Virus record (IMG/VR): IMGVR_UViG_3300042923_000275
Coordinates: 4,059-68,058 of that record
Strand: one strand, 5' to 3'
Source: a virus
Length of the DNA stretch: 64,000 nucleotides
In this document: positions 1 to 64,000 of the stretch, piece after piece
How the letters are laid out: every line of letters begins with the position of its first letter
How positions within the stretch are numbered: position 1 is the first letter of the stretch
Notes under the pieces: generated by a model
What the model was told of the DNA's origin: nothing
What the model saw: the letters and a program-made list of their open reading frames with translations, nothing else
The model's database searches: none
Program-made: the position numbers and the translations under genes

Positions 1-217
1 ATATCCACACAAATCGCTCCTAAACCTAAACAAACACCTACCACGCTGGTCTCTATCTGATATTTTCTGCATACATGTCGGACATGTAATCTGACCTCTG
101 TGGACGAACCACCCACGGTATAACCTATATACCTCGAATGGCTCATCACCAGTAATTACGACATTCGGTCTGTTACCACACCTATAGCACGCCATCGGTG
201 GTCTGAACCCATCTACT

Positions 218-466
218 TCAGTAATCGTGGTCCTTCTCCTCACGTGGCATCAATCTCCTCCTATTTGGGTTGAAATCGATTGTTATGATCCCGGACTCAA
301 ACAAGCGATTAATAAATTCTCTAGTCTCATTCGGGTTGAAAGTAATATTACAGCAACCACGGGACCTTATTGTCATCTCTCCGCGCTCCGTTATCTCGAT
401 GCGCTTTGAGTCACACCTACCTAGTATGTCATTCACTTCAAATTGGAATATACCACCGTACATCAC
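218..466 (-). CDS. hypothetical protein
   Basis: 82-aa ORF; its ATG overlaps the upstream stop (ATGA) and it follows a GGAGG SD. Confidence 0.6.
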   Translation of the reverse strand: MMYGGIFQFEVNDILGRCDSKRIEITERGEMTIRSRGCCNITFNPNETREFINRLFESGIITIDFNPNRRRLMPREEKDHDY

Positions 467-1104
467 TCATCCTCCGAATCATAGGCCTCATTACCACTCT
501 TCCCATTGGTGGCTACGACATGTTGGGCTATCTTATATAATTCCTTACGCTCGATCGTATAGCCATACCCTAGGAATCTGGGATAGCGCACCAGTGAGTT
601 CATTGGGAATATTCCATCCAGATTCAATAGGTTATATACTAAGTATTTATGCTTGATATCATACTGCGTGGTATTGAACATTGTGATCATTATATTGCCA
701 TCGTCGTCGGTCCATATAGCACATTGAGCAACCGTAAAATCGAACGATTCAAGGAGATCACACACAGACTTCTGATTTGGGTTGTCACGTACAATTAACT
801 GTATTGGGGGCAGGTCTGTGACCTCGTATGTAATCGTGGTGAATGCAGTTAATTTACCCGACAGTGGACGTATGATCTCTCTGATATATAGCGACATCCT
901 ACTGCCCGGATCGTTCTTATTACAGATGAAGAACACGTCGATGTCTTTTGGCGTTTTGTTGTTGTCGATAAAATCACGTACCGCCCCACCAGCGATGATA
1001 GCACCATTACCAAGTAGGTGTCTATATTTGAATCTCAGTCCTGTCTCGTTCTCGAATTTTTCAAGTTCCATAGTACGAAAATTACTTGGCATGTCCTTGA
1101 TCAT
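463..1104 (-). CDS. nucleotidyltransferase, CCA-adding/poly(A) polymerase head-domain-like
   Basis: IAGGAVRD...KDIDVF and FDFT motifs; start set at the ATG after GGAGGA. Confidence 0.7.
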   Translation of the reverse strand: MIKDMPSNFRTMELEKFENETGLRFKYRHLLGNGAIIAGGAVRDFIDNNKTPKDIDVFFICNKNDPGSRMSLYIREIIRPLSGKLTAFTTITYEVTDLPPIQLIVRDNPNQKSVCDLLESFDFTVAQCAIWTDDDGNIMITMFNTTQYDIKHKYLVYNLLNLDGIFPMNSLVRYPRFLGYGYTIERKELYKIAQHVVATNGKSGNEAYDSEDE

Positions 1105-1342
1105 GTCTATTCCTCCATCTGGCCTCAATGGCCTTATTTGCCCTATCTGATATGTGGATGCGAATGACAGCCCTGACTTGCCTGAACTTGATTGGGTTTA
1201 TTAGCGGTAATCTATATAATAGATCCTTATGTACCGTGGATTTCCGCAATTTCATCGCTGTTGCTGTGTCTCTGATTGTGTCATGAGTATCTATAATATG
1301 GCGTGCTACGTCCAATACCCTTAACACGATATAGTCTCTCAT
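1082..1342 (-). CDS. spoIIID: SpoIIID-like sporulation transcription regulator (HTH)
   Basis: MRDYI...T(I)R..A....KSTVHKDL..RLP.INP closely follows the B. subtilis SpoIIID pattern. Confidence 0.85.
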   Translation of the reverse strand: MRDYIVLRVLDVARHIIDTHDTIRDTATAMKLRKSTVHKDLLYRLPLINPIKFRQVRAVIRIHISDRANKAIEARWRNRHDQGHAK

Positions 1343-1739
1343 GGTCGAATCCCCCTATTTGTCTCCTACATCGACATAATCCATTAAGATCAGCGCTGAT
1401 ATAAGTGCCGCGACTCCCGAACCGAACGATGTTGACATTACAACGATCGGACATTGTATGCGACTCGCATGATAGGATGTATATAACAATAGGACAGCGG
1501 CGAACATCATGAACAACCCATACTGATTCTTCACGTCATACCTCCTGAAGTAGTGGTCGGGTCCGGCCTTCCGGACCCGCCATGTCAGTCTTCAGCGAAT
1601 TGACTCAGTCTAGGTCAACTTACCAACCGCGAAACCAGCGGCAAAGCCGACAACAGCACCGATAAGGTCAAATGGAATACTAACAATATAATATTCCCCA
1701 ACTTTGATATCAAGAGACATCTGATACCATTTCGTCATT

Positions 1740-1922
1740 TTATGTATCACCTCCCGTCATTTGGAATAGGTTGCAACAACACTCGCCAGATTCTACAAAC
1801 ATAACGCACGGACATGATGTATCGTCCGTCTTCTCTGGTCGGCATGGGCAATAACCATTATTGTTGCGTAGAGCACGTCTGATGGCCTCTACAGTCCTCT
1901 TGTCTGGATTTAACTGAAACAT
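1740..1922 (-). CDS. ferredoxin-thioredoxin reductase catalytic-subunit-like protein
   Basis: LNPD...GYCPC...CPC...GECCCNLF cysteine pattern (CPC/CPC/CxC). Confidence 0.75.
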   Translation of the reverse strand: MFQLNPDKRTVEAIRRALRNNNGYCPCRPEKTDDTSCPCVMFVESGECCCNLFQMTGGDT

Positions 1923-1924
1923 TC

Positions 1925-2236
1925 CTACTGCCTCCAATACTCGCAGTACTCATTTGGTGTGACTATGCGCGTATCTCCTATATGACATAGGTTCTCATCT
2001 CGGTAAGAACAGGTACTACAACATTTTATGATACACAGGGTTGGGTTGCTGTTTGTGAGCATCGACATGGCTATCTCCAGGCCATTATATAGGCCGATTT
2101 GATAGATGTCAGCACTCTCGGAATTTGATACAAGTCCAGCTTGACTATCCCTAAGTACCCTGATGCGCTCAATTACTTGTTGTATCTGTCTGAGTTGTAC
2201 CGCTGGTAGCGATAAATCTACTATATTTGTGCCCAT
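1925..2236 (-). CDS. hypothetical protein (GLYNGLE motif, Cys-rich C-terminus)
   Basis: ORF track; motif shared with 2805..3248. Confidence 0.6.
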   Translation of the reverse strand: MGTNIVDLSLPAVQLRQIQQVIERIRVLRDSQAGLVSNSESADIYQIGLYNGLEIAMSMLTNSNPTLCIIKCCSTCSYRDENLCHIGDTRIVTPNEYCEYWRQ

Positions 2237-2281
2237 TATGTCACCTCAGATATTCGTCGCTGTCCCATATTCTATGTTATT

Positions 2282-2320
2282 GAGAAGGCCACCCCGTCTT
2301 CATCTCAGGGTGGCCTTCTC
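2282..2320. terminator. 13-bp perfect inverted repeat (terminator or processing hairpin)
   Basis: GAGAAGGCCACCC...GGGTGGCCTTCTC in an intergenic gap; no clear U-tract. Confidence 0.45.
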
Positions 2321-2367
2321 TACATGATCAAAGGAGGTGCACCACCTTGCCTAAGGGTAGGGCCTGA

Positions 2368-2646
2368 TTATTTCGCTTCTTCTGCGGCCTCTTTCACGAC
2401 AGTGGGCTTAGGAGCCGGATACTGCACGAGATCAATCGATTGGATGTCGTTAATAGCGGTTTCAGCATCCAGGGAGCCGTTGGCTACACGCAACATGGTT
2501 TCAGCTACCATAGCGGTGACCTGGGTGTTATCGATGTTCTCAGCGGCAAATTCAACTACTTTGGCTTGCTCAACCTTCGCATTGGCGGCATAATAGGCTA
2601 CAGTGTTAATATGTTTCTTGATTTTGGCGGTCAATTTGATAGACAT
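2368..2646 (-). CDS. hypothetical protein
   Basis: 92-aa ORF with a strong GGAGGT SD. Confidence 0.7.
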   Translation of the reverse strand: MSIKLTAKIKKHINTVAYYAANAKVEQAKVVEFAAENIDNTQVTAMVAETMLRVANGSLDAETAINDIQSIDLVQYPAPKPTVVKEAAEEAK

Positions 2647-2804
2647 TTTGATATCTACCTCCGTTAATTATGTACTAGGCGGCGGCACGCTTACTTACCT
2701 GACAGCCGAGAGGCGAACCCGGCAATGATATCAGCGCACCGCCATTCCTGCACTCATAATATTGCACGGTGGGGGCTGTCTACTAAACAGCCATTGGCGA
2801 TTCG

Positions 2805-3248
2805 CTACCGCATCAATTCGTACGATTTACGGCTCTCGTCTAATTCCTCTTCCGAGAGTTCTGATGTCTCCGATGTCGATGTTCTGGCACGACATTCACG
2901 ACATATGATCGATTCCACTGGCCCGTGCTCATCTTCCATCAGTTCTGACTTCATATGACGTACTAATGTCCCACATTCAGCGCATGCGATATCTACAATC
3001 TCGTCGCATTCAACTGGTATCTGTGGTACATCATTCAAAACTTCAACCTTATTGTTTGCTGTCGCTTGCATAAATCGTGGCTTACGATCGAACAGCACGG
3101 CGCACGCTAGTTCTAATCCATTATATAGCCCGATGTTGTACACATCCATACCATCGCCTTTATCGGCAGGTTCAGCCTGTGATGCCTTTAGACCTGATAC
3201 CCTGCAGATTCTCCGCTCAAGTTCTCTCATACTAACTTTCTTTTTCAT
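2805..3248 (-). CDS. hypothetical protein with GLYNGLE motif and CxxC-CxxC zinc ribbon
   Basis: CAEC...CREC; AGGAGG SD. Confidence 0.65.
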   Translation of the reverse strand: MKKKVSMRELERRICRVSGLKASQAEPADKGDGMDVYNIGLYNGLELACAVLFDRKPRFMQATANNKVEVLNDVPQIPVECDEIVDIACAECGTLVRHMKSELMEDEHGPVESIICRECRARTSTSETSELSEEELDESRKSYELMR

Positions 3249-3574
3249 CTATTGCCCTCCTGTCTCTGTTCGGTATATGTCTCTCAATGATGCACCTTGG
3301 ATAATCACGATAGAAATCTTCCTTATTATCGTATCCATGTTCCGCGATGTGCGGATAGGTCATGGTACCGACCGATCTACCACAACACCCACATATCTCG
3401 CGCCTACTGAGTTCACCGGATATCGCCATCATAGATGTATATCTATTGTTTACCATGCTCGATATTATCTGGGTGGAGACATATGATCTATCTGATACTC
3501 TGGTCATAATAAAATCATGGCCACGTAACCCCAGAATACGATCACGGATATTATGACAAATAGACACCCCTGGT

Positions 3575-4540
3575 TCATGCCGCGTCACGCACGATGGAAT
3601 ATGCCAAATCCAGCATATCAGCACCACTAATGATCGATTCGAACTTACGTTCATAGGTACGATTCGTGACAGTAGTAGTAGGACCGAATGGACGGTGATC
3701 GGAGAAATCTGCAACAGCATTGATAATACCCCACGCACTACCACGGAGATTACTTAAGTCCGGTCTAGTGTTATACACTTCCTTCAGTAGTGCACGTGAT
3801 TCCTCTACCATCTTGATTCTGATATCTGAGAATTCAGGCTTGATCGGCATCAACTGCGCGATAAAGTTATCTAACCACGTCGGTTGAATCTTCATCATCG
3901 CCAACTTGTCCGCTTCGGCACGCAGGTGATCCATATACGTATCATACATGGCTAACGTACGTCTCGCCTCATCCATCTTACCCTTGATATCTCCGGTGTG
4001 TGTGGTAGACCACATCCTGTCGGCACTTCTGATAGCCATGTTAAGAGTATTATTGCACACTACACGGATCGGGGTTATGAATGCCTTTGCAGAACTCTTA
4101 CCGTCATGACTGTTGGTGAATACTAGGTACGGCTGTATACTATCACCAACGATGATACGTTCCGGCATCCTGGCTAGTAACCATACGGTACGACCACCAT
4201 TTAGGCTTCCGGCTGTCTCGTACGTGATCTCACCACTGCCCATTCCTAGTAATGCATCAGTGAAATCAAATGCATCGGTATTTTGAATGATCTTATATTG
4301 TTTCGACACGATACCGAACACGGCATTGTCTGTGTTACGGGTGTTCGCCAGATACCCAGGGATTTCTTCATATTGTCTCTCGATTCCGCAATATAGATGT
4401 ATGGGCTTCTGCTCCACCATCCAATCTAAACCAGCATTATGTAATGCCTCTTCAGATGTCGGCGCGGAGTCGACACTCACGCCAAGACCATGCCATGGAA
4501 CTTCTCTAACATAGAACATTGTCTCAACATTAGCCGCCAT
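3575..4540 (-). CDS. DUF932-family (phage/plasmid-like, TIGR03299-type) protein
   Basis: MAANVETMFYVREVPWHGLG, YETAGSL..G, NSHDG, TPIRVVCNNTL motifs. Confidence 0.85.
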   Translation of the reverse strand: MAANVETMFYVREVPWHGLGVSVDSAPTSEEALHNAGLDWMVEQKPIHLYCGIERQYEEIPGYLANTRNTDNAVFGIVSKQYKIIQNTDAFDFTDALLGMGSGEITYETAGSLNGGRTVWLLARMPERIIVGDSIQPYLVFTNSHDGKSSAKAFITPIRVVCNNTLNMAIRSADRMWSTTHTGDIKGKMDEARRTLAMYDTYMDHLRAEADKLAMMKIQPTWLDNFIAQLMPIKPEFSDIRIKMVEESRALLKEVYNTRPDLSNLRGSAWGIINAVADFSDHRPFGPTTTVTNRTYERKFESIISGADMLDLAYSIVRDAA

Positions 4541-4544
4541 ATTG

Positions 4545-4730
4545 CTATCCCTCCAGCTCTTGTTTAAGAGTGGTTATTAGCGCGGATGCCGCAACACGTG
4601 ACATCACAGCGAAATTACGCTCATCGCTGTCGTATCCGAGTTGAATGTCGAGATTCTTGATAAACTCGATCTGAGCGGATGTCACACCGATATCATCGAA
4701 CCCAATCTTTCTGTTCGCGTTATTGCACAT
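4545..4730 (-). CDS. hypothetical protein
   Basis: ATG 8 nt after GGAGG; the longer start in the track arises from the tandem repeat. Confidence 0.55.
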   Translation of the reverse strand: MCNNANRKIGFDDIGVTSAQIEFIKNLDIQLGYDSDERNFAVMSRVAASALITTLKQELEG

Positions 4731-5049
4731 CGTCCTCGCCTCCATCATGTATATTGTCCTCGCCTCCATCATGTATATTGTCCTCGCCTCCATCATGTAT
4801 ATCATCGTTCCACTTCTCTATTTTAACCATGCGTTCCGGGACACTAACTTGTATTCTATTATCGTCCACTGTGGCGGAATACTCAAAGGTTATACGGTCT
4901 CCTGTCTCATCGTAATTTGTAACATTATCGAATTGCTCACGTTCCCTGGTAGCAATATACATTATTTCAATATGATCATACGAATTACTTTCCGGAGTTA
5001 ATAGAACCGCAGGATAACGCACCTTCATGACACACCCCCTCCGATACAC
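4720..5049 (-). CDS. hypothetical protein ending in (IHDGGED)x3
   Basis: ORF track; overlaps the thyX end; the tandem repeat encodes its tail. Confidence 0.5.
   Translation of the reverse strand: MYRRGCVMKVRYPAVLLTPESNSYDHIEIMYIATREREQFDNVTNYDETGDRITFEYSATVDDNRIQVSVPERMVKIEKWNDDIHDGGEDNIHDGGEDNIHDGGEDDVQ
4732..4802. repeat. 24-bp tandem repeat x3
   Basis: GTCCTCGCCTCCATCATGTATATT at 4732, 4756 and 4780 (third copy 23 nt). Confidence 0.95.
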
Positions 5050-5656
5050 AATGCGGCCCAGCCTTCTGGAACAGAGCAGGTGCTACTTCCTTTACCTGAC
5101 GTAGCATCTCATTAGCCATATTCCTAATCTCCCATTGAGCGCGACTACAGCACCGCTTGGAGAAGAAATGCAGTAATTCCCTGGCATTCATGGTTATGAT
5201 AATACGTGTCTCGGTGGCATTGGTCATAACATACCTGGCATCTTCCTTTGGGATGCCGAGCGACACCAATTCACGATATGCTTTATCGATTCTCGTACTG
5301 ATATCCTCGAAAACACGTCGTGCCTTCTGATTGATAAAGATAGATGGAGGGGTAATAATGTCCTTGTTGGCACTATCTACGTATCGTTGTGATTGTTGTG
5401 AGTATGATGCGACACGGTGACGTACTAGCTGATGAGACAGTACACGTGATACACCGTCAACAGCAAAGGTAAATGACGCATGTTCAAATGTCGAGAGATG
5501 TCCCATAGATGCGACACGGGTTACTAAACCAGTAACCTGCTCATCGGACATTGTGTCCAAAAGTTCCTTCGCGGTGGAAGGAGAGTAACATAGTCGCGCT
5601 GATATCGCGACAGCACGTTCTGGATTTGGCGTATGAGATAATAATACTACGTTCAA
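4985..5656 (-). CDS. thyX: FAD-dependent thymidylate synthase
   Basis: GHLSTFEH, RHRVASYSQQSQRYV, EDARYV and AQWEIR motifs; TTG start overlaps the upstream TGA. Confidence 0.95.
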   Translation of the reverse strand: MNVVLLSHTPNPERAVAISARLCYSPSTAKELLDTMSDEQVTGLVTRVASMGHLSTFEHASFTFAVDGVSRVLSHQLVRHRVASYSQQSQRYVDSANKDIITPPSIFINQKARRVFEDISTRIDKAYRELVSLGIPKEDARYVMTNATETRIIITMNARELLHFFSKRCCSRAQWEIRNMANEMLRQVKEVAPALFQKAGPHCVSEGVCHEGALSCGSINSGK

Positions 5657-6069
5657 GATACCACCCCATTCATATTTTTGATTATGTAATGACACGCGTG
5701 GATAGGATTTCGGAATACTACGTCAGCCAATGCCTTAATATATACCGGATGTTTCTCCCATGGTGATACGACGAGCAGTATCTTGTCGAATTTGCTGGCG
5801 ATCTCCATCTCGATCGGTGTTCCAATAGAAATACTGTCGGCATCAAAGATTAGCAGAACCACATCGCATTGGGATATGGCATAATCATTGATGTTCTTGA
5901 TCGTACGCTCGGCATCACCACCGTACGCGAATGCTTTGGTAGGGTTGTATACCGTAATACCGCTGCGACTCAACATACTGACCAAATCGTTTCTCCTCTT
6001 AACTACGTCGGGGTTGGCTAGGTCGATAGGGCCACCTAAATAAACGCTAGTAACTGGCTTACACAACAA
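5653..6069 (-). CDS. nucleoside 2-deoxyribosyltransferase / nucleotide N-glycosidase-like protein
   Basis: VYLGGPI...YNP...D..AI..CD...SIGTPIE pattern. Confidence 0.75.
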   Translation of the reverse strand: MLCKPVTSVYLGGPIDLANPDVVKRRNDLVSMLSRSGITVYNPTKAFAYGGDAERTIKNINDYAISQCDVVLLIFDADSISIGTPIEMEIASKFDKILLVVSPWEKHPVYIKALADVVFRNPIHACHYIIKNMNGVVS

Positions 6070-6357
6070 TCAGCACCTCCTGCGGATTTCTTCGCCGTAG
6101 ATATCGGACTGTCGGCGTTGTCTGCTAAACTCGCGCAATCCGACCTTCCTTCGTGAAGAATGGAGGTATGGAAAATCACCCTTAACTACCTTGGAGTGAT
6201 ATGCATATATTATAAGAGGGATATCTTTCTTTTGGCTTACAGTCTGGGTATCGTATCTGCAGAGTTCTCCGACTAAACAGCCGACCTCTGAAGACCTTTA
6301 GACGATATTTGAAATGCGTATGCAAACGAGCATTAGAAACAATCACCGAGGTGTAAT

Positions 6358-6894
6358 ATGGCACGATTGATAAAGGGACCGGAAACCGATCAACACCTAA
6401 AAGCATTTGAACTATACTATGGTATGGGTTCTAGCAGATCGTTACCAGCATTAGCCAAGGAAGTAGGAATGTCGGAGACAGCCGTTAAGGGATGGAGTAG
6501 GACGTTCAACTGGACCAAGAGAATAGAAGATAGAGATCAAGAAGTAGCACACGAATTAAATCGTAAGGCCGCGAAGATAGCCGCCACGAGGAAGATGGCC
6601 TATCTGGATACTATAAACATAGGAATGGAACAATTCGCAGAGGGGTTACGCAATAATACAATACAAGTTAGGTCGGTAGGAGACGCTGAAAAACTCGTTA
6701 ATATGTATATGAAATTGATCGGTGAGACTCAGATACACCAGACCAACGTAATGGTCGTCACCGCCGCTGATATTATCAAAGCAGAAAAGCAGGTGAGAGA
6801 CGTTGGAGGAACAACACTCGATATCGACCTCAGTGACTATTCCATTAGTGATGCCGGAGAAGTCGATAGTCCAGAAAATAATAGACTCAATTGA
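6358..6894 (+). CDS. terS: terminase small subunit (HTH)
   Basis: AFELYY..G.SRSL..LA...W...FNW..R; directly upstream of TerL. Confidence 0.75.
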   Translation: MARLIKGPETDQHLKAFELYYGMGSSRSLPALAKEVGMSETAVKGWSRTFNWTKRIEDRDQEVAHELNRKAAKIAATRKMAYLDTINIGMEQFAEGLRNNTIQVRSVGDAEKLVNMYMKLIGETQIHQTNVMVVTAADIIKAEKQVRDVGGTTLDIDLSDYSISDAGEVDSPENNRLN

Positions 6895-8401
6895 TGTATC
6901 ACAGAGTCCGTGGATAGCTAGATGTACGTCCGATAGAAATCTGGCAGTAAAAGTCTACATGAAGTGTAAATACGAACCATGGTTCTTTATGGATAATTTC
7001 GTCTGGACCAATGACCCACAGCTTGCATCTGCTATAGAAGCGTTAGCCGAGGAACTTGGTATAGACGTAGACGCCTCCGACATCCCATCTATTGTAAGAT
7101 TTAGGTTGTTTGATTATCAAGTAGAAACTATAAAGCGCATAGTCAACATCCGCCAGAACTCGATCTCATTTAATAACTCCGTTATAGAGAAGTGTCGCCA
7201 GATGGGCTTATCGTGGCTCCTGACGGCCTTGGAATTATGGGCCATCAGCTTCTGGGACGGGGTATCGATACTCAACATATCGCGTAAAGAGGACGAAGTA
7301 GACGACGGCGGAGATAATGCGACATTTAAGTCCCTACACGGTAAGATCAAGTTCATGTGGGATAGATTGCCGCCGTTTCTGAAACCTAGTTTGGTTTTTA
7401 AGTTCCTAACCATCCGACATGACGATAGGGACTCATTCATAAAAGGCGAATCCGCGAATATCAATGCTGGTCGTGGTGGTACATTCAAGTTCGTATTGAT
7501 AGATGAAGCCGCACACGTACCAAAATCGGAAAGCGTATTCGAATCTGTTAAACAGGCGTGCAAGAGAGGAATTTGTCTAAACTCAACACCAAATGGCAAG
7601 TCGAATGTATTCGCCCGTATAAGGTTCTCACCGAAGACCACATTCAATCTTATAACTCTACACTGGAAGTTACATCCACATAGAGATAATACATGGTACG
7701 AACTCCAGAAGAGAGATATGACCGAGGAACAGGTAGCACAGGAATTAGATATAAGCTATGATAAGTCAGTTAAGGGCCGCGTTTACCCTGAATTTGATTA
7801 TCAGACACATGTCAAGGACGACATTAAATATAATCCTGCATTGCCTACGTACGTATCGTGGGACTTCGGCCTACGAGATGCTACATCATTGATATTCTAT
7901 CAAATAGATCCATATAATAATGTGTTCGTATTCGATGAACTTGAGAACTCAGGCAAAACCATAGATTGGTACGCCAAGAGATTCAAAGAAAAGAACTACC
8001 CTACTAGGGCGCATTATGGTGACCCTGCTGGTAAGCAGAAGAATCTCATAACTGGATATAGTGTAATACAGGAATTGAGTTCGAAATTTGGTATCAATGT
8101 CATTACCCGTGCTGTTAGTGTTATAGATAAAATACGTGCAGTACGTAAATTCCTAAAAGGTAGTGCGAAGGGTCCGCGTTTATTTGTTAGTAGTAAATGT
8201 GTCAATTTCATCGACTGTATTACCAATTATAAATATCCGGATGCTAAAGAGGGTAAGGAACTATCAGAGACTCCGGTACATGATTGGACATCCCACAGCA
8301 TGAACTCGTTCGAATACTTCGTTATCAATAAGTTCCCGGCATTACTGAGAATCACCAAAACAAGAAATTATACGGATAACCGTATGGCCGCTAGGAGGTA
8401 A
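6803..8401 (+). CDS. terL: terminase large subunit
   Basis: KCRQMGLSW Walker A-like, LIDEAAH Walker B, STPNG, WDFG nuclease motif; start uncertain (alternative ATG 6851). Confidence 0.92.
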   Translation: MEEQHSISTSVTIPLVMPEKSIVQKIIDSIDVSQSPWIARCTSDRNLAVKVYMKCKYEPWFFMDNFVWTNDPQLASAIEALAEELGIDVDASDIPSIVRFRLFDYQVETIKRIVNIRQNSISFNNSVIEKCRQMGLSWLLTALELWAISFWDGVSILNISRKEDEVDDGGDNATFKSLHGKIKFMWDRLPPFLKPSLVFKFLTIRHDDRDSFIKGESANINAGRGGTFKFVLIDEAAHVPKSESVFESVKQACKRGICLNSTPNGKSNVFARIRFSPKTTFNLITLHWKLHPHRDNTWYELQKRDMTEEQVAQELDISYDKSVKGRVYPEFDYQTHVKDDIKYNPALPTYVSWDFGLRDATSLIFYQIDPYNNVFVFDELENSGKTIDWYAKRFKEKNYPTRAHYGDPAGKQKNLITGYSVIQELSSKFGINVITRAVSVIDKIRAVRKFLKGSAKGPRLFVSSKCVNFIDCITNYKYPDAKEGKELSETPVHDWTSHSMNSFEYFVINKFPALLRITKTRNYTDNRMAARR

Positions 8402-8406
8402 TAACA

Positions 8407-10017
8407 TTGGATAGAGCCGATTTCGTATTAGTCCCAAACACACAAAATGTTGCGCCAATAGTGGACATATGGCAACCAGCGGTGAGACCACAGACTATAG
8501 CCTTATACTCGAATTCGTGGGTCCCCATCGAACATAGGCGCAGATTAGCCGCATATAAGTTATATCATGCTGTATATAACAACTCGCATAAGAACTTCAT
8601 GGAGAGACAAGGGATATTGGAGTTTGGTGATGCGGCGTTAGTAGTGGAGACATTGCGCGATGCGCTGATCGGTGTATCTGGAATAAACATAACAGCCGAT
8701 GACATAGAGACAAGTGAGTCCTCGCTCAAGAGAGTAAAGAGGTTGCGTAAATGGTGGAAGGCGGAATTACTCGATAGTAAGATATTTGAAAATGAGACCA
8801 ATTGCACGGTATTAGGTGATTCCGTTTACCGTCTCAGGATGTCCGTCAAGAAGGGTAAAAAGAAGACGGTTAAAGTCGATACATTTGATCCAGGATTCTT
8901 CTTCCCTGAGTTTGACGAAGATGGCGATTTAATAAAGGCACATCTGGCGTGGGAAGAAGAATATATACGGAACAACGGAGAAAATGGCAAGAGAGTCTAT
9001 AAGGAGACATATGTACTTATCGATGATAGATGTTTCGTCACAGCCGGATACTACGAGCCGATGCGTGAAGATAGTTCGCCGAATAGTGATTGGTTTGATC
9101 TTGATGATCTAACACTTATATCATATAAGGTTGACAACAATGGTGCTGAATATGATAACATGGACCTGCAGATCGATTTTATACCCATTATATATATTCC
9201 AAATATTAATGTACAGGGAGAACCATTCGGTAAATCCGATTTGGCTAGAGCACTCGATATCTTCTCAGAGATAGCTAACAGCAATACCGATATGGCATCT
9301 AATACATCTCTCCTAGGTTCACCACCGTTAGTCCTGAAGTCAGATGGGCAATATGGCGAAGTAGATGATAATGGACAGTCTAGTGTCACTACTGTTGGAC
9401 CCGGACAGGTCATAGAGGTAGGGCCAACTGGTGATGCGTTCCTATTGGAAGTCCACAATATGAACGCCGCAATCGATTCCTACTTGAAGGGACTAGACAA
9501 GAAATTATTTGAGGTCACTAGGGCGACGAAATTGGCGGCTGGTAAGATGGAAGGATCTATTATTCCGTCCGGCATATCGTTGAGATTGATGCAAAATCCG
9601 TTGGTACAGGCAACATTGCCGAAGCGTATAGGTAGGACACACAAATTCCTACTCATGTTGAAATTCGTACAGAAGTTATTCGCCAAGTTCGGTGAGCCTG
9701 ACGATATGGCATTATTCGCTGATGATGATTATTCTCACATCGATATCGAATTCAGCGATATATTCCCAACAGACAGGTCACAGGCTATTAATGACCTAGC
9801 CGTTGCATATACAGCTGGATTCTTATCTTTAGAGACAGCAGTACGCATGTGCAACAGGCTCGGTATTGATATCGATGATGTCAAGAAGGAAGTTGAGCGT
9901 ATCAAGAAGGAACGAGAGGAAATGAACACTTTCGTAAATACTGATGGTACACAACACAGTAACGCTCAAACTAACAAAGACGGAGATATGGTAAACGATG
10001 GTGAGGAACCTAACTAA
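8407..10017 (+). CDS. portal protein (SPP1-like)
   Basis: Follows TerL; 536 aa; PIIYIPN...FGKSDL, SGISL, LSLETA features. Confidence 0.85.
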   Translation: MDRADFVLVPNTQNVAPIVDIWQPAVRPQTIALYSNSWVPIEHRRRLAAYKLYHAVYNNSHKNFMERQGILEFGDAALVVETLRDALIGVSGINITADDIETSESSLKRVKRLRKWWKAELLDSKIFENETNCTVLGDSVYRLRMSVKKGKKKTVKVDTFDPGFFFPEFDEDGDLIKAHLAWEEEYIRNNGENGKRVYKETYVLIDDRCFVTAGYYEPMREDSSPNSDWFDLDDLTLISYKVDNNGAEYDNMDLQIDFIPIIYIPNINVQGEPFGKSDLARALDIFSEIANSNTDMASNTSLLGSPPLVLKSDGQYGEVDDNGQSSVTTVGPGQVIEVGPTGDAFLLEVHNMNAAIDSYLKGLDKKLFEVTRATKLAAGKMEGSIIPSGISLRLMQNPLVQATLPKRIGRTHKFLLMLKFVQKLFAKFGEPDDMALFADDDYSHIDIEFSDIFPTDRSQAINDLAVAYTAGFLSLETAVRMCNRLGIDIDDVKKEVERIKKEREEMNTFVNTDGTQHSNAQTNKDGDMVNDGEEPN

Positions 10018-10087
10018 GGTATGAGGGGCAGTTGCTCTACATATAAATAGCCTCGTGGGCGTAAAGCACGATTCGAAAGGGGTAGAC

Positions 10088-10804
10088 ATGAAACCGGAAA
10101 ATTTATTTGTCTCTGGCGATTCCCTAGATGAATTGGGGTTCACCTTCGGTCTCCAACGATTTAATGGAGAAGGCGGCGATGGAGGGGATGAAGGAGACGG
10201 TAGTGGCGGTGACGACGGAGAAGGCGGCGATGATGGTAAAGGCGATGGTGGGGACGACAAGACTACCGTCCCATATAATCGGTTCAAAAAGGTAAATGAT
10301 CGTAAGAAACTGCTGGAAACCGAAAACGGCACACTTAAGACCCAATTGACTGATGCACAGAATCAGGCGAAAGGGAAAGAAGAGGCTGATGCGTCGCTAC
10401 GGAAAGAGAAGGACGATGAAGTCAAATCGCATTCGACCACCAAGGAACAACTCAAACGTGCAAGACTTGAGAATGCATTCATTATCGAGTCCGCCAAAGC
10501 AGGTGTGAATTGGGCCGACCTCGACGACGCTATGCGTCTGGCTGATTTCTCAGAAGTGGAGATCGGCGATGAGGGTGTTGATCGTGACGACATGTCCGCT
10601 CTCGTTAAAGGGTTGGCGAAGAAGAAACCACATCTACTTAAATCAATAGATGGAGGTCCAAACTTTCCCAATGGTAAGCCACCTAAGAGGGGTGGCGAAA
10701 AGACTCCTGAACAGCTTGCTCAGGAACGAGCACTAGAACGTGCGAACCGTCGTAACGGCGTTTCTAGTTCTGCTGGCGGAGCAAACCCATGGGCTACAAA
10801 GTAA
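10088..10804 (+). CDS. capsid scaffolding protein
   Basis: LQRF then G/D-rich linker, VPYNRFKKVN, coiled coil, KPHL; precedes capsid genes. Confidence 0.8.
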   Translation: MKPENLFVSGDSLDELGFTFGLQRFNGEGGDGGDEGDGSGGDDGEGGDDGKGDGGDDKTTVPYNRFKKVNDRKKLLETENGTLKTQLTDAQNQAKGKEEADASLRKEKDDEVKSHSTTKEQLKRARLENAFIIESAKAGVNWADLDDAMRLADFSEVEIGDEGVDRDDMSALVKGLAKKKPHLLKSIDGGPNFPNGKPPKRGGEKTPEQLAQERALERANRRNGVSSSAGGANPWATK

Positions 10805-10820
10805 TAGGAGGTAAACAACA

Positions 10821-11198
10821 ATGAGAATTGCTCTTAAGTCTAGTTCTGTCGAGGCAAAAACACCTAATATTCTCGATTCCGATCAAGTCCGGTTCGTATC
10901 TAATGGTGTAACTATCGACGCCGCTACCGTTACTGCGGTCGACGGAGTAAAGGTATTACCGATGGGAACAGTCCTTGGTAAAATCACCCTAAGTGGGAAA
11001 TATGGCCCATACGATTCTGCGGCAGTAGATGGTCGTGCAGTTCCGGTTTGCATGCTATATCCGGATCAAGCTGATGTTACAGATGGTGATGGCGCTTTCG
11101 GTGCTATCGACCATGCACGTGTCATCAAATCAAGATTACCAGTTGCGCCTGACGCCACGGTGATTGAGAAATTGAATCATATTTCGTTCGTTGACTAA
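10821..11198 (+). CDS. head decoration protein
   Basis: GTVLGKITLSGKY.PYD.AA.DG motif; between scaffold and major capsid. Confidence 0.8.
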   Translation: MRIALKSSSVEAKTPNILDSDQVRFVSNGVTIDAATVTAVDGVKVLPMGTVLGKITLSGKYGPYDSAAVDGRAVPVCMLYPDQADVTDGDGAFGAIDHARVIKSRLPVAPDATVIEKLNHISFVD

Positions 11199-11223
11199 TC
11201 TTACTAAATAGGAGGAACTAAAC

Positions 11224-12261
11224 ATGAAGACAATTCTTGAGGTATTCAACGACCAGGAATTGCTGGCATATGCCCGTGCATTTCCAGTACCGCAAAATTT
11301 CATCGGCCCAACTCTGTTCCCGGCTAAACCTACTAACAGTCTTGATTTCAAATATGTAAAGGGTTCTCAACAGCAGCCTGTAATGGCTAACGTACAGACC
11401 TTTGGTGCTGAAGCCAGCATTGCTGACCGTGAATTTGGATACAGCTACATTGAGGGATCCATTCCGCCCATCAAGCGGAAAATCGTCATCAATGAGAAGG
11501 AAATCATTCAATATAACATGCCGCGCCTCGATACCGATGATCAGGAACAGGCAGTCGACAACATCTACAATGACGTCGATAACATGATCACCGCCGTTCA
11601 GAACCGTATCGAATGGATGCGCATGAAAGCACTCGTCGATGGCAAGATCGTCCTCGATGAATTAGGTGTCAAGCTTGAAGTCGATTACGGCTACGTCGCA
11701 GAACAGAAAGAGACGCTGGTAGCTGGCGCAATGTGGTCCGACCACGCCAACTCCAATCCGATCGATGATATTCGCCGCTGGTGCGATGAAACTGAAGTAC
11801 GTACCGGGACTCGTCCTACACGTGCTCTGACCACTAACTCAGTAATGGGCCACATCTTGCTGAATGCCAAACTCCGCCTGATGGTTCACGGCGATCAAGG
11901 TTCCATCAAACCCATCACTTGGACAGACGTCCAGGCTATCTTCTCCGCATTCAATATCCCATTCCCTGCTACGTACGAAGCAACCGTGCGTTCCCAGGCG
12001 AGAAATGGTAATATCACGTCCGAACGTCTACTGCCAGTAGACAAATTCCTGCTGTTGCCTCCGCAAGCACTCGGTAACACATTATTCGGCCCAACTGCGG
12101 AAGCACTTAACAACCATAATATTGACCGCCGTCTGGCTCCTGGTATTATCGCTCAGGTCTACAAGACCGATGAGCCACCTGCTCACTGGACAAAAGCCGC
12201 CGCCGTGTCCTTGCCGACATTCCCTAACGCCGATGCGGTATTCATTGCCGACGTAATCTAA
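11224..12261 (+). CDS. major capsid protein (lambda gpE-like family)
   Basis: 345 aa; LFP, R.EWMR.KAL..G, VDYG, W.....PI.DI; strong SD. Confidence 0.88.
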   Translation: MKTILEVFNDQELLAYARAFPVPQNFIGPTLFPAKPTNSLDFKYVKGSQQQPVMANVQTFGAEASIADREFGYSYIEGSIPPIKRKIVINEKEIIQYNMPRLDTDDQEQAVDNIYNDVDNMITAVQNRIEWMRMKALVDGKIVLDELGVKLEVDYGYVAEQKETLVAGAMWSDHANSNPIDDIRRWCDETEVRTGTRPTRALTTNSVMGHILLNAKLRLMVHGDQGSIKPITWTDVQAIFSAFNIPFPATYEATVRSQARNGNITSERLLPVDKFLLLPPQALGNTLFGPTAEALNNHNIDRRLAPGIIAQVYKTDEPPAHWTKAAAVSLPTFPNADAVFIADVI

Positions 12262-12323
12262 TAAGTGAACCTGATGGGTGGTCCGAATGGGCCACCCTTG
12301 GGTATTGAGAAAGGAGAATACCA

Positions 12324-12569
12324 ATGTTTGTTGTACTAACGAAGAAGGTAAATCTCGGTGGTGGAAAGTTCCTACTACCCGATGGTGGTAAAGCGCATCA
12401 AGTTACCGATACTCTGGGTAATGAACTGATCAAGCGCGGTGCGGCTACTAAGGTACAGCCGAAGACCGAATATGTCGCCGCCTCCACACCGCCAGTCGTA
12501 GACCCCGACAAGAAGTCAGGTGACGACGGTAACGATGGTGACGACGACGGGGACGATGACGAGGAGTAG
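12324..12569 (+). CDS. small virion protein with acidic tail
   Basis: ORF after major capsid; AAGGAG SD. Confidence 0.65.
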   Translation: MFVVLTKKVNLGGGKFLLPDGGKAHQVTDTLGNELIKRGAATKVQPKTEYVAASTPPVVDPDKKSGDDGNDGDDDGDDDEE

Positions 12570-12580
12570 TTCGATAGGCG

Positions 12581-12967
12581 GTGACCCAAATGGCACATAT
12601 CACACCAGAAGAAATGAAATTGCTATCCGGAAGTGATGCCATTAAGGCCATGGAACCGGAGAACATTCAAGTCTATATTGACGGTGCTACATCGATACTG
12701 GACAGCTACGTATTTGACCAATCGAAGAGCGGATTCTCAAATGCCATAAAGTTGGCGTCGGTATTGCTGGTAGACCATATCGCCTTCTCGAACATCGGTG
12801 GTGGTGCATTCAATGAAGAGAGAATGCGCGACATATGGTATGTAAGGGGAGACAAAGGGTTATCCAAGAAGATAAGTGAGGTCGAGATCATACTGAGCGC
12901 ATTTATTGTGTCTGGTGGTAGTGTTGGCAATAGGCGCATTCGTATGCATAGGATGGTTAGGAAGTGA
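12581..12967 (+). CDS. head-tail adaptor (putative)
   Basis: Size and synteny. Confidence 0.6.
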   Translation: MTQMAHITPEEMKLLSGSDAIKAMEPENIQVYIDGATSILDSYVFDQSKSGFSNAIKLASVLLVDHIAFSNIGGGAFNEERMRDIWYVRGDKGLSKKISEVEIILSAFIVSGGSVGNRRIRMHRMVRK

Positions 12968-12975
12968 TATAATCC

Positions 12976-13857
12976 ATGAATGATGAACAGCGTGTGAGGG
13001 TAGTTATCAAGACTGAGGAAGAATTGATTGCCATCTACAAGGATGCCTACATCAAACTTCTTGAAAAACTCGATTATAATACCCTACGTAACATGGATAA
13101 TCGCCACCTACAGGCGTTACTATCCGATGTCCGCAGCATACTGAAATCACTATCATCAGATACACGTAAATGGGTCGATGGTAATGTCCCGGACCTATAT
13201 AATGTCGGCGTGGATGTATCCAAGGAACGTATGTCTGAGATTGGTATCGGAGGCTCCTTCGCGAAGATTAATCGCTCTGCTATAGAAATATTGTCGGAAG
13301 ATATGTTCAATGAATTAGCCTCTGGCATGAGTAATGTCAGTAGGCAGATTCAGACGGACATACGAAAGATCGCGTTCCAATCGTTGCAGAAGAGACTAAT
13401 GTTCGGTCAATCAGCCTCCATCACGTCTCAAGAGATGTTTGAGGATATGAAGAAGAACGGTTTAACTGCACTGAAGGATAGGGCCGGGAAGCGCTGGAAC
13501 CTATTGACATATTCTACTATGGTTGTCAGGACCAAGACGAGAGAGATAGTCACACGCGGTACTATCAATACCATGTTGGCGGCAGGAGATAAATATAAGG
13601 ATCAGTTGCTATTCGACCTAGTTCAGGTATCGTCTCATGTCGGTTCGTGTGAGATATGTCTACCGTATCAAGGTAAAGTGTACTCACTCACTGGAAATCA
13701 TAATGGATATAATAAAATACCTAGAATAACCCCGTTCCATCCGAATTGTAGGCACGTCCTTACTCCATTCTTCGAAAAACTATATGATGGTAACATCGAG
13801 GAATTGAGGAGTATTAGCAAATCGGAGGTGAACATAAATGTCTCATCACCTGTTTAG
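12976..13857 (+). CDS. minor capsid / MuF-like head morphogenesis protein
   Basis: DRAGKRW...Y..MVVRT, SSH..SCEIC.PYQG, PFHPNCRH. Confidence 0.85.
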   Translation: MNDEQRVRVVIKTEEELIAIYKDAYIKLLEKLDYNTLRNMDNRHLQALLSDVRSILKSLSSDTRKWVDGNVPDLYNVGVDVSKERMSEIGIGGSFAKINRSAIEILSEDMFNELASGMSNVSRQIQTDIRKIAFQSLQKRLMFGQSASITSQEMFEDMKKNGLTALKDRAGKRWNLLTYSTMVVRTKTREIVTRGTINTMLAAGDKYKDQLLFDLVQVSSHVGSCEICLPYQGKVYSLTGNHNGYNKIPRITPFHPNCRHVLTPFFEKLYDGNIEELRSISKSEVNINVSSPV

Positions 13858-14119
13858 AGATGTTGTGTCGTTCGAAGCAAAGAGTGACAACCAATTCTAC
13901 GCCAGCGGCTATGCGGCGGCTATATCGGTCAATTGCCACAAGACGGGCAGACAGACACTGGTTAGGAATAACAAGAATGAAGAAGTAGTGTCGAGAGATA
14001 TGTACATGTTCCCGTCGAACATAAATGTACGTCCAGAGGACAAGGTCGATGGGAACAAGGTCATATCGACGTCCCCGTGTCGAGGTATTTCACGGTCCTA
14101 TATTGAGGTGTTCATATAA
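13838..14119 (+). CDS. head closure / head-tail joining protein (putative)
   Basis: Synteny; LVRN..NEEVVS motif. Confidence 0.6.
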   Translation: MSHHLFRDVVSFEAKSDNQFYASGYAAAISVNCHKTGRQTLVRNNKNEEVVSRDMYMFPSNINVRPEDKVDGNKVISTSPCRGISRSYIEVFI

Positions 14120-14589
14120 TGGCTAGATATAGCAGTTCCAAGAGTGACGGTGTATTGTCTATAAGTTGCGACATATCGGAGGCACTGGGTTTCTTAGAAG
14201 AAGCCGAGAGGACGGTCATGGTCGCGGCAGAGAAGGGAATGGCTGTCGCTACTCTCGACTTGTTGGGAGAAGGAATGAGGAACGCACCAATATTAACTGG
14301 TGACTTGCGCGGTTCCGGTAGTGCGCGTGTAAATGGCAGACCTGCCGGACATACCGAAAATAATAATGGTAGTAATGAGGTCGTAAATGATAGCTTCAAG
14401 CCTACCGGATTATCAACTATCCTACATGGTGAGGTCGGGTTCGATCTAGAATATGCCATGAATCAACACGAATCGATGCATTACAAACATCCTCGTGGAG
14501 GTAAGGCGAAGTTCCTAGAGGACCCACTGAAGCAGAAATCCGATCAATATGTCGGTATCATCGGAGATGCTGTCAAAGGAGTGTTGTAG
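14119..14589 (+). CDS. HK97 gp10-like tail completion protein
   Basis: API.TGDLR.S, YA..QHE, GGKAKFLE.P. Confidence 0.75.
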   Translation: MARYSSSKSDGVLSISCDISEALGFLEEAERTVMVAAEKGMAVATLDLLGEGMRNAPILTGDLRGSGSARVNGRPAGHTENNNGSNEVVNDSFKPTGLSTILHGEVGFDLEYAMNQHESMHYKHPRGGKAKFLEDPLKQKSDQYVGIIGDAVKGVL

Positions 14590-14961
14590 ATGGACTTAAT
14601 TGAAACTATAGCAACATACTTGTCGGCACATGGTATCTCCGAACCAATACATGGACTGACATTACCAACCGGACCTGACACGGTAGTTGCGATCTGCGAC
14701 ACTGGTGGGTATAAGCCGGAGATTCAGTCGACCACCAGATATCCGACATTCGAGGTATTATGCAGGTCCATAGATTATGTTACTGCAAAGACCATATCGA
14801 TGTCGATATTCGATTTATTGCATGATCAACAATTCCTAAAGTTAAGTGAGGATATTGTAGTCATAGCATCAGAGGCGATGTCGGACCCAACCCCGATGGG
14901 CCAAGATGAAAATGATAGATGGATAGTTGCTTGCAATTACAGATTTACTATTAGGAGGTAG
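14590..14961 (+). CDS. tail terminator / minor capsid-like protein
   Basis: DTGG, P.F.VL.R, GQDENDR...NY motif. Confidence 0.7.
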   Translation: MDLIETIATYLSAHGISEPIHGLTLPTGPDTVVAICDTGGYKPEIQSTTRYPTFEVLCRSIDYVTAKTISMSIFDLLHDQQFLKLSEDIVVIASEAMSDPTPMGQDENDRWIVACNYRFTIRR

Positions 14962-14966
14962 AAACG

Positions 14967-15818
14967 ATGAGTACTATAAACGTTGAACTTGGAACATGCC
15001 GCTCCCAATGGGGCGTAATGGCACCATTTCAAACCAAGGGCGGCGTAGAGGTATCATACGCACCGGAATATCATGAGGTATTTTTGGACATGTATGGTAA
15101 ATCTCCCGTTGAGCAGGTATTGATTGGCGAGGTCATGAAGGCAAAGGTGCCAATCGCCGAAACTACCTATAACAACCTGAAGGCCGCGATTCCAGCCGCC
15201 ACAGAAGTCGCTGGTGTCGATGGCAAAAAGAAATTGACGATCGGTCGCTTACCGGGATGGAAGTTGAGTCAAGTAGCCGCACCACTCGTATTGCATCCGC
15301 TCACATATGACGATGCAGTAAAGAATTATGATATTACCCTCCACAAGGCCGTCCCCACTGGAGAGATCAAATTCCTATTTGAATTCGACAAGGAACGTAT
15401 TTATGAGGTGACTTTCGTCGGTCTCGTCGACACTGACCGTACTGCTGGTGATTTTATCGGTGTAATTGGTGATTCCAGTATTGCGGCAGACATTGTCGCC
15501 CCGGTGGTATCTACTATTGTTCCAGCTGATAGTGCCGTTAGCGTCGCACTCGCCGCTCCTGTGGTATTAACATTCTCGAAGGATATTAACTCCGACACTA
15601 TCAACACCGCTAATATCCTGGTAGTCAATGATGCGACTGGGGATCATGTTGCTGGCTCGATCTCATATGATATCGCCACCAAGTCGGCAACATTCATTCC
15701 GTCTGTAATGTTTGCCGCCAGCACCAAGTTCGTTGTTATCGTAACGACGAACGTACGTGGAGCAAATGGAATTGCATTGACTGTTCCTTATGTGAGCACG
15801 TTCACGACTACAGCCTAA
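14967..15818 (+). CDS. major tail tube protein with C-terminal Ig-like domain
   Basis: TKGGVE tube motif; C-terminal APVV...P.D.A..V.....V.LTFS.DI Ig-like pattern. Confidence 0.8.
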   Translation: MSTINVELGTCRSQWGVMAPFQTKGGVEVSYAPEYHEVFLDMYGKSPVEQVLIGEVMKAKVPIAETTYNNLKAAIPAATEVAGVDGKKKLTIGRLPGWKLSQVAAPLVLHPLTYDDAVKNYDITLHKAVPTGEIKFLFEFDKERIYEVTFVGLVDTDRTAGDFIGVIGDSSIAADIVAPVVSTIVPADSAVSVALAAPVVLTFSKDINSDTINTANILVVNDATGDHVAGSISYDIATKSATFIPSVMFAASTKFVVIVTTNVRGANGIALTVPYVSTFTTTA

Positions 15819-15830
15819 TCGATATCGTAG

Positions 15831-15856
15831 TAGGGGCCGTTGAGATACGGCCCCTA
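15831..15856 (+). terminator. hairpin after the major tail gene
   Basis: TAGGGGCCGT-TGAGAT-ACGGCCCCTA followed by an AT-rich tract. Confidence 0.5.
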
Positions 15857-15885
15857 TTAATATTAATGAAAAGGGGTATGAGGAA

Positions 15886-16329
15886 ATGGAAACAAATACA
15901 AACGTTGCCCTTAGCGTACCAGTAAAGAGAGTATTCACAATCGGCTCCAAGACCTATGCTATTAGAAAGATGCATGTTGGTCGATATGCCGAACTACTTG
16001 GAAATATGGATAGTCTACCAGTTAAATTGAAGGAAATGTTCCCAGATGCGAATGTGGCGGACATGAGAGAGAATCTGGACAATCTGGATATCGAATCAGC
16101 ACTGAAACATTTGCCCAAATTTATGCAATTCGCCGCCATGGAGATATCAAAGATCATGTCCATCGCCACAGGCATTCCTGAGGAAGTAATACTTGGTAAT
16201 GATGATACTCCGGAAGATGAGATCTTCGGTCTCGACGAATTCCTGAGGCTGATTAATACCGTTGCCGCGATCAACAATTTCTCTGAGGTGGCAGAACAAT
16301 TAAAAAAACTCATGACACTCAGGGAGTAG
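15886..16329 (+). CDS. tail assembly chaperone (gpG-like)
   Basis: Between tail tube and tape measure; A AAA AAA slippery site at 16302-16308. Confidence 0.75.
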   Translation: METNTNVALSVPVKRVFTIGSKTYAIRKMHVGRYAELLGNMDSLPVKLKEMFPDANVADMRENLDNLDIESALKHLPKFMQFAAMEISKIMSIATGIPEEVILGNDDTPEDEIFGLDEFLRLINTVAAINNFSEVAEQLKKLMTLRE

Positions 16330-16343
16330 AAGAAGGTTCCACC

Positions 16344-16703
16344 ATGGACCCTGAGGACGTGCGGTTCTACCATGAGAATTGGTTACAAGAACTGATAGCA
16401 TGGGGATTATCACATGGCATATCGAAGTCGGAACTATTAGACACGTACTACCCGGATGAGATATTGTTGATACGGAAATTCGCCGAAATGCATAGGGCCA
16501 GAGATATGATGGTATTACTGAACATAGTACACAACCCACACTCTGAAGACCCACAAGCATTGCGCGATAGACTTGGTAGTATGTGTGGTCCAGGTATTTG
16601 TAGCAGTAACCAATATTGGAAGAAGACCAAACTCAATGAAACACAGTTCGAACAATTGCGTAATGCTATGTCAGAGGCGAGGTCGCATAAGAGGGGTGGG
16701 TGA
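16344..16703 (+). CDS. tail assembly chaperone frameshift extension (gpT-like)
   Basis: In the -1 frame relative to 15886, and open from the slippery site onward. Confidence 0.7.
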   Translation: MDPEDVRFYHENWLQELIAWGLSHGISKSELLDTYYPDEILLIRKFAEMHRARDMMVLLNIVHNPHSEDPQALRDRLGSMCGPGICSSNQYWKKTKLNETQFEQLRNAMSEARSHKRGG

Positions 16704-19700
16704 GGTACATGGCGTTCAAGGCTGGCTCAGTAGTAGTAGATATAGTAGGTAAGGCCGATGCCCTCCGTCGAACCTTCAGGGAAGCCAAGGATTCCGTTAA
16801 GGATTTTGGTAACCAAGTAAAGGAGACGGATAGTCAAGTAAAGAAGATCGGACAGAACATAGTGTCCTCTATGTCGGAGCCGAAATCAATGTTCGGCTGG
16901 CTCAATAAGGTCGGTAAGACATTAAAGGACATAGACTATGTTGCTGGTCGTGGATTCATCAACACTGGTAAATCGGCTAAACAGATGGTATCAGAAGTAG
17001 AGAAGGCATCGGCTAATTTAATTCAGGCGCAAGGTAGGTTGTCATTAGCGTCTGAAAACTATGCTGTCGCGGCCTTGAATGCCATGAGTGCTGACCTAAA
17101 AGGAGCGAAGGGGAAAGAGACATCCGCAAGGAAGTCTCAGGAGGCCGCACGTGCCAAGGTAGAGGAAGCACGGTCTGCCTTGGCGTCCGCTAGGGCAATC
17201 GATACAAACACTCAATCGACGGATCGAAATTCGCGGTCAAAGGAAAAGCAGACCGGGGCGTCGCGCAAGGCTCAGATGGCTGACTTAGACCTGATATTCG
17301 CCGCTATGTATGCGCAGGTTGCACTAGCAGGAATGATCAGTAGGTTAGAAAATATATATACCGTTGGCAGTAGAACTCGTATGGCATTAATGGGATTAGA
17401 ATCGACAGTACGCGGATTAGGCGTGAGTGTTGACGCTACAAAGGATACATTCAAATATTTCCAACAAGACGGATTGATGTCAGACCAGGAAATATCTAGT
17501 TCTATGAAGAATCTATTACACATGGGCTATACTATAGAGGACACGAAGACCATAATGGATGCATTTAAGGATTCTGCGGCATTTGGTCGACAAGCGTCAT
17601 TAGGATTCGGTGAAGCCATCGTACGCACTACTGAGGGTATGAGATTGGGATTATCTACTTTATCTGATGGTGCTGGTATGGCAAAGAACTTAGGTCAGAT
17701 ATTGGCCGAGAATGGATATGCGGCGGAAGATTTATCTCGTGCCACTACTGATGCTGGAGTAAGACAGGCACTATTAAATGGCATTATGAAAGAAACATCT
17801 ACATCTGCTGGTGATGCGGCCAAAATGGCTAAGGACCTAACTGGTACGATGTCCAGGTTGGGAGCAGAGAGCAACAAGTTATCAACATCAATATTAGTTG
17901 CATTATCTGGGGTGTTGAATAGTATAGCCCAGACGCTAATTCCGGTAATAACCGCGATCAAAGATTGGATAGATGCGCATCCTAGATTGTCTGCGGCTAT
18001 AATCATAACGATTGGCATAATGCTTGCATTAGTATCAGCATGTCTGATATGGCAATTCATATTTCCTATGTTGATGAAAGGATTTAAGGAATTAATTGGC
18101 ATATTGACATTTATGACAAGTCCGATGGGGTTAATAATCGCGGCAGTAATAGTACTCGCAACTGTCATAGCGGCAAATTGGGACATAATATTGTCCGCAT
18201 GTAAGGAATTATATCAAGGATGGACATCCTATTTCGGATTAATGTGGAATTACATAAAGAGTTTCGCATCGTCCGTCGGTGACATATTTAGTTCATTAGG
18301 TAAGATTATAATGGGAGCTATGACATTCGATAAATCAAAAGTGGAGGACGGAATATCTGGACTAAAACAAGGATTAGTAGATGCCGCTACTACATTTGTT
18401 GATAGTTCACGTGCAACTACTGATGTAATATCAGGTACGGCTAATGTATTATTCAAAAAGCTCGATCCTGTGAAACTGTTTAGTAATACCTGGGATAAGG
18501 TTCAAGGTATATTCGACCCGGTGAATGTAGACCTGAGTGATAAGAAAGCAAATCCTAGAGGATCTGGTGTTGGTGGAGAAAAGAATAAGAAGGCCACTGG
18601 TCCATCTCCATATCAGATAGCCATGAGACAGTATGATCATCAAGTTACCATGGATGAACTATCTGAGTATGACCAAAAATTAAAGGCATTAGCACTCATC
18701 GGTAAAACAGTACAAATGACAGCCGAAGAGCAAATGGATTGGGAAGAGAAGGTATATAACCTTGTTAAGGCAAATAACGAGGATCTAAAGAGATATGCAA
18801 CTGAGTATATGAATTATCAGGTTGCCACAGGCCAGAAGACTGTAGAACAACAGTCGGATTTTATTGAGGAACAACTAAAAAACGAAAAAGACAAGTATGC
18901 CAAAATTCAATTAATGCAACAGGCTTATGATCTGAGACAAAAACTTAAGCAATATGATAACGATTATTTTGATTATCAAGTCAAGATAGGTAAGAAGACA
19001 TTACAAGATAAACTCGACCGTATTAATCAAGAAATATTAGCGGAGACGGATAAGTTTAAGAAGTTGGCGCTACTTAATAATAAATTTGATACGGAAACCA
19101 AACTATACAATGATCAAGCATATGCGTCTGTGTCCAAACTCATGAACGAGGTATACGACGGCACTAACCGATCTATTGATAGTGTGGTTAATGACATCAA
19201 GAAGATCGAGAAGTATTACAGATCACTCGGTGCCGCTGGTAAAGAGGCCGCAGATATGGCATCAGATGCTATCAAGGAACTACAGGACAATACTGACGAT
19301 TGGGTCGATGGTGTACTCGATGGGCTAGCCAAGGTGACATTGGGATATGAGAAATTCGGAAATTTCATAGACAATCTATTTGCCGAGATAGCGGTCTCAT
19401 GGGTTAAATATCAGCTCAAACAGATCCTCGGTAATGTACTTGGTGGGCTATTTAATAGCATGCCATGGATGTCGGGCAAGGCGCACACTGGTGGGTATAT
19501 CTCACGTAGTTCCGGTATAGTACAGAAGTATCATACTGGCGGTATTATCGGAGGACTTGAATCTGATGAGAGGGTATTAATAGGCCAGACAGGTGAGAGG
19601 GTATTGAGTCGCAAGGAAACTGCGGCATATGAGGCTGGTAAGAGGGTCGCAGGGAATGGTGGCTCCGGTGGCGGTGTTACTAATATATATAACGTTCAGG

Positions 19701-19825
19701 CCATGGATGCCGCATCGTTCCAGGACTTCGCGGCTAGACATCGTAATATATTTGGTGCGGCGGCGGCACAAGATTTAATAGAAGGTGGGGCAATGAAGAA
19801 AGCCCTTGCATCTAGGAGGGGTTAA
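16700..19825 (+). CDS. tape measure protein
   Basis: 1041 aa helical; AAFGRQASL, hydrophobic segment, HTGG...GERVL C-terminus. Confidence 0.9.
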   Translation: MRYMAFKAGSVVVDIVGKADALRRTFREAKDSVKDFGNQVKETDSQVKKIGQNIVSSMSEPKSMFGWLNKVGKTLKDIDYVAGRGFINTGKSAKQMVSEVEKASANLIQAQGRLSLASENYAVAALNAMSADLKGAKGKETSARKSQEAARAKVEEARSALASARAIDTNTQSTDRNSRSKEKQTGASRKAQMADLDLIFAAMYAQVALAGMISRLENIYTVGSRTRMALMGLESTVRGLGVSVDATKDTFKYFQQDGLMSDQEISSSMKNLLHMGYTIEDTKTIMDAFKDSAAFGRQASLGFGEAIVRTTEGMRLGLSTLSDGAGMAKNLGQILAENGYAAEDLSRATTDAGVRQALLNGIMKETSTSAGDAAKMAKDLTGTMSRLGAESNKLSTSILVALSGVLNSIAQTLIPVITAIKDWIDAHPRLSAAIIITIGIMLALVSACLIWQFIFPMLMKGFKELIGILTFMTSPMGLIIAAVIVLATVIAANWDIILSACKELYQGWTSYFGLMWNYIKSFASSVGDIFSSLGKIIMGAMTFDKSKVEDGISGLKQGLVDAATTFVDSSRATTDVISGTANVLFKKLDPVKLFSNTWDKVQGIFDPVNVDLSDKKANPRGSGVGGEKNKKATGPSPYQIAMRQYDHQVTMDELSEYDQKLKALALIGKTVQMTAEEQMDWEEKVYNLVKANNEDLKRYATEYMNYQVATGQKTVEQQSDFIEEQLKNEKDKYAKIQLMQQAYDLRQKLKQYDNDYFDYQVKIGKKTLQDKLDRINQEILAETDKFKKLALLNNKFDTETKLYNDQAYASVSKLMNEVYDGTNRSIDSVVNDIKKIEKYYRSLGAAGKEAADMASDAIKELQDNTDDWVDGVLDGLAKVTLGYEKFGNFIDNLFAEIAVSWVKYQLKQILGNVLGGLFNSMPWMSGKAHTGGYISRSSGIVQKYHTGGIIGGLESDERVLIGQTGERVLSRKETAAYEAGKRVAGNGGSGGGVTNIYNVQAMDAASFQDFAARHRNIFGAAAAQDLIEGGAMKKALASRRG

Positions 19826-19828
19826 ATT

Positions 19829-20167
19829 ATGGCGACATGGACATGGATGCCAGATCTCGCGGATTTTACAGAAGGTGTACGAACGAAGACGTTAATATCT
19901 GACATGGGAGGTAGACGTAAACGGTATCCTAAGGGTACACCACTGAGAACGTTCAATTTGAAATATACGAGTATTAGTGATGATGTCGCGGACCAAATGC
20001 TTCAATTCTTCTATGACCAGCATGGTGAGGCATATGCATTCGATCTAATCCACCCAAAGACCGGACAACTGATTAGAGTATGTTTTGATATGCCGGACAT
20101 GGACAAGAGTTCGTTCTACTTCATTATTGCAACTACCGGAATAAAAATGATAGAGGAGTTGCTATAA
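19829..20167 (+). CDS. distal tail protein (lambda gpM-like)
   Basis: TWTW.P, FF..H.G..AF; follows the tape measure gene. Confidence 0.65.
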   Translation: MATWTWMPDLADFTEGVRTKTLISDMGGRRKRYPKGTPLRTFNLKYTSISDDVADQMLQFFYDQHGEAYAFDLIHPKTGQLIRVCFDMPDMDKSSFYFIIATTGIKMIEELL

Positions 20168-20796
20168 TGAGAGAGGTAGCCACTGACTTACAGACAAGAC
20201 TAGAAGAAGATACAGTTAGACTTGCTAATCTACTGGTAATTGTGCTGGACGAGACCACATTATATGTTACAGATCACGATCAGCAGGTTCCATTCTTTGA
20301 CGAGGCCGATATACCACAAGTATTTATGCCTGTTCCATTTAAGGTCGGTCAAATAGAGACTAATTCTGATGGTAAATTCTCCCAAGTAAACCTAAGCCTA
20401 GACAATGTTACTAGAGAATTCTCACTAATGATGCGTAGTATCGACTTCGAAGGCAGAAAGGCCATGATATGGAAAATATGCCTAGATGAATTAGACGATC
20501 CTGCAAATAAAATAAAATTCTTCGAAGGATTTATAGACAAGCCGGATATAAACGAAGCCAAATTTCAAGTAACCATATTATCGGCCCCGGAGGTTATGAG
20601 ATATAGAATACCATACCGACTATATAGAAGAACCTGTCCTTGGGTATTTGGTTCTACACAATGTCCATATCCGAGTCCTGTTGGTAAAGTATGTAACAAG
20701 ACGTTCGCAAATTGTGGTTCATATGGCATGACTATATATTTCGGTGGATTTCGTAAATTACCAGTGACACAGGATGTGAGGGGTATGAATGGATAA
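20167..20796 (+). CDS. tail tip protein (lambda gpL-like, Cys cluster)
   Basis: C-terminal CPW...C...CNKT..NC....FGGF. Confidence 0.75.
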   Translation: MREVATDLQTRLEEDTVRLANLLVIVLDETTLYVTDHDQQVPFFDEADIPQVFMPVPFKVGQIETNSDGKFSQVNLSLDNVTREFSLMMRSIDFEGRKAMIWKICLDELDDPANKIKFFEGFIDKPDINEAKFQVTILSAPEVMRYRIPYRLYRRTCPWVFGSTQCPYPSPVGKVCNKTFANCGSYGMTIYFGGFRKLPVTQDVRGMNG

Positions 20797-21226
20797 TTTA
20801 GTGGATATCGCGTCGAGATATGTTGGGATACCATATAAGCACGGGGGTAATAGTATTAACGGAATTAGTTGTATATTCCTGGTCCACAATATTCTACACG
20901 AATCTGGTTTAGAATCACCAGCAGAATCCTTCATATCGGTAGGAGAGGATTGGGATAAGGCTGACCCGACAATAATGAACAGGGAATTGAATAAAATCGG
21001 CCAAGAAGTCATAGATGATCTCATGCCATTGGATGTCGTAATGTTCGCATTGACAGATGATGCTGAGATCGTCTCTCATGTCGGAGTTATGATAGATAAG
21101 ACGAGATTTATTCATGTATGTGATGGTGTAAAGTCGAAAGTTAGTAAAATAACACATCCATTTTGGCGTAGTAAATATAGAGGCGCACGAAGGGTGGCGG
21201 TAACGGATGGGAAAACGCGGAGGTAA
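20789..21226 (+). CDS. NlpC/P60 tail protein (gpK C-terminal-like)
   Basis: YVGIPY.HGG...GISC, HVGV, FIH. Confidence 0.85.
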   Translation: MDNLVDIASRYVGIPYKHGGNSINGISCIFLVHNILHESGLESPAESFISVGEDWDKADPTIMNRELNKIGQEVIDDLMPLDVVMFALTDDAEIVSHVGVMIDKTRFIHVCDGVKSKVSKITHPFWRSKYRGARRVAVTDGKTRR

Positions 21227-24200
21227 GATAATTGGCGCGATAGTTGGTGCTGTGACATTTGGTGCAGGAAGTGTAATGTTCGGTTCGTCATTCCTGGCAT
21301 CTGCTGTCACAGGAGCGGCACTCGGTAGTGCATATGACCAATATAAAGCGGCTAAGGACATGGCTGACCAGAGTAATAGGCTTAGTTCTGCTAATACTAA
21401 TTCAGAGAACTTGCCATTGGCATTAATTTATGGTACTTGTAGATATGGTGGTAATGTCGTATATGACAGCAATAATAGTAGTGCGCAAGTAGAAGACCTT
21501 TATGTATGTATAGGAATATGTGAGGGAGAAATTCACTCTATTCGCGATGTTAAATTCAATGAGAAACCAGTTAATACTTATAAAGGTTGTGATTATAGAG
21601 CATATCTCGGAACTAGTGTCCAGACAGCCGATAGTATCAATCCAGATGAGAATTACAGCAATACAGCATACATAGCGGCGCATATTCACGCCAGTAAGAG
21701 CCTAACTGGTAATCCACAGATTACATGTATAGTAGATGGTCTAAAAGTATTGATGTATAATAATGGTACATGGTATCGCGCATTTAGTAGAAATCCAGTG
21801 TGGGCATTATATGACATCATGTCTAACGACCGATATGGCATGGGAATATCTGCTACTAGATTTGATATTGATAGTTTCATAGAGGCCGCAGCATATTGTG
21901 ACGAATTGATACGCGAACCGGATGGTACTTTCGCGCCTAGATTTACATTCGATGCAATATTTAATGATCCGACAGACGCCGAACAGATAATCTCGGCAAT
22001 TGCCGCATCATTTCGCGGATTTGTAATCGAGTCAAATGGTAAATATTCAGTCAGAATAGAGAGGCCAGAAGTACCTATACAATCATTCGTTGAAGGGGAA
22101 ACCATAATAGATGGTAGTATGAGACTATATAGACCGTCTTTATATGATATACCAAATAGGCTAATTGTAGAATTTACAGATCCTGTGCATTGGAGTACCG
22201 ATTCGTACCCAATCGACAGTGATTCCGATATATTAAAGCGCAAGGGTATCTACCCTAAAACTCTCCCATTTGTAGGAGTGACCAGAAGGAATCAAGCGAT
22301 ACGTAATGGTCAGTTTGCGTTCAACACAATGACCAAATGTCGTGATTTCGTGGAATTTCGTGCGCCGATGGATATGGTTGAGGCTCAGGCCGGAGATGTA
22401 ATATTAGTCACCCATTCGATACCTGGATATGTAGATCAGCCTATGCGTATAATGCAATTAGTATATCATGATGATGCAAACGAAATAGGCATAGTAGCGC
22501 GTCAGTATAGTACAGAAGTGTTCGTTGATGATATCGTATTATGGACTCCTGGAGAGCGTCCGACGGCATTCAATCCTGCGATAGACCCACCAAATATCAC
22601 GAATATAGAAGTATCAGAACATTGGAGGACTAGTATCAACAATGGTGCTGGTGTTGTCGTAGATTTAGATGTTACATGGACACCAGCATACACTCAATAT
22701 TATTCACATTCTGATGTATACGTATCGTGTACTAATCCAGCATGGGATGAGATATATGATACATGGGAGACCCTTAATACTCCATATGATAATCTCGATG
22801 CCCCTGCTACATTCAGATATGTCGGTAAGGCGATAGACAAGATCACACTACCCAATTTACTGACAGGAGAGAAATATACAATCAAGATCGTACCATATGG
22901 TACTCTAGGTGCTGTGCCTGATTTCGATGATGCTCCGCTTAAGACTTATACTATAACTGGTAAAACATATTTACCGGATACACCTAGGGGATTGTCGGTA
23001 TTAATAACCGATAGATGCCTATGGTCATTTCACGAATCTACCCAGAACGACATCAACTTCCATGAATTACGCACCAATGTCAACCCCGGTACTGATGATG
23101 GGTTGTTACTTCGAATAACTACACCAAATACATATGGATTGGTAACTCCAAATAGCCGTACTGGTACCGTATTCCTATATTCTCACAACACATCGGATAA
23201 ATATTCTAATCCTGCCGTACTAGATTATAATAAACCAAAACCTATCGCACCTGTCTTGACTATAGATAAGATATTTCGTGGCATCACAATGTCGACAGGT
23301 TCTTTGCCTCCGTTCTGTATAGGTGTGAATTTTCATGTGTCTAATGGAGATACCGATCAAGTATTCTTTTCTGGAAACAATACATATACCTATATTGGTG
23401 TTGGTATTCTGACGATTAGAGCCGCATTTGTCGACATATTTGGTGAGGGAGATATGTCGGAACCAACAGAGATTACAGTAATTCCCACAATAGACCCAGA
23501 ATGGATAAAGAATGAATCGCTATCTCTGGAAATGATGGATACTGTAATTAAAGATGCGGTGGCAAAGGCTCAGGCTGGTGTCGATCTCACACAATTTGAG
23601 GAGATGATAGCACAGCGTGTGAGCTATACTGTATTTAACGAAAATATTAATGCATTAGTGCAAGCTGATAACTCCAATGCGAGTGCAATACAGCAAACGT
23701 CCGAATCTATTACCAATACAGTAGCAGATCTCAATATGCCGCCCGATCAGACAGGATTCAATGCAATATCGCAACTGAAGCAGACCGCAGATGCAATAAC
23801 ACTAACAGTCTCAGGAAATCGCGAGACCCAAGACGGTGTAAACACAGAAGTTCAGAGCCAAATAAATCAGACCGCAGGTAGTGTAACATCCGTTGTTACA
23901 GAACTGAATAAGCCATTGGATCAATGCTCATATACAGCCATTGCTCAGACATTAAATAATTTACAGTTTCGTGCATCAGATGGTACTATGAAATCTCTAT
24001 TAAACATATCGCCAGAGGCGATTAGTATAATATCTCAATTTATACATATAAATGGAGATGTATTGATTGATGATAATATTATAGTCGGCAATATGTTAGC
24101 AGCAGATAGTATCACGGCAGACAAGATGAATATAACCTCACTCAGTGCGATAACGGCCACGATTGGTGTATTACGTACTGCGGCAACTGGGGCAAGAACA

Positions 24201-24272
24201 GAGATAAGAGATAATTTAATACAGGTATATGACGCGAACAATATATTGAGGGTCAGAATGGGGGTATGGTAA
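21207..24272 (+). CDS. central tail fibre / host specificity protein (gpJ-like)
   Basis: LIYG, ICEGEI, NPVW.LYD....RYGMG, YCDE, C-terminal LRVRMGVW. Confidence 0.85.
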   Translation: MGKRGGKIIGAIVGAVTFGAGSVMFGSSFLASAVTGAALGSAYDQYKAAKDMADQSNRLSSANTNSENLPLALIYGTCRYGGNVVYDSNNSSAQVEDLYVCIGICEGEIHSIRDVKFNEKPVNTYKGCDYRAYLGTSVQTADSINPDENYSNTAYIAAHIHASKSLTGNPQITCIVDGLKVLMYNNGTWYRAFSRNPVWALYDIMSNDRYGMGISATRFDIDSFIEAAAYCDELIREPDGTFAPRFTFDAIFNDPTDAEQIISAIAASFRGFVIESNGKYSVRIERPEVPIQSFVEGETIIDGSMRLYRPSLYDIPNRLIVEFTDPVHWSTDSYPIDSDSDILKRKGIYPKTLPFVGVTRRNQAIRNGQFAFNTMTKCRDFVEFRAPMDMVEAQAGDVILVTHSIPGYVDQPMRIMQLVYHDDANEIGIVARQYSTEVFVDDIVLWTPGERPTAFNPAIDPPNITNIEVSEHWRTSINNGAGVVVDLDVTWTPAYTQYYSHSDVYVSCTNPAWDEIYDTWETLNTPYDNLDAPATFRYVGKAIDKITLPNLLTGEKYTIKIVPYGTLGAVPDFDDAPLKTYTITGKTYLPDTPRGLSVLITDRCLWSFHESTQNDINFHELRTNVNPGTDDGLLLRITTPNTYGLVTPNSRTGTVFLYSHNTSDKYSNPAVLDYNKPKPIAPVLTIDKIFRGITMSTGSLPPFCIGVNFHVSNGDTDQVFFSGNNTYTYIGVGILTIRAAFVDIFGEGDMSEPTEITVIPTIDPEWIKNESLSLEMMDTVIKDAVAKAQAGVDLTQFEEMIAQRVSYTVFNENINALVQADNSNASAIQQTSESITNTVADLNMPPDQTGFNAISQLKQTADAITLTVSGNRETQDGVNTEVQSQINQTAGSVTSVVTELNKPLDQCSYTAIAQTLNNLQFRASDGTMKSLLNISPEAISIISQFIHINGDVLIDDNIIVGNMLAADSITADKMNITSLSAITATIGVLRTAATGARTEIRDNLIQVYDANNILRVRMGVW

Positions 24273-24273
24273 C

Positions 24274-24567
24274 ATGCCCCAAGGTTTACAGGTATTCAAT
24301 TCGAGTGGTGTGTTAATAGTAGACATGACTGATAGACTGACGAGAACCATCGGCGAGATCGATACTGGTGTCAGTAATGGTTCATTCATCGATCCATATC
24401 TGTCTACTGGTACACCATGGTTCTTCACTTTACCGTCGTTCGATGGATTTAGTGTCGTAGATGCACCATGTTCGATTACTATATCAGGAAATACAATATC
24501 ATGGATATTTGATCTATCTGATGGTGCTGTGGCATCTAGTAGAAAAATTATATACGGGGTGTATTAG
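24274..24567 (+). CDS. small tail tip protein
   Basis: MPQGLQVFN..G pattern directly after the gpJ-like gene. Confidence 0.65.
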   Translation: MPQGLQVFNSSGVLIVDMTDRLTRTIGEIDTGVSNGSFIDPYLSTGTPWFFTLPSFDGFSVVDAPCSITISGNTISWIFDLSDGAVASSRKIIYGVY

Positions 24568-24569
24568 CT

Positions 24570-25238
24570 ATGGCGACCGCTGGCATAGAAGTGAGGAATA
24601 ACAATAACATATTGCAGATAACTGATTCTTTCAGGAATTTGCGGCTGATATCTAAGGGAATTATTGTTCTACCATATGATCAATATGCGGCGTACACGAG
24701 TGCTAGTCTTACGATACAGCAAGATCAATTTTTAGCATTTAGATGTATTACTAGTGATAAGGTTGTCGGTGTGCATAGACAATATCCAGATAGTGGACTC
24801 ACTAGAATATGGTTTACAGGAAACAAGGAAGCACAAATAGAGTACTATGTATTTGGGTATGCGGTAACACAACCAGGAAATTGCTTCGAGATATATGATA
24901 GATTGGGTCGATTGGTATTCTCGGATGGGTCTAGGTTCATGAAAGTAATAACGTCGGTATCCGGAACGAATAGTAATTTTAGTAATGGAGCCATAATAAC
25001 AACTACGCCTTATAGTTCACTGCTTACTGGTGCTGTATTGCTAGGAGAACATTGCTTCCGTAGGCTATATCCCAATTCTGGTCTATCATATATGTATATC
25101 GAGCAATTATTTAACTTCAATAGTGGCGTGATTACATCGAAGAGTATCGTGGTCGCTCAATATGGTGGTGGTCCTGAATATCATTTACGTGTGCGTCCTA
25201 ATTATAGTTTCACTATCCTAGATGTTACTGGTCTATAG
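24570..25238 (+). CDS. tail tip accessory protein
   Basis: GIEVRN....QI, YYVF, EIYD..G.LVFS pattern. Confidence 0.6.
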   Translation: MATAGIEVRNNNNILQITDSFRNLRLISKGIIVLPYDQYAAYTSASLTIQQDQFLAFRCITSDKVVGVHRQYPDSGLTRIWFTGNKEAQIEYYVFGYAVTQPGNCFEIYDRLGRLVFSDGSRFMKVITSVSGTNSNFSNGAIITTTPYSSLLTGAVLLGEHCFRRLYPNSGLSYMYIEQLFNFNSGVITSKSIVVAQYGGGPEYHLRVRPNYSFTILDVTGL

Positions 25239-25276
25239 CAATGCGTCAGCAAATAACTTGTAAGGGGCTGATATGA

Positions 25277-26269
25277 ATGGCAATATTCGATATAGAAACA
25301 TGGGGTCCAAAATCGAACCCTAAAGATTCGATTCAGAAGATCATAGACTGTCTAATATCCCTGAGAGACAATGGTATTGCCATACCAGGGCTGCATGCAT
25401 CTAAGCATGCTTCTAGTGGTGAAGATCCGTTGATAGCGGCTGATATCGGTGCCGAGACTCCAATTGGAGCACAAACTAAAGCAGATCTCGCTCAATCGAA
25501 CGCCATAACCACAGCCGCCTCCGATGCCACTACTAAATCTGAGTCCGTCAGAACGGAATTGAATACACATGTTGACAATACAGATAATCCGCATATAGTA
25601 ACATCTGAACAAGTAAATACATATAATAAACTTACCATAGACAACAAGGTGACGACCGCAGTAACTGGCATGACAACCTATGTCGATACTCAAATAGCAA
25701 ACCTTGTTGGGTCTTCTCCAGAGACTATGAACACATTAAATGAGCTAGCGAACGCATTAGGTGATGATCCAAATTTTGCTACTACGATGTCTAACCAAAT
25801 AGGCTCCAAAGAGACACCAGCAGGAGCACAGCTCAAAGCAGATACAGCATTAGCGTCTGCGAATTCATATACCGACACACAAATAGCTACCAGGGAGACA
25901 CCAGCAGGAGCACAATCGAAAGCAGATGCCGCCAAGACCAGTGCGATCCAGGAGGCAACCACGCAAATCGGTGCTGTACAGACGATATTGACTAGTCATA
26001 CAGGTGATACGAACAACCCACATGCCACCACCGCCGCACAATTAGATGCCTATACGAGATCTGAAGTCGATACAAATATATTAAATAGTATCAATGGTAT
26101 ATTTGGTACTCCTCCTATAGAACTTAATACACTTAGCAAGATATCTACTGCAATAGATAATGATCCGAATTTCGCGACCACTGTGTCAGATAGAATTGGT
26201 GCCATAGAGCAAGAAGTACATAGCAGTATGAGTCCGATGGTTGCGTCTATAATCTTCGGTGGTGGTTGA
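25277..26269 (+). CDS. tail fibre protein with internal repeats
   Basis: ETPxGAQxKAD x3, NPH repeats x2, LNEL/TL...DPNFATT x2. Confidence 0.75.
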   Translation: MAIFDIETWGPKSNPKDSIQKIIDCLISLRDNGIAIPGLHASKHASSGEDPLIAADIGAETPIGAQTKADLAQSNAITTAASDATTKSESVRTELNTHVDNTDNPHIVTSEQVNTYNKLTIDNKVTTAVTGMTTYVDTQIANLVGSSPETMNTLNELANALGDDPNFATTMSNQIGSKETPAGAQLKADTALASANSYTDTQIATRETPAGAQSKADAAKTSAIQEATTQIGAVQTILTSHTGDTNNPHATTAAQLDAYTRSEVDTNILNSINGIFGTPPIELNTLSKISTAIDNDPNFATTVSDRIGAIEQEVHSSMSPMVASIIFGGG

Positions 26270-26389
26270 TATATCCGACCTCGTGGAGAAGATCAGACAA
26301 TATTGTTTAGGTACTTCTAATTATAGAGCAGAAGAAGCCATCGAGTTCGCAAATGGAATATTGACCATCATTGAGGAGGTTGGGTAGTA

Positions 26390-26725
26390 ATGGCAGAAAT
26401 ATTGGGGTTATTTTCTCAAGGTATATTAACGACCGCTTATCAGACTATATATACAGTACCTGCTGGCGAGACGTTTATTCCAAAGACCATATCATTCTGT
26501 AATATCGGTAGCGATATTGGTTCTGTCTCTATTAATTTCGTTGCTGGTGGAGAGGTAGCCGCAGAGAAGAATTATATAGTAAAGGATCGCACTGTGGTTC
26601 CGCCAGACACTGGATTTCTTAATTCAGATATGTTTCTACAATCTGGTTTTACTATTCAGGCTAAATGCAATACAAACAACTTGATTAATTATCAGGTGTC
26701 AGGGGTGAAGATAACCAATGGCTAA
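26390..26725 (+). CDS. hypothetical tail-associated protein
   Basis: IYTVPAG motif; GAGGAGG SD. Confidence 0.65.
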   Translation: MAEILGLFSQGILTTAYQTIYTVPAGETFIPKTISFCNIGSDIGSVSINFVAGGEVAAEKNYIVKDRTVVPPDTGFLNSDMFLQSGFTIQAKCNTNNLINYQVSGVKITNG

Positions 26726-27575
26726 TGTTGCAGTAGCTTCTAATGCAAGATTCATACCTGTACCACAGATGCCTGTAGGTATTCCGTTCCTTTGGTTTAC
26801 TGATAATTTTCCAGAGGGAACATTGAAATGCAATGGTCAGACATTTAGTGCTACTGAATATCCAGAGTTAGCCATGAAATATCCACTATTACAACTCCCA
26901 GATATCCGTGGTGTCACCCCCAGAGGCATGGACGAAGGCAGAGGATTGAATCCAGATGCCAGTGGATTACCTGTTGGTAGTTATCAAGCAGACCAGTTCA
27001 AGGCCCATACACATTATAATGGTTCTACGAGTGGTGGTTCTAATGTTGGTGGCGTATCATTTGCAGGTAATTTTTCAGGAATGAGTACTGGTTCTTCTGG
27101 TGGCACAGAGACAAGAGGTAAATGCGTCCTTTGCTATTGGCTAGTTTATGCTAGAACAATGTATTATGACTTAGCTGTCGAAGGTGGTAACGCCTACATG
27201 TTAGGCGGACATCAATCGAACTACTATGCTAGTAAGCAAGACCTGACTAATGCTCTTATCATTCAAGAAGCGTGGCAAACACCTACCTTACTGAACGGAT
27301 GGGTCAATTATGGAAGCGTATATGCTCCTGCTGGATTTTATAAAGATCCTTTAGGAATTGTCCATTTGCGCGGTGGTGTCAAGTCTGGAACAATCGGACT
27401 GAACGTGTTTACATTACCAGTTGGATACAGGCCAGCGTTTGATCTAGTCTTTGTTACATCTTCCAATGCTTTACAGGGCCAAGCGGTAGTTAAAGCTAAT
27501 GGTGATATAGCACTTATGATAGGTAGTTCTGTATCATTTTACTTAGATCATATATCGTTTAGAGCCGAAGGGTAG
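26718..27575 (+). CDS. tail fibre protein with tail collar domain
   Basis: PVG....W....P.G.LKCNGQ, LPDIRG..PRG.D.GRG, ETR; C-terminal LLNGW...LPVGYRP. Confidence 0.8.
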   Translation: MANVAVASNARFIPVPQMPVGIPFLWFTDNFPEGTLKCNGQTFSATEYPELAMKYPLLQLPDIRGVTPRGMDEGRGLNPDASGLPVGSYQADQFKAHTHYNGSTSGGSNVGGVSFAGNFSGMSTGSSGGTETRGKCVLCYWLVYARTMYYDLAVEGGNAYMLGGHQSNYYASKQDLTNALIIQEAWQTPTLLNGWVNYGSVYAPAGFYKDPLGIVHLRGGVKSGTIGLNVFTLPVGYRPAFDLVFVTSSNALQGQAVVKANGDIALMIGSSVSFYLDHISFRAEG

Positions 27576-28625
27576 GTGGAAATAGTGAGTAAATTCACGA
27601 GCATGTTGTCAGACTGGGCGCACAACATAGGATTTTACCCAAAAGGTAATCTAAAGTCTACTAATGTACAAGATGCGATAAACGAAGTAGCGACTATGTT
27701 TCCTGGAAGAAACAAAATAATCAATGGAAACTTTGATGTGTGGCAACGAGGAACATCTTTTACAAATAGTATTTATACAGCAGACAGATGGGGCGTAAGG
27801 GCATACGGCAGTGTTGGTGGTACTCAAACGATATCTCGACAGGCTTTTGATGTTGGTCAAACAGAAGTTCCCAATAACCCGACATATTTCCATCGGATTG
27901 ACAACGTAAATGCCATATCAAACACCTATATATATCAAAAAATAGAAGATGTTGGAACGTTTGCTGGAAAAACTGCAACACTTTCCTTTTACGCACGATA
28001 TTCAACGCCTCAATTAATGACGGTTACTGCTACTCAAATATTTGGCAGTGGTGGAAGTTCGCAAGTTTCTACACCTGCAATACAATTCACGCCAACTGCA
28101 TCGTGGAAAAAATTCACTATACAAATGGCAATTCCTAGTATTAGTGGTAAAATAATTACAACAAATCACAATTTACATATTCAAATTACCACATCTGCTA
28201 TACCCAATGGCACCTTTGATTTGGCGCAAGTACAATTAGAGGAAGGAAATGTTGCTACACCTTTTGAACAAAGACACATTCAACAAGAATTAGCGCTATG
28301 TCAAAGGTATTATAGAAAGAAAGTAGCTACTGTCGCTGCACAAGCGTTTGGCATTGGTCAAGTATTAGCTACAAACACAGTTTACATGTATGATGCTTTC
28401 CCTGTAGAAATGAGAAAGATACCAGGACTTTCGGTTAGTTCTCTACAATCATCAACTGCAACTGGGACTGGCATTACTGCAAATACAGCCAATATTGCAA
28501 ATGCAACAGAATATGGTTGTACTATTGCACTAGTAATGGCTTCATCGTCATTTGTTACTGGAGATGCCTCTATTGTCAGTTCAATCGGAGCAGGTTCGTT
28601 TATAGCATATGATGCAGAGTTATAG
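27576..28625 (+). CDS. tail fibre / receptor-binding protein with carbohydrate-binding-like domain
   Basis: RNKIINGNFDVWQRG, ADRW, VQLEEG..ATPFE.R....ELALCQRYY. Confidence 0.8.
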   Translation: MEIVSKFTSMLSDWAHNIGFYPKGNLKSTNVQDAINEVATMFPGRNKIINGNFDVWQRGTSFTNSIYTADRWGVRAYGSVGGTQTISRQAFDVGQTEVPNNPTYFHRIDNVNAISNTYIYQKIEDVGTFAGKTATLSFYARYSTPQLMTVTATQIFGSGGSSQVSTPAIQFTPTASWKKFTIQMAIPSISGKIITTNHNLHIQITTSAIPNGTFDLAQVQLEEGNVATPFEQRHIQQELALCQRYYRKKVATVAAQAFGIGQVLATNTVYMYDAFPVEMRKIPGLSVSSLQSSTATGTGITANTANIANATEYGCTIALVMASSSFVTGDASIVSSIGAGSFIAYDAEL

Positions 28626-28640
28626 AAAGGAGAATAAAAC

Positions 28641-30011
28641 ATGTCTAACTTAACTAGCGCATTAGGAGATAAAACAGTTGTCTATCTTCCTGTAAGAGAT
28701 ACTGGCGCAAAAAACTATATTGCAGAAGGTATGAAGCTTACGCCTAATGGTTTATCTGTAGATATTTCTCCTGGTATTGCTAATATCGAACGCTCTTATC
28801 AAGAGATAACAGAAACATTAAATCAATCCTTAGAACCACGAATGGTTTCCTTAGTTTACGCACAAAAGACAGTCTATTCGGATTGCCCAATGGTTGGTAA
28901 AGTTAACGCTGTGTTTCCTGAGCCTGACAATAACACAGTAGCACAATGGAGAATTGATGGTAGCTCAACGATTCCTAATTATGCTGTAGGTAAGTCTGCT
29001 ATCGCTGTAGCCAATAATCTTACTAAAGTTGGTACTGTAAATCAAGTTGATGGTTGGATTGGATACGCAGGACAAGGTGATGGTAGTACTGGGTATTACA
29101 CAAGCGCTAATAGTACAGGATTTCCTGCCGGAGCAAATGCCAGAGAAATAGACATATTACTAAAGATCAATGCGATAAATATAGCCAATCAGTCAGTTTG
29201 GTTTTATGGTACGGCTGGAACTGCAAACTACTCACTCTATATGAGGATTGAGAATGCTAGGCTAAAACTCTCAAATGCAAGTTCCGTATGGGATACTGGG
29301 TTCGATGTTGAACTAGGAAAAGAATATATAATAGTTACGACATATGACGGAGTTACACTTAGTGTTTATATTAATGGGTATTTTGTCTATAGTGTGGCTA
29401 TTACGTTAGCAACTGTTAATAGTGTATTTTATATTTTGAATATAGCTACATTAACGAACGGCTTATCTATGGTTGATTTTGTTGAAATCCGTAATTCTCT
29501 ACGTACTCCTGCACAAATCTCAGAGATATCCAGTAAACTTCTACTTCCTAACCGCTACTATCCTGACGCAAGTAAACCAGAGTATACTGACATTCGTTCT
29601 ATCCTTCCTACTAATAGTATTTCATTAGGGTTCATCAGAACTTCATCTACTGCTGTTACAACTTATAATGATACTGATCATCAATATGGACGCAGAGAGG
29701 GCGCAACAGGTGGAAACAGAAAGGTCTTTCTTGGGTGGAAGTCGTTTAGTGGGTCAACTACCCTGATTTGGGATAACCCTTTTGACACTCGCAAGATTAA
29801 AACGTATTACACTTGGGCGAAGGATGCAAACGGGGCGAATGAATGCGACGTTGTAGACATTCTTTTCAATGTTAACAATTATGGAATATTGCCTACTATG
29901 ACTTCTTCTAATCGAATAAGCATTACAACTCAACCAATGGGTGTTGTTCAGTTCAATGGTGCATGGCAAACATCTGGTTACATTGGCTGTTATGCGGAGG
30001 TGATAGAGTAG
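28641..30011 (+). CDS. tail protein with LamG/ConA-like domain
   Basis: IVTTYDG..LSVYING beta-sandwich motif. Confidence 0.65.
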   Translation: MSNLTSALGDKTVVYLPVRDTGAKNYIAEGMKLTPNGLSVDISPGIANIERSYQEITETLNQSLEPRMVSLVYAQKTVYSDCPMVGKVNAVFPEPDNNTVAQWRIDGSSTIPNYAVGKSAIAVANNLTKVGTVNQVDGWIGYAGQGDGSTGYYTSANSTGFPAGANAREIDILLKINAINIANQSVWFYGTAGTANYSLYMRIENARLKLSNASSVWDTGFDVELGKEYIIVTTYDGVTLSVYINGYFVYSVAITLATVNSVFYILNIATLTNGLSMVDFVEIRNSLRTPAQISEISSKLLLPNRYYPDASKPEYTDIRSILPTNSISLGFIRTSSTAVTTYNDTDHQYGRREGATGGNRKVFLGWKSFSGSTTLIWDNPFDTRKIKTYYTWAKDANGANECDVVDILFNVNNYGILPTMTSSNRISITTQPMGVVQFNGAWQTSGYIGCYAEVIE

Positions 30012-30063
30012 AGAATATATTATATTTAGTTGGTAAATATTGGATTCGGAGCGTGATTAAGAC

Positions 30064-30624
30064 ATGATACTTGAGTTTTTTCACAGGACATGGAAGACTA
30101 TCTCAGATATCCAGATCGTGGCAACAGCTGTCACTATTGGAACCATAGGAACAGAAATATGCGGTAACAATTTCTGGGCGGTTTTATTGCTGGCGTATGC
30201 AGCTATATTCGTCGACACCATCACTAAATGGATATCAATATCTAAGAAATATTATGTTGATACCGCTGGATGTGATTTAATCGACGTTAGTTGGATTCAA
30301 GTAATTCACGGTATACTCGGTGAGGCATGGGGTCCGAAATATCTTGCTAGTAGATGTTTTAGTCGTATCATCGAAAAAATATTTACATATACCGTTCTTA
30401 TTACGTTGTGTTATGCGGCTGGAAAATGGTTGCCGACGCTCGATCTGTTCGGATTGAAATTCAGCCCATCTGCTGTATTTCCGGCATCAGCCAGTATAAG
30501 TGTGTTTCTTATTGAGATGTCTTCCATCAATGAAAATCTCAGGGAAATGGGTCAAACTGCGATATCAGATATGTTAACCAAAATAGTTGACTTCGTGATC
30601 AATAAAATAACATCTAAGATATAG
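30064..30624 (+). CDS. holin (putative)
   Basis: Several TM segments; DTITK, IEMSSINENL..MG; precedes the endolysin. Confidence 0.75.
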   Translation: MILEFFHRTWKTISDIQIVATAVTIGTIGTEICGNNFWAVLLLAYAAIFVDTITKWISISKKYYVDTAGCDLIDVSWIQVIHGILGEAWGPKYLASRCFSRIIEKIFTYTVLITLCYAAGKWLPTLDLFGLKFSPSAVFPASASISVFLIEMSSINENLREMGQTAISDMLTKIVDFVINKITSKI

Positions 30625-30637
30625 GAGGTGTGCAGAT

Positions 30638-31228
30638 TTGTTTAGCAAAATCAGCCTTAATGAATTGAGATCTATTGTAAAAGATGATATCAATAACCTA
30701 TATATCGCCGCAAGCGAATCGGCATATCATAGGCCGATGATATATTTACATTGGTCAGCTGGTCCATATGGGCTATTCTTTCGTGATTATGATATTAATA
30801 TAGATAGTGACGGAGAATATTACGTCCCCGATCTTGTACTATCTGACCATGATTCCCACACATGGCGTAGGAATGCTGGTGCCGTCGGAATATCATTTGC
30901 TGCATGTCAAGATGCCGTATGTTTAGCCGACGCATCTGGTCCGAACGATATCGATTTCGGAAAGTACCCACCAACCGTCGAGCAAATAGAAGCTATGTCT
31001 AAGTGTGTTGCTGTAATATGCTCAATACTCGGTATTCCTGTTACATATGAATACGTCCGCACACATGCCGAGCAGGCTATTGAGGATGGTTATGGCGTAG
31101 GTAGCGGAGACAGCGAGACGCGATGGGATTTGTTATTTCTTCCTCTCCCGGATGAAGGAGATAAGAGTGGTGGGGATATCATAAGAGGAAAGGCTAATTG
31201 GTATCTAAATAATGGACTGAACGTATAG
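30638..31228 (+). CDS. endolysin, amidase-like
   Basis: IYLHWSAG, HTWRRN..AVGI, PT.EQIE, RTHAE, RWDL. Confidence 0.75.
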   Translation: MFSKISLNELRSIVKDDINNLYIAASESAYHRPMIYLHWSAGPYGLFFRDYDINIDSDGEYYVPDLVLSDHDSHTWRRNAGAVGISFAACQDAVCLADASGPNDIDFGKYPPTVEQIEAMSKCVAVICSILGIPVTYEYVRTHAEQAIEDGYGVGSGDSETRWDLLFLPLPDEGDKSGGDIIRGKANWYLNNGLNV

Positions 31229-31375
31229 TGACGCGGTGCCGCCAACGATCGATGACGGCCTCGACGTACGGTCCGACGGCCTCGTCGTTCGTTATAGAGT
31301 GAGCGTCCGGTGCACTCGGACCGTTTGGTGTTATTTGAAGGTTGACGGGTAGAATAATAAAGGTGGTGTATAGAG

Positions 31376-31888
31376 ATGGAGTTGGAATGCATTTTCGTAA
31401 CGTCTGGTCGTCATCCCGAAACTGAAAAACTCATATGCAAGGCAACTGGTGGTATGTATAGCCATGCGGCGTGTCGTATTATGATTGAGGGCAAACCAAG
31501 GATTATAGAGGCGACAATGGACAGAGGTGTCCATATTTCTGATGGTTCTATATTCGACGATTGTGAGACCATACAGATTATACCGTTTCAAATAACAGAA
31601 GCACAGAGGTTAGCAATAATCGACAAGGCATTTGAACTCGTTGGAAAGCCATATGGCAGAGATGATTGCATTATCGGTGGAACTATGGATGTTCTAGGCG
31701 AAGGTCCGGCGTCAATTGCAGAACATATATTCGGAGATGACGGTACGGAGAACTGTAGTTCAACTCTAGCTCAGTTAATTCGTGTTCTGTTTCACGATTT
31801 CGCCATCAATATTCACTCGTCCAAACTGACACCAGAAGCTGTACGCTCTAGGGTCGAAATATTACATAGGGAGGCGCTTTGTCATTGA
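31376..31888 (+). CDS. permuted papain-like (YaeF/YiiX, C92) amidase
   Basis: YSHA, IIEA...GV, VGKPY, CSS in His-before-Cys order. Confidence 0.7.
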   Translation: MELECIFVTSGRHPETEKLICKATGGMYSHAACRIMIEGKPRIIEATMDRGVHISDGSIFDDCETIQIIPFQITEAQRLAIIDKAFELVGKPYGRDDCIIGGTMDVLGEGPASIAEHIFGDDGTENCSSTLAQLIRVLFHDFAINIHSSKLTPEAVRSRVEILHREALCH

Positions 31889-32313
31889 TAAGAAGACTAT
31901 GGGTATTCTTGCTTGTCTGCTCATTGTTGCTGTTGTCGTCTGGTATATGTTCGGCGCGGGAGTACATGATCACAGACCAAGAACTGACCAGATTGGAAAC
32001 TATATTTCAACAGCTGGAACTCAACAACAAGACGCGATTAGCGACCTCAGAGAAGGTCAAGCAGGACTTAAAATCTCAGAGGATTCAGCTGGAAGAATAT
32101 CAAAAGGAATTGGAGGAATTGCGCACTCAATTGAGAAAATCGAGTCTGAAATCGGATCAGGCGATGATAAAACTAGAGATGACGCAAGTCTTATTGAAGA
32201 ATGCCAACGAATCGCTAGACAAATTAGAGCGAGAGATGAGATCAAAGAATAGGAAGTTAACATTCCAACGAGATTTTCTATTTGCTGGTCTGATTTGGGC
32301 GTTGGTGAAATAA
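31879..32313 (+). CDS. signal-peptide coiled-coil protein (spanin-like, outer gene)
   Basis: Hydrophobic N-terminus, long heptad region, hydrophobic C-terminus. Confidence 0.55.
   Translation: MSLIRRLWVFLLVCSLLLLSSGICSAREYMITDQELTRLETIFQQLELNNKTRLATSEKVKQDLKSQRIQLEEYQKELEELRTQLRKSSLKSDQAMIKLEMTQVLLKNANESLDKLEREMRSKNRKLTFQRDFLFAGLIWALVK
31899..32252 (+). CDS. TM-anchored coiled-coil protein nested in the preceding gene (spanin-like)
   Basis: 117-aa same-strand ORF in another frame, with an N-terminal TM helix. Confidence 0.5.
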   Translation: MGILACLLIVAVVVWYMFGAGVHDHRPRTDQIGNYISTAGTQQQDAISDLREGQAGLKISEDSAGRISKGIGGIAHSIEKIESEIGSGDDKTRDDASLIEECQRIARQIRARDEIKE

Positions 32314-32321
32314 TAAATTAG

Positions 32322-32354
32322 GACCCCAAGGTTCTATTCGCCTTGGGGTTTTTT
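32322..32354 (+). terminator. intrinsic terminator of the late operon
   Basis: ACCCCAAGG/CCTTGGGGT stem followed by a T-run, at a convergent junction. Confidence 0.75.
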
Positions 32355-32849
32355 CATATTCGTTAGCTTCTCAAATTTCTTGCCTACCCTACTCATTATG
32401 TTATTTACTCTACCATGGTGGATACCTAGCATGTCGGCGACATCTCTATATGAGAATGCTTTATCTTTAATTAATAGGAATACCTCCTTCTCTCGTGGTG
32501 ATAACACTGCTAAATATTCCTTTATTATCTCATTGTCCTCAGGATCATGGTCATCTCTCCTATGTAGAAAGTCGCACGAGCATCCAAATATCCTACTCAT
32601 CATGTCTGGTTCCATCAGAATTTCGCGTTGTTCTGTGGCCCATTTGGTAACTTTATGTATTCTATCTGGATATTTCCTTTGCTCTATATATCGTATGATG
32701 AAGCCAATATCTTGAAGCATTGTATTAATATGGCATAGGTCGTAATTTTCTTCAGGTGATCGTCGGTTCTCCGGTATTCCCTGTATTCGATCTCTGGCTG
32801 CCTCGACTATTCTATGCGTTCTTCTGTACTGACGTAGTAATTCTTTCAT
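32334..32849 (-). CDS. Xpf-like phage sigma factor / late positive regulator
   Basis: MKELL.QYRRT N-terminus and LSPREKEVFLL....FSY..VA.MLG region 4, as in PBSX Xpf. Confidence 0.75.
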   Translation of the reverse strand: MKELLRQYRRTHRIVEAARDRIQGIPENRRSPEENYDLCHINTMLQDIGFIIRYIEQRKYPDRIHKVTKWATEQREILMEPDMMSRIFGCSCDFLHRRDDHDPEDNEIIKEYLAVLSPREKEVFLLIKDKAFSYRDVADMLGIHHGRVNNIMSRVGKKFEKLTNMKKPQGE

Positions 32850-33085
32850 TCTCTACCACTTCCTTCAGTACGTTCGTCACCTTGTTCATCCTTGCGTCCA
32901 ATTCCTCCATTTCCATGCTGTCGGCCTTGCCTTCAAGTATTAGTTGTTGCTTCCTTGCCAGTAGTCTGTTGAATAGCATCATTGGCATTGTTGATCATAC
33001 CTCCACTCACTATGTTGGTTACTCTACCTCCAAATATCTCTATGATATATCTCACACACGGTTTATCCCATATAAGCATCTCAAA

Positions 33086-35662
33086 TCACCATCCATACGA
33101 TATTTTATTGGTTCCTATAAATGCTTCCACGGCTGACACAAACGATGTTGTTACCGATATCATACATTGTGTCATTATCTCTACTTCCTCCTCTCCTGTG
33201 TGTACCAATATGTTCACTACTGTATTTCCTGTGCTACATTCACATTCGTGTTTGAGTGCGGCCAATGTCATCAGGTGTGGTGTTAATCCTAGATCGATCA
33301 ATACGGATCTACAGTATACGTTATTTCTTTCTATCACGGCTATGTCAGACATTACCAATCCCGTTTTACCCATATATTCGTTATACCTTCCTTTAATTAC
33401 CACCATCTTTCCTTCTGCGTTCTTAATGATGCTATCGTACTGCCTAAATACGTCGCTAAACACGGTGCAATCGAAGCTAGTGTTCTCTGATTCTACGGTA
33501 ATGAACGCCATCTGTCCTTTCTTCGACTGTTGTACACGTACCGTTTTTAGGATGCCAGCGATGCCCTTATCGTAATCGCCGAATTGATCGAATCGAGTAG
33601 TCGCGCCGAATCTACGAATATGTTCATCGGCTGTACTGAATGGCGTGCCGGATACATAGAAATTCAATAACTCTTTCTCGTGTTGGATCTTGTCCTCTTG
33701 ACACATAGGTTTGATGATATCTGGTTGTATATACTTCTTATTATATCTCGATTCCAACTCATCTATGAGGTATGCTCTATCATCAAATATGTCAAATGCC
33801 CCAGATAATATTAGTGTCTTCTTCGCCGCTGAGTTACACTCCTTGGGAGCCATACGGTCGCAAAAATCCTCGAAACTCCTAAAGTAGCCACTCGCATTTC
33901 TTTCCTTAATAATTGCCTGTACCGTCTTTCCGCCTATGCCCTTGATACCAGTGAGACCAAACCGCACTGCGAAGTTATCAACCTGGAACCCAGTATAACT
34001 GTAGTTTATATGTGGCGGTAATAGTGGTATTCCCAATGATTTGATCTCGCCTATCACGTTTGCCAGTTTATCATTTGTGTCTAAGAATGAGTTCGCCTCG
34101 GCGGACATATATTCCATTGGATAATAACACTTCAGATATGCGGTACGATATGTAATGAGTGCATATGCCGTACTATGTGATTTGTTGAAGCCGTATCGTG
34201 CGAATGTCTCTATCTGGTGCGCTACGTCCTCCACGATCGACTTATCGTATCTCTTCTCAATAGCCCTATCTATGAATTTCCCTTTCTCCTTTGCCATTAG
34301 ATCCTTGTCTTTTTTACCCATTGCCTTTCTCAGTTTGTCTGCTTCTGCGGCTGAATATCCAGCCATCACCATCGATATTCTCATGACCTGTTCCTGATAT
34401 AGTATTACTCCCCATGTGGGTTTCAATATTAGCTCCAGATCAGGATGTTGGTAAGTAACCACCTCACGGCCTAACTTGCGGTCGATATATATCTTATCCA
34501 TCTTCGCATCTAATGGGCCGGGACGATATAGAGCCAATAATGCAATTATATCATTGAATGATGATATGTGCATCCTCTTTACTACCGATGTGATACCCTG
34601 ACCCTCTAATTGAAATACCGATCTGGTCTTACCATTTCTAAGCATCTTATATACGTTAGGATCTTCTAGATTTATATCCTGTATAGTGAAATTTGGTTCA
34701 TGTTTCCTTATTGTCTTGACAGTCTCTGCTATTACTGATAGTGTACGCAAACCTAGTATGTCCATTTTTAGTAATCCAGCTTCTTCTGCATCATGTTTGT
34801 CTAGCTGAACAGTCATATGTGATGAGTCTACTTCTGCGGCATCTTTCTTTCCTTTGGCGAACAACGGTACCAGAGTAGCCACTGGGACATCGCAGATTAT
34901 GACACCTGCGGCATGCTTCGATTCATTACGGTGCAATCCCTCTAGTTTCAGACATGTTTCCCAGAATCTTGGGTAACGCGAATTGATGTTGTCTACCAAT
35001 TTACGGAAATCTGCGTATTGCTCGTAGATATCGGTGATAGTGGTATCGTCATCCTCCTCCTCTTCATTAGGAGTGACATCCTTTATGCGGTTTACTTCAT
35101 CCCACCCTATCTTCATTACTTTTCCGACGTTCTCTAGCAATGAATTGCGTTTCAGAGTACCGTATGTCATAATCTGTGCCACGTAATCAGAACCATATCT
35201 CTGGATTATGTAATCGACTACTTCTCCTCTGCGGTACTGACAGAAGTCAATATCAACATCAGGCATCTCTGGGCGCTCAGGATTCAGAAAACGCTCGAAG
35301 ATCAGGTCATATTCTAGAGGGTCAAATTCCGTTATTCCTAAACAGTATGCCACCACCGCACCGCCAGCAGAGCCACGTCCAGGACCGACTGGTATATCAC
35401 GGAGCCTAGCGGCATTGATCAGGTCCCATACGATCAGAAAATACGAACTGAAGCCCATGTCGTCTATGACTTTTAGCTCGTAGTCTATCTTATCTCTTAG
35501 TTGGGTAGTTATTGTACCATATAATCTTGATGCCCCCTTGTATGTGAGGTATCTTAGATAATTCGTCGGATTGTGCATACTTCCCATATCACCAGTAGGT
35601 ACTTGAGAGATGTTACAACACACATCCTTGGCGTCCTGTTGTTGTAAGTATGTCTCACTCAT
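33086..35662 (-). CDS. dnaE: DNA polymerase III alpha (DnaE), catalytic/C-terminal part
   Basis: GPGRGSAGG, FERFLNPER..MPDVDIDF, KMDILGL, YQEQVM, FNKSH, OB fold. Confidence 0.92.
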   Translation of the reverse strand: MSETYLQQQDAKDVCCNISQVPTGDMGSMHNPTNYLRYLTYKGASRLYGTITTQLRDKIDYELKVIDDMGFSSYFLIVWDLINAARLRDIPVGPGRGSAGGAVVAYCLGITEFDPLEYDLIFERFLNPERPEMPDVDIDFCQYRRGEVVDYIIQRYGSDYVAQIMTYGTLKRNSLLENVGKVMKIGWDEVNRIKDVTPNEEEEDDDTTITDIYEQYADFRKLVDNINSRYPRFWETCLKLEGLHRNESKHAAGVIICDVPVATLVPLFAKGKKDAAEVDSSHMTVQLDKHDAEEAGLLKMDILGLRTLSVIAETVKTIRKHEPNFTIQDINLEDPNVYKMLRNGKTRSVFQLEGQGITSVVKRMHISSFNDIIALLALYRPGPLDAKMDKIYIDRKLGREVVTYQHPDLELILKPTWGVILYQEQVMRISMVMAGYSAAEADKLRKAMGKKDKDLMAKEKGKFIDRAIEKRYDKSIVEDVAHQIETFARYGFNKSHSTAYALITYRTAYLKCYYPMEYMSAEANSFLDTNDKLANVIGEIKSLGIPLLPPHINYSYTGFQVDNFAVRFGLTGIKGIGGKTVQAIIKERNASGYFRSFEDFCDRMAPKECNSAAKKTLILSGAFDIFDDRAYLIDELESRYNKKYIQPDIIKPMCQEDKIQHEKELLNFYVSGTPFSTADEHIRRFGATTRFDQFGDYDKGIAGILKTVRVQQSKKGQMAFITVESENTSFDCTVFSDVFRQYDSIIKNAEGKMVVIKGRYNEYMGKTGLVMSDIAVIERNNVYCRSVLIDLGLTPHLMTLAALKHECECSTGNTVVNILVHTGEEEVEIMTQCMISVTTSFVSAVEAFIGTNKISYGW

Positions 35663-36582
35663 ATTGCCGCTCCGTTCCGCTGGTTGATTAGCCAAGCGTT
35701 GAAATCATTATCGTCCGTCGGTATCTGGAATTTAGGTAGTCTGATGTTTCCGTATTCTATTATATCGTCATCGCAACTGTCGACTATATGCTGAGTATTC
35801 GATAAATATTCCGGTTTGTAAATCATAGACATTTCCTCTGTGGTTAATAGATGGTAATTCGTACCATCAAACTTGAATTTCCGTGGGTCTACCAGATTCT
35901 GACCTGTACCGATACACAATGCTACATCGTGAGCAAATGCATCCTCAGCGTTCAGGTAGTGAGAATCCTGTGTCGCAATGATTGGTATACCATAGTGCTT
36001 AGAGAAATATTCATATATGTCAGATACCATTTTCTCCTGTGGTAGGTCGTGATTCTGCACCTCTAGGTAGAAATCACTACCAAATCTCGATGCATATTTC
36101 TCTATAACCGCCTTACATCCATCTATATCCTCTTTGAATATAAGATTCGCAAATTTACTACCTATACATGCCGTGGTTACTATGATGTTATTACCGTCCA
36201 TTCCGAATAGTAACTCTTCGTCTATGCGCGGCTTGTAGTAAAATCCCTCTTTGAATCCTAATGAACACATCTTAATTAGTTGCTCATATCCCCTACGATT
36301 CTTGGCAAGAACTATCAGGTGATGATATACTGATTCACCCTTCTTCGATGTCTTATCGCTCATACTAATCGGTGCCACATAGAACTCACAGCCGATAATA
36401 TGTTTGATACCAGCTTCTCTACATTCCTTATTAACCTTCACTAGAGAATACATGTTACCATGTTCGGTTACAGCTACTGCTTTGTGCCCTATAGATTTGA
36501 GTTTATTTACCATTTCCTCTACCTTTATTGCTCCATCGAGCAGACTGTAGGTAGTATGTACGTGCAAATGCGAAAAATTCAT
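35659..36582 (-). CDS. dnaE: DnaE N-terminal PHP domain encoded as a separate ORF
   Basis: HLHVHT.YSLLDG, TEHG, GCE, KPRID, DSHY. Confidence 0.9.
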   Translation of the reverse strand: MNFSHLHVHTTYSLLDGAIKVEEMVNKLKSIGHKAVAVTEHGNMYSLVKVNKECREAGIKHIIGCEFYVAPISMSDKTSKKGESVYHHLIVLAKNRRGYEQLIKMCSLGFKEGFYYKPRIDEELLFGMDGNNIIVTTACIGSKFANLIFKEDIDGCKAVIEKYASRFGSDFYLEVQNHDLPQEKMVSDIYEYFSKHYGIPIIATQDSHYLNAEDAFAHDVALCIGTGQNLVDPRKFKFDGTNYHLLTTEEMSMIYKPEYLSNTQHIVDSCDDDIIEYGNIRLPKFQIPTDDNDFNAWLINQRNGAAI

Positions 36583-36660
36583 TCCTCTCCACCTCCTGTA
36601 TAAATATAGTAAGTGCGCCGCTCGGACGCTAAATCCAAACGGCGCACTCAGAACGGTTGC

Positions 36661-37236
36661 TTATTTACCCGACGAACCAAATCCGGTGTCACCACGTTCC
36701 GATTTACTCAGTTCATCTACCTCTTCGATTGGCGGTACACATCTGAAATGAAATATCACTTGCGCGTATCTCTCTCCTGCGATAATCCGTATAGGGACCT
36801 CACCGAGGTTAATCATAACGGCCTTCAGTTCACCACGGTATCCGGTATCGATCGTACCAGTAACGACGTGGAATTTCGGCATGTTTGATTCATCGTTGGC
36901 AAATTTCCTCAGGCGTAGTTTCAGTTTCTCCCATAGGCTATATCGGTTGATCATCGCCCTTAATTCATTATCTTCCCATCTAGATGCACTCGATCTACCC
37001 TCTATAGTAGCCCACAGGTGTTCAGGTATTTCTAATGAGATACCGGTCGATACAGTGCGTCTCTCACCCGGCATTATGATCATATCTTCGGTACACGGTA
37101 GATCGTATCCTACGTCACCGTCTTTCTTGATCTTGATCAGATCATATATTTTGGCCTTCTCGTCCCTCTTCACCTTTACTGGCTTTGCGTTTACTAGCTG
37201 ATACAATGCCTGTATCATTAGTGAGGAATTATCCAT
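36661..37236 (-). CDS. dut: trimeric dUTPase with an insertion
   Basis: GYDL, GRSS, GTIDTGYRGE, ERYAQ, RGDTGFGSSG. Confidence 0.9.
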   Translation of the reverse strand: MDNSSLMIQALYQLVNAKPVKVKRDEKAKIYDLIKIKKDGDVGYDLPCTEDMIIMPGERRTVSTGISLEIPEHLWATIEGRSSASRWEDNELRAMINRYSLWEKLKLRLRKFANDESNMPKFHVVTGTIDTGYRGELKAVMINLGEVPIRIIAGERYAQVIFHFRCVPPIEEVDELSKSERGDTGFGSSGK

Positions 37237-37238
37237 CG

Positions 37239-39122
37239 TTACTTGCCTCCGATATTCTTAAATTTTCTATATACGAAGTCTAATGTACGCCGTGCCTCAC
37301 TCCACTTCGATACCATACTGAAATACCCAATGATTCGTGTAACCCAATCCTGGATTTCGGCTCCGCATTCGGCGCAGGTACCATCATTGCCGACCATAGA
37401 CGAGTGTCCGTTGGCGCAGATACCGAATCCAAAATTGACACCGAGATGTTCGACACCGACTGATGCATGAAACTCAATCATATGTAGCATCTGTGTCTCG
37501 GACATCTTATCCTTGATATTCTGGTGCAATATTCCGCCACCAGATAGCATACTCATAAACTTCCCGGTTAGTACTGCCCTTTTGGTAATCGTGGCATCGA
37601 CAATTAGTGGTATGTATTGATTACTATATAGGTCGTATTTCATTCCATATAGGATTCTGTCGGCCCTTGCCAGCGTAACACACGCACTTTCTCCAGGGAT
37701 TTCTTCGACATTGAAGCTATATCCACTGCGGTTGCTGAACATCGTGGCCTTCATCTCGATGAATTCTAATACCCTAGTGGTAAATTGTTCACCGTCCGGT
37801 GTGAGTATATTATGTCCCATCAGTTCACACATTTCATAGATTCCGGTGATGCCGATGGTGGAAAACAACTGGTTGATGTTGAACCATTCTACTGGCTTAC
37901 TGAAGAATGTTAGGAATCCCTGTCGGATACGACGCGCCAATATTCCATCACGATGAACCATTAACAATTTGTAGCATACTTCCAGCTGGTCACTTAACGC
38001 CATGAAGAACACATCATCACATTTATCCGATAGATGTGCGATTCGTGGCAAATTGAGTGTCACTACGCGGTGTGAACCGATATTCATTCCACCATTACCA
38101 AATGAGTCGGCCCTGAACTTCATCTGCTCAAAGCTACTAGAATATCTACAGCATGTGGCTAATTTCGCGCCATCATTGATGTAAATATTAAAGCAACCCT
38201 TCTTGGCATTGTTCATCGCCGTCCACGACAGAAATTCGCGGTCCATGATTCTTCTATCTTCGTCCACCATGAGATTAATAGTCATGACCGGGAACCTATA
38301 TGGTAGGCCAGTTCTCGGATCTCCGCTTGAGAACCATTCGCCTATGATCTGTTGTACGTGCATTATGTATTCAAGATCGGCCTTCTCGTCGTTAGGCCAA
38401 TACTTATCTCCGAACAACTTCTCCAAGTTGTATTTATCGAAGAGGCTGACATTAGTAAATGGTGATTCACCACTTCTGAATGGTTTGTTCATTGAGTGGA
38501 CGAATCCCTGGAACAGGTTAACTATCTCTTTATCTGACAATGATTCCTGTTTGGCGAAGTACGCTAGGTTGATTAACATATCCGATGGTACGGTAGCACC
38601 AGCAAATTCTTGAGACATCTTATGGGTACATTCCTTGACTTGCTCCATGAAACTCTTTGCTGTCTTCGGTGGTAAATCGTGTAATTGCCCATATGGATTA
38701 CCGGATTGCATGATCATGTCCGTAGAGAATGCCCAACAATATGGTACCTGGATCTTAATGCCTGACGGATCATGGAATTTCACATCGCCCGACCAGATAC
38801 TATACATCAATTCCGTTGCAGTAGCCTCACCATACATCTTCTTTGCATATCTCCACAACAGATAATACCCTTCAGCCTTCATGACTCCCTTTGCTATTTC
38901 CGATGCGTATACAGCTGGTGATTTGTATTCGTTGGAATTTGCATTGGCATCGACAGTCATATCAGATATGTTCGACCGGAAGAAGCTGTGTGACATAGCA
39001 CCTATGTCCATCTTGTCTCTAGATATTCCCTCTAGAGATAATAGTTGTTTACCTGCTGGTGTGGCCTCAAATGCGTCATACGCTCTGTCAAACCCTGGTT
39101 CAAATGTGAGAGTTATATCCAT
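37239..39122 (-). CDS. nrdD: anaerobic (class III) ribonucleotide reductase
   Basis: TCCR finger loop, GSHRVVTLNLPR, EEIPGES, CxxxH...CxxC, TRIIGYF glycyl loop. Confidence 0.92.
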   Translation of the reverse strand: MDITLTFEPGFDRAYDAFEATPAGKQLLSLEGISRDKMDIGAMSHSFFRSNISDMTVDANANSNEYKSPAVYASEIAKGVMKAEGYYLLWRYAKKMYGEATATELMYSIWSGDVKFHDPSGIKIQVPYCWAFSTDMIMQSGNPYGQLHDLPPKTAKSFMEQVKECTHKMSQEFAGATVPSDMLINLAYFAKQESLSDKEIVNLFQGFVHSMNKPFRSGESPFTNVSLFDKYNLEKLFGDKYWPNDEKADLEYIMHVQQIIGEWFSSGDPRTGLPYRFPVMTINLMVDEDRRIMDREFLSWTAMNNAKKGCFNIYINDGAKLATCCRYSSSFEQMKFRADSFGNGGMNIGSHRVVTLNLPRIAHLSDKCDDVFFMALSDQLEVCYKLLMVHRDGILARRIRQGFLTFFSKPVEWFNINQLFSTIGITGIYEMCELMGHNILTPDGEQFTTRVLEFIEMKATMFSNRSGYSFNVEEIPGESACVTLARADRILYGMKYDLYSNQYIPLIVDATITKRAVLTGKFMSMLSGGGILHQNIKDKMSETQMLHMIEFHASVGVEHLGVNFGFGICANGHSSMVGNDGTCAECGAEIQDWVTRIIGYFSMVSKWSEARRTLDFVYRKFKNIGGK

Positions 39123-39565
39123 TTACCGTCATCCCCCTTGACATAATACTTCTGATTGCTAGACGCTAAAGGTCCCTCCTTTTTTCTTAACTTATCAATA
39201 TATGCGCCTGTTTTGATTACATCGCACACATTTTTCACTTTATTTGGTATTTGACTTATGGTACTACCTGTATATAGCCACACCTTTTTATTGGTATCCT
39301 TTGCCGCTTGAGCTATTTCTATCAACGCATCTACTTGTTCCATAGGCTCTCCACCTGTTAATACCACGCACGTCGCGACCTCATTCCTGAACATGTCTGC
39401 TATGACGAAATTGACATCGACCTCAGTGCCACTATCCTTTGGTTGTAATGATTCGTTATGGCACCCAGTACATCCTCTACTACATCCAGCAAAGAAAATT
39501 GTGTGGGCCACATTATCTGGCCCACCATTTATCATATCACAATCGTCTATACCACCTATGCGCAT
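39113..39565 (-). CDS. nrdG: class III RNR activating radical-SAM protein
   Basis: GCSRGCTGCHN, TGGEP, WLYTG, SSNQ. Confidence 0.92.
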   Translation of the reverse strand: MRIGGIDDCDMINGGPDNVAHTIFFAGCSRGCTGCHNESLQPKDSGTEVDVNFVIADMFRNEVATCVVLTGGEPMEQVDALIEIAQAAKDTNKKVWLYTGSTISQIPNKVKNVCDVIKTGAYIDKLRKKEGPLASSNQKYYVKGDDGKWI

Positions 39566-40081
39566 TTATATACCCCCATACACATTACATAGATTCACTA
39601 TTGACTTTGCCATAGATTCAGATGTACTCGCGTGTCTCACTATAATATTATAGTTGAGGAAACCACGCAGGGCCAACTCTACTATCCTATGCGTATCGGT
39701 GTAGTAGTCGTTCAACCTATGTAATATTATATCGATACTATCATCTGCCCGTCCACGATCCGATAGTCGTGATATCGACACGTCGCTGTTGACAACTAAA
39801 CAAAATATATCACATTTTCCTACCCAATGCGACAACAGTATCGCCTGTTCTATCGTCCTCGGAAATCCGTCCAGCACGAAACCATTAGGCGAGTGATTAT
39901 CAATGGCACTTTTTATTTGCCGTCGCATTGCAGATTCGTCAGCCATCCGACCGATCGGGGTATTCAGTGATCTTGAGATATCTCCCGACGATATATATGA
40001 TAGGCCGCACTCATTTGCTATTATTTTGCCAACGGTGCTCTTCCCGGAACCGGGAGGACCAACCAATACTATCTTCATCAT
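39566..40081 (-). CDS. adk: adenylate-kinase-like NMP kinase
   Basis: GPPGSGKST, SSGD, LDGFPRT..QA, RGRADD. Confidence 0.85.
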   Translation of the reverse strand: MMKIVLVGPPGSGKSTVGKIIANECGLSYISSGDISRSLNTPIGRMADESAMRRQIKSAIDNHSPNGFVLDGFPRTIEQAILLSHWVGKCDIFCLVVNSDVSISRLSDRGRADDSIDIILHRLNDYYTDTHRIVELALRGFLNYNIIVRHASTSESMAKSIVNLCNVYGGI

Positions 40082-40344
40082 TTTATCTTCTCCTCCAGTA
40101 TGCATATCGCTCCGCCAACCGTTACCCCGTATTTGATGACTACGCACTCATCCTCGATGTCTCTGACGAATAGGTAGTTATCATCTTCCTCTTTCAATAA
40201 CTCCATTCGGTTTATAATGCCATCGAACATAACGTTTGCTATCTCTTTGACACATTCCTTCTGTGTGTCCGACTCATTGAATAATCTCTGACTGTTTCTG
40301 AGGTATTTGATCAGGCCACACACTGATATCTGCGATCTGGGCAT
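40078..40344 (-). CDS. hypothetical protein
   Basis: ORF track; GAGGA SD; stop coupled to the adk start. Confidence 0.6.
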   Translation of the reverse strand: MPRSQISVCGLIKYLRNSQRLFNESDTQKECVKEIANVMFDGIINRMELLKEEDDNYLFVRDIEDECVVIKYGVTVGGAICILEEKIK

Positions 40345-40354
40345 ATATATCCTC

Positions 40355-42931
40355 CTATACTAATTGAATTCTCGCATTATTATCGTGAGCATAGGCATTA
40401 TATATTTGGTCGTCCTTACGACCGCGATTCTTGTCTAGATAGATCAATAGGTTGCCCTTCTGTAGTCCGACGGCTTGTATCTGCTCATCCGTCTTCTGTT
40501 GCATAGTTATAAACACGTCTGAGTCCTGTGCTATTTCATAGCCGCCATATACATCCTCTGCTTGTGCCAAATCTTTGTTCTTCCCCTGCTTGCCTAATTG
40601 CGCAACATTTAATACCCCGATGTTTAACTCACCAGCCATCTCTTTCATGGTCTTCGATATTACACCTAATTCCTGGTACCTCTTTTCCGTCCTGCGCCCG
40701 GAGTACATTAATTGGATGTAATCGAATGCCACTACTCTCACTCCTTCAGATAGGACATATTTTCTAGTAATAGCCACTGCTTCCTCTATTGATCTCCCCT
40801 GTTCACATATGAATAGCGGCGATTGCCTTACTTTCAGCGCCCATTGTTGTAACATGTCATGTTGATCGGCCGTTAATGTACCGTCCATCATGGCATCCTG
40901 TGAGATACCACTTAATATTGCAAGATTTCTTAATGTCAATTCTTCGGCCGCCATCTCATACGAGAACCACAACAAAGGTGCCTGTTCTACTACCGCTATA
41001 TTGGTACACATCTCAGCTAGTAATTTTGATTTGCCGACACCTTGGTTAGCCGATATAGTGTGTAGTCTCTTTGGTTGTATTCCTCGTAATTGTTGAGATA
41101 ATGCATTCAACCTGTCACCAATATGAATACCTACCATCTTGTCTGGATTCATCATCCGGTCCTGAATTATGCTCATCGCCATGTCAATTTGTCTGCCGGA
41201 ATCGGCAACCTTATCATTGCCACTATTAACTATGATATTTGTTACCCTAGAATTAAACATTTCTATCGCCTGAGACGAATCGACATTGAGGTCATTCATT
41301 GAGCACCTCAATTCCTGAGCCAACATTGTTATCTTGCGTCTCATTGCCTTGTCCTCGACGTCATGTATGTGCCAATCGATGTTAGTGCCTAATATCTGTC
41401 CGATCTCTCGAATATATTCACCATTTTCGAGATGCCCAGCTATACCGCAGTTATTGGCTGTACCGATGACTGTCTCTATGCTGATATCTACTCCGCGCTT
41501 ATTGCACATATCTAGAAGCACCTGATATATCATCCTATGCTTTGCTAGATAGAAATCATCCACCTTTATCCTCTCTGCGACCTCTATTAGTCTATCCTTA
41601 TTTCTAATACACTCGCTGAGAATGATCTTTTCTCCGTCTACCGAATATAGCTGGAATTTGTTATCCCCGTTAGATTTGAAGAAATCTTCAACATAGGTCA
41701 TATCCAAGTTGAGTCGTGTAGCGATATCAGATATTGCCAATTTTCTCTCAATCTGGTCCGCATTGTTCACGAATGTCTGTACCTCTCTTAGTACATCCAT
41801 CCTCTCCGTCATTGTGGTAGTAGGCTTGTCTCTGAACACCTTGTCTATCACATATTGGATAGCATATACGGAATTATCTAATACCTCCTGCATCCTGGTG
41901 CGACCGAATGCGTTGAGAAATTCATCTGGATCGTATCCATGTATGTTTGCCACCCTGATTCTGATATCAGGTCTATTAGGCCCAAGATATTTATTGACTA
42001 TCAGCGATGTGGCATTTATTCCTGCGTCATCACCATCCAACAACAGGATGACTTCCTTGATCTTGAATGCTTGTAATAATTTGATTGTCTCATCGTTGAA
42101 TATCGTGCCCTTTAATCCTGCAGTGTTCTTAAACCCATGTTGGTGCATCTTGGCTACGTCGCCCTGTCCCTCGACGAGTATCAACTTGCCACCATTCTCT
42201 CGTACATATTTCCTGGCGATGTGGAATCCGTATATAGTATATTCATACAATGGCGAGTATTTAGATGTACCAATATACTTAGGGTCTTTCTCGTTCTTCC
42301 TTGTGAATGGTCTACCATATATCCGTACTGGCCTACCATATGGGTCGAAATCCGGGAACACTAGCGCATCGAAGAATATGTCATTTCGGTCCAATTCTAG
42401 CGATTTGAAGTCAGGCGATGTCGGAGAAGGACACGACGAATACCCGATTCTAAACTCCTTGATTATGTCATCGGTAAATCCGCGACCATGGAGATATTCT
42501 AGTTTTGATCTCGATATCTGATTTGACTCACTGAACAGACTATATTGGGCCGCCATCACGACTGAGTCCATGACACCGACCAGCCGTTCCCTTTCCTTCT
42601 CTTCTGGTGTCATATCTTGTAGGTACGGAGTCATGTCCATCCCGGATATCTCTGCATATTTGTGTATCGACTCGATGAATGACATGTTATATAACTTCAT
42701 CAGGAAACCGAACTCATCGTCGCCATCGTGGCAACCGAAGCAATAATACAACCCCTTAGATGGAGTTACCATTAGCGATGGTGTGTTCTCCTTGTGGAAG
42801 CAACATGACACTTTATATAGATCATTATTTACCTTCTCAAGTGGTAGTCCACACGATTGCATCAATTCCACTAGTGGTTTATCTGTCCTCAGCGCTGATT
42901 TCACTTGTTCTAGGTCTCGGAATTTACGCAT
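40355..42931 (-). CDS. fused DnaG primase - DnaB helicase
   Basis: CHC2 finger (CCFH...CFGC), TOPRIM (VEGQGD, DGDDAG), Walker A (QGVGKS), DYIQLM. Confidence 0.92.
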   Translation of the reverse strand: MRKFRDLEQVKSALRTDKPLVELMQSCGLPLEKVNNDLYKVSCCFHKENTPSLMVTPSKGLYYCFGCHDGDDEFGFLMKLYNMSFIESIHKYAEISGMDMTPYLQDMTPEEKERERLVGVMDSVVMAAQYSLFSESNQISRSKLEYLHGRGFTDDIIKEFRIGYSSCPSPTSPDFKSLELDRNDIFFDALVFPDFDPYGRPVRIYGRPFTRKNEKDPKYIGTSKYSPLYEYTIYGFHIARKYVRENGGKLILVEGQGDVAKMHQHGFKNTAGLKGTIFNDETIKLLQAFKIKEVILLLDGDDAGINATSLIVNKYLGPNRPDIRIRVANIHGYDPDEFLNAFGRTRMQEVLDNSVYAIQYVIDKVFRDKPTTTMTERMDVLREVQTFVNNADQIERKLAISDIATRLNLDMTYVEDFFKSNGDNKFQLYSVDGEKIILSECIRNKDRLIEVAERIKVDDFYLAKHRMIYQVLLDMCNKRGVDISIETVIGTANNCGIAGHLENGEYIREIGQILGTNIDWHIHDVEDKAMRRKITMLAQELRCSMNDLNVDSSQAIEMFNSRVTNIIVNSGNDKVADSGRQIDMAMSIIQDRMMNPDKMVGIHIGDRLNALSQQLRGIQPKRLHTISANQGVGKSKLLAEMCTNIAVVEQAPLLWFSYEMAAEELTLRNLAILSGISQDAMMDGTLTADQHDMLQQWALKVRQSPLFICEQGRSIEEAVAITRKYVLSEGVRVVAFDYIQLMYSGRRTEKRYQELGVISKTMKEMAGELNIGVLNVAQLGKQGKNKDLAQAEDVYGGYEIAQDSDVFITMQQKTDEQIQAVGLQKGNLLIYLDKNRGRKDDQIYNAYAHDNNARIQLV

Positions 42932-43574
42932 TAAAATGCCTCCTAGCCAAATTTTCTAGACGAGCATTCTCTTTCCGTTGCTCCCATCGTGCCATTATAG
43001 ATATTTTCTCTATCATACCCATATTGCTATCGCTCTGTTTGATTATGGGGTTAACCGCTTTGTTATCTAATTCGGACATACGCCTCATGTGTGCTTGCTT
43101 CTCCGACCATTCTCTCTGACATATTGCATACACATACGGTATCGTATATACACCAGCCTCTTTTGCTATCTTGACCGCCCTCGGTAGTTGCGATGCCATA
43201 CCGTCACTACATTTCGACAATTCTATCATTTGTAGCAACGCATCATAATTGTAATCTCCACATAATAGGCTGTTCTGCAAATATTCAAATACGGTGCCGA
43301 ACATGGTATCTAATATGTTCGGTGGATTGCTACTGCGTTTATTCGTAATTCTTCTGAGCGCCGGATAGTGATATGTGAAATCTGCATACCTATCTAGCTT
43401 GTCAGGCTTCGCCTTAGATATCATGTCCTCCATCATCTTTAATATCGGGTTTGGGTAATATGTTAGTATAGCCTGTTCCATGTGTATGGCCTCATTGGTT
43501 GATATATCTGCCCTCTCAGGCCATTTGCTATATAGTAACCTCGCTATCTTCCTGGCGTCCCCAGATAGATACAT
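42924..43574 (-). CDS. hypothetical replication-region protein
   Basis: 216-aa ORF coupled to its neighbours. Confidence 0.7.
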   Translation of the reverse strand: MYLSGDARKIARLLYSKWPERADISTNEAIHMEQAILTYYPNPILKMMEDMISKAKPDKLDRYADFTYHYPALRRITNKRSSNPPNILDTMFGTVFEYLQNSLLCGDYNYDALLQMIELSKCSDGMASQLPRAVKIAKEAGVYTIPYVYAICQREWSEKQAHMRRMSELDNKAVNPIIKQSDSNMGMIEKISIMARWEQRKENARLENLARRHFNA

Positions 43575-44149
43575 CAGTCCTTCACCTCGAACAGTTTGAT
43601 GCCAGCAGATTTGATGATCTGTATAGCCATTTCGGACGGTGTTACATCATTACTACTGTGTATCAGTTTAGTGTCGATGATAGCCTTATCTGCATATTCA
43701 TCATAGTATTTATTATTAATATCGAGTATGTTTCTTAATGACTGTTTTTCCAATGGGTTCTGATTAACTCTCGTTCTGTGCCTGATTTGCAATGTCTCCG
43801 GGTGTGCAACCAGCACGAATTGGATCGCGCCATACATCGATGCCAGTTTCTCGAATACTGATAGGCCACCAGATTCATATGACTCAGGGAACATCAGCTT
43901 CTCGGTTGTGACGAATCTATCGAATATTAAGGTTCTGTCCGAGTCGTGGTTGTGAAAGTGTTCCATGATCTTCAGTACCGACGCGTATTGTTTGTGCATC
44001 ATGTTACCACGCTCCGCCATCGACATACCAGTGTCCGTCGGCAATCCGGATAGCTTAATCAGAGTATGATATGATATCATGTCCTGTAATGCACGTACTA
44101 CCGATGTCTTTCCAACCAATTCTCCACCCTCAATAATAACGATAGGCAT
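43574..44149 (-). CDS. thymidylate-kinase-like dNMP kinase
   Basis: IIEGGELVGKTS P-loop, IFDRF. Confidence 0.75.
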   Translation of the reverse strand: MPIVIIEGGELVGKTSVVRALQDMISYHTLIKLSGLPTDTGMSMAERGNMMHKQYASVLKIMEHFHNHDSDRTLIFDRFVTTEKLMFPESYESGGLSVFEKLASMYGAIQFVLVAHPETLQIRHRTRVNQNPLEKQSLRNILDINNKYYDEYADKAIIDTKLIHSSNDVTPSEMAIQIIKSAGIKLFEVKD

Positions 44150-44155
44150 ATCATT

Positions 44156-45601
44156 CTACCCCCTATTTATTATGAATCTTGGTTCTGTTTGGTACATTCG
44201 TAACCTACAATTGAAATGATCTTCTAAATACCTACATTTATCATGATATTCTCTGACTATTGGTAATGGCTTGTCATATAATCTCAACGTTCGACCAACA
44301 CGCTGTAATGCTCGTACAGATGATTTACCACGACCAGCCAATAATATACTATCAAGTGGTTTGATATCTAGCCCCTCATCAGCAATTGTCGTGGCAATTA
44401 GACACTTTAGGTTTCTGTTACGCATCTCGCGGATGGCATCACCACGTACCGTACTGGAATCATTTCCCTGTAGGAACTCGTGTGGTATACCCTCTCTCTT
44501 TAGCATCGCCGATAGGATTTGACCATGCTTAATCTGCTTTACTAGTATCATACTGATCCTGTGCTGATTATATAGGTCTACGGCGTCCTGTACTACTATC
44601 TCATTATTTGCCTCGTTTTCTACCACCCATTGCTTGTATATCTGGTCATATGTACCGTGCACTGGTGCGCCTGTTACTGTTCTGACATTGATGGTAGGTT
44701 GCATCAAGTAGTTCATGTCAATCAGTTCGCTTGCCGACATCCTGAACACTTGGTGTCCATATGCGGCTTCTAGCATTATGTCCGCGCCATCATCTCTCCA
44801 TGGCGAAGCCGAAAAACCAACATAGTGTTCCGCGTTACGAACAAGCGATGCGACTTCAAAAGCCGAATCACTCGCGACACGATGCACCTCGTCTTGGATG
44901 AGCAACCCGACACTATCAATGAACCTTCGTAAAACTTGTTCTTTCCCATTGATATCCGTGTCGTCATTCTCGTCCTCTTCGGAATACGAGTCCTTTTTAT
45001 AATGAGTGCCCAAGATACGTGCCACTGTTTGGATCGTTCCGACAGTGATATCCCTGACATCTAGCACACCATCTCCTATCTGTCCGCAATCGTAATTCAT
45101 GAATTCACTATATGCTTCTCTGGCCTGTCTAAGTAAATCCTTGGTATGCACTAGGAATAGTGTTGGTGTGTTTAGTTGTGCAGTGATTATACAGGCCACT
45201 GGCGTCTTACCTCCGCCAGTGGCTATCCGAACTATCGACCTTTTAGCGTCTATTGCGGCCTGTGCCGCACTGAATTGATACCAGCGCGGTTCGAGTATAC
45301 TCGACATATCCAGAGGACTACCATGCACCGATCTCGTTGAGTTATCCTCTACGATCGTCTCATACCCCAAGCATAGCAACTTCGACTGAATCCTGTGCAA
45401 TAATCCTACCGGGAATGTGTTATACCTAGATTTATAGAGGCGTTTATATCCGTCCCAACGTCTCTTCTTAAATAGAGCACTATGTTCCGCCCCTTGAACT
45501 CTAAAAGAGCATTCATCACTCAATATCTGTTTGATTGAGTCCGATATCGGTGACTTGATTCTTGCTGTTGTGTTATCGATTGATATGGTAATGAAATCCA
45601 T
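44156..45601 (-). CDS. superfamily 2 helicase (UvsW-like)
   Basis: ATGGGKT, DEVH, SASP.R.D, EGLD, QRVGR.LR. Confidence 0.9.
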   Translation of the reverse strand: MDFITISIDNTTARIKSPISDSIKQILSDECSFRVQGAEHSALFKKRRWDGYKRLYKSRYNTFPVGLLHRIQSKLLCLGYETIVEDNSTRSVHGSPLDMSSILEPRWYQFSAAQAAIDAKRSIVRIATGGGKTPVACIITAQLNTPTLFLVHTKDLLRQAREAYSEFMNYDCGQIGDGVLDVRDITVGTIQTVARILGTHYKKDSYSEEDENDDTDINGKEQVLRRFIDSVGLLIQDEVHRVASDSAFEVASLVRNAEHYVGFSASPWRDDGADIMLEAAYGHQVFRMSASELIDMNYLMQPTINVRTVTGAPVHGTYDQIYKQWVVENEANNEIVVQDAVDLYNQHRISMILVKQIKHGQILSAMLKREGIPHEFLQGNDSSTVRGDAIREMRNRNLKCLIATTIADEGLDIKPLDSILLAGRGKSSVRALQRVGRTLRLYDKPLPIVREYHDKCRYLEDHFNCRLRMYQTEPRFIINRG

Positions 45602-45602
45602 T

Positions 45603-46025
45603 CTACCATCTGCTCCTATCCTGATTGGATGCATTCCTAGCCTGACCTACACTCTGCGCGTGCCCTTCCTTCACCTTTATTTCTCTGACAGTGATCATTC
45701 TAGATGATGTTTTGATCTTTACGTCCACTGCCTTAAGGATCCTCTCAAGTGCATCGCGCTTATCCATCATCAGTGTTTTGGCCTCTTTGCTGTTTTCACC
45801 AGTGATACTTCTTGTGTAGTGTACCGCGTAGTTATACAGTTCTGTCAGATAGGAATAATAATTCGTATATCTACGCAACTTCTCATCTAGGGTATTTAGG
45901 GCATCCAATCCCTCTGGCTGTTTCTCTACCTCTTCGGTGTAGTATTTGGCTAGTTGGTCCAGCATGTCCGAGAAGCCGATATACATTAAACTGGTCACTG
46001 TTACAGGCAATTTATCTTGTTCCAT
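45603..46025 (-). CDS. hypothetical coiled-coil protein
   Basis: ORF track; GGAGGT SD. Confidence 0.65.
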   Translation of the reverse strand: MEQDKLPVTVTSLMYIGFSDMLDQLAKYYTEEVEKQPEGLDALNTLDEKLRRYTNYYSYLTELYNYAVHYTRSITGENSKEAKTLMMDKRDALERILKAVDVKIKTSSRMITVREIKVKEGHAQSVGQARNASNQDRSRW

Positions 46026-46521
46026 TTCGCACCTCCATCTTTATTCGTTCCTTTACGTCCTTGGCAACCTTATCGCAATATTCGTTCTCAGGGACTCCAG
46101 TATGACCGTCGACATGTGCCCATTCGATCTTTATACCATGGTGTCTCCATATGTGCGCCACCAATGAATCGAGTTTCATGAACATCCTGGCATTTGGTCG
46201 TAACCCGTCTTCGCCCTTACCGACCCATCCTTTAGACTTCCATTTATGTATCCATCCGTCATTGAAGGCGCCAATGATATAATATGAGTCTGACACTACT
46301 AGAATCGATTCCACGGCACATCTGTTCATGCCTATGTATGCCATCAACATCTCGATCCCACCGATTACGGCCTGTAGTTCCATTGCGTTGTTCGATGTTA
46401 TTGGTTCACCTCCATATGAATTACATACTACTACGCCATCTTCCTTAAGGAGTGCGCACCAGCCACCGGGACCTAGACTATTTCCACATGACGAGCCATC
46501 TCCCCAAATTTCAAAATTCAC
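46012..46521 (-). CDS. rnhA: ribonuclease HI
   Basis: DGSS.GN..GPGGW, NNAMEL.A, DSYY, V.GH.G...NE.CD. Confidence 0.9.
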   Translation of the reverse strand: MNFEIWGDGSSCGNSLGPGGWCALLKEDGVVVCNSYGGEPITSNNAMELQAVIGGIEMLMAYIGMNRCAVESILVVSDSYYIIGAFNDGWIHKWKSKGWVGKGEDGLRPNARMFMKLDSLVAHIWRHHGIKIEWAHVDGHTGVPENEYCDKVAKDVKERIKMEVRNGTR

Positions 46522-46536
46522 GCCGTTTCACCTCTT

Positions 46537-47208
46537 CTATTTGTGTATTCCATAGAACGTTTTATGCGCTAAATCGACGCAATTATCACGATAGAATCTT
46601 ACAAAGTCATTGAGGTGCATGATAACCCAACCGCTACCATCTGCTTCATCCTCGAATCCGAATCTCCAGAATATAGTGTATAATTTAGATTGTCTAATGC
46701 CACGGAATCGTCGATCCATTATATATGACTTCTTTATTATGTAGTTCTTGTGATTTTTGGATTTACGTTTTAGCATGATATCATCATAATGCGGATTAAT
46801 ATATTCACATTGTTGTTCGAAGATATGAAGTAATCTCTCCGGCATCGCTATAAATTTATGTATCTCACCGAATAGGGTGAATGCCAATATTGGCATCTTG
46901 TTACTCTCTTCTGACCTAGTGAGTAATTTCTGTAGCCATTCGATCTTGATTGTGTATTCCTTATCGTTAGGATCGTCTGGTGTCATTGTCTTGCATTCAC
47001 ATAACCAATATCCGGAATTTTTGTCTTCCGTGTCCCTAACATCACACCAACCGAATACACTACTTACTCCAGACATAGGCACCCGGAACCAACCAAGTGC
47101 CTTTGCTATTGCTATTTCGAACGCTTTCCCACGTTCTTTATTGTTCTTATTCCTCTGAGCCTGTGGAGTCTTCGGACGCGATAAATGTGCCATCTTTCTT
47201 CGCCTCAC
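46537..47208 (-). CDS. PD-(D/E)xK nuclease, Holliday junction resolvase-like
   Basis: RGK.FE..IA...RVP.SG...D...ECK. Confidence 0.7.
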   Translation of the reverse strand: MRRRKMAHLSRPKTPQAQRNKNNKERGKAFEIAIAKALGWFRVPMSGVSSVFGWCDVRDTEDKNSGYWLCECKTMTPDDPNDKEYTIKIEWLQKLLTRSEESNKMPILAFTLFGEIHKFIAMPERLLHIFEQQCEYINPHYDDIMLKRKSKNHKNYIIKKSYIMDRRFRGIRQSKLYTIFWRFGFEDEADGSGWVIMHLNDFVRFYRDNCVDLAHKTFYGIHK

Positions 47209-48199
47209 TTACAACTTCATTAAGCATATCATGGATATCTTCAAATAGTGCTTTGTCGTTGTTAATCTCCGCAAACATTAATGCTTTACCCTGCCACTTC
47301 TTATCCCACTTCTCGGTCTTGAAGTAATACATAGAACTAGCCTGGTCTATTACCCCCCAAGCGATAGCCATCTCGATTATGCCGACTCTACTGTCTAGGC
47401 CTTTATAATAGTGAAGTGGGATTGACGCGGCCTTAAACGGAGGCGCATACTTATTCTTAACAACCTTGACCTTTAGATTGTGTCCAACCTGTAGTTTCCC
47501 CTCTTTGATTGGTTCACCTCTGCGTGCCTCGATACGTAAGGATGCGTAGAATTTCAGTGCTCTGCCTCCGGTAGTATACTCAGGACTACCATACATGACA
47601 CCTGGCTTCTCGCGTACTTGGTTGATGAAAATGACTGAAGTACGAGATTTTCTAGCTGATGTAGCTAGGATTGGGATCAATTCGGACATCATATTCGCTA
47701 ATGCAGCACGTTGAGACCCATCATCAAGCTTCTTGCCTAATAGGATTTTTGGTGTGAGGGCGGCAACGGAATCGACTACTATAACATCAAAGAGTTCCGA
47801 TTCGACCATATTTTTAATTATATGCATCGCCTGCTCACCGTAGTCCGGTTGATGAAACGATAATTCCTTGATGTTGACTCCGATAAGTTCTGCCAAAGAT
47901 AGGTTTAGTGCATGTTCTGCGTCCTCAAAATGACAGACTCCACCTAATTCCTGGGCCTTCGCAATAATATGTAGCGCAACAGTAGTTTTCCCGGCTCCTT
48001 CTCCACCATAGATCTCGATGATACAGCCGCGTGGTATTCCACCAACTCCGATAGCTTCATTCAGTCCGTGAATATCTGTTTTAATGATCATAGAATCGTC
48101 AATTGGTGGTGTGTCTCCTAGCATCATGACATTTGTGGTGAATTCCTTATTCGTCTTCTTCAAGAACTTATCTAGTTCTACCTTTCTCTTGTCATCCAC
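47147..48199 (-). CDS. recA: RecA/UvsX recombinase
   Basis: GGIPRG.IIEIYG.EG.GKTT, VVDSVAAL, FINQVR, GGRALKFYAS. Confidence 0.95.
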   Translation of the reverse strand: MDDKRKVELDKFLKKTNKEFTTNVMMLGDTPPIDDSMIIKTDIHGLNEAIGVGGIPRGCIIEIYGGEGAGKTTVALHIIAKAQELGGVCHFEDAEHALNLSLAELIGVNIKELSFHQPDYGEQAMHIIKNMVESELFDVIVVDSVAALTPKILLGKKLDDGSQRAALANMMSELIPILATSARKSRTSVIFINQVREKPGVMYGSPEYTTGGRALKFYASLRIEARRGEPIKEGKLQVGHNLKVKVVKNKYAPPFKAASIPLHYYKGLDSRVGIIEMAIAWGVIDQASSMYYFKTEKWDKKWQGKALMFAEINNDKALFEDIHDMLNEVVSEAKKDGTFIASEDSTGSEE

Positions 48200-48272
48200 T
48201 TTAACGCATCTCCTTCATAGATATCAAGCCGCAACCATTTCGATTGCGGCCCGATTCGAACCTATTTGTTTA

Positions 48273-49400
48273 TTATTTGCCGATCGCCTTAGCAAGTAGG
48301 GCATCGAGTTGTGCGTCTGTGTACGCCCGTAGGTCGAAGCTCGGATTAGGATTGGTTACTTCCCTCATGACCTCTACAACCCGTTGATAATTCTTGAATT
48401 CAGGGTTCTCGCGGATCACTTTATCGATCGCGGCTAGCTTCTCTTCACGCGATTGTGCATTGTTGGTTGGCGGAGTCGGTGGCGTCGGCAATGATTGCTC
48501 TGGTGCTGGTGAGGCCGTCGTTGGCGTCGTCGGCGTAGTTGTCTGTGCTGGCTGAGTCGGCGTTACAGGTGGCGTCACGGTCGTCGGCTGGACCGTCGAT
48601 TGCACAGGTGTCTGGGCAGGTGGCTGAGATACAACTGCTGTGCCTCCAGATATCAACTGATTCTGGATTGTTTGGCACATCCCCTTTAGATCCGCCATAC
48701 GTGCATTATTTGCCGCCCATGTAATCCATCCGGTGTCAATAGTAAACACTTCATGTAGCGTTTTCCCCTTATGCTTACTGAACGGCAACTTGAATGCCAA
48801 TGCCTCTTCGAGAGTGTAGATCTTCGGCGTGGTGATCGCGTCGAAATCGATACCGATATCGGCCAGTTCACGGCGAATTTGATCTTCCGGTGTCGGCTGG
48901 AACTCAGGTAAGTTATACAAATCCCACGGAATAGCTTCTTCGCTGCAGCCAGCTGGCAACCCCGGTTGACTACCCATTACTGGAGCGGCGAACCAGTTGG
49001 TCTCGCGGCCTGTCCCGACCTTACTAATCATCACGTCGTATCCTGATAGATGACCTGAAGTAAAGTGAAGTGCCTCAAGCTGATCCTTTAATTTGTTGCC
49101 GAAAGCGAATTTTTTCACCGCCCCATCGTCATATGACCACACATTGATCACATTCCGGAACGATACTGGTGCATTGGCGCGGTTGTTGTCGAATTTGCAA
49201 TTACCGGGACACACATACGATCTCATTGTTTCCGTTTCGTCCGCATTCACTTTAGTGATTTTGTGTTGAGGCACACTCAACGGCTGTTGATCGCCGAACA
49301 ATAGGACGCGTACACGTCTAGGTGCGCCAACTTGTACTACCAGATAATCGTTGCTACCTTCTGATTGATTTTGTTGATATGGATTTGTTCCCCAAGCCAT
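48273..49400 (-). CDS. putative single-stranded DNA-binding protein with extra domains
   Basis: gp32-like N-terminus (NVW..D, GYDV.I.K.G.G.ET), PF.KHKGK.L module, P/T/Q-rich linker; upstream of recA. Confidence 0.6.
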   Translation of the reverse strand: MAWGTNPYQQNQSEGSNDYLVVQVGAPRRVRVLLFGDQQPLSVPQHKITKVNADETETMRSYVCPGNCKFDNNRANAPVSFRNVINVWSYDDGAVKKFAFGNKLKDQLEALHFTSGHLSGYDVMISKVGTGRETNWFAAPVMGSQPGLPAGCSEEAIPWDLYNLPEFQPTPEDQIRRELADIGIDFDAITTPKIYTLEEALAFKLPFSKHKGKTLHEVFTIDTGWITWAANNARMADLKGMCQTIQNQLISGGTAVVSQPPAQTPVQSTVQPTTVTPPVTPTQPAQTTTPTTPTTASPAPEQSLPTPPTPPTNNAQSREEKLAAIDKVIRENPEFKNYQRVVEVMREVTNPNPSFDLRAYTDAQLDALLAKAIGK

Positions 49401-49512
49401 AATATTCCTCCTTAAATTTCGGACGGACTGATGCCGTCAAGATCGGGAGTCTTCTGAACTCCGTATATAATATCGATCTGCTTCTCTTGTCTGCTAAACA
49501 GAATATCTTTAG

Positions 49513-49549
49513 AAAAAGTGAGACTCACCGTTAGCGTCAGGTGAGTCTC
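49513..49549 (-). terminator. intrinsic terminator
   Basis: GAGACTCACC/GGTGAGTCTC 10-bp stem, then a U-run on the minus strand. Confidence 0.7.
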
Positions 49550-49571
49550 GAAGGATGGGAGAGTAATGAAA

Positions 49572-49777
49572 ATATGTGGGTTAGGATTTGCACCTAACAT
49601 GAGATATCTGCGTGTTAGTCGGCACTCATAACGAGGATATATGGTTTCATGATTTTCACGCAGTTTATTGGCTGTCCTACCTTCCGGCTATTTACCCGAC
49701 TTGTCTTACAGCGTAGGCTCGTGCATCAGCCATCCCTTAACCATTATTCGGCGTTTACCTATTCCGCCACCACATAT
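49572..49777 (-). ncRNA. tRNA-like RNA with a large central insert
   Basis: ATATGTGG/CCACATAT terminal stem, D-arm-like GGCGGAATAGGTAAACGC, T-arm-like GTTAGG-TGCAAAT-CCTAAC. Confidence 0.65.
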
Positions 49778-49783
49778 CTACCA

Positions 49784-50860
49784 TTACGGTAATTCTACCT
49801 TATATTGACGGAGATCAACGATCTCGCTATGTTTGGGTCCAGTACCAATCATAGTTACTGGCACGCCGCTTTCGTCTTCGACTTTTTTAATGAAGTGTTT
49901 TGTTTCCTGAGATAACAAGTTGTAGTCGGTGACACCATAATCGCGGTAATTGATATAATTCACGAAATTCATTGCGATCTGTGTCGGCCTGTTGATCATT
50001 ACCATATATTGTAATCGATCGAAGTCGAATTCGAAAATTCTGCGTACCTTCTGAGTGACAGTAGTCCTCTCCAATAATGGTTTCGGTGAGCCTGACATCG
50101 CAGTAATTTCACCCCATGTGAGTTCTTTGCCACCCATCGGACCGGACCATCCGATCTGTTCGCCACGTTCATTGAATTGATTGCCGACGCGGATTGGATG
50201 ACACCTCATTACGGCAATTACGTGATCGATAGCCTGAATTGGAACGCCGCAATCTGCTACAACCTGACCAACATGTGTCTGTCGAGATGTCGTGTACGGA
50301 TATGCCATTCCGTAATTGATATCGAGGTCAAAACCCTGTGACCCCTCGATCATTACCATGTGATTTTGTTCGATATGGTTATTGATCTCATACTCAGTAT
50401 CAGACAAATACAGACGCAATGATTCGACATCGCGTGCAAGCATTACATTTCCCCCACGCATGATTTTGTCGGCTTGTGCCGCACCGCAGCCCTTTTGAGT
50501 CGAAGAAATATGACCAAGTGCTTCCGCTTCGATTTTCTTGTGTTTATCATTGATAATCATAGCACGAGGGTGAATATGTAGCCTGTGACCGCACAAGAAT
50601 TCACTGAGTTCGCGCTCAAGAATACTCAGTGTAATACCAGCGCCTGGACCGATGAACAATTCTGTACGTCCATTCACTACTGCCTGTGGGATTTGCTGTA
50701 CCATAAATGGTTTTCCTTCATCGCTCACCCATGTATGACCAGCATTGGTATAGAAGTTACAGATGGCGGCATCATAGTTATCCTTGATCGCCATATATCC
50801 GACAAATTTGCCTTTGCCCTCGGACCCTGCCTGACCACCAAATAATACATTAGTTGACAA
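49784..50860 (-). CDS. purZ: PurZ-type 2-aminoadenylosuccinate synthetase (PurA family)
   Basis: GSEGKG (Ser at the PurA catalytic Asp), NAGHT, PIRVGN, TTVT..RR, NFVN in place of TKLD; TTG start after GGAGGT. Confidence 0.75.
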   Translation of the reverse strand: MSTNVLFGGQAGSEGKGKFVGYMAIKDNYDAAICNFYTNAGHTWVSDEGKPFMVQQIPQAVVNGRTELFIGPGAGITLSILERELSEFLCGHRLHIHPRAMIINDKHKKIEAEALGHISSTQKGCGAAQADKIMRGGNVMLARDVESLRLYLSDTEYEINNHIEQNHMVMIEGSQGFDLDINYGMAYPYTTSRQTHVGQVVADCGVPIQAIDHVIAVMRCHPIRVGNQFNERGEQIGWSGPMGGKELTWGEITAMSGSPKPLLERTTVTQKVRRIFEFDFDRLQYMVMINRPTQIAMNFVNYINYRDYGVTDYNLLSQETKHFIKKVEDESGVPVTMIGTGPKHSEIVDLRQYKVELP

Positions 50861-50909
50861 TGGAACAACCTCCAATATTCTGAATTTCCTGCGATTATTA
50901 TATCGTCTG

Positions 50910-52127
50910 TTATGCTTCGTTTGCTAAATTCGCGATCTTGCGCTTGTTCAGTGACGGTTTAGTAAAGGACACATTGGCACAATTATCGATCATAGTCATA
51001 ATAATTTTCTGTCCCTTTACCTCCGGATGTTTCTCCAGTTTGGTTTTTTCCAATTTGAGACAGTCATTTAATACATGTTCCAACTCGAACGCCGACATTA
51101 TTTCCCTTACTGCATTAACTGGATATTCCTTACGGCGTTGTTGGCTGAAGTAGAACTCAGAATCTCCAACCACCAGAGTATTCTTGCGGTCGGCTATCAT
51201 GAGATTCTTGATCGCCACTTCTATTTCTCCTAGCTTCCCTTCTATAGCCTTCTTCTGATATGTAAGTATTTCTTTTTCTTCCCACAGTGCTAATGCATCG
51301 TTTTCGTCAACGATAGCCGTCTTCATGATAAGTGCCTGTTTATATGTATTACAATCTCCACGTAGATCGCAATATCTACAATACTCATTTAACTTCTCTT
51401 TGAATTCCTTATCGTATAACATCTGTTGCCATACGTTCTCAATAAATTTGATAGTATCTTTTCTCTGTTGGTCAGTTCTCGTCGATCTGAATTCGCCATG
51501 TAACGGCTGGTCTAAGATTAATATGACGTTCTTTGCCCATGGATATAGCTGTCTTGCCACTATATCATATATGCTCATTTGTAGATGGTTTTCTACTTCA
51601 TCATGGCTAAATGGTTGTATGTTTGTTTTATAGTCCCTAATAATAATAGTATCCTCATTGAGTTTATTAACTCGGTCGATGAATCCCAATATTGGCACAT
51701 TACCGACATACATTGGCGTCCCCGTGTCCGTCTTCACATCGTATCCGAATTGCACCTCCACCCCGATGATCTCCCCTGCAAATGGTTCGTCTCTAGATAA
51801 GTATGCATCGATGATCTCGATACCTCTATTATAGAAATCGAAATCAGTCAGCTTATATTCCTGCCAGTATGCATCAAATAGCTTTCGAGCATCCTCGAAA
51901 TTCTGCTTGGCTGGTTCGTTCGCTAGATGTTCAAAAACCTCATGGATGATACGACCAAACATTGTGAATACAGTATCTGTTCTTGGTGCGTTGTTTATAT
52001 AGGTATTTGCCCATTGTCTCGGACACTGGAGATACGCCCCCAATCCGGAAGATGAAGTACGGTCAAGTTTGTTTGGTTCAATGATATCACCGTCTTTGAT
52101 TGCGTCCTCTATTGTCTTATTACTCAA
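50910..52127 (-). CDS. PD-(D/E)xK exonuclease, Cas4/AddB-like with 4 Cys
   Basis: CPR, G.IIH..FE, GFIDR...DYKT, CRYC....C. Confidence 0.85.
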   Translation of the reverse strand: MSNKTIEDAIKDGDIIEPNKLDRTSSSGLGAYLQCPRQWANTYINNAPRTDTVFTMFGRIIHEVFEHLANEPAKQNFEDARKLFDAYWQEYKLTDFDFYNRGIEIIDAYLSRDEPFAGEIIGVEVQFGYDVKTDTGTPMYVGNVPILGFIDRVNKLNEDTIIIRDYKTNIQPFSHDEVENHLQMSIYDIVARQLYPWAKNVILILDQPLHGEFRSTRTDQQRKDTIKFIENVWQQMLYDKEFKEKLNEYCRYCDLRGDCNTYKQALIMKTAIVDENDALALWEEKEILTYQKKAIEGKLGEIEVAIKNLMIADRKNTLVVGDSEFYFSQQRRKEYPVNAVREIMSAFELEHVLNDCLKLEKTKLEKHPEVKGQKIIMTMIDNCANVSFTKPSLNKRKIANLANEA

Positions 52128-52149
52128 TATAATCCCTCCATATATAATA

Positions 52150-52183
52150 AAATGCCCTACGAGTGTTATATCGTAGGGCATTT
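52150..52183 (-). terminator. 13-bp hairpin with AT-rich tail
   Basis: AAATGCCCTACGA/TCGTAGGGCATTT. Confidence 0.5.
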
Positions 52184-52221
52184 CTTGGACGCTAAACTGA
52201 GATGTTGTATTGTTCTACATC

Positions 52222-52536
52222 TTATATCTTGATCCCATCTTTGGGCGTCAGTTTCTTCTCTATCATAGTTATCTTACCGTCGGTGATGGCCATGCCGAGT
52301 ACCTTATCATTCTTCTCAAGTATATATAATATCTTTCCATTAGTGACGTCTATATACTTGTGCATAGAGCCGATCGGCAACTCCTGTGTAGACTCTAATT
52401 TCATAAATGGTCTAGGCTTATCCACACTGGTCATCCCGACGGTGTGTTCCGGTGTATTAGCCATCGCTATCGACATTGTACATACGATCATGATCGCGAT
52501 TAGGAAATTTATGGTGGCTCTGAACATAAATATCAT
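52222..52536 (-). CDS. hypothetical exported protein
   Basis: Signal-peptide-like N-terminus. Confidence 0.55.
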   Translation of the reverse strand: MIFMFRATINFLIAIMIVCTMSIAMANTPEHTVGMTSVDKPRPFMKLESTQELPIGSMHKYIDVTNGKILYILEKNDKVLGMAITDGKITMIEKKLTPKDGIKI

Positions 52537-52919
52537 CCCCTATTATTCCGAATATACCATATGAGGTGCAAGATGAGCATTATAGATATAATATAAAATA
52601 CTACCGGATCGATCGTCGGTATAAAGAATTTTACCTTCTGCACGCGCAATAGCGTATGACATTTCTCAAGTACTAAACATTAGACTATTTCATTGATTTT
52701 AATTCCAATATTACGAATAGTATAGTGACGAACGATACGATATACAGCATACTATCAAATATCATGGGGTTGATAGCAATATCGAACATAATAGACCTCC
52801 TACGATTATCATGAACAGTATGATTGGAACATTCTTTCCAAATTTTGTGTATATCTCGTCTGCCCGTCTGCTATCTTCATCGCTCCAACTACTAAATAAC
52901 AATTTCATATAATGAAATC

Positions 52920-53288
52920 TCATACCGCATCAACCGCCTTCATAGATGATTCACTATTGTATCCGAACGTACCGTTGTCATATCCGATATGCCAATACCA
53001 AATGGCACCTCTCCTGTGGTAGTTACCAAGTATAGTACCAGCACCATATTTATAATGCATTATCCGATCTCCAACCTTGAACCTATCACTCTTCAGTCCC
53101 TTGATAATCCACCAACCATCAATCGAACAGCCCGGATATAATTCGACTATCTTATCCCGTATTGCTCTATTTATTTCGTCTTCTGCGATATTATCCGGTA
53201 ATTCGATTTTCAATCGGTAGCTTACATTCATCTTGGTGATCGCGTCTATGTGGTATAAAATGTTATAACCCACCACAAATTCACTCAT
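52920..53288 (-). CDS. hypothetical protein with SH3-like C-terminus
   Basis: FKVGDRI.H.KYG.GTI motif; GGAGG SD. Confidence 0.6.
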   Translation of the reverse strand: MSEFVVGYNILYHIDAITKMNVSYRLKIELPDNIAEDEINRAIRDKIVELYPGCSIDGWWIIKGLKSDRFKVGDRIMHYKYGAGTILGNYHRRGAIWYWHIGYDNGTFGYNSESSMKAVDAV

Positions 53289-53290
53289 AT

Positions 53291-54388
53291 CTATGCCTCC
53301 CATATACAATCTCTTAATGGTTTGTCGATATCGCGAAATCGTTTAAACCTCGGCAGGTAATACGCATCCAGTGTACCTTCTGGGAAATACGTGATCTCAA
53401 TTGGTAATCCTATATACATTCCCTTATCTCCAGATATCTCAGCACGTAATTCGTCACTTATGCCAGATGACACCTTACCAACATATGTTAGTTCCATACT
53501 TTCAATATCTGGGAATGTTTTGAATACATCTTGTAGATCATAATATTTAGTATGTCGTAATTGCTCGGCGGTAGCCGTTCCGGTCGGTATGTATTGTGCC
53601 ACGATTAGACTACCAATCCAGCCATTCGTGAAATACCTATTGACAGCCATAACCGGGCCATTTTTGTCTACGAGTTTGCGTCCGTTTTTCATCACCTGGG
53701 TGAATTGGTCCGGTTCCGTATAGCCGACAATTATAACATCCGCGTCCTTCTCGGCCTTGATTTTATACCATGTGTTTTCACGCTTCTTACCAGGGATGTA
53801 GAGTGAGGATAGATTCTTTAGTACAATACCCTCGCGACCGTTCGCTAATTCTGTATCGAGCAATTGTTTCTTCGCGTCTGCGCCATAGACCATTGGTAGT
53901 AGTATAACGTATTCACTATCGATGGTCTTCATTATGAATTCCGCCATTTCGTATCGGAATTGTAGGTCGGAATTGATCATCAGATTATTCCTGAACTGTG
54001 GGCAATCAAACACAATAAATGTAAGACCGCCACGCTCAGTTTGTAATCTCAATGCTCTCGCCACATCACTACCAAGCACATTGCTGGTTTTGTTGTAACT
54101 CTCATATCCATCGTCTTCTATGAATGCCACTTCACCGTCGATTATAAAGCTCAGTTCGGTGCTACACTCTAGAGCCTGTACTATATGCGGTAATAGATCG
54201 GTATATTCGGTACGTTCACCGTCATTTCTGCCAGCACCGCGACCATATAACCTGACTATGCCCTCGGTCTTCTCGGCTATTAACCGAAAACCGTTAATCT
54301 TGCGCTGTCCAACATATCGATCGTCGGACATGAGCTGTGGGATTTTATTTTCCTTAGCTGGCTTTGCTCCCATTGCATCAATAGGCAT
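53291..54388 (-). CDS. ATP-dependent DNA ligase
   Basis: RKINGFR (motif I), IIDGE, FD, EGIVLK, W.KIK, PRF.RFR. Confidence 0.9.
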   Translation of the reverse strand: MPIDAMGAKPAKENKIPQLMSDDRYVGQRKINGFRLIAEKTEGIVRLYGRGAGRNDGERTEYTDLLPHIVQALECSTELSFIIDGEVAFIEDDGYESYNKTSNVLGSDVARALRLQTERGGLTFIVFDCPQFRNNLMINSDLQFRYEMAEFIMKTIDSEYVILLPMVYGADAKKQLLDTELANGREGIVLKNLSSLYIPGKKRENTWYKIKAEKDADVIIVGYTEPDQFTQVMKNGRKLVDKNGPVMAVNRYFTNGWIGSLIVAQYIPTGTATAEQLRHTKYYDLQDVFKTFPDIESMELTYVGKVSSGISDELRAEISGDKGMYIGLPIEITYFPEGTLDAYYLPRFKRFRDIDKPLRDCIWEA

Positions 54389-54400
54389 TGTTGCTACCTC

Positions 54401-54847
54401 CTATAATATGTATATTTTTACCATTTGTCTACCAAACTTAAGTGCCTCTTCGTGAGTATTCATGAACTTATCTATACGATTTCCTTTGATCGCCCCTCCA
54501 ACGTCTGCCGCAACCATCACCCCATGTCCGTTGGCGTATATCTTACTCCCTAACCTAAGTACATTCGGGTCGACCGCCACCATACCAACCTCGGCTCTAA
54601 CTCCGGTAGCAGTTATACCATCTGTCTTACCGCAACAGACCTCACATGGGCAATACGCGGTCATCTCGACAGTAATCGTGCGTATCTCACCACGTGAGGC
54701 CATTTGTTCGATCCGTTCTCTATATGTAGGTTCTTTTATTTCTTCGTATATATGCGGCTCGGTGATGTTATTTGCGACCTCAGGATTACAAGATAATAGT
54801 GATATTATAATCGCTACTCCTGCTGTACCTCTGAGGAATCTTCGCAT
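54401..54847 (-). CDS. 3D-domain cell-wall protein, possible lipoprotein
   Basis: TAYC, TATG, VAVDP, AADVGGAIKGNRID; LLSC after a hydrophobic N-terminus. Confidence 0.85.
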   Translation of the reverse strand: MRRFLRGTAGVAIIISLLSCNPEVANNITEPHIYEEIKEPTYRERIEQMASRGEIRTITVEMTAYCPCEVCCGKTDGITATGVRAEVGMVAVDPNVLRLGSKIYANGHGVMVAADVGGAIKGNRIDKFMNTHEEALKFGRQMVKIYIL

Positions 54848-55239
54848 CCGTCAACCTCCTTGACCATCTCCATATGATTTAGTGGCATTGCCTTCAATTT
54901 CCATTTGTGTTTGCGATTCTGTTCCGACAATTGTATTACTAAGTAACATGATGGGCATTGGGCTGTGATGATATCACCAAATTGATCGGATTTCACTACT
55001 CTTTTCAGACTCATTGGTTCGCCACATGATAGACAACATAGATTACGCAATTCCGCATCCCGGATATCGGCCCATGCCACTATTGGCTCTGATAAATACT
55101 CGTCCGACTGTATCCTGTGGTTATTTGTTTTACAATCCACACACTTGACCTTCGATGCTGTGGCAAATTTCGTTACTTCAACACTTTTGCCACATACGAC
55201 GCACGGACATGTCTTGGTTTCGTCGTATCCTGTAGTCAT
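54814..55239 (-). CDS. zinc-ribbon hypothetical protein
   Basis: Four CxxC pairs. Confidence 0.65.
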   Translation of the reverse strand: MTTGYDETKTCPCVVCGKSVEVTKFATASKVKCVDCKTNNHRIQSDEYLSEPIVAWADIRDAELRNLCCLSCGEPMSLKRVVKSDQFGDIITAQCPSCYLVIQLSEQNRKHKWKLKAMPLNHMEMVKEVDGCEDSSEVQQE

Positions 55240-55241
55240 TT

Positions 55242-55994
55242 TTAGTTAATCCTCCTATCAATAACTGATTGAATCTCCTCGGTATAATGTTCACACCACG
55301 ACTTCCTGAGTCTTTTCAAGTACTGTGATACACAGGCAGTAGATACTCCCCATTCATCGGCTATTTCGCGCTGATATGATACCGAATTATCTCTGTCTAC
55401 GCCATTATTTATAGTATCGAATAGCTGTAACACTCGTCCACTTAATTTGGCTCGAAACTCCTGTATAGACATTCCATCCATTACCATTTCTTCCACCAAT
55501 TGCTCAGTTCTGGTGGCGAATACATTATCATCCTTAACCTCAGAACCAGTGATCTGTACTACATCTACGCGATGGCTATGACACTTGGGGCATACCCATT
55601 CCGTAAACTTCTTAATTACCACATCATGCTTCTTAAGGGTTTTTGTCGGTCTGCATGTGTGACCACAATCCAGACATGTCTGTTTCGTATTACCGAATAC
55701 CTGTTGTCTGAAGTATGAGCGCACTTTCCAAATTCCTTTATTGATTAGATAGATTATTGGATTGCCGATGCTCATATCTACTTCTGATATGGCGTGTGCG
55801 ACGCCTATCATGAATTCCTGTGAGACGTCATCATTCTCGGCGAGTCTATTCTTATTCATATATCGCGCAATAGCACGTGGCATGTGATAGCACCGTATCA
55901 TGACGAGTAGATCATTAGTGGCTCGTTCGTCGCCTAATTTAGCTAATTTCAACAGACGTAGGCAATTTATTTCAACATCAACATTAATAGCCAT
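55242..55994 (-). CDS. sigma-70-family factor with a zinc-ribbon insertion
   Basis: AK.GD..A..L, DD..QE..IG region 2; QREIA..WGVS..CVSQ region 4; start uncertain (alternative 56018). Confidence 0.75.
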   Translation of the reverse strand: MAINVDVEINCLRLLKLAKLGDERATNDLLVMIRCYHMPRAIARYMNKNRLAENDDVSQEFMIGVAHAISEVDMSIGNPIIYLINKGIWKVRSYFRQQVFGNTKQTCLDCGHTCRPTKTLKKHDVVIKKFTEWVCPKCHSHRVDVVQITGSEVKDDNVFATRTEQLVEEMVMDGMSIQEFRAKLSGRVLQLFDTINNGVDRDNSVSYQREIADEWGVSTACVSQYLKRLRKSWCEHYTEEIQSVIDRRIN

Positions 55995-56047
55995 AATCTC
56001 ATCTCCCACGGGCGGCATTATCTTAGCCGCCCATCCTTCATACTTTA

Positions 56048-56518
56048 TTAGCCAACTATTTCTGTTTTGGTGGCTACTGTACGTTTTTCTTTCAATCGGT
56101 CATTACGGCGCGCTTTAGTAAATGCCTGTTGACATGACTTGCAACGAGTCACCTGGAATGCATCCTGTACCTTAATAATTCTCTCGGCTCCACAGTCCTT
56201 GCAATTGATTGCTGTAGTCTTGCCGTGTAGAACCGTCCCATCTCCGGTGGTGGTCATTGTAGTCTTTGGTTTCTGCTTTGGAATTACATCAGTGTCACCT
56301 ATAGAGGCCTGTTTAGTGGTCTTCGCTGGTTTTTCCTTTTTGATGGTGTCGGTGGCCTGTGCTACTGTTTTCTGTTGGTCGGTGGTAATTTCGTCTTGTG
56401 GTACCACCAGAGACTTCTTGATTTTTGCCCCGCAGGTATCACATCTGAGAAAACCACGTACTCCTTCAACTAGATTACCAGTACATCCAGCGAGTATACA
56501 CTTATGATTCGATTCCAT
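56048..56518 (-). CDS. zinc-ribbon hypothetical protein (paralog of 60679..61227)
   Basis: C.DCG..R.IK.QD.FQVTRC..CQ; GGAGGT SD. Confidence 0.75.
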   Translation of the reverse strand: MESNHKCILAGCTGNLVEGVRGFLRCDTCGAKIKKSLVVPQDEITTDQQKTVAQATDTIKKEKPAKTTKQASIGDTDVIPKQKPKTTMTTTGDGTVLHGKTTAINCKDCGAERIIKVQDAFQVTRCKSCQQAFTKARRNDRLKEKRTVATKTEIVG

Positions 56519-56547
56519 CTAGTAGACCTCCTTTATTATCTGCGAGT

Positions 56548-56602
56548 GGCCTCGTCAGCGTGGACACTATCCACGGACCGGACTCAGTGTCCGGTTTCGG
56601 CC
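56548..56602 (-). ncRNA. type II hammerhead ribozyme
   Basis: GGCC-GAAA-CCGGA..TCCGG-TC-CGTGGA..TCCACG-CTGACGA-GGCC. Confidence 0.92.
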
Positions 56603-56668
56603 TACTGACTTCCTTGATCTGCTTTCCTACTTCCGATATCCTTATCAGAGGGATAGCTTTTTTTCGAC

Positions 56669-57010
56669 TTACGTCTGGGTATCGTGCTTGTATATCTCAT
56701 CAGCTAAACACCCAATAATCTCGTTCAATCGGTCAATTTGCTGAGTGGTAAGTAAGTCTTCGATACCCATCATTCCGCTCAAACTTCGTACGATCGCAAC
56801 CGATTTCTTAAATATCCGTTTCCCCCGGAGTCCTTCGATATCTATTTCCCAATCGATTGTTGTACCTGTTCTCAATGCTTCCATAAAAGATGTTGCTTCA
56901 TTAAATTTCTTATCTCTAGTTAGTGCCTTGAGAATGCGTACGGACTGTATGTATATTTCTACCCGTGCCCTCTCCGCGAGACGTGATTCTATGGATTGTG
57001 ATTCGTTCAT
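56669..57010 (-). CDS. hypothetical protein
   Basis: AAGGAGGT SD. Confidence 0.7.
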   Translation of the reverse strand: MNESQSIESRLAERARVEIYIQSVRILKALTRDKKFNEATSFMEALRTGTTIDWEIDIEGLRGKRIFKKSVAIVRSLSGMMGIEDLLTTQQIDRLNEIIGCLADEIYKHDTQT

Positions 57011-57131
57011 CGTACACCTCCTTCTTCGATCAGTCCTGCCATCCGCCCTACAATATTCGCGGTGGGTTGGATGCCTCGTTCTGAGGCGGCTTTGCGTATC
57101 GTCCGTGGTCTGCGATTGCGCCGCTGTACGC

Positions 57132-57275
57132 TTACTTAACGTACTTGCCTATTTCTACTGTTAGTAGATCGAATTCAGCCAATTCCTCTTTTGTGAATGC
57201 GTCACGGTTGTTATCGTGTATTGCTATCTTGATGGCCTGTATCAGTAGTTTGCGCTGTGTGACATTCAGTTTCAT
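57132..57275 (-). CDS. hypothetical protein
   Basis: MKLNVTQ start after GAGGAG. Confidence 0.5.
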   Translation of the reverse strand: MKLNVTQRKLLIQAIKIAIHDNNRDAFTKEELAEFDLLTVEIGKYVK

Positions 57276-57429
57276 GTTTAATCTCCTCTCATATTTCAGA
57301 TACTCGATATATCTCGTGTATTTGTTCTTATAGATTGCAAATACGTAACGGGCTTGCTTAGCAGATGTGACGACTATACCAGACCTCATTACGTTGGCTA
57401 TGTGTTGTGCGTACGTTATCTGGTTGTAT

Positions 57430-57675
57430 TCAAGATCGTAAGTACGGTAGTACACGTACATCCTCCAATCCACCCTCTGTGTTCATAATCTCCACAAGCT
57501 GGTCGGCGGTGTGTTCTCTGATGTAGACTGTTTCGCGTGTGTAGGGACCACAGTCGCATCTAGTTCCGACGTAATGTCCACTCCCTGAGTGCATTGATTC
57601 GAATTTGAATTCGTGACCACATTCATCACATGTTCTCGATGCCCCTAAGGCAATCGTCTCTTTTGGAAAGGCCAT
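57430..57675 (-). CDS. hypothetical Cys-containing protein
   Basis: CDEC...CDCGPYTRE; AGGAGGT SD. Confidence 0.7.
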   Translation of the reverse strand: MAFPKETIALGASRTCDECGHEFKFESMHSGSGHYVGTRCDCGPYTRETVYIREHTADQLVEIMNTEGGLEDVRVLPYLRS

Positions 57676-57704
57676 GTTACTAACCTCCTATACTCTCTGA
57701 CATT

Positions 57705-57764
57705 GGACTCGTCAGCGTGGACACTATCCACGTACGTGGACCGGACACGGCCCACGTTTCGTCC
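57705..57764 (-). ncRNA. type II hammerhead ribozyme
   Basis: GGAC-GAAA-CGTGG..CCACG-TA-CGTGGA..TCCACG-CTGACGA-GTCC (GUA site). Confidence 0.9.
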
Positions 57765-57929
57765 TAGGTATGCTTACTTGGCTACCGCATTCACAATGAA
57801 TGCTCCTACCAGTAACATTCCACCGACAACTATCAATGAAGTGATCATGCTAGCATCTACGATAACGTCACATTTATCGCTATCTTCGTACTGACCTTCC
57901 TCATATTGATGTCGGCTTCCCCTCATGGG

Positions 57930-58094
57930 CTACTTCTTCTTCTCGTAGATTTGGACTTGTACTGTGTATACCTCATTGCCGATTTTCACGTCTTGGCGCT
58001 CATACCATCCTTCCTTACCGGAAGTGAATGTCTTTGCGGTGGTCTCCGCATCGATGGTGATACCAATGTGGTTGCTCTCTTTTACTACTTTCAT
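57930..58094 (-). CDS. small hypothetical protein (54 aa, not in track)
   Basis: MKVVKESNHIG...YEKKK, read manually after AAAGGAGGG. Confidence 0.6.
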   Translation of the reverse strand: MKVVKESNHIGITIDAETTAKTFTSGKEGWYERQDVKIGNEVYTVQVQIYEKKK

Positions 58095-58124
58095 GTAAAT
58101 ACCCTCCTTTATCTCTGCGGCCTT

Positions 58125-58178
58125 CGGCTCATCAGTACGGACTCTATCCGTAGACCGGACTCAGGTCCGGTTTCGCCG
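58125..58178 (-). ncRNA. type II hammerhead ribozyme
   Basis: CGGC-GAAA-CCGGAC..GTCCGG-TC-TACGGA..TCCGTA-CTGATGA-GCCG. Confidence 0.92.
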
Positions 58179-58268
58179 TTGCGAGGCTTGTTGTTATCGT
58201 TAGCGCACCACCACCACCGATTACACTATGGGTATCGTATGCCTGATCTTGAGCGCTAAACACCGATT

Positions 58269-58508
58269 TTAAAATTTGATGCTCTGAATCGCTACGCATT
58301 GGTCTGTAGCCTTAGAGAGTATATCAGCTCCTATTAATGCCATTATAGGCATGACATTTGGGCATCCTGTCTGCATACACGTTATGATGAACTTGATCTG
58401 GTTATTTTCTTCTAGCATGGCACATTTGATCACCAGATAGCTCCCACAGTCAGGACAGATTTTATCAACCAGTAACCCTTCGTAGTCGCTCAGGTCATCA
58501 ATTCTCAT
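58269..58508 (-). CDS. zinc-ribbon hypothetical protein
   Basis: CPDCG...C...C. Confidence 0.6.
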   Translation of the reverse strand: MRIDDLSDYEGLLVDKICPDCGSYLVIKCAMLEENNQIKFIITCMQTGCPNVMPIMALIGADILSKATDQCVAIQSIKF

Positions 58509-58509
58509 C

Positions 58510-58695
58510 TTATACCTCCCCCTCCGACTTACTTAAAGCCTCAGTTTCACATCTCTGAATTTGACCCCACGCCGCTTCTTCTGATATTTCGGTACCGAAG
58601 ACCGTATTACCAGTCTTGGTGTCCGTAATGCGATAGAACCATGGTACGTTTAGAAAGTGATCGACCCTTTTGACCTCTTTTATAAACCTGTTCAT
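58510..58695 (-). CDS. hypothetical protein
   Basis: ORF track; coupled to the upstream stop. Confidence 0.55.
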   Translation of the reverse strand: MNRFIKEVKRVDHFLNVPWFYRITDTKTGNTVFGTEISEEAAWGQIQRCETEALSKSEGEV

Positions 58696-59066
58696 TCCTT
58701 CGACTCCTTTACTTTAATTAGATATTTACGTGCCTCGCGTAACTTGTATGCCATGTCTAGATCGCGTCCACGTCCGTTGATTAGTTCGGTATCCGTGTAT
58801 CTTTTATATCTCTTGATTATCGAGTTTATCTCGTGGTCTATTGATTTGATCGCGAAATCTAGAAATGATATTGTGGTACTCTCGTATACGTACTTACTTC
58901 TGCTAGTGTTTATTGCTAGCATCACCGCGCTCTTGAACAGCATAAGTTGTGATTTCTCGTTGTCATCTTCGGATTCATCGATAGTCGCTATAATTACCTC
59001 TACAGCACTTAAGATATCCTTCATTTGGTTGTCTTCTAAATAAGGCATTCTCCCCATCGTTACCAA
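58692..59066 (-). CDS. hypothetical protein
   Basis: ORF track; GAGGAG SD; exact start uncertain. Confidence 0.6.
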   Translation of the reverse strand: MVTMGRMPYLEDNQMKDILSAVEVIIATIDESEDDNEKSQLMLFKSAVMLAINTSRSKYVYESTTISFLDFAIKSIDHEINSIIKRYKRYTDTELINGRGRDLDMAYKLREARKYLIKVKESKE

Positions 59067-59085
59067 CTCCTCTATTTCTAATATC

Positions 59086-59138
59086 GGCTCATCAGCACTG
59101 GTTTACCAGTGGACGTGGACCGGAGTCCACGTTTCGCC
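59086..59138 (-). ncRNA. type II hammerhead ribozyme
   Basis: GGC-GAAA-CGTGGAC..GTCCACG-TC-CACTGG..CCAGTG-CTGATGA-GCC. Confidence 0.92.
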
Positions 59139-59140
59139 AT

Positions 59141-59632
59141 CTATGCTCTGATCAGTTCGAGCCGTGTGCGTGATATCAGCTCTAATACCTGCATAAGTGG
59201 ATAGTCCTCATCTACATTCCCGGTCTTACGACCCTCGATATTCCTGGCTAAGCCGTCTAATTGGAGTACGGAATCAATGCCGACGCCGAGGTCTATGTCC
59301 TGGGATGTTACGGTGCTTATTAGCCATTGTAGAGCTGCAATAATACGTGGTGTGTTTCCCTCGTCGTCGATTATATCTCCTATGTCATAATCCCTGTAGT
59401 CCGAGACCATTTCATTTAGCCAGTCTTGCAGTACAGTGACGGAATTCTCATATTCCCAATACGCATCCGGCTTGGTTATGATGTTTAGAGCATCGCATAG
59501 TGCCTCCTGCCTAGATATCAATCCCTCTAATTCGTATCCATCTTCCGATGCCTCTTTACCCATCTCCTCTATATCTCGGTCAACATCCTCTTGTAACCCA
59601 CGTAATTCCCTTAAGTAGTCTAATGTGTTCAT
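59141..59632 (-). CDS. acidic hypothetical protein
   Basis: AGGAGGT SD; D/E-rich. Confidence 0.7.
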   Translation of the reverse strand: MNTLDYLRELRGLQEDVDRDIEEMGKEASEDGYELEGLISRQEALCDALNIITKPDAYWEYENSVTVLQDWLNEMVSDYRDYDIGDIIDDEGNTPRIIAALQWLISTVTSQDIDLGVGIDSVLQLDGLARNIEGRKTGNVDEDYPLMQVLELISRTRLELIRA

Positions 59633-59661
59633 TTCATTACCTCCTATTTCCCTGCGGCTTC

Positions 59662-59717
59662 AGGCTCGTCAGTGCGGACACTATCCGCAGACCGGACCTT
59701 GTGATCCGGTTTCGCCT
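59662..59717 (-). ncRNA. type II hammerhead ribozyme
   Basis: AGGC-GAAA-CCGGA..TCCGG-TC-TGCGGA..TCCGCA-CTGACGA-GCCT. Confidence 0.92.
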
Positions 59718-60076
59718 TACTTGATTGGCGGTACGTACCGCTCATTGCGGTGACCACAATCTGGGCACATCAGCTGTGCGAACACTCCCTTCTCTACGCC
59801 TACCACCTGATATCTTACTATACCACACATCGTGCAGTTTGGCGGTTGATACCTCTCCAGTATTACCTCATCTATGTTGTATTTCGAGTATGTCACTACC
59901 AAGATATCGCCATTCGGCATCTCGGCTCTGTGATCGTCGACCCATTTTCCTTTGTTGTCCATAACGTACCGCTTCGCCACGGCTATCACGGCCTCGCGCA
60001 CGTCGTTCAAGCTGATTGTTTCCCCACGCCTAGAGCATGTACGGTGGAGGATTGCACGCCATCTCGAAGCTGTCAT
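59717..60076 (-). CDS. hypothetical protein with C-terminal zinc ribbon
   Basis: CTMC...CPDC; GGAGGG SD. Confidence 0.65.
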   Translation of the reverse strand: MTASRWRAILHRTCSRRGETISLNDVREAVIAVAKRYVMDNKGKWVDDHRAEMPNGDILVVTYSKYNIDEVILERYQPPNCTMCGIVRYQVVGVEKGVFAQLMCPDCGHRNERYVPPIK

Positions 60077-60157
60077 AGTATTTTCCCTCCGATATATTTG
60101 ATAACTAGCCTAACCGATCTCCAAGCCAATCTAGCCGCTAGGTTCTGTCTGAGCATG

Positions 60158-60664
60158 TTACCTATCCTCCTCCACAATCTGAGATGCCGCCTTAAAGCTA
60201 TGTTCCATGGCTATGTAGGAATGGTGGATTACTGCATCTGTATGCTTTAACTTCTCTGTGATTAAGCTAGCCACCAGAGCGGCGGCGATGTGTGCGGATA
60301 CGGCGTGACGATGTGCAGTTGCCGCATCAAGGTGAGCCTCAGCCACTAGATAGGCCCCAGCTACCAAATCGCTGTTAGCCTTAGCCGCATCGCTGGCATT
60401 CCAGGCATGTCTGTTGGCCTCGAAGTAGTTGTTTTCCTCTGCGGCCTTAACTGCATCTGCTTGATCGCGTTCAGCTTGCTCGAATGGATGCTCGGTATTC
60501 CTGTCCCGTCTCATTTCCCTCCTGTATCTGAGACCATTGGAGTCTCGATCACCATGTTTCCCCTGGCACGTGGTGAAGGCCATATTGGTGGTGTTACCTC
60601 GCCACCCATGGAGGCCGGACCGAGATAGTCCTGCACCCATGGCTGGCGAGGTGGATTGCTCCAC
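60158..60664 (-). CDS. Ala/His-rich helical protein related to the U-free genes
   Basis: TEHPF and DAATAH..A..AH.AAA motifs; start uncertain. Confidence 0.6.
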   Translation of the reverse strand: MEQSTSPAMGAGLSRSGLHGWRGNTTNMAFTTCQGKHGDRDSNGLRYRREMRRDRNTEHPFEQAERDQADAVKAAEENNYFEANRHAWNASDAAKANSDLVAGAYLVAEAHLDAATAHRHAVSAHIAAALVASLITEKLKHTDAVIHHSYIAMEHSFKAASQIVEEDR

Positions 60665-60678
60665 CTCACCTGATTCGC

Positions 60679-61227
60679 TTATTCCTTTGAGGCTTGGTCG
60701 GCTTTGAACTTGGCTAGCAACTCGGCGGCGAGAGCGGCATCTGCTTCCTTGGCTAGGCGTATCTCGGCGCGTTTGTCTTTCCTCTTCTCAGCGCGCTTGG
60801 CATTGCGGATCTTCTTCTGACACTCCTCGCATCTGGTGACCTGGAAGGAGTCTTGGATTTTGACCGTTCTGGTGGTTCCGCAATCCTGGCAGGTAATCTC
60901 GGTGGTTTCTCCAACCAGCTTGCGTCCGTTCGGTAGGATTGTCACCTTGGTCTCTACGGTTGGCTTGGTGAGCTTGCGATGTAGTTTGGCGATTGCGGCT
61001 AGATGGGCGATCACGGCATCTGCGTCAAGTACCGGGGCGTCGAGGACGACTGTCATGCTCTCGATTGTCTCTTTGATCTCAGTGATTTGCTCTGCCGTCA
61101 GCGTGTTGGTGTCTACCTCGGTGGTCTCGATGGTTTGGGTCTCGGATTGGTTGTTTTCCTCGGCGATCTTGACGGCTTGGTCGATTTCGGTGGTGGTGAC
61201 TTGGTTGTTCTCGTTGTGCTTTTTCAT
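60679..61227 (-). CDS. zinc-ribbon/coiled-coil hypothetical protein
   Basis: AAAGGAG SD; C.DCG..R..K.QD.FQVTRC..CQ. Confidence 0.75.
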   Translation of the reverse strand: MKKHNENNQVTTTEIDQAVKIAEENNQSETQTIETTEVDTNTLTAEQITEIKETIESMTVVLDAPVLDADAVIAHLAAIAKLHRKLTKPTVETKVTILPNGRKLVGETTEITCQDCGTTRTVKIQDSFQVTRCEECQKKIRNAKRAEKRKDKRAEIRLAKEADAALAAELLAKFKADQASKE

Positions 61228-61471
61228 AGGTGTCTCCTTTCGTCACGCCCGCAATCTTAGTAGATGGCTGGCGTGTTGCACCGATTGTACGGCTGGTGCG
61301 CGCTCTATTCGGTCACGGCGTCTTCGTCGTGCCGCAGGGGCGTCGAACTCGGTTTCCCTTCGTTCGGTGCTCCTGCCGCGCGGCGATGGTTTCCCCGCCG
61401 GGTCTCGTTGGGTCGGTTTCCCTTTAGGTCTCGGTGGGTCCGTTTCCCCTCTCGTCCGTCGCGGGTTCGCT

Positions 61472-61565
61472 TTGGTCCGTTAGCTCTTTAGTCCTTTAGT
61501 AGACGAAAGCCTTTGGTCCTTTTGAGTGTTAGTCCTTTAGTCGCATGAAGGGTTTAGTCCTTTAG
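61472..61565. repeat. 12-bp direct repeats (TTAGTCCTTTAG) with a 41-bp period
   Basis: Exact copies at 61488, 61529 and 61554; variants at 61472 and 61513. Confidence 0.8.
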
Positions 61566-61634
61566 CGAGTGAAAGGGCAGGTTCCCGGTCTGCTGTTGTC
61601 TGCTCGGCCCTGTTGGGCTTGGCGTGGTGCTGTT

Positions 61635-61691
61635 GGCCCTGTCGGGTCGCGCGGGCGTCGGGCCTGTCTCCCGGCGTCCGCGCCGCCCGGC
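61635..61691. repeat. GC hairpin repeat, copy 1
   Basis: Arms identical to 62813..62867; loop differs. Confidence 0.85.
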
Positions 61692-61725
61692 TGGGTGGCG
61701 GCGGGGTGGGTCTTCTCGCGTCCCG

Positions 61726-62736
61726 CTACTCGGTGGCGCGTCGGGCGTGGTCTGCGGCTTGGCGGGCGTGGTCGGCTGTCCTCCTTCCTCTCTCCTCGGC
61801 GTCGTGCCCGTCGTCGGTGGTCTCGCGTGCGTGGGCCTGTGCTCTGGCGGCCTCGGCGTGGGCGCGTGCGGCGTGGATGTGTGCTCGGCGTGTCTTGGCC
61901 TCCTCGGCGGCCTCGCTGGCCCTCTCTGCCGCCGCGCTGGCTTGGTCGGCGGCCTCGCTGGTGGCCTCGCCTCCGTCCCTGCCGCCCGCCTCCTGCTCGG
62001 CTTGGGCCTCGGTGGCGGCCCGGTTGGCGGCGTGGTGTGCGGCGGTGGCGGCCTCCTCGGCTGTGTCCTCGCTCTCGTCCCGCTCGGCGTCGTCGGTCCG
62101 CTCGGCGTCGGCTCGTCCTGCGGCGGTCTCGTGCGCGTGGGCGGCCCGTCTGCTGGCCTCGGCGGCCTCGTCCCGTGTCGCGTCGCTGGCGGCCTGTGCG
62201 GCCCTGCGTGCTCGGCGGTCCGGGTTGGCCTCGTCGGCGTTGTCGCTGGCGGCCTGTGCGGCTCCGGTGGCGGCCTCCTCGGCTGTCCGGGCGGCGTCCC
62301 GTGCGGCGTCTGCCTCGGTGGTCGCCTCCTCGGCCTCGTCGGCGGCCTCCTCGGCCCGGCGGGTGGCGTGGCTGGCGGCCTGGGCGGCCCGGTGTGCGCT
62401 GGCGGCGGCCCGGTGTGCGTGGGCCGCCCACCCGTCGCTGGCGGCGGCCTCGGCCTCGCTGGCGGCCTCGTGGGCCTCGGCGGCGGCCTCGTGGGCGCGG
62501 TTGGCGGCCCTGTGGGCGCTGGCTGTGTCCGGGTGCTCGGCGTCGCCGTGTGCGCGTGCGGCCTCGGCGTGTCGGGTGGCGGCGGTGCGGTGTGCCGTGG
62601 CGGCCTCCTCGTGTGCTCCTCGGCTGGTGTCGGCGGCCTCGTGGGCCTCGCGTGCGGCCTCGCTGGCCTGTCTCGCCGCCTCGGTGGCGGCTGTGGCCCC
62701 GTGGCTGGCTCTCTCGGCTGTCTGTGCGTGTGTCGT
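61726..62736 (-). CDS. nearly U-free Ala/Glu/Arg/His-rich protein (336 aa, putative ACG start; not in track)
   Basis: GAGAGGAG SD, 9 nt, then ACG ACA; GCC/GAG-periodic frame; only T-containing codons are TGG, ATC and the TAG stop. Confidence 0.7.
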   Translation of the reverse strand, partial: TTHAQTAERASHGATAATEAARQASEAAREAHEAADTSRGAHEEAATAHRTAATRHAEAARAHGDAEHPDTASAHRAANRAHEAAAEAHEAASEAEAAASDGWAAHAHRAAASAHRAAQAASHATRRAEEAADEAEEATTEADAARDAARTAEEAATGAAQAASDNADEANPDRRARRAAQAASDATRDEAAEASRRAAHAHETAAGRADAERTDDAERDESEDTAEEAATAAHHAANRAATEAQAEQEAGGRDGGEATSEAADQASAAAERASEAAEEAKTRRAHIHAARAHAEAARAQAHARETTDDGHDAEERGRRTADHARQAADHARRATE

Positions 62737-62812
62737 GGCGTCCCTCTCCTCTCGCGCCGTCCGGTGTCCCCGGCTCGGCGGCGCGCCTTGGCTGTGGCGG
62801 CGCGCTGGCCCC

Positions 62813-62867
62813 GGCCCTGTCGGGTCGCGCGGGCGTCGGGGTGGTCCCGGCGTCCGCGCCGCCCGGC
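62813..62867. repeat. GC hairpin repeat, copy 2
   Basis: GGCCCTGTCGGGTCGCGCGGGCGTCGGG-loop-CCCGGCGTCCGCGCCGCCCGGC. Confidence 0.85.
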
Positions 62868-62892
62868 GGCGGCTCGGTGGTGTGGCGGCCCG

Positions 62893-63609
62893 CTACCGCG
62901 CCCCGGCGCGGGCGGCGGCCCTCTGTGCGCGGGCGGCGGCGCGGTGGGCGTCGGCGGCCTCGGCGTGGGCTGTCGCGGCGTCCTCCTCGGCGGCCTCGTC
63001 TGCGGCCTCGCTGGTGGCCTGTGCGGCGCGGCTGGCGTCCTGCGCGGTCCGCCCTGCCTCCTCGGCGGCCTCGGCGGCCCGCTCGGCGGCGGCCTGTGCG
63101 GCGTCCTCCCTGCCCTCGGCGCGGGCGCGGGCGGCGTCGCTGGCGGCGGCCTCGGCTCTGTCTGCGGCGTCCTCGGCGGCGCGGCGGGCGGTCTGTGCGG
63201 CGTCGAACGGGTGTTCGGTGGCGCGGGCGGCTCGCTCGGCCTCCTCGGCGGCGCGGGTGGCCTGGGTCTCGGCGGCCTCGGCGTGTCCTGCGGCGGCCTC
63301 GGCGTCCTCCGCGCTGGTCGCTCTGGCGGCCTCGGCGGCGGTCTCTCTGGCGGCGGCGGCGGCCTGTGCGGCCCTCTGTGCGCGGGCGGCCCCTGCGCTG
63401 GTGGGTGCGGCCTCGGCGGCTTGGGCCGCGCGCTGGCTGGCGGCCTCTGCCCTGTCTGCGGCCTCGGCGGCGTCCTTCGCGGCTCCGGTCCTGCGGGCAT
63501 CCTCGGCTGGCTGGCTGGCCTCGCGGGCCGCCCGGTCGGCTGTGGCGCGGGCCTCTCTGGCCTCGGCTCTGCGCTGGGCGGCGGTGGGGCGGCTGTCGGT
63601 CTGTGTCAC
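62893..63609 (-). CDS. nearly U-free Ala/Glu/Arg-rich protein (238 aa, GTG start)
   Basis: GAGAGGAG SD, 9 nt, then GTG ACA; T only in GTG, one GAT, TTC (HPF) and TAG. Confidence 0.75.
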   Translation of the reverse strand: MTQTDSRPTAAQRRAEAREARATADRAAREASQPAEDARRTGAAKDAAEAADRAEAASQRAAQAAEAAPTSAGAARAQRAAQAAAAARETAAEAARATSAEDAEAAAGHAEAAETQATRAAEEAERAARATEHPFDAAQTARRAAEDAADRAEAAASDAARARAEGREDAAQAAAERAAEAAEEAGRTAQDASRAAQATSEAADEAAEEDAATAHAEAADAHRAAARAQRAAARAGAR

Positions 63610-63890
63610 GGTGGTGTGCTCCTCTCGTCGGCGTCCGCTGTCTGCGGCTCGTCGTGCCCGGCTTGCTGGCGCGCCGGGCGGCGCGTGGGCTGTGTGCGTG
63701 TCCGGTGGACCTCCTGTGGCGGCCCTCGTGGCTGGCCTCCCGGCGGCCTCGGCGGCTGGCCCGCGTGCGTTAGCCCGTCGGCGGCCTCTGTGGGCCTCTC
63801 CGGGCCTCCCGTGCGCTCCCGTGGCCTGTCGCCCTGCCGGGCGGGTGTCTGCCGGGCTGGCGGCCCGGCGGGGCGCGCGGCCCCACCACC

Positions 63891-63919
63891 AGCACAACAC
63901 AGCCGCGCGCCCGTGTCAA
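63891..63919 (-). promoter_or_regulatory. candidate early promoter: TTGACA-17 nt-TGTGCT
   Basis: Perfect -35 at 63919-63914; non-consensus -10 preceded by TGTG; lies just upstream of the A-free segment. Confidence 0.45.
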
Positions 63920-64000
63920 GGGCCGTGGCGGGCCGTCCTGGGCTGTGGCGGGCGGTGGGACGCAGGGGCGTTCGCCGCGCTCCACGGACCTCCGCCGCGC

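Follow-up and report, generated by a model that had tools for sequence, protein, structure and literature searches.

An operon head almost free of sense-strand T in a soil phage encoding PurZ

The genome of a phage from soil (IMG/VR record IMGVR_UViG_3300042923_000275) was analysed over a stretch of 64,000 nucleotides (record positions 4,059 to 68,058, hereafter the window), near one end of which the head of a minus-strand operon is purged of T over approximately 3 kb, genes and spacers alike. The locus raises the question of what could remove one base from one strand over such a length, in a phage that also carries a homolog of an enzyme of the 2-aminoadenine (Z) pathway.

Composition and extent of the island

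On the plus strand, window positions 61580-63884 (2305 nt) comprise 10 A, 852 C, 983 G and 460 T; the chance of 10 or fewer A is approximately 1e-274 under the genome A frequency, and approximately 1e-90 if A is taken as half of the local A+T. The T content of the island sense strand is 0.4%, its GC content is 77% against 45% for the genome, and its longest A-free plus-strand runs measure 552, 464, 310 and 291 nt. The record was assembled as a circle whose ends overlap by 127 bp (this repeat is the assembly overlap), and beyond the window, across the record junction, a third block, block C (genome 334-754, 421 nt), contains no A at all. The A-free plus strand described in the initial annotation is thereby borne out.

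Three soil runs contain the island with 0 differences and long contigs bridge into it, and it is therefore real DNA. Island contigs show 1.6-2.0x the depth of flanking contigs in runs X2 and X3, a depth that is derived from contigs and may include library bias. Genes, spacers and hairpins are all purged, as is a 421-nt leader that has no period-3 structure; because leaders and spacers are included, the constraint acts on the nucleic acid. A diversity-generating retroelement, considered for its adenine specificity, is improbable, a length of 2.3 kb and two complete genes being unlike a variable region.

Genes A and B

The main block contains the following features:

61580-63884, minus strand: main block, T-free on the sense strand and A-free on the template strand, with genes A and B and their spacers, about 80% GC
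63697-63715, minus strand: perfect SD (AGGAGGT) followed 9 nt on by ACG, in frame with gene A
62893-63609, minus strand: gene A, 238 codons plus TAG, SD GAGAGGAG with GTG 9 nt later
61726-62736, minus strand: gene B, 336 codons plus TAG, with ACG at the expected start position

That minus-strand genes are templated on the A-free strand, as initially proposed, is supported for gene A by its SD, the GTG at 63609 and the in-frame TAG at 62893; a second minus-strand frame on the same template, gene B, runs to the TAG at 61726 with strong period-3. Gene A has only four T-bearing codons (GTG, one GAT, one TTC and TAG) and displays a clear codon periodicity (G1 0.67, C2 0.53, C3 0.61). The ACG that follows the upstream SD is located 30 codons 5' of the gene A GTG (frame determined by hand: 63699-63609 = 90). 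Gene B has no canonical start codon, its ACG sits 9 nt past an SD identical to that of gene A, and internally T occurs in TGG and ATC codons only. At four-fold third positions T is found at 0/156 sites in gene A and 0/197 in gene B, that is 0/353 for both, versus about 0.2-0.3 in other genes.

Neither product contains Val, Leu, Met, Tyr or Cys. That of gene A (45% Ala, net charge -12, 4 Pro among 238 residues) was modelled by AlphaFold2 on the single sequence as four long helices (pLDDT 87, pTM 0.66), and that of gene B (38% Ala, 26 His, net charge -30) as five long helices (AlphaFold2, pLDDT 74). Both are thus predicted to be acidic, Ala-rich, all-helical proteins, built from the 12 amino acids that can be encoded without T.

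Promoter-like site, leader and spacers

The non-coding parts of the operon head are:

genome 754-334, minus strand: block C, T-free, probably a non-coding leader, without period-3 structure
63885-64000, minus strand: start of a central GC-rich part of normal A and T content, which runs over the junction to genome ~333
62770-62892, minus strand: spacer 3' of gene A with a GC hairpin, of which a second copy lies 3' of gene B at ~61600-61725
61228-61579, minus strand: non-coding spacer that separates gene B from the first gene of normal composition

The initial annotation had placed these genes behind a TTGACA promoter and considered them the most upstream of the minus-strand early region, and neither statement was confirmed. 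The hexamer exists at 63913-63918(-) but lacks an acceptable -10, and a scan of 60500-64000 found 0 sigma-70-type sites, so that none lies near genes A and B; on the circular map, approximately 9 kb of further minus-strand genes are located upstream of the island. The top promoter-like site is sigma-70-like, with 10/12 consensus matches, and is positioned at genome 917-889(-), upstream of block C. The DNA 5' of this site has a normal composition, and the purge begins ~125-135 nt past it (135 nt counted from its -10). The transcript predicted from here measures 3028 nt and contains 95 sense-strand T in total: 38 within the initial 126 nt, 47 in the central 333 nt that follow block C (genome 333-1) and 10 in the A/B block.

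The hairpins following genes A and B are near-perfect on the plus strand when G.U pairs are allowed (z -4.6 for the copy at 61600-61725 and -1.3 for that at 62770-62892), while the corresponding sense-RNA hairpins are interrupted by A.C mismatches (z -1.5 and -0.9, respectively). The spacer at 61228-61579 has approximately four GGGAAACC-type and five CTAAAGGACTAA-type repeats, and an inverted copy of the CTAAAGGACTAA-type repeat is found across the junction at genome ~318-335.

Downstream return of T

Two genes follow the island:

60679-61227, minus strand: g182, zinc-ribbon-like protein, the first gene of normal composition after the island
60158-60664, minus strand: g168, Ala/His-rich protein, where the ramp ends

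In g182 synonymous T is purged and the protein kept (four-fold third positions T 0.06, n=84, and C 0.60; T2 0.22). By gene quarter, T3/(T3+C3) amounts to 0/25, 5/25, 3/22 and 5/23 in g182 and to 8/23, 8/21, 15/27 and 10/20 in g168, so that synonymous T climbs back smoothly over ~1.2 kb (0.00, 0.20, 0.14, 0.22, 0.35, 0.38, 0.56, 0.50). A local alignment of g168 with gene A gave z=4.2, a score reached by 0/300 shuffles, and the two have in common a TEHPF motif that contains the only Phe of gene A; BLASTP of this pair was not significant. On this similarity, g168 is possibly a normally coded paralog of gene A.

PurZ and other genes bearing on a probable Z genome

Two genes of the window are relevant here:

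49784-50875, minus strand: purZ, adenylosuccinate-synthetase homolog of the 2-aminoadenine pathway (PF00709 2.6e-44; PHROG 1211 2.1e-66)
36661-37236, minus strand: Dut-like gene (PF00692 1.4e-24; PHROG 135 1.2e-31)

The purZ-like gene of the initial annotation is confirmed by its matches; it has 408 homologs at E<=1e-10, and the P-loop G-S-E-G-K-G is invariant across an alignment of 27 homologs. In Z phages the substrate of PurZ is dGMP. A PurZ homolog is also what the phage shares with the Z-genome phages (cyanophage S-2L, Vibrio phiVC8, Acinetobacter SH-Ab 15497, Gordonia Ghobes and Arthrobacter Wayne), from which the present phage differs in having a PolIII-alpha/PHP-type replicase (PHROG 405 9.9e-225; PF02811 8.1e-47) and not DpoZ, the Z-selective family A polymerase. 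To our knowledge, not all Z phages have DpoZ. The enzymes with which Z phages remove dATP are DatZ, MazZ (DUF550), DutZ or DUF5664 proteins; a scan of 30 ORFs of the present phage gave no match to HD-type DatZ or MazG, nor any phage RNA polymerase. Its Dut-like gene is of a type whose enzymes in PurZ0 phages, according to a passage of PMC12884076, have been shown to hydrolyse dATP and dGTP; by analogy it is a candidate dATP/dGTP diphosphatase of the DutZ type. The phage very probably packages Z in place of A.

Occurrence in other PurZ phages and in relatives

Thirty other PurZ records and 17 PurZ-negative controls were scored by composition. The initial annotation had proposed a test of the co-occurrence of purZ with A-free terminal segments; an island is present in two PurZ records (G031 and G023) versus 0/17 controls, a difference that is not significant (p=0.53), and the remaining 28/30 are without one, so Z phages manage without it. 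A stricter pattern test was passed by 0/20, and T drops to 13/300 in one PurZ-negative control contig (G086). The two islands nevertheless repeat the layout described here in otherwise unrelated phages, each having only 3 detectable proteins in common with the present one. They have the same sense-strand polarity, start 66-127 nt past a sigma-70-like site and are followed by a downstream ramp. In G031 (92,205 bp) T falls to 4/300, with 6.8% T across 2.4 kb at 69% GC; in G023 A falls to 9/300, with a 216-nt A-free run. The G031 island is leaky, whereas the present one is nearly absolute and has a separate T-free leader.

In all four closer relatives (4/4) the most or second most T-poor gene is the head of the homologous operon, and heads score lower than internal paralogs (0.33 vs 0.64, 0.42 vs 0.59 and 0.54 vs 0.68). 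Third-position A is also lower in relatives (0.19 in G009, 0.15 in G007), so that a general rise in GC3, for which translational selection could be responsible, accounts for part of the lineage effect. By PurZ, the nearest cultured relative is Bacillus phage vB_BpsS-140 (49% identity), which has the same module order and displays only a weak dip.

Origin of the island

Our preferred reading, which we put forward tentatively, is that the island results from selection for an adenine(Z)-free template strand at the head of a transcript read by the host RNA polymerase. The sense strand would have been rewritten at the nucleic-acid level, the absence of T leaving the copied strand without adenine, and the polymerase would read ~2.7 kb (leader and two genes) without meeting Z, which in the template would hinder it. 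The unit would be the first to be expressed, supplying the products of genes A and B early and in large amounts; plausible roles for these are DNA mimicry, anti-defence or an effect on the polymerase. The initial annotation had formulated a similar idea as a 'boot sector', which is supported only in part. PurZ, the Dut-like gene, the promoter-proximal unit with its essentially adenine-free template, the lack of a phage RNA polymerase among the 30 ORFs scanned and the repeated layout in two unrelated PurZ phages speak for it. So do, for the preferred reading, the purge of coding and non-coding parts alike, its onset shortly past a promoter-like site, the gradual return of T downstream and the T-poor operon heads of the closer relatives. 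On the other side, the template is not Z-free throughout, because 38 and 47 T persist at the start and in the central part of the transcript, the TTGACA has no -10, 28/30 other PurZ records are without an island, gene B has no canonical start codon, and the association with PurZ is not significant. Moreover, DNA of this same kind is what the host core polymerase has to transcribe across the entire genome. Tan et al. (2022) reportedly deal with Z and transcription.

Small promoter-proximal units that are read by the host polymerase and yield the first proteins are familiar from the pre-early, first-step-transfer region of T5 and the early leading end of T7 (gene 0.3, ocr), where Ocr is an acidic DNA mimic; those regions are of ordinary base composition, whereas here one base has been eliminated. 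The T5 pre-early genes lie in a terminal direct repeat, at the genome end that enters first, and by analogy, given the hint from depth, the island block may be one as well. In restriction-site avoidance by phages, and in ACA-less mRNAs escaping MazF, the sequence is likewise rewritten, synonymous sites included, to remove what an enzyme reads. Such avoidance drops words of 3-8 letters, whereas here one strand lacks a whole nucleotide for kilobases, a loss paid for with eight amino acids and perhaps a start codon. None of the passages searched in the Z-phage literature describes a base-free island.

Selection on the RNA is an unlikely alternative, though one with points in its favor. A U-free message would escape a U-dependent ribonuclease (a host toxin, a collateral CRISPR RNase, or RNase Y-type cleavage at AU-rich sites) or be unable to form U-tract intrinsic terminators, giving a long-lived, read-through early RNA. 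The purge indeed matches exactly the transcribed sense strand, leader and spacers included, from past the promoter-like site onward, no terminator-like site is found on the minus strand in 60500-64000, and the ramp may reflect partial protection. However, with 95 T in its 3028 nt the predicted transcript is not wholly without nuclease target, and its initial 126 nt and central part would remain open to cleavage by a U-specific nuclease; the hairpins 3' of both genes keep their A.C mismatches, even though A-to-G repair needs no T, and the recurrence in three unrelated PurZ phages, if above chance, would be left unaccounted for.

We judge a purely mutational origin to be equally improbable. Close to a strong promoter, a strand-specific process changing adenine (Z) to guanine on the template strand, such as error-prone patch repair where the polymerase has stalled at Z or the action of a deaminase (6-deamination of Z gives G), would have converted nearly every A, selection retaining only the indispensable ones, and the purge itself would be functionless. 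Block C (A 0, C 26%, G 45%, T 29%) resembles the phage average with all A turned into G (G ~48, C 23, T 29), two sites that would be expected to read ATG read ACG, the stems retain G.T on the plus strand, uncompensated in the RNA, and the ramp passes smoothly over gene boundaries. Genes A and B, however, contain far more C than such a conversion would leave, and their codons show a clean GCC-type periodicity. If an ordinary protein underwent T-to-C conversion, its Leu, Phe and Ser would become Pro, of which gene A has few, and a T-to-C converted g168 matches A and B no better than shuffled sequences do (z 1.8 and 0.9). Exact retention is seen for the GTG start, both stops and the motif-embedded Phe, and the identity of the three runs gives no sign of ongoing hypermutation. 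We know of no enzyme for strand-specific A(Z)-to-G conversion.

Still less probable is a non-transcriptional role in the DNA, as a long terminal repeat, a packaging or replication region, or a restriction-proof end. By logic, an adenine-free strand can hold no palindrome with A or T and no two-strand adenine-methylation site; the raised depth and the iteron-like repeats that flank the block, with an inverted copy on the far side, also fit. The depth, however, comes from contigs only and library bias may explain it, and a passage of PMC12944874 states that many restriction enzymes are already blocked by Z substitution. In all three phages it is sense-strand T that is missing, with the island right after a promoter-like site, neither of which a symmetric DNA reason predicts. 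Finally, that Ala/Glu/Arg-rich low-complexity proteins simply need few T-containing codons, as the composition of the gene A and B products might suggest, is hardly credible and is contradicted by the non-coding and synonymous-site data, since leader and spacers are purged as well, four-fold sites hold no T against a genome level of 20-30%, and the next ordinary gene, g182, is also depleted in synonymous T.

Implications for Z-DNA phages

It is possible, if somewhat doubtful, that operon heads with a modification-free template arose at least three times independently in Z-DNA phages, Z being an obstacle or a repair trigger for the host RNA polymerase at infection, and that the head genes (here two, one apparently ACG-started) yield the earliest products, which render the rest of the Z genome usable or protect it. 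If true, natural functional proteins would be encoded without one of the four nucleotides, possibly with ACG initiation in bacteria, and a simple sequence signature would mark the strand and the genes that are read first. This would bear on Z-DNA templates in synthetic biology and gene delivery, where the need for polymerases that read dZ templates is raised in a passage of PMC12944874. Should the island prove mutational in origin, the conversion of all adenines along 3 kb of a single strand would still be biology not known so far. Selection for an adenine(Z)-free template, if true, would mean that a fully substituted genome bears a transcription cost, which this phage solves in its sequence and not by an enzyme.

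Composition and extent of the base-purged island

The viral record comprises 68,058 bp, of which the window covers bases 4059-68058; its ends repeat 127 bp, so that the assembly is circular, with a 67,931-bp unit. The + strand of window positions 61580-63884 (2305 nt) contains 10 A, 852 C, 983 G and 460 T, which bears out the A-free strand described in the initial annotation; at the genome A frequency, so few A (ten at most) would occur with a probability of about 1e-274, and of about 1e-90 if A is taken as half of the local A+T. A third block at genome coordinates 334-754 (421 nt), located beyond the window across the record junction, has no A on the + strand (A 0, C 26, G 45 and T 29%) and lacks codon periodicity; it is best read, from its sequence, as a non-coding leader. 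On this + strand, the template of the putative T-free leader (L003), the 45% G includes many G runs. Together, the block encoding genes A and B, a central part with normal A and T, and the third block form a 3.05-kb island with an overall G+C content of 77%, compared to 45% for the genome. No depletion of any other base was found anywhere in the genome. Leaders, spacers and hairpins are purged in the same way as genes; the constraint therefore lies at the nucleic-acid level rather than the protein level.

The same stretch is present, with no differing letter listed, in three soil-metagenome runs from three studies, one of these runs not being marked as a possible source, and an assembly chimera is ruled out by contigs of 34.2 kb (run X2) and 33.4 kb (run X3) that bridge ordinary phage genes and the island without differences. 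In these two runs, short island contigs (window 61683-63970) had a k-mer depth 1.6-2.0x that of the long contigs flanking them (60400-61712), with contig-based depths of 1709-2037 versus 1020 in X3 and 730-838 versus 465 in X2; a 9.8-kb contig carrying approximately 1.1 kb of the island had a depth of 1.12x. The depth excess fits a direct terminal repeat of 2.4-2.6 kb, or a library bias toward DNA with few Z:T pairs (Z, 2-aminoadenine).

Genes of the island

The genes around the island are all encoded on the minus strand, including two within the A/B block:

Window 63609 to 62893, minus strand: gene A, with a GAGAGGAG box 9 nt ahead of the start and an in-frame TAG end.
Window 62736 to 61726, minus strand: gene B, with a GAGAGGAG box at the same 9-nt spacing as in gene A and ACG at the expected start position.

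A canonical start is impossible for gene B, because no T is available. ACG is found twice at 9 nt past a strong Shine-Dalgarno sequence, at window 62734-62736 (gene B) and at 63697-63699 (a start position in frame with gene A and upstream of it); either translation begins at these ACG codons, or starts were lost there. The ten retained sense T's belong to the GTG start, both TAG stops, single GAT, TTC, TGG and ATC codons, one TAA, and a perfect Shine-Dalgarno sequence, which holds one of them. Codon periodicity is strong in gene A (G1 0.67, C2 0.53, C3 0.61) and also in gene B, and T is absent from all four-fold third positions (0/156 in gene A and 0/197 in gene B), compared to approximately 20-30% in the other genes of the phage. 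The two products are composed only of A, R, E, D, T, Q, S, G, P, H, K and N, apart from a single F, W, I and V. Both are acidic (net charge -12 for A and -30 for B), and single-sequence models predict bundles of very long helices (A, pLDDT 87 and pTM 0.66; B, pLDDT 74).

No homolog of gene A was found among 8000 scored candidates, and queries with gene B, with the downstream genes g182 (60679..61227, minus strand) and g168 (60158..60664, minus strand), and with PurZ as a lone query sequence found none in the viral collection. Neither gene A nor gene B matched PHROGs; the predicted fold of gene A retrieved only generic helical bundles from the PDB, with nothing at E<=0.001; no nucleotide relative was found among GenBank phages, and Rfam gave no match at the gathering threshold in window 49000-64000. 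When the island DNA was used as query against 38 PurZ records, one match of 44 nt was obtained (E 1.6e-5). Judged from its sequence, g168 is a possible paralog of gene A with normal coding: their comparison gives a z of 4.2 and a common TEHPF motif that includes the sole Phe of gene A, the BLASTP match between the two being not significant.

Promoter-like site, polarity and downstream ramp

The TTGACA promoter proposed in the initial annotation was not confirmed: the hexamer is present at 63913-63918, an acceptable -10 is absent, and no promoter-like site was found in 60500-64000. The best sigma-70-like site nearby by consensus match is TATACA-17-TATAAT on the minus strand at genome 917-889, which lies 135 nt ahead of the purge start and is preceded upstream by DNA of ordinary composition. 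The 3028 nt of sense strand between this predicted start and the gene B end hold 95 T (3.1%), the first 126 nt accounting for 38 and the 333 nt after the third block (genome 333-1) for 47; the template of the predicted transcript is thus not adenine-free throughout.

The purge decays downstream and does not end abruptly. Synonymous T/(T+C) runs 0.00, 0.20, 0.14 and 0.22 along g182, and 0.35, 0.38, 0.56 and 0.50 along g168, with the genome level beyond. In g182 the second-position T is kept at 0.22, which implies that the protein was preserved while silent T's were removed.

Directly after the TTGACA box, 55 nt (window 63859-63913) lack T on the + strand, and hence A on the sense strand, a polarity opposite to that of the remaining island; similarly, another PurZ record, G031, has a 400-nt A-poor piece (60,400-60,800) ahead of its T-poor body. 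The spacer after gene B (window 61228-61579) contains two kinds of repeat, one of the GGGAAACC type (about four copies) and one of the CTAAAGGACTAA type (about five). A CTAAAGGACTAA-type copy in inverted orientation and the palindrome CTTTAAAG reappear on the far side of the A/B block and also upstream of the third block (genome ~318-335 and 780-850, L003). These repeats and the palindrome could be operators, iterons or packaging signals.

The putative Z pathway

The purZ-like gene of the initial annotation (window 49784..50875, minus strand) was confirmed as purZ. It accompanies a replication module encoding a PolIII-alpha/PHP polymerase, a Dut-like gene, an anaerobic ribonucleotide reductase, an adenylate-kinase-like gene, a primase-helicase, a helicase, RNase H, RecA, a ligase, an exonuclease and a sigma-factor-like protein. 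A scan of 30 ORFs revealed no phage RNA polymerase. According to PMC12884076, Dut-like enzymes of PurZ0-type Z phages hydrolyse dATP and dGTP, and a Z genome is therefore probable for this phage, as predicted from the presence of purZ and the Dut-like gene. The replicase (window 33086-36582) is of the PolIII-alpha type, with two overlapping ORFs and a separate PHP domain, which is unusual in that the described partner in PurZ phages is the family A polymerase DpoZ.

Comparison with other PurZ phages

Of 116 PurZ relatives found, 80 were kept; 38 served in the comparison with the island DNA and 17 were fetched by length and completeness. From the first 20 PurZ records 13 were fetched, and seven (G011-G017) entered a pattern test only. 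This test, which scored any 154-nt stretch with at most two A on either strand, was positive for 0 of 20 PurZ viral records, compared to 1273 such positions in this phage. As a composition metric, the minimum number of any one base in 300 nt was related to its expectation in 30 other PurZ records (1.72 Mb) and in 17 PurZ-negative controls (1.07 Mb). The controls came from 74 loci of a helicase family, with PF00709 in 0 of the 29 tested; 17 were fetched, three of them partly, and since they are mostly fragments of larger phages, the absence of PurZ applies within those fragments.

The lowest value was found for G031 (92,205 bp), with T at 4/300 or 0.04 of expectation, followed by G023 (44,586 bp), with A at 9/300 or 0.10; the next PurZ record reached 0.18 (for C), the others at least 0.26, and the lowest control 0.17. 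Two of the 30 other PurZ records, G031 and G023, thus stand out; at 2/30 versus 0/17 (Fisher's p=0.53) an association between PurZ and islands is not established by this sample. A C-poor stretch (11/300) is located near 26,861 in PurZ record G030, and near 10,600 in control G086, a PurZ-negative contig that is 53% complete, T falls to 13/300 at 58% GC, with 288 nt holding at most ten T.

G031 and G023 each have only three proteins detectably in common with this phage. In both, the missing base is sense-strand T, and the islands start 66-127 nt past a sigma-70-like site and ramp into normal genes. The G031 island also encodes an Ala-rich helical sequence followed by a normally coded Ala-rich gene; the Ala-rich proteins of the two phages show only weak similarity (z 2.9-3.7), and no homology is claimed.

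Four closer relatives (G001, G003, G005 and G009), with 15-17 replication-module genes in common with this phage, possess no island, with minima of 34-51 A per 300 nt. In all four genomes, the gene heading the homologous operon ranks as the poorest or second poorest in T, and it is poorer in T than its internal paralog (0.33 vs 0.64, 0.42 vs 0.59 and 0.54 vs 0.68), part of this effect being a general GC3 rise, as third-position A is also lower. The cultured relative Bacillus phage vB_BpsS-140 shows a weak dip only. The first-gene family, which is conserved and carries a RANR...FRTH motif without PHROG match, is present in G001, G003, G005, G009, G007 and G002 (e.g. L040:716-1567), where it heads the early operon and has a second, internal paralog; all six loci found (6/6) belong to PurZ phages. 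No counterpart of this family was found in our phage, where genes A and B occupy its position.

Possible explanations

Any explanation has to cover the following: one base is purged almost completely from one strand, the purge is tied to where a transcription unit begins, it weakens with distance, it affects coding and non-coding parts alike, and it recurs in PurZ phages that are unrelated. We rank first, as a possibility short of an even chance, selection for an adenine(Z)-free template strand at the head of an operon read by the host.

Selection for a U-free message, which we consider unlikely, matches strand and position and leaves the remaining U's, the unrepaired hairpins and the PurZ link unaccounted for. 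A mutational process acting on the template strand is given an equally low probability. It is favored by transition-type traces and the smooth ramp, by a third-block composition close to that of average phage sequence with every A changed to G, by ACG at two positions with start-codon geometry, and by the hairpin after each gene, which pairs almost perfectly on the + strand if G.U pairs are counted and displays uncompensated A.C mismatches in the sense RNA. It does not account for gene structure, and a purely mutational origin is opposed by genes A and B being far richer in C than conversion predicts, by the presence of only 4 Pro in the 238 residues of gene A, and by the sequence identity across the three runs. 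Derivation by simple A-to-G conversion of the neighboring putative paralog was not supported, as T-to-C converted g168 matched genes A and B no better than shuffles (z 1.8 and 0.9). A DNA-level role as terminal repeat, hinted at by the 1.6-2.0x contig depth, is improbable.

Selection for an adenine(Z)-free template agrees with the strand, the position and the recurrence of the island, and finds some outside support in PMC10504480. In the excerpts of the literature on Z phages and base-free blocks, no passage describing a gene block without one nucleotide was found. This first-ranked explanation is weakened because most PurZ phages have no island, because some template adenines stay, and because the remaining genome must be read anyway. 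The "boot sector" of the initial annotation, an A-free segment readable by host RNA polymerase, thus has partial support as an idea, short of demonstration.

Follow-up and report, generated by a model that had tools for sequence, protein, structure and literature searches.

The window, a 64,000-nt stretch that covers bases 4059-68058 of a 68,058-bp IMG/VR virus record, encodes an adenylosuccinate synthetase homolog that carries the residue signature of phage PurZ and falls in a third, deep lineage outside the two crown groups of PurZ and PurZ0. [quoted passage not shown] The gene content suggests more broadly that the phage DNA is probably modified. The record has end repeats and is rated 100% complete; the "repeat" at its ends is an assembly overlap of 127 nt.

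A Ser-type homolog of adenylosuccinate synthetase

The PurZ-like gene is located on the minus strand in a frame that is open from 50875 to 49784 and corresponds to 363 amino acids. The TTG codon at 50860, which is found 8 nt past a GGAGG and gives a protein of 358 amino acids, is the likelier start as judged from this spacing.

49784..50860, minus strand: PurZ-family gene (Ser-type, adenylosuccinate-synthetase-like), TTG start, frame open to 50875

At the sequence level, the homology to adenylosuccinate synthetases is clear and far above chance. The protein matched the Pfam family Adenylsucc_synt (PF00709) with an E-value of 2.6e-44 and a score of 152 bits (cut-off 27), and phrog_1211, described as "2-aminooxy adenylosuccinate synthetase", with an E-value of 2.1e-66. 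Among proteins of solved structure the best match was PurA of P. horikoshii (6e-57), followed by PurZ of phiVC8 (4e-43), PurZ of S-2L (1e-29) and the PurZ0 structure 7VF6 (4.5e-24).

In the numbering of the 363-residue frame, the motifs of the protein are G17-S18-E19-G20-K21-G22, P227-I228-R229-V230, T271-T272-V273-T274 with R278-R279 further on, and N303-F304-V305-N306-Y307. The catalytic Asp13 of PurA and its guanine-specificity motif (T/D)KLD are absent, their places being taken by Ser18 and NFVN. In the aligned references, the Asp13 position was occupied by Asp in 5/5 PurA rows and by Ser in all 19 rows of the PurZ group. PTRV or TTRV was found in PurA and PIRV, PIRI or PIRA in the PurZ group, GT(V/T)TGR in PurA and TTVT in most PurZ-group rows, while the fourth motif read TKLD or DKLD in PurA, LDQ in the PurZ0 proteins of Wayne and Goodman, and NF[CA][NQ]Y in PurZ. 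Section 24 of PMC12884076 reports Ser at the Asp13 position in 100% of 147 phage sequences and a 99% conservation of Asp13 across the PurA group.

The roles of individual residues in VpPurZ and the set of residues flagged by metaGPA were taken from section 8 of bioRxiv 10.1101/2025.10.22.683976. The window protein has four of the five VpPurZ residues with a described role (Ser18, Thr271, Phe304 and Tyr307), and F304 and Y307 are the counterparts of F295 and Y298, which in VpPurZ stack the adenine of ATP (bioRxiv 10.1101/2025.10.22.683976). Seven of the 12 flagged residues are kept (S14, I34, P233, W252, T262, F295 and Y298 in VpPurZ numbering) and five are altered (F12, which is Ala in the window, P144, Y244, G256 and S273). 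F12 is one of three residues said in the same preprint to fit the 2-amino group; of this set, S18 and T271 are in place and F12 is replaced by A16. Ahead of the Ser, PurZ has F12 and both PurZ0 and PurA have an aromatic residue (F, Y or W), whereas the third-clade rows shown have A, V or I at this place.

A preliminary description of this DNA had pointed to four motifs (GSEGKG, PIRV, TTVT..RR and NFVN), all of which were recovered in the reading frame; the contrasts it drew with PurA were seen in the aligned references. Its assignment to a PurZ-type rather than a PurA enzyme is backed by Ser18, by NFVNY and by the placement in the tree described below. It had also suggested that the protein mixes features of the two phage groups, and the protein does indeed combine a P-loop of the PurZ0 or archaeal kind (GSEGKG) with an NTP base site of the PurZ type (F304 and Y307).

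The residues of this site suggest that the phosphate donor of the window enzyme is ATP. A guanine-nucleotide pocket of the archaeal-PurA kind is absent, the NFVNY of the window protein standing in the place of LDQ in Wayne and Goodman and of LDK in archaeal PurA. Tong et al. reportedly found in 2023 that GTP is used by PurZ0 and ATP by PurZ. The motifs fit the assignment of ATP to PurZ, because the LDQ of the Wayne and Goodman PurZ0 resembles the archaeal LDK. The introduction of bioRxiv 10.1101/2025.10.22.683976 presents PurZ as an ATP user and implies GTP for PurZ0; in section 24 of PMC12884076, PurZ0 and PurZ are said to prefer "ATP and GTP, respectively".

A third lineage in the PurZ super-clade

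A search of 5.8 billion proteins yielded 408 relatives of the PurZ-like protein, of which the best 120 were examined. The pattern G-S-x-G-K-G was present in 112 of these 120 (84 GSEGKG, 26 GSCGKG and 2 GSSGKG), and among the eight that were unmatched at least P0002 and P0006 begin past the motif. Four fusions of a PurZ-like protein with NUDIX were seen among the best 120 of the 408 relatives, which speaks for the Z reading.

For the phylogenetic analysis, a quick tree of 88 rows was inferred from the window protein, 23 of the 120 relatives, 13 phage references, 25 of the 29 loci from cellular genomes, three canonical PurA proteins of the same cellular genomes and 23 archaeal PurA proteins. The four omitted cellular loci (L028, L037, L043 and L045) were fragments or split genes. 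A careful tree of 55 rows was then inferred without 33 of the rows, namely L016 and L030, which had long branches, 14 copies from gut MAGs, the relatives P0034, P0049, P0082 and P0113, and 13 archaeal PurA proteins.

All Ser-type proteins, including that of the window, formed a PurZ super-clade with 100/100 support in the 55-row tree, in agreement with the 88-row tree, in which the same super-clade received an SH-aLRT value of 100. The long PurA and the archaeal short PurA proteins fell outside. Within the super-clade, crown PurZ (VP5, Bm1, S-2L, Bhz20, Kokobel2 and PMBT28) and crown PurZ0 (Ghobes, Wayne, Hiyaa, Goodman and Parvaparticeps) were each recovered at 100/100, and both excluded the window protein. 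This protein was placed in a third group at 83/96, with a sister relation to PurZ at 82/53 in the 55-row tree; both values are modest, and the tree weakly suggests this arrangement. The comparison with PurA, PurZ and PurZ0 that had been proposed as a check thus put the protein inside the PurZ super-clade, in neither crown group and in a third lineage. The mix of motifs in the window protein can be attributed to this position, as a weak sister of PurZ outside both crown groups.

The third group is mostly uncultured and linked to Bacillota, and its closest cultured member is the Bacillus phage vB_BpsS-140, with 49% identity. Phage PurZ proteins are divided into two monophyletic groups in section 24 of PMC12884076, and members of the third clade may already have been counted somewhere in print.

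Gene content of the window and of related phages

The PurZ-like gene is surrounded by a minus-strand block that contains genes for a sigma factor, the DnaE core with a separate PHP ORF, the Dut-like protein, NrdD, NrdG, an Adk-like kinase, a primase-helicase, a UvsW-like helicase, RNase H, RecA, a PD-(D/E)XK nuclease and an ATP ligase. The genes for ThyX and the NDT-like protein are located farther along. Scans of the window for Rfam families and tRNAs gave no match. The genes of replication and nucleotide metabolism to which we refer below are the following.

4985..5695, minus strand: flavin-dependent thymidylate synthase ThyX, adjoining the NDT-like gene
5653..6069, minus strand: NDT-superfamily gene, like the DmtZ domain of PurZ0 phages (Pfam Nuc_deoxyri_tr2, 6e-8)
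33086..35695, minus strand: DnaE-type DNA polymerase III alpha core (polymerase, fingers, HhH, OB), 5/5 records
35659..36582, minus strand: separate ORF with a PHP domain, corresponding to the N-terminal part of a split DnaE, with the same split in vB_BpsS-140
36661..37236, minus strand: gene of the trimeric dUTPase family, with 29 aa inserted behind the GRSS motif (Pfam dUTPase, 1.4e-24)
37239..39565, minus strand: anaerobic ribonucleotide reductase NrdD (37239-39122) and its activase NrdG (39113-39565)
39566..40147, minus strand: short adenylate-kinase-like P-loop kinase (Pfam ADK, 7e-18; PDB Adk 2CDN, 3e-17)

Conservation was examined in a set of five records, consisting of the window's own record and the relatives G046-G049, which are 92-100% complete and encode PurZ-like proteins with 43-45% identity. 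A split DnaE polymerase was found in 5/5 of these records and PolA (PF00476) in 0/5, which upholds the earlier suggestion of a DnaE replicase. The DatZ-type families YfbR-like (PF12917) and HD_3 (PF13023), DUF550 (PF04447, MazZ type), MazG (PF03819) and NUDIX were each found in 0/5 of the records, and the same search for PF04447 was positive in 3/3 known PurZ phages. A second set, searched with tblastn, was composed of vB_BpsS-140 and G046-G049. Homologs of S-2L DatZ and MazZ, of the PolA of Ghobes and Wayne, of Ghobes PurB and of Wayne DUF5664 were found in 0/5 of these, and no phage-encoded PurB was found. The Adk-like gene was present in four of the five relatives and the NDT-like gene in just two. 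The former is a candidate for a (d)ZMP/(d)AMP kinase.

The dUTPase family is the only family of dNTP pyrophosphatases found in the record, and the gene is present in 5/5 related viral records (G046-G050) and also in vB_BpsS-140. The Dut-like protein is 29% identical to gp55 of Ghobes and 31% identical to the C-terminal half of gp52 of Wayne. PurZ0 phages are expected to have dutZ in every genome and dmtZ in most, and by analogy with these phages the Dut-like protein is a candidate dATP/dGTP/dUTP pyrophosphatase with a DutZ-like role. It may instead be a plain dUTPase, because every ordinary dUTPase motif is present and its best phage matches after vB_BpsS-140 are dUTPases of Bacillus phages, to which it is at least as close as to Ghobes gp55 or the Dut domain of Wayne.

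The NDT-like protein aligned with the N-terminal (DmtZ) half of Wayne gp52 with 33% identity over 93 aa (E = 1.7e-7), and its best match in the PDB was the CMP N-glycosidase 4JEN (E = 0.0035). Only 63 of 50,697 phage records were matched (61 from Arthrobacter phages, one from a Streptomyces phage and one from a Bacillus phage), and in the 30 rows shown the match fell in the DmtZ-type N-terminal domain of an NDT-Dut fusion, the gene being annotated as dUTPase or dCTP deaminase. At least 13 of the phage names in this list recur in the lists of PurZ matches, and in the Streptomyces phage Keanu the PurA-like, NDT-Dut and PurB-like genes are located side by side. The similarity to DmtZ is weak in score (E-values of 5e-5 to 7e-3 against the 50,697 phage records), and we consider the likeness weak but specific as far as the alignments go. 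Hydrolysis of dAMP and formation of dZMP by DmtZ have both been demonstrated (PMC12884076).

A putative route to 2-aminoadenine DNA

From these genes we infer the following series of steps, and with them the base content of the DNA. The PurZ-like enzyme would join dGMP and aspartate with ATP as the phosphate donor, and the PurB of the host would take off fumarate to give dZMP, which the Adk-like kinase of the phage and the NDK of the host would convert to dZTP. By analogy with the PurZ0 phages, the Dut-like pyrophosphatase would keep dATP from the DNA and also supply dGMP from dGTP, and the DmtZ-like NDT protein would destroy dAMP. The DnaE-type polymerase would incorporate what the pool offers, and A would be largely or wholly replaced by 2-aminoadenine.

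A more far-reaching version of this scheme is that the phage represents a third independent route to a 2-aminoadenine genome. It would consist of a Bacillota-type PurZ lineage, a set of Dut-like, DmtZ-like and Adk-like proteins, and DnaE as the first Z replicase that is neither a PolA nor a PrimPol, along with early genes whose transcribed strand is free of A and Z, in a possible terminal repeat of about 2.3 kb, which would spare the host polymerase from meeting Z on DNA entry. We regard this combination as speculative and unlikely to hold in full.

Alternative readings

The enzyme may make Z nucleotides that replace A in only part of the genome, or the dZTP may serve another end, such as manipulation of the nucleotide pool. 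This reading arises because the phage is without a dedicated dATPase and a Z-selective polymerase, as indicated by the count of 0/5 records for each of DatZ-type HD, DUF550, MazG, NUDIX and PolA. However, PurZ0 phages obtain Z-DNA with a Dut-like enzyme that replaces DatZ and MazZ (PMC12884076, sections 20 and 25), and S-2L employs a PrimPol described as non-selective in PMC8065100, so that neither gap excludes full substitution. We consider partial or alternative use of Z improbable.

The cultured relative vB_BpsS-140, which has been deposited as DSM 29700 (PMC6483233), is of relevance here. As reported in PMC6483233, DraI failed to cut its DNA, which was unique in the set in this respect, and EcoRI did cut it. 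We counted 17 TTTAAA sites in 38 kb of the vB_BpsS-140 genome, and 19 EcoRI sites in the same 38 kb. Of the 18 enzymes shown in PMC12944874, only ApoI, BstYI, BsaI and SalI fully digested PCR DNA with 98% dZ, and EcoRI is thus not one of them. The restriction evidence on Z in vB_BpsS-140 is thus mixed, with the resistance to DraI speaking for it and the cutting by EcoRI against it, and the pattern could fit an incomplete replacement. As a cultured proxy, vB_BpsS-140 makes the Z reading directly testable, and its resistance to DraI is unexplained.

Another reading is that the third-clade enzyme takes a different substrate (dIMP, GMP, dXMP or similar) and gives rise to a different purine nucleotide or to an adenine with a different modification. 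The relatives from cellular genomes bear on this. Heliobacterium chlorum, Halobacillus seohaensis and a haloarchaeal MAG contain both a canonical PurA and a Ser-type copy. In two small MAGs, one of Shapirobacteria and one of uncultured Bacilli, the sole PF00709 gene is of the Ser/Cys type, and a search for PurB or any other Lyase_1 gene gave no match in these MAGs, which may be incomplete. The Shapirobacteria copy is located between lon, era and obg, a housekeeping neighborhood. These cellular copies belong to the GSCGKG sub-branch and not to that of the window. Since the third clade has cellular members, including MAGs without a found PurB, its chemistry is not settled, and since its Ser-type relatives occur in cellular genomes the signature alone is no proof of Z; the cellular copies also warn against counting each Ser-type PurA homolog as a Z phage. 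The A, V or I ahead of the Ser in the third-clade rows shown, which alters the purine pocket, would fit a different substrate as well. Yet Ser18, Thr271 and the residues of the ATP pocket agree with PurZ, and the DmtZ-like and Dut-like companions are those of Z phages, so that we give this reading a slighter chance still.

An ordinary PurA-like auxiliary metabolic gene, which would convert IMP to adenylosuccinate and raise the supply of adenine nucleotides in infection, would fit the best match to a solved structure (P. horikoshii PurA, 6e-57), the GenBank annotation of the vB_BpsS-140 homolog as purA and the sole PF00709 homologs of the Shapirobacteria and Bacilli MAGs, but it is very unlikely given that a catalytic Asp13 with 99% conservation in the PurA group (PMC12884076, section 24) has become Ser, that the guanine-specifying TKLD/DKLD has become NFVNY and that the protein is placed within the PurZ super-clade at 100/100.

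An A-poor stretch of the window

Positions 61,580-63,884 of the window contain 10 A in 2,305 nt on the plus strand and have a GC content of about 80%. This stretch of about 2.3 kb holds T-free ORFs, and another A-less block is located directly beyond the record junction. T accounts for only about 19% of the plus strand in the stretch. With about twice the depth, the stretch may be a terminal repeat. It was sought in four relatives and found in none of them. We rejected an assembly chimera, since a 67,920-bp contig is identical and contigs from two other runs span the border. A-to-G hypermutation of an ordinary phage gene was also rejected: codons for W, I, F and V are still in phase within the Ala-rich frame, the TAG stops fall exactly on the rare A's, and the level of T on the plus strand is as low as given above.

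Host and habitat

Three soil-metagenome runs contained positions 54001-64000 of the window at 0.99-1.00 of the sampled words. These runs, which are not independent, may be the source of the phage DNA. The window encodes an Amidase_2 lysin domain and sigma factors; no tRNA and no integrase were seen in it, and no host link was found. The host had been described beforehand as an anaerobic Firmicute, which is plausible from the gene content and from sequence affinities. NrdD and NrdG are in line with it, as are the named cellular matches to RecA, which have 45-47% identity and come from Clostridia or Clostridiales, and the relatives found in a Bacillus phage and in records of Heliobacterium, Halobacillus and Sporomusa. 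The origin from soil metagenomes and the missing host link count against it, so that the claim holds only in part.

Comparison with known systems

In the partner sets described in PMC12884076, PurZ occurs with DatZ, MazZ/DUF550 and DpoZ-2, and PurZ0 with DutZ, DmtZ and DpoZ-1. According to PMC10201439, a shift toward Z is known for no polymerase family other than PolA. If the Z reading is true, the third lineage would widen the host range of Z-DNA, with members of 30-53% GC that include a cultured Bacillus phage and many uncultured relatives. It would further mean that a C-family replicase is able to copy Z-DNA and that the origin of the ATP pocket predates the PurZ crown group. In the literature searched, we found nothing that ties PurZ or diaminopurine to DnaE, Firmicutes or a Bacillus phage. 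We likewise found no mention of Z in papers naming vB_BpsS-140, and the published analysis of its genome contains 0 occurrences of adenylosuccinate, aminoadenine or diaminopurine.

The PurZ proteins of the vibriophages phiVC8 and VP5, of S-2L, and of the Acinetobacter and Salmonella (PMBT28) phages share with the window protein the Ser in place of Asp13, PIRV, TTVT, W254 and NFxNY. The identity between crown PurZ and the window protein is 31-37%, and the P-loop is GSTGKG in the former but GSEGKG in the latter, with F12 of crown PurZ being Ala in the window. At its C-terminus the window protein also retains a segment that can be aligned with archaeal PurA; the matches to PurZ of phiVC8 and S-2L, in contrast, end near residue 310. 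None of the crown PurZ partners DatZ, MazZ/DUF550 and DpoZ was found with the PurZ-like gene of the window or in its relatives.

The PurZ0 proteins of the Gordonia phages Ghobes and Archimedes (PDB 7VF6) and of the Arthrobacter phage Wayne have the GSE-type P-loop in common with the window protein, at an identity of about 30%. Both the PurZ0 phages and the window phage have Dut-like and DmtZ-like NDT genes in their genomes, but in the window these genes are unfused and far from purZ, unlike in the PurZ0 system. The PurZ0 phages replicate with a PolA-type DpoZ, whereas the window phage would do so with DnaE.

The archaeal short PurA of P. horikoshii (5K7X and 2D7U) belongs to the same length class and aligns over the full length, including the C-terminal region. 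It differs from the window protein in having Asp13 and the motifs PTRV, GTVTGR and LDK, and in belonging to a separate clade.

The most similar cultured system is that of vB_BpsS-140 (MH884512). Its "purA" product is 49% identical to the window protein over 95% of the query and belongs to another of the sub-branches within the third clade, and no match to NrdD or ThyX was found in the 38 kb examined. Homologs of the PHP, DnaE, primase-helicase, UvsW, RecA, Adk, Dut, Cas4-like nuclease and NDT proteins of the window are encoded in this phage, and the module has the same order in both: Cas4-like nuclease, purA, recA, uvsW, primase-helicase, adk, dut, sigma factor and split dnaE.

Composition and assembly of the A-free stretch

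Base counts of the + strand between window positions 61,580 and 63,884 yielded only 10 A in 2,305 nt and a GC content of about 80%, compared with 45% for the phage. A near-absence of A on the + strand was also observed at record positions 345-760 (L005, the locus handle for the same virus record). An assembly chimera was ruled out as the source of the stretch, since one contig of 67,920 bp was identical throughout and contigs from two other runs spanned the border. No counterpart to the stretch was found in the four relatives searched.

Because the + strand is nearly without A, the ORFs on the - strand are without T. The following were identified:

about window 62893-63608, - strand: T-free ORF rich in Ala, Glu and Arg, first paralogue
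about window 61726-62760, - strand: T-free ORF rich in Ala, Glu and Arg, second paralogue
record 333-768, - strand: T-free ORF rich in Lys, Pro, Arg and His

The few A's present coincide exactly with TAG stops, with single codons for W, I, F and V, and with one GTG start preceded by GGAG. In the second Ala/Glu/Arg-rich paralogue there is no in-frame NTG start, and ACG occupies the position of the GTG in the first.

Flanking repeats, promoters and read depth

The 11-mer TTAGTCCTTTA is present in three copies on one flank of the A-free block (window 61,488-61,565) and in a single inverted copy on the opposite flank (L005 322-332), with no further copies anywhere in the 68 kb. Two strong sigma-70-like promoters were predicted on the - strand at L005 889-983 (consensus matches of 10/12 and 9/12), both directed into T-free ORFs.

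The unitig depth over window positions 61,683-63,970 was about 1.7-2.0 times that of the remaining genome in two runs, with values of 1709-2037 versus 1020 elsewhere in the genome in run X3 and 730-838 versus 465 in run X2. The raised depth may reflect a long physical terminal repeat that was collapsed on assembly.

Other genes in the window

window 3575-4540: DUF932 protein
window 33086-36582: DnaE
window 36661-37236: Dut-like protein
window 43574-44149: 191-aa protein, with a weak match to a thymidylate-kinase PHROG (6.8e-5) as its sole match

No homologues of the 191-aa protein were found among five relatives. In the Dut-like protein, an insert of 29 aa separates the GRSS motif from the G-x-ID-x-GYRGE motif, whereas the aligned proteins of Bacillus phage vB_BpsS-140, Ghobes (gp55) and Wayne (gp52) are without it. 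DnaE, comprising PHP and polymerase core, is divided into two ORFs that overlap by 37 nt. The gene is split likewise in vB_BpsS-140, for which the published description names dnaE_1 and dnaE_2 (PMC6483233).

Ser/Cys-type copies in cellular genomes and NUDIX fusions

The Ser/Cys-type PurA homologue is the sole PF00709 gene detected in a Shapirobacteria MAG (L044) and an uncultured Bacilli MAG (L021), both small genomes in which no PurB/Lyase_1 genes were detected. Its neighbours in L044 are lon, era and obg. In the Heliobacterium chlorum region examined (L018 9004-15284), the Ser-type copy precedes a gene with DUF7002 and one for a 1,316-aa protein with a SIR2_2 domain, and none of the window-type phage replication genes were detected near it.

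Among the matches listed, at least four relatives of the PurZ-like protein (P0099, P0111, P0114 and P0115, each about 510 aa) carry a fused NUDIX domain, which places a synthetase and a pyrophosphatase in one protein. This is the same functional pairing as that of PurZ with MazZ/DUF550.

Follow-up and report, generated by a model that had tools for sequence, protein, structure and literature searches.

Five short sequences from a tailed phage of 68 kb, assembled from soil and uncultured, are probably functional cis-acting type II hammerhead ribozymes that cut one long mRNA of small genes situated upstream of the replication genes. This reading is based on nucleotide sequence and predicted structure. 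The window, i.e., the whole stretch of DNA analysed, is 64,000 nt in length, and its minus strand is the sense strand of the genes concerned. Identification as a phage is based on the portal, major capsid and tape measure genes and on a terminal overlap. The five elements (HH5 to HH1 in the direction of transcription) are all on the gene strand in a stretch of 3.2 kb, where they delimit units of 1, 3, 2 and 3 genes. The elements and the genes between them are as follows, from 5' to 3'.

59717–61227, minus strand: genes upstream of the first predicted cut, at 60679–61227 (182 aa, zinc ribbon), 60158–60664 (168 aa) and 59717–60076 (119 aa)
59662–59717, minus strand: HH5, predicted type II hammerhead; stem II AGGC/GCCU, stem III 8 bp, loop I UAGUG, core strand CUGACGA
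59141–59632, minus strand: sole gene of unit HH5 to HH4 (578 nt between predicted cuts), a 163-aa acidic protein
59085–59139, minus strand: HH4, predicted type II hammerhead; stem II UGGC/GCCG (outer U.G), stem III 8 bp, stem I CACUGG/CCAGUG, loop I UAAA, core strand CUGAUGA
58269–59057, minus strand: genes of unit HH4 to HH3 (959 nt), at 58692–59057 (121 aa), 58510–58695 (61 aa) and 58269–58508 (79 aa)
58125–58178, minus strand: HH3, predicted type II hammerhead; stem II CGGC/GCCG, stem III 7 bp, loop I UAGAG, core strand CUGAUGA
57774–58094, minus strand: genes of unit HH3 to HH2 (420 nt), at 57930–58094 (54 aa) and 57774–57926 (50 aa, hydrophobic C-terminus)
57705–57764, minus strand: HH2, predicted type II hammerhead; stem II GGAC/GUCC, extended stem III 10 bp, loop I UAGUG, core strand CUGACGA
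56669–57675, minus strand: genes of unit HH2 to HH1 (1157 nt), at 57430–57675 (81 aa, Cys-rich), 57132–57473 (113 aa) and 56669–57010 (113 aa)
56548–56602, minus strand: HH1, predicted type II hammerhead; stem II GGCC/GGCC, stem III 7 bp, loop I UAGUG, core strand CUGACGA
55242–56518, minus strand: first genes past the last predicted cut, at 56048–56518 (156 aa) and 55242–56018 (258 aa)

Each element consists, from 5' to 3', of a stem II strand (4 nt), GAAA, the stem III hairpin, a U, residue H17, the stem I hairpin, CUGAYGA and the second stem II strand. Loops close stems I and III and stem II is open to the flanks in all five. H17 is never G. It is C in four elements (position 59690 in HH5, 59112 in HH4, 58153 in HH3 and 56576 in HH1) and A in HH2 (position 57733, a GUA site), and the predicted cuts are at 59690/59689, 59112/59111, 58153/58152, 56576/56575 and 57733/57732, respectively. 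The core strand C3-U4-G5-A6-N7-G8-A9 is intact in every case, with CUGACGA in three and CUGAUGA in two. G12-A13-A14 is followed by A15.1, which pairs with U16.1 in all five, so the GAAA is invariant. The pairs that adjoin the core are free of mispairs: 10.1–11.1 is G-C in all five, and 1.1–2.1 is C-G in three and U-A in two.

Alignment of the five shows 13 core letters constant throughout and standard pairs in 85 of 85 stem cells. Perreault et al. give rules, in their Methods, by which hammerhead candidates are rejected for a mispair adjoining the core or for repeated mispairs in short stems (PMC3088659), and the five elements pass these. Compensatory changes are present in 11 of the 17 pairs and occur in all three stems (stem II, 2 of 4; stem III, 4 of 7; stem I, 5 of 6). 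None of 500 shuffles matches the observed values, and when the pairing partners are slid by 1–3 columns the paired fraction falls to 17–35%. A covariance model made from the five scores HH5 at 84.8 bits, HH1 at 81.8, HH3 at 79.2, HH2 at 78.7 and HH4 at 76.3; the next-best match in the window has 11.5 bits, and the whole 68,058-bp record gives five matches. A plain descriptor, consisting of the core letters and three helices, matches these five and nothing else when both strands of the window are searched, with a background of 0.005 matches per dinucleotide-shuffled window (1 of 200 shuffles had a match). Among 135 viral matches, in an alignment that is itself fitted to the model, the paired cells amount to 98.7%, and compensatory changes affect 15 of the 17 pairs. 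On these sequence criteria the five elements are type II hammerheads. The preliminary description of this DNA had named the hammerhead consensus with stem II open, with intact cores, four GUC sites and one GUA site, and compensatory changes in all three stems; core, covariation and descriptor all bear this out.

The placement of the elements relative to genes is regular. All five begin 0–90 nt downstream of a stop codon, and three of them within 9 nt. The first base of HH5 doubles as the last base of a TAA stop (59719–59717), HH4 begins 1 nt past a TAG at 59143–59141, and HH2 begins 9 nt after a TAA at 57776–57774. HH1 and HH3 begin 66 nt and 90 nt after the TAA codons of a 113-aa and the 79-aa ORF, respectively. 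From the 3' end of the motif it is 13–16 nt to AGGAG(G) and 27–30 nt to the ATG. The predicted cut is 54–58 nt before the ATG in all five, and cleavage would therefore leave a uniform leader of 54–58 nt. The 163-aa gene, for example, has AGGAGG 16 nt after HH5 and its ATG at 59632. In the unit from HH4 to HH3 the three small genes abut or overlap, and the 121-aa ORF starts from an ATG 9 nt past GAGGAG. Five intergenic elements on the sense strand, each shortly upstream of the next Shine-Dalgarno (SD) sequence, had been described previously at these sites, and only the start of HH4 differs (59085, given earlier as 59086).

The genes themselves are poorly characterized. Pfam and PHROG searches with the three ORFs upstream of the first cut give no firm family; those with the 163-aa acidic protein give no family, and the protein atlas offers no lead. 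The C-terminal zinc ribbons of the 56048–56518 and 60679–61227 products share 52% identity over 50 aa. The 258-aa product (55242–56018) has a weak match to Sigma70_r2, below the cut-off. Downstream of 55242 on the same strand are genes for a ligase, a PurA-like protein, RecA, a primase-helicase, NrdD and Pol III alpha. No terminator-like site was found on the minus strand from 61300 to 52184, and a promoter scan is at chance level (14 found, 12.4 expected). The gene order, the shared strand, the short gaps and the lack of a terminator-like site suggest that the five-motif region may be one operon, possibly transcribed early.

The following scheme is proposed for such a transcript. Each ribozyme would fold once its 54–60 nt are made and would cut after H17 by internal transesterification, without need of a protein. 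The 2',3'-cyclic phosphate and 5'-OH ends are established hammerhead chemistry. The upstream piece would retain the stop codon and end with the cyclic phosphate at the G+C-rich stem III hairpin. The downstream piece would open with the 5'-OH right at the stem I hairpin, followed by the core strand, the 13–16 nt spacer, AGGAG(G) and the ATG. Since the two pieces would be held by the 4-bp stem II alone, prompt separation is expected. Besides a 5' piece and a long 3' piece, cleavage would yield four internal units, which have 578, 959, 420 and 1157 nt and contain 1, 3, 2 and 3 genes, respectively. If cleavage takes place in vivo, the hairpin-capped ends would alter half-lives, and stability and translation rate may be set separately for each product, without dependence on host RNases.

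The preliminary description had read the array as a means of cutting a polycistronic mRNA into units with 5'-OH ends. This agrees with an interpretation, the cutting of long phage transcripts, already proposed for hammerhead clusters by Perreault et al. in 2011 (PMC3088659), who described the first natural type II hammerheads (RF02276). The elements in the window have the core, three-helix junction and permutation of this class, and share with it the A 5' of a short stem II, the phage context and the position on the sense strand between genes. The closest precedents are the prophage clusters of Clostridium scindens and Azorhizobium caulinodans and the ardA triple of Agrobacterium tumefaciens (Fig. 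3 of the same paper). These also have several close gene-strand ribozymes, on either side of a single gene or of a short run of small, non-conserved genes. They differ in having two or three members with cleavage shown, in prophages, whereas the window has five that are predicted from sequence, in a free phage genome assembled from soil and with unrelated genes. According to that paper, every site of three clustered arrays was cut in vitro, and for one array cleavage was seen in E. coli cells. In Desulfovibrio vulgaris, three type II hammerheads cleave in cells and during in vitro transcription, and two of them are ~300 nt apart (cyPhyRNA-seq, PMC8782182). As in the window they are near hypothetical and phage-like genes, but they are on the chromosome of a cultured bacterium, and the likeness considered here is one of context.

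Gene-flanking hammerhead arrays have thus been in print since 2011 and are common, and the five described here are a further instance; arrays of 4 to 13 are present in other viral contigs, and the value as a discovery is small. The role of these ribozymes for phage mRNAs was described as largely elusive in a 2019 review (PMC6765202). The five elements are natural variants with one core, differing stems and a strictly uniform spacing to the ribosome binding site (RBS), and provide a ready test set for this role. Use as compact natural separators of cistrons is also conceivable. RiboJ-type insulators are engineered parts, placed between a promoter or cistron and the RBS, that derive from a satellite-RNA hammerhead of another permutation. 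They resemble the function proposed here in that a cut just upstream of the RBS gives a defined, hairpin-started leader independent of the upstream sequence, but they are synthetic and not a natural family, and the context is not homologous.

The elements are not detected by the standard model at its standard setting. A search with Infernal and Hammerhead_II (RF02276), which had been suggested as a check, reports none of the five at the gathering cut-off of 37 bits; this cut-off is a curated threshold and not a property of the ribozyme. In E-value mode HH5 scores 35.3, HH4 34.4 and HH3 33.0 bits, while HH1 and HH2 are unlisted even at E ≤ 10 in a 1.4-kb search. Folding of the isolated elements gives the hammerhead junction as the minimum free energy (MFE) structure in HH1, HH2, HH3 and HH5. 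In HH4 it is 0.6 kcal/mol above the MFE, from which it differs solely in the terminal U.G pair. When ~18 nt of flanking sequence are included at either end, the MFE structure retains stem I in all five and stem III in four, and flank pairings displace stem II. A pseudoknot of at least 4 bp between loop I and the 3' tail is absent from all five, the longest pairings being 3, 3, 1, 3 and 3 bp, and loop I has merely 4–5 nt. These are differences from the typical type II hammerhead; the majority of those described by Perreault et al. have this pseudoknot, although it is not universal, and its loss in a tested type II ribozyme lowered the rate 20-fold to >100-fold at 0.5 mM Mg2+ (PMC3088659).

A survey of 124 viral loci places these features in a wider setting. 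Arrays with 4, with 5 and with as many as 13 motifs occur among them. The layout seen in the window recurs in viral type II contexts elsewhere: of 163 such contexts, 154 are preceded by a stop codon (median gap 2 nt), 138 are followed by an SD and start (median 25 nt), and 100 have a stem II of 4 bp. A pseudoknot of at least 4 bp is present in only 3% of 76 further viral type II motifs whose loops have 3–5 nt. The first base of loop I is U and the base 5' of stem II is A in 32 of 32 motifs of the short-loop form, a set in which 5 are the window's own and the rest were retrieved with the model built from those. Six IMG/VR arrays have the same form as the window (L020, L046 and L063 with 5 motifs each; L021, L065 and L076 with 4 each). 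They share with it the 6-bp stem I, a U-initial loop, an A-flanked 4-bp stem II and the lack of a pseudoknot, and as in the window the ribozyme directly adjoins a stop codon and is ~10–25 nt ahead of the SD. They are likewise missed by RF02276 at the gathering score (0 matches). They have no genes in common with the window and their stem sequences differ; with covariance model R1 the best match outside the window has 63.9 bits versus 76–85 for the five. Arrays with pseudoknots (L023 with 13 Rfam matches in 4 kb, L012 and L048 with 5 each, L066 with 6) are also dense, on the same strand and between small phage genes, but they score above the Rfam cut-off (37.7–65.5 bits) and can be much denser than five in 3.2 kb.

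The invariant U that opens loop I may make a tertiary contact with the unpaired A beside stem II. It is tempting, if speculative, to extend this to a distinct and widespread viral subclass of type II hammerheads that lacks a pseudoknot and has a 6-bp stem I, a loop of 4–6 nt that always starts with U, and a 4-bp stem II that an unpaired A caps in every case. The U-A contact would replace the pseudoknot, Rfam thresholds would miss the subclass systematically, and stop codon, ribozyme, spacer and SD would form a portable module. Selection would then favour the type II permutation as the one arrangement in which both products carry a hairpin at the new end and no more than 4 bp hold them together. 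Every block of early cistrons would turn into an independent mRNA with a 5'-OH, unrecognized by host 5'-end-dependent decay or by sensing of phage RNA ends. The short-loop, pseudoknot-free form falls under the Rfam cut-off both here and in the six other arrays, and routine annotation would therefore undercount ribozymes in phage genomes.

The absence of a pseudoknot or other demonstrated tertiary contact, the sub-threshold or missing Rfam scores and the flank pairings that outcompete stem II in context folds would all fit elements that are hammerhead-shaped but too slow in the cell. These would act as stable intercistronic hairpins (stems I and III), REP-like, that block exonucleases or space ribosomes. 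We consider this rather unlikely. Hairpins alone leave unexplained why 13 core letters are invariant and the three pairs next to the core are preserved in all five while 11 of 17 pairs change on both sides, and why H17 is never G. The recurrence of the short-loop form in viral arrays, with the same U and A, also points to a conserved contact, with the qualification that the set of motifs includes the window's five and others found from them. Chance matches to a loose consensus can practically be dismissed. A very loose pattern, GAAA...T...CTGANGA, does give 13 matches versus 6.3 expected, but the full descriptor gives 5 versus 0.005 expected, and the five share one strand, occupy gene junctions in a 3.2-kb stretch and show compensatory changes. 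The covariation and the descriptor count refute this explanation.

Two further proposals are improbable. An internal unit begins with the 3' half of one ribozyme and finishes with the 5' half of the following one. Units between neighbouring cuts might be rejoined into circular or spliced RNAs, either through a chimeric ribozyme formed from the two ends that runs the hammerhead reaction in reverse or by a host ligase of the RtcB type. RtcB joins ends of the 5'-OH and cyclic-phosphate kind. The stem II strands of the unit from HH4 to HH3 pair at 4 of 4 positions, but those of the other three units pair at just 3, 2 and 3 of 4, versus 4 of 4 within every ribozyme. The difference between own-strand and neighbour-strand pairing (3, 4, 2 and 3 of 4 along the array) therefore indicates selection on the cis fold. 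Perreault et al. raised the possibility of rejoining, and state that spliced or circular products of their own arrays were sought and not found (data not shown there; PMC3088659). Alternatively, the primary role might be at the DNA level, the 55-nt repeats being homologous joints for exchange, duplication or loss of early-gene cassettes and ribozyme activity being secondary. HH1 and HH2 are identical over 25 nt spanning stem I and the core, and the array shows a mixture of stem III and stem I types. In other viral arrays there are 0.73 breakpoints per 100 nt in hammerheads, 0.25 in other intergenic sequence and 0.17 in genes, and one related pair has two adjacent hammerheads in one member and a single one in the other. 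A breakpoint is found at 34 of 58 junctions with a hammerhead versus 90 of 291 without, but the zones of the former are about twice as long. In equal 80-nt zones the counts are 19 of 58 versus 77 of 291 (p = 0.34) and 17 of 58 versus 63 of 291 (p = 0.23), so that the excess is not significant, and the earlier suggestion that the repeats serve as recombination points gains no support from them. Moreover, the loci are not independent, and BLAST alignments are carried as far as the edge of a ribozyme by its own conserved sequence. Core invariance together with stem covariation is also left unexplained by a role at the DNA level. Relatives of this phage were sought and none was found, and none of 17 window ORFs recurs among 124 + 13 hammerhead-bearing loci.

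Two other features of this genome are unusual. The phage carries a PurZ-like gene, and it has a 2.3-kb block in which one strand is almost free of A.

The minus strand of the window carries five type II hammerhead motifs, HH1 to HH5, which would be transcribed in the order HH5 to HH1. The predicted cut is directly 3' of the cleavage-site nucleotide, H17.

Type II hammerhead motifs (window coordinates)
HH1, 56548–56602, minus strand, H17 is C
HH2, 57705–57764, minus strand, H17 is A
HH3, 58125–58178, minus strand, H17 is C
HH4, 59085–59139, minus strand, H17 is C
HH5, 59662–59717, minus strand, H17 is C

From 5' to 3', each element opens with one strand of stem II (4 nt) and GAAA. A stem III hairpin of 7–10 bp, U and H17 come next, and then a stem I hairpin of 6 bp whose loop has 4–5 nt; CUGAYGA and the partner strand of stem II close the element. 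The five-sequence alignment has standard pairs in 85 of 85 cells, and 11 of the 17 pairs change on both sides, stems I, II and III all being represented. In 500 shuffled alignments the observed pairing values are never reached, and pairing falls to 17–35% when the partners are slid along the alignment. R1, a covariance model trained on these same sequences, gives them 76–85 bits, which is high by construction; the next match in the window has 11.5 bits, and a search of the whole record returns five matches. An independent descriptor (core letters, H17 other than G, and three helices) finds HH1–HH5 and nothing else on both strands. On dinucleotide shuffles it gives a mean of 0.005 matches per shuffle, with a match in 1 of 200, and it is exceedingly improbable that the five are chance matches. 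They are genuine hammerhead motifs. The preliminary description had placed five sense-strand elements here with intact GAAA, GUH and CUGANGA cores (four GUC and one GUA) and compensatory changes in all three stems. The descriptor and the pairing confirm this reading, except that the fourth element starts at 59085 and not at 59086. In isolated elements the hammerhead junction is the minimum-energy structure in four of five, and in the fifth it is at most 0.6 kcal/mol off. In folds with approximately 18 nt of flank per side, stem I is retained in all five and stem III in four, and flank pairings displace stem II.

The source, by its gene content, is a tailed phage: the plus strand codes for portal, E-type major capsid protein, tape measure and tail proteins, and the minus strand has a gene run for Pol III alpha, NrdD, primase-helicase, RecA, a PurA-like enzyme, a PD-(D/E)XK nuclease and DNA ligase. 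The record is 68,058 bp in length, of which the window covers bases 4059–68058, and the ends of the record share a 127-bp overlap. On the minus strand the ribozyme region is upstream of the replication genes and is packed with small ORFs. Window positions 55800–60200 are present in three coded soil-metagenome DNA runs, and the contigs of these runs have the ribozymes without variants; the phage reaches 270–1020x contig depth in the soils. From 56669 to 60076 there are 10 ORFs, none with a PHROG or Pfam match at cut-off, and a 163-aa protein has a best value of at most 0.76 in the protein atlas, with no functional lead. Searches for tRNA genes found none. Other ribozyme or RNA families are absent at the Rfam gathering score, and from the whole window at E ≤ 0.05. 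Folding of the three longer gaps, 57008–57135, 58179–58272 and 56603–56672, is no better than that of shuffles (z = -0.87, +0.75 and -1.23). No terminator-like sites are present on the minus strand from 61300 to 52184; promoter-like sites are no more frequent than expected by chance, and no promoter could be assigned.

The stop codon of the upstream gene is -1 nt (HH5), 1 nt (HH4), 90 nt (HH3), 9 nt (HH2) and 66 nt (HH1) from the ribozyme. In HH5 the first base of stem II is the final base of the upstream TAA. AGGAG(G) is found 13–16 nt past the ribozyme 3' end in all five, in agreement with the earlier placement of each element shortly upstream of the next Shine-Dalgarno sequence (SD), and ATG is 27–30 nt past it. 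This fixed spacing puts the predicted cut 54–58 nt ahead of the start codon in all five. Inside the units between consecutive cuts, genes abut or overlap.

RNA units between consecutive predicted cuts
HH5 to HH4, minus strand, 578 nt, one gene
HH4 to HH3, minus strand, 959 nt, three genes
HH3 to HH2, minus strand, 420 nt, two genes
HH2 to HH1, minus strand, 1157 nt, three genes

Two short putative minus-strand ORFs, at 58144–58299 (51 aa) and 56602–56700 (32 aa), occupy the two long stop-to-ribozyme gaps, and each overlaps the preceding gene by approximately 31 nt at its start. The 51-aa ORF enters HH3 and has its UAG stop within loop I; the UAG stop of the 32-aa ORF overlaps the first base of stem II of HH1. 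If these ORFs are translated, ribosomes would unfold HH3 and HH1.

Active processing of the transcript by HH1–HH5 appears probable on the features of the sequence. The nascent RNA would adopt the hammerhead fold and be cut after H17. It is established chemistry, stated in PMC6765202 and PMC8782182, that hammerhead cleavage leaves one end with a 2',3'-cyclic phosphate and the other with a 5'-OH. The upstream product would retain its stop codon and have the stem III hairpin at its end, and the downstream product would begin at the stem I hairpin. As only the 4-bp stem II would join them, the products should part quickly. Every unit would gain a defined, uniform leader, and a separate stability or translation rate for each unit may follow. 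This agrees with suggestions by Perreault et al. 2011 (PMC3088659) and in a 2019 review (PMC6765202). The stem II strands pair in cis at 4 of 4 positions in every ribozyme, and strands from neighbouring ribozymes pair at 3, 4, 2 and 3 of 4. Rejoining of excised units into circles could proceed via chimeric ribozymes, whose stem II pairing is poorer than the cis pairing in three of the four units; this fits selection on cis cleavage over end-joining, and circle formation is very unlikely. A post-cleavage lock hairpin between the CUGAYGA strand and a ...CAG further downstream was seen by eye in four of five, is not above shuffled flanks, and was rejected. The proportion of shuffled flanks at least as good is 0.09–1.0 for the five, and 160 other products, among the matches listed, have 3.10 core bases paired vs 2.80 (p = 0.17).

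A search with the Rfam Hammerhead_II model, proposed as a check in the preliminary description, returns none of the five at the gathering score (cut-off 37 bits). In E-value mode HH5, HH4 and HH3 have 35.3, 34.4 and 33.0 bits, and HH1 and HH2 are not listed even at E ≤ 10 in a 1.4-kb search. According to PMC3088659, loop I pairs with the 3' tail as a pseudoknot in the majority of type II hammerheads, and experiments there showed that speed at 0.5 mM Mg2+ depends on it. HH1–HH5 lack this pseudoknot; loop I and the tail can pair over 3 bp at most. Among the matches listed for 160 other viral type II hammerheads, it is found in 3% of 76 motifs with 3–5 nt loops and in 55% of 49 long-loop motifs. 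Its absence is not peculiar to the window. That HH1–HH5 are slow or inactive structural elements is considered unlikely.

At the Rfam gathering score, 10 array-bearing viral loci give 29 matches, all from four of them: 13 in L023, a 57-kb IMG/VR contig with these 13 type II hammerheads in 4 kb, 6 in L066, and 5 each in L012 and L048. The loci L020, L021, L046, L063, L065 and L076 give no matches at this score, and R1 finds 4–5 motifs in each. Two positions are invariant in an alignment of the window's five with 27 motifs from these six loci: loop I opens with U, and stem II is preceded by A on its 5' side, each in 32 of 32. This set is biased towards likeness, as the 27 were found with the model built from the five. 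In the wider pattern and descriptor set, A precedes stem II in 143 of 163, among the matches listed. These two bases are candidates for a tertiary contact that would replace the pseudoknot. HH1–HH5 belong to a short-loop subclass (6-bp stem I, short loop I, 4-bp stem II and no such pseudoknot) below the Rfam threshold, of which Figures S1–S6 of PMC3088659 may already show members.

A pattern scan of viral contigs gives at least 124 loci, three pairs of which share a contig. The figure for each locus of up to 4.5 kb is the largest number of descriptor matches on one strand; 44 of the 124 loci may have less flank, which makes the counts lower bounds.

Largest same-strand number of hammerheads per viral locus (among the matches listed)
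0 hammerheads, 7 loci
1 hammerhead, 89 loci
2 hammerheads, 13 loci
3 hammerheads, 5 loci
4 hammerheads, 4 loci
5 hammerheads, 5 loci
13 hammerheads, 1 locus

No locus of the 124 has motifs on both strands, among the matches listed. With arrays of up to 13 elsewhere, five hammerheads in 3.2 kb are ordinary for the class. Among the matches listed for 163 type II contexts in viral contigs, the stop of an ORF of at least 40 codons is within 150 nt upstream in 154 (median gap 2 nt), an SD-preceded start is within 120 nt downstream in 138 (median 25 nt), and stem II has 4 bp in 100. The layout of stop, ribozyme, SD and start is general among viral type II hammerheads. It is clear in L020, where five single small genes each have a stop that abuts a ribozyme, with AAAGGG and ATG approximately 10–25 nt after each ribozyme. 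PMC3088659 describes clustered hammerheads flanking prophage genes, takes them to imply processing of long phage transcripts, and reports cleavage in vitro for three arrays and in E. coli for one. In D. vulgaris cells, according to PMC8782182, three type II motifs that lie close to phage-like genes are cleaved. The arrangement is already in print, and the array in the window is a further case of it, most likely active.

The repeats had also been proposed as recombination points for gene cassettes. No relative of the phage was found by megablast of 55500–61500 against phages, by the stem I/core pattern in viral contigs, by searches with the 163-aa protein and with the ligase alone, or by searches of viral and metagenome contigs with a six-sequence ligase alignment. 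Ligase homologues with 47–52% identity are present only on contigs of 2.6–6.7 kb. The stem I/core pattern gives 13 metagenome loci, with 11 R1 matches in 10 of them, and 17 window ORFs compared with these 13 loci show none shared; among genome contigs the pattern occurs at 7 loci, in MAGs from a range of phyla. As the phage has no detectable relative, breakpoints were analyzed in related pairs of other viral loci. Individual pairs are suggestive: L045 and L070 have common flanks and differing sequence between their hammerheads, and a single hammerhead in L073 corresponds to two in the related L012, with 12 nt between them. Among the matches listed, 64 of 363 internal HSP ends are within 15 nt of a hammerhead vs 6% of random positions, in loci that are related to each other and where the conserved ribozyme sequence carries alignments to its edge. 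A breakpoint is found at 34 of 58 hammerhead junctions vs 90 of 291 without a hammerhead, among the matches listed, with zones approximately twice as long for the hammerhead junctions. The apparent excess vanishes when the zones are made equal at 80 nt (19/58 vs 77/291, p = 0.34; 17/58 vs 63/291, p = 0.23, among the matches listed). The window itself lends the proposal no support, and a primary role at the DNA level is highly improbable.

The segment 61349–61565, between an A-free block and the first small gene, has five TTTAGTCCTTTAG-like 13-mers with spacing that alternates between 16 and 25 nt (a 41-nt period) and four GGTTTCCC motifs, three listed by the search and the fourth seen by eye. 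These repeats may serve the ribozyme-bearing transcript as an operator, iteron or promoter array. A zinc-ribbon C-terminus is common to the first gene of the region (60679–61227, minus strand) and the first gene past the last ribozyme (56048–56518, minus strand), with 26 of 50 residues identical (E = 5e-17). CxxC pairs are present in several further small proteins of the region. The 258-aa protein at 55242–56018 (minus strand) has a weak Sigma70_r2 match (16.7 bits, under the cut-off) and carries a Cys-rich insertion; the 171-aa protein at 32334–32849 (minus strand) has a clear Sigma70_r4 match. After the ribozyme-bearing genes, transcription may be redirected by the phage through these two sigma-factor-like proteins.

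The A-free block and a PurZ-like gene seemed stranger than the hammerhead array. At 61600–63850 the plus strand has 10 A in 2251 nt and approximately 80% G+C (the phage has approximately 44%), and the block extends to the end of the record and through its first 800 or so bases. The minus strand shows strong 3-nt periodicity with repeat spacings in multiples of 21 nt, and codes for an Ala/Glu/Arg-rich heptad-like protein in two copies approximately 1176 nt apart. T is missing even at third codon positions, so avoidance acts on the base itself. The T-free strand has almost no ATG, GTG or TTG starts and no stops; long ORFs are stacked in the block because every one of the six frames is open. An ORF at 62893–63900 in the periodic frame ends in TAG, and the periodicity continues for 1.3 kb without a canonical start. 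In three runs, contigs continue from the hammerhead array into the block, and one such contig, 67,920 nt long, has 0 differences; the block is therefore not a one-off chimera, although these runs may themselves be the source of the record.

The PurA-like enzyme (49784–50875, minus strand, 363 aa) has as its best solved relatives a short archaeal PurA (196 bits) and then the phage chains 6fko and 6fm1 (151 bits), which we take to be PurZ; 7odx, named PurZ, is also a relative. Its P-loop, GSEGKG, has Ser where archaeal PurA (GDEGKG) has Asp. The phage chain (GSTGKG) also has this Ser, which presumably marks PurZ. No HD-type or MazG-type partner is present among 15 neighbouring ORFs scanned. If the enzyme is a PurZ, the phage DNA may carry 2-aminoadenine in place of A, and it may be speculated that the A-free template strand of the block would then be without the modified base.
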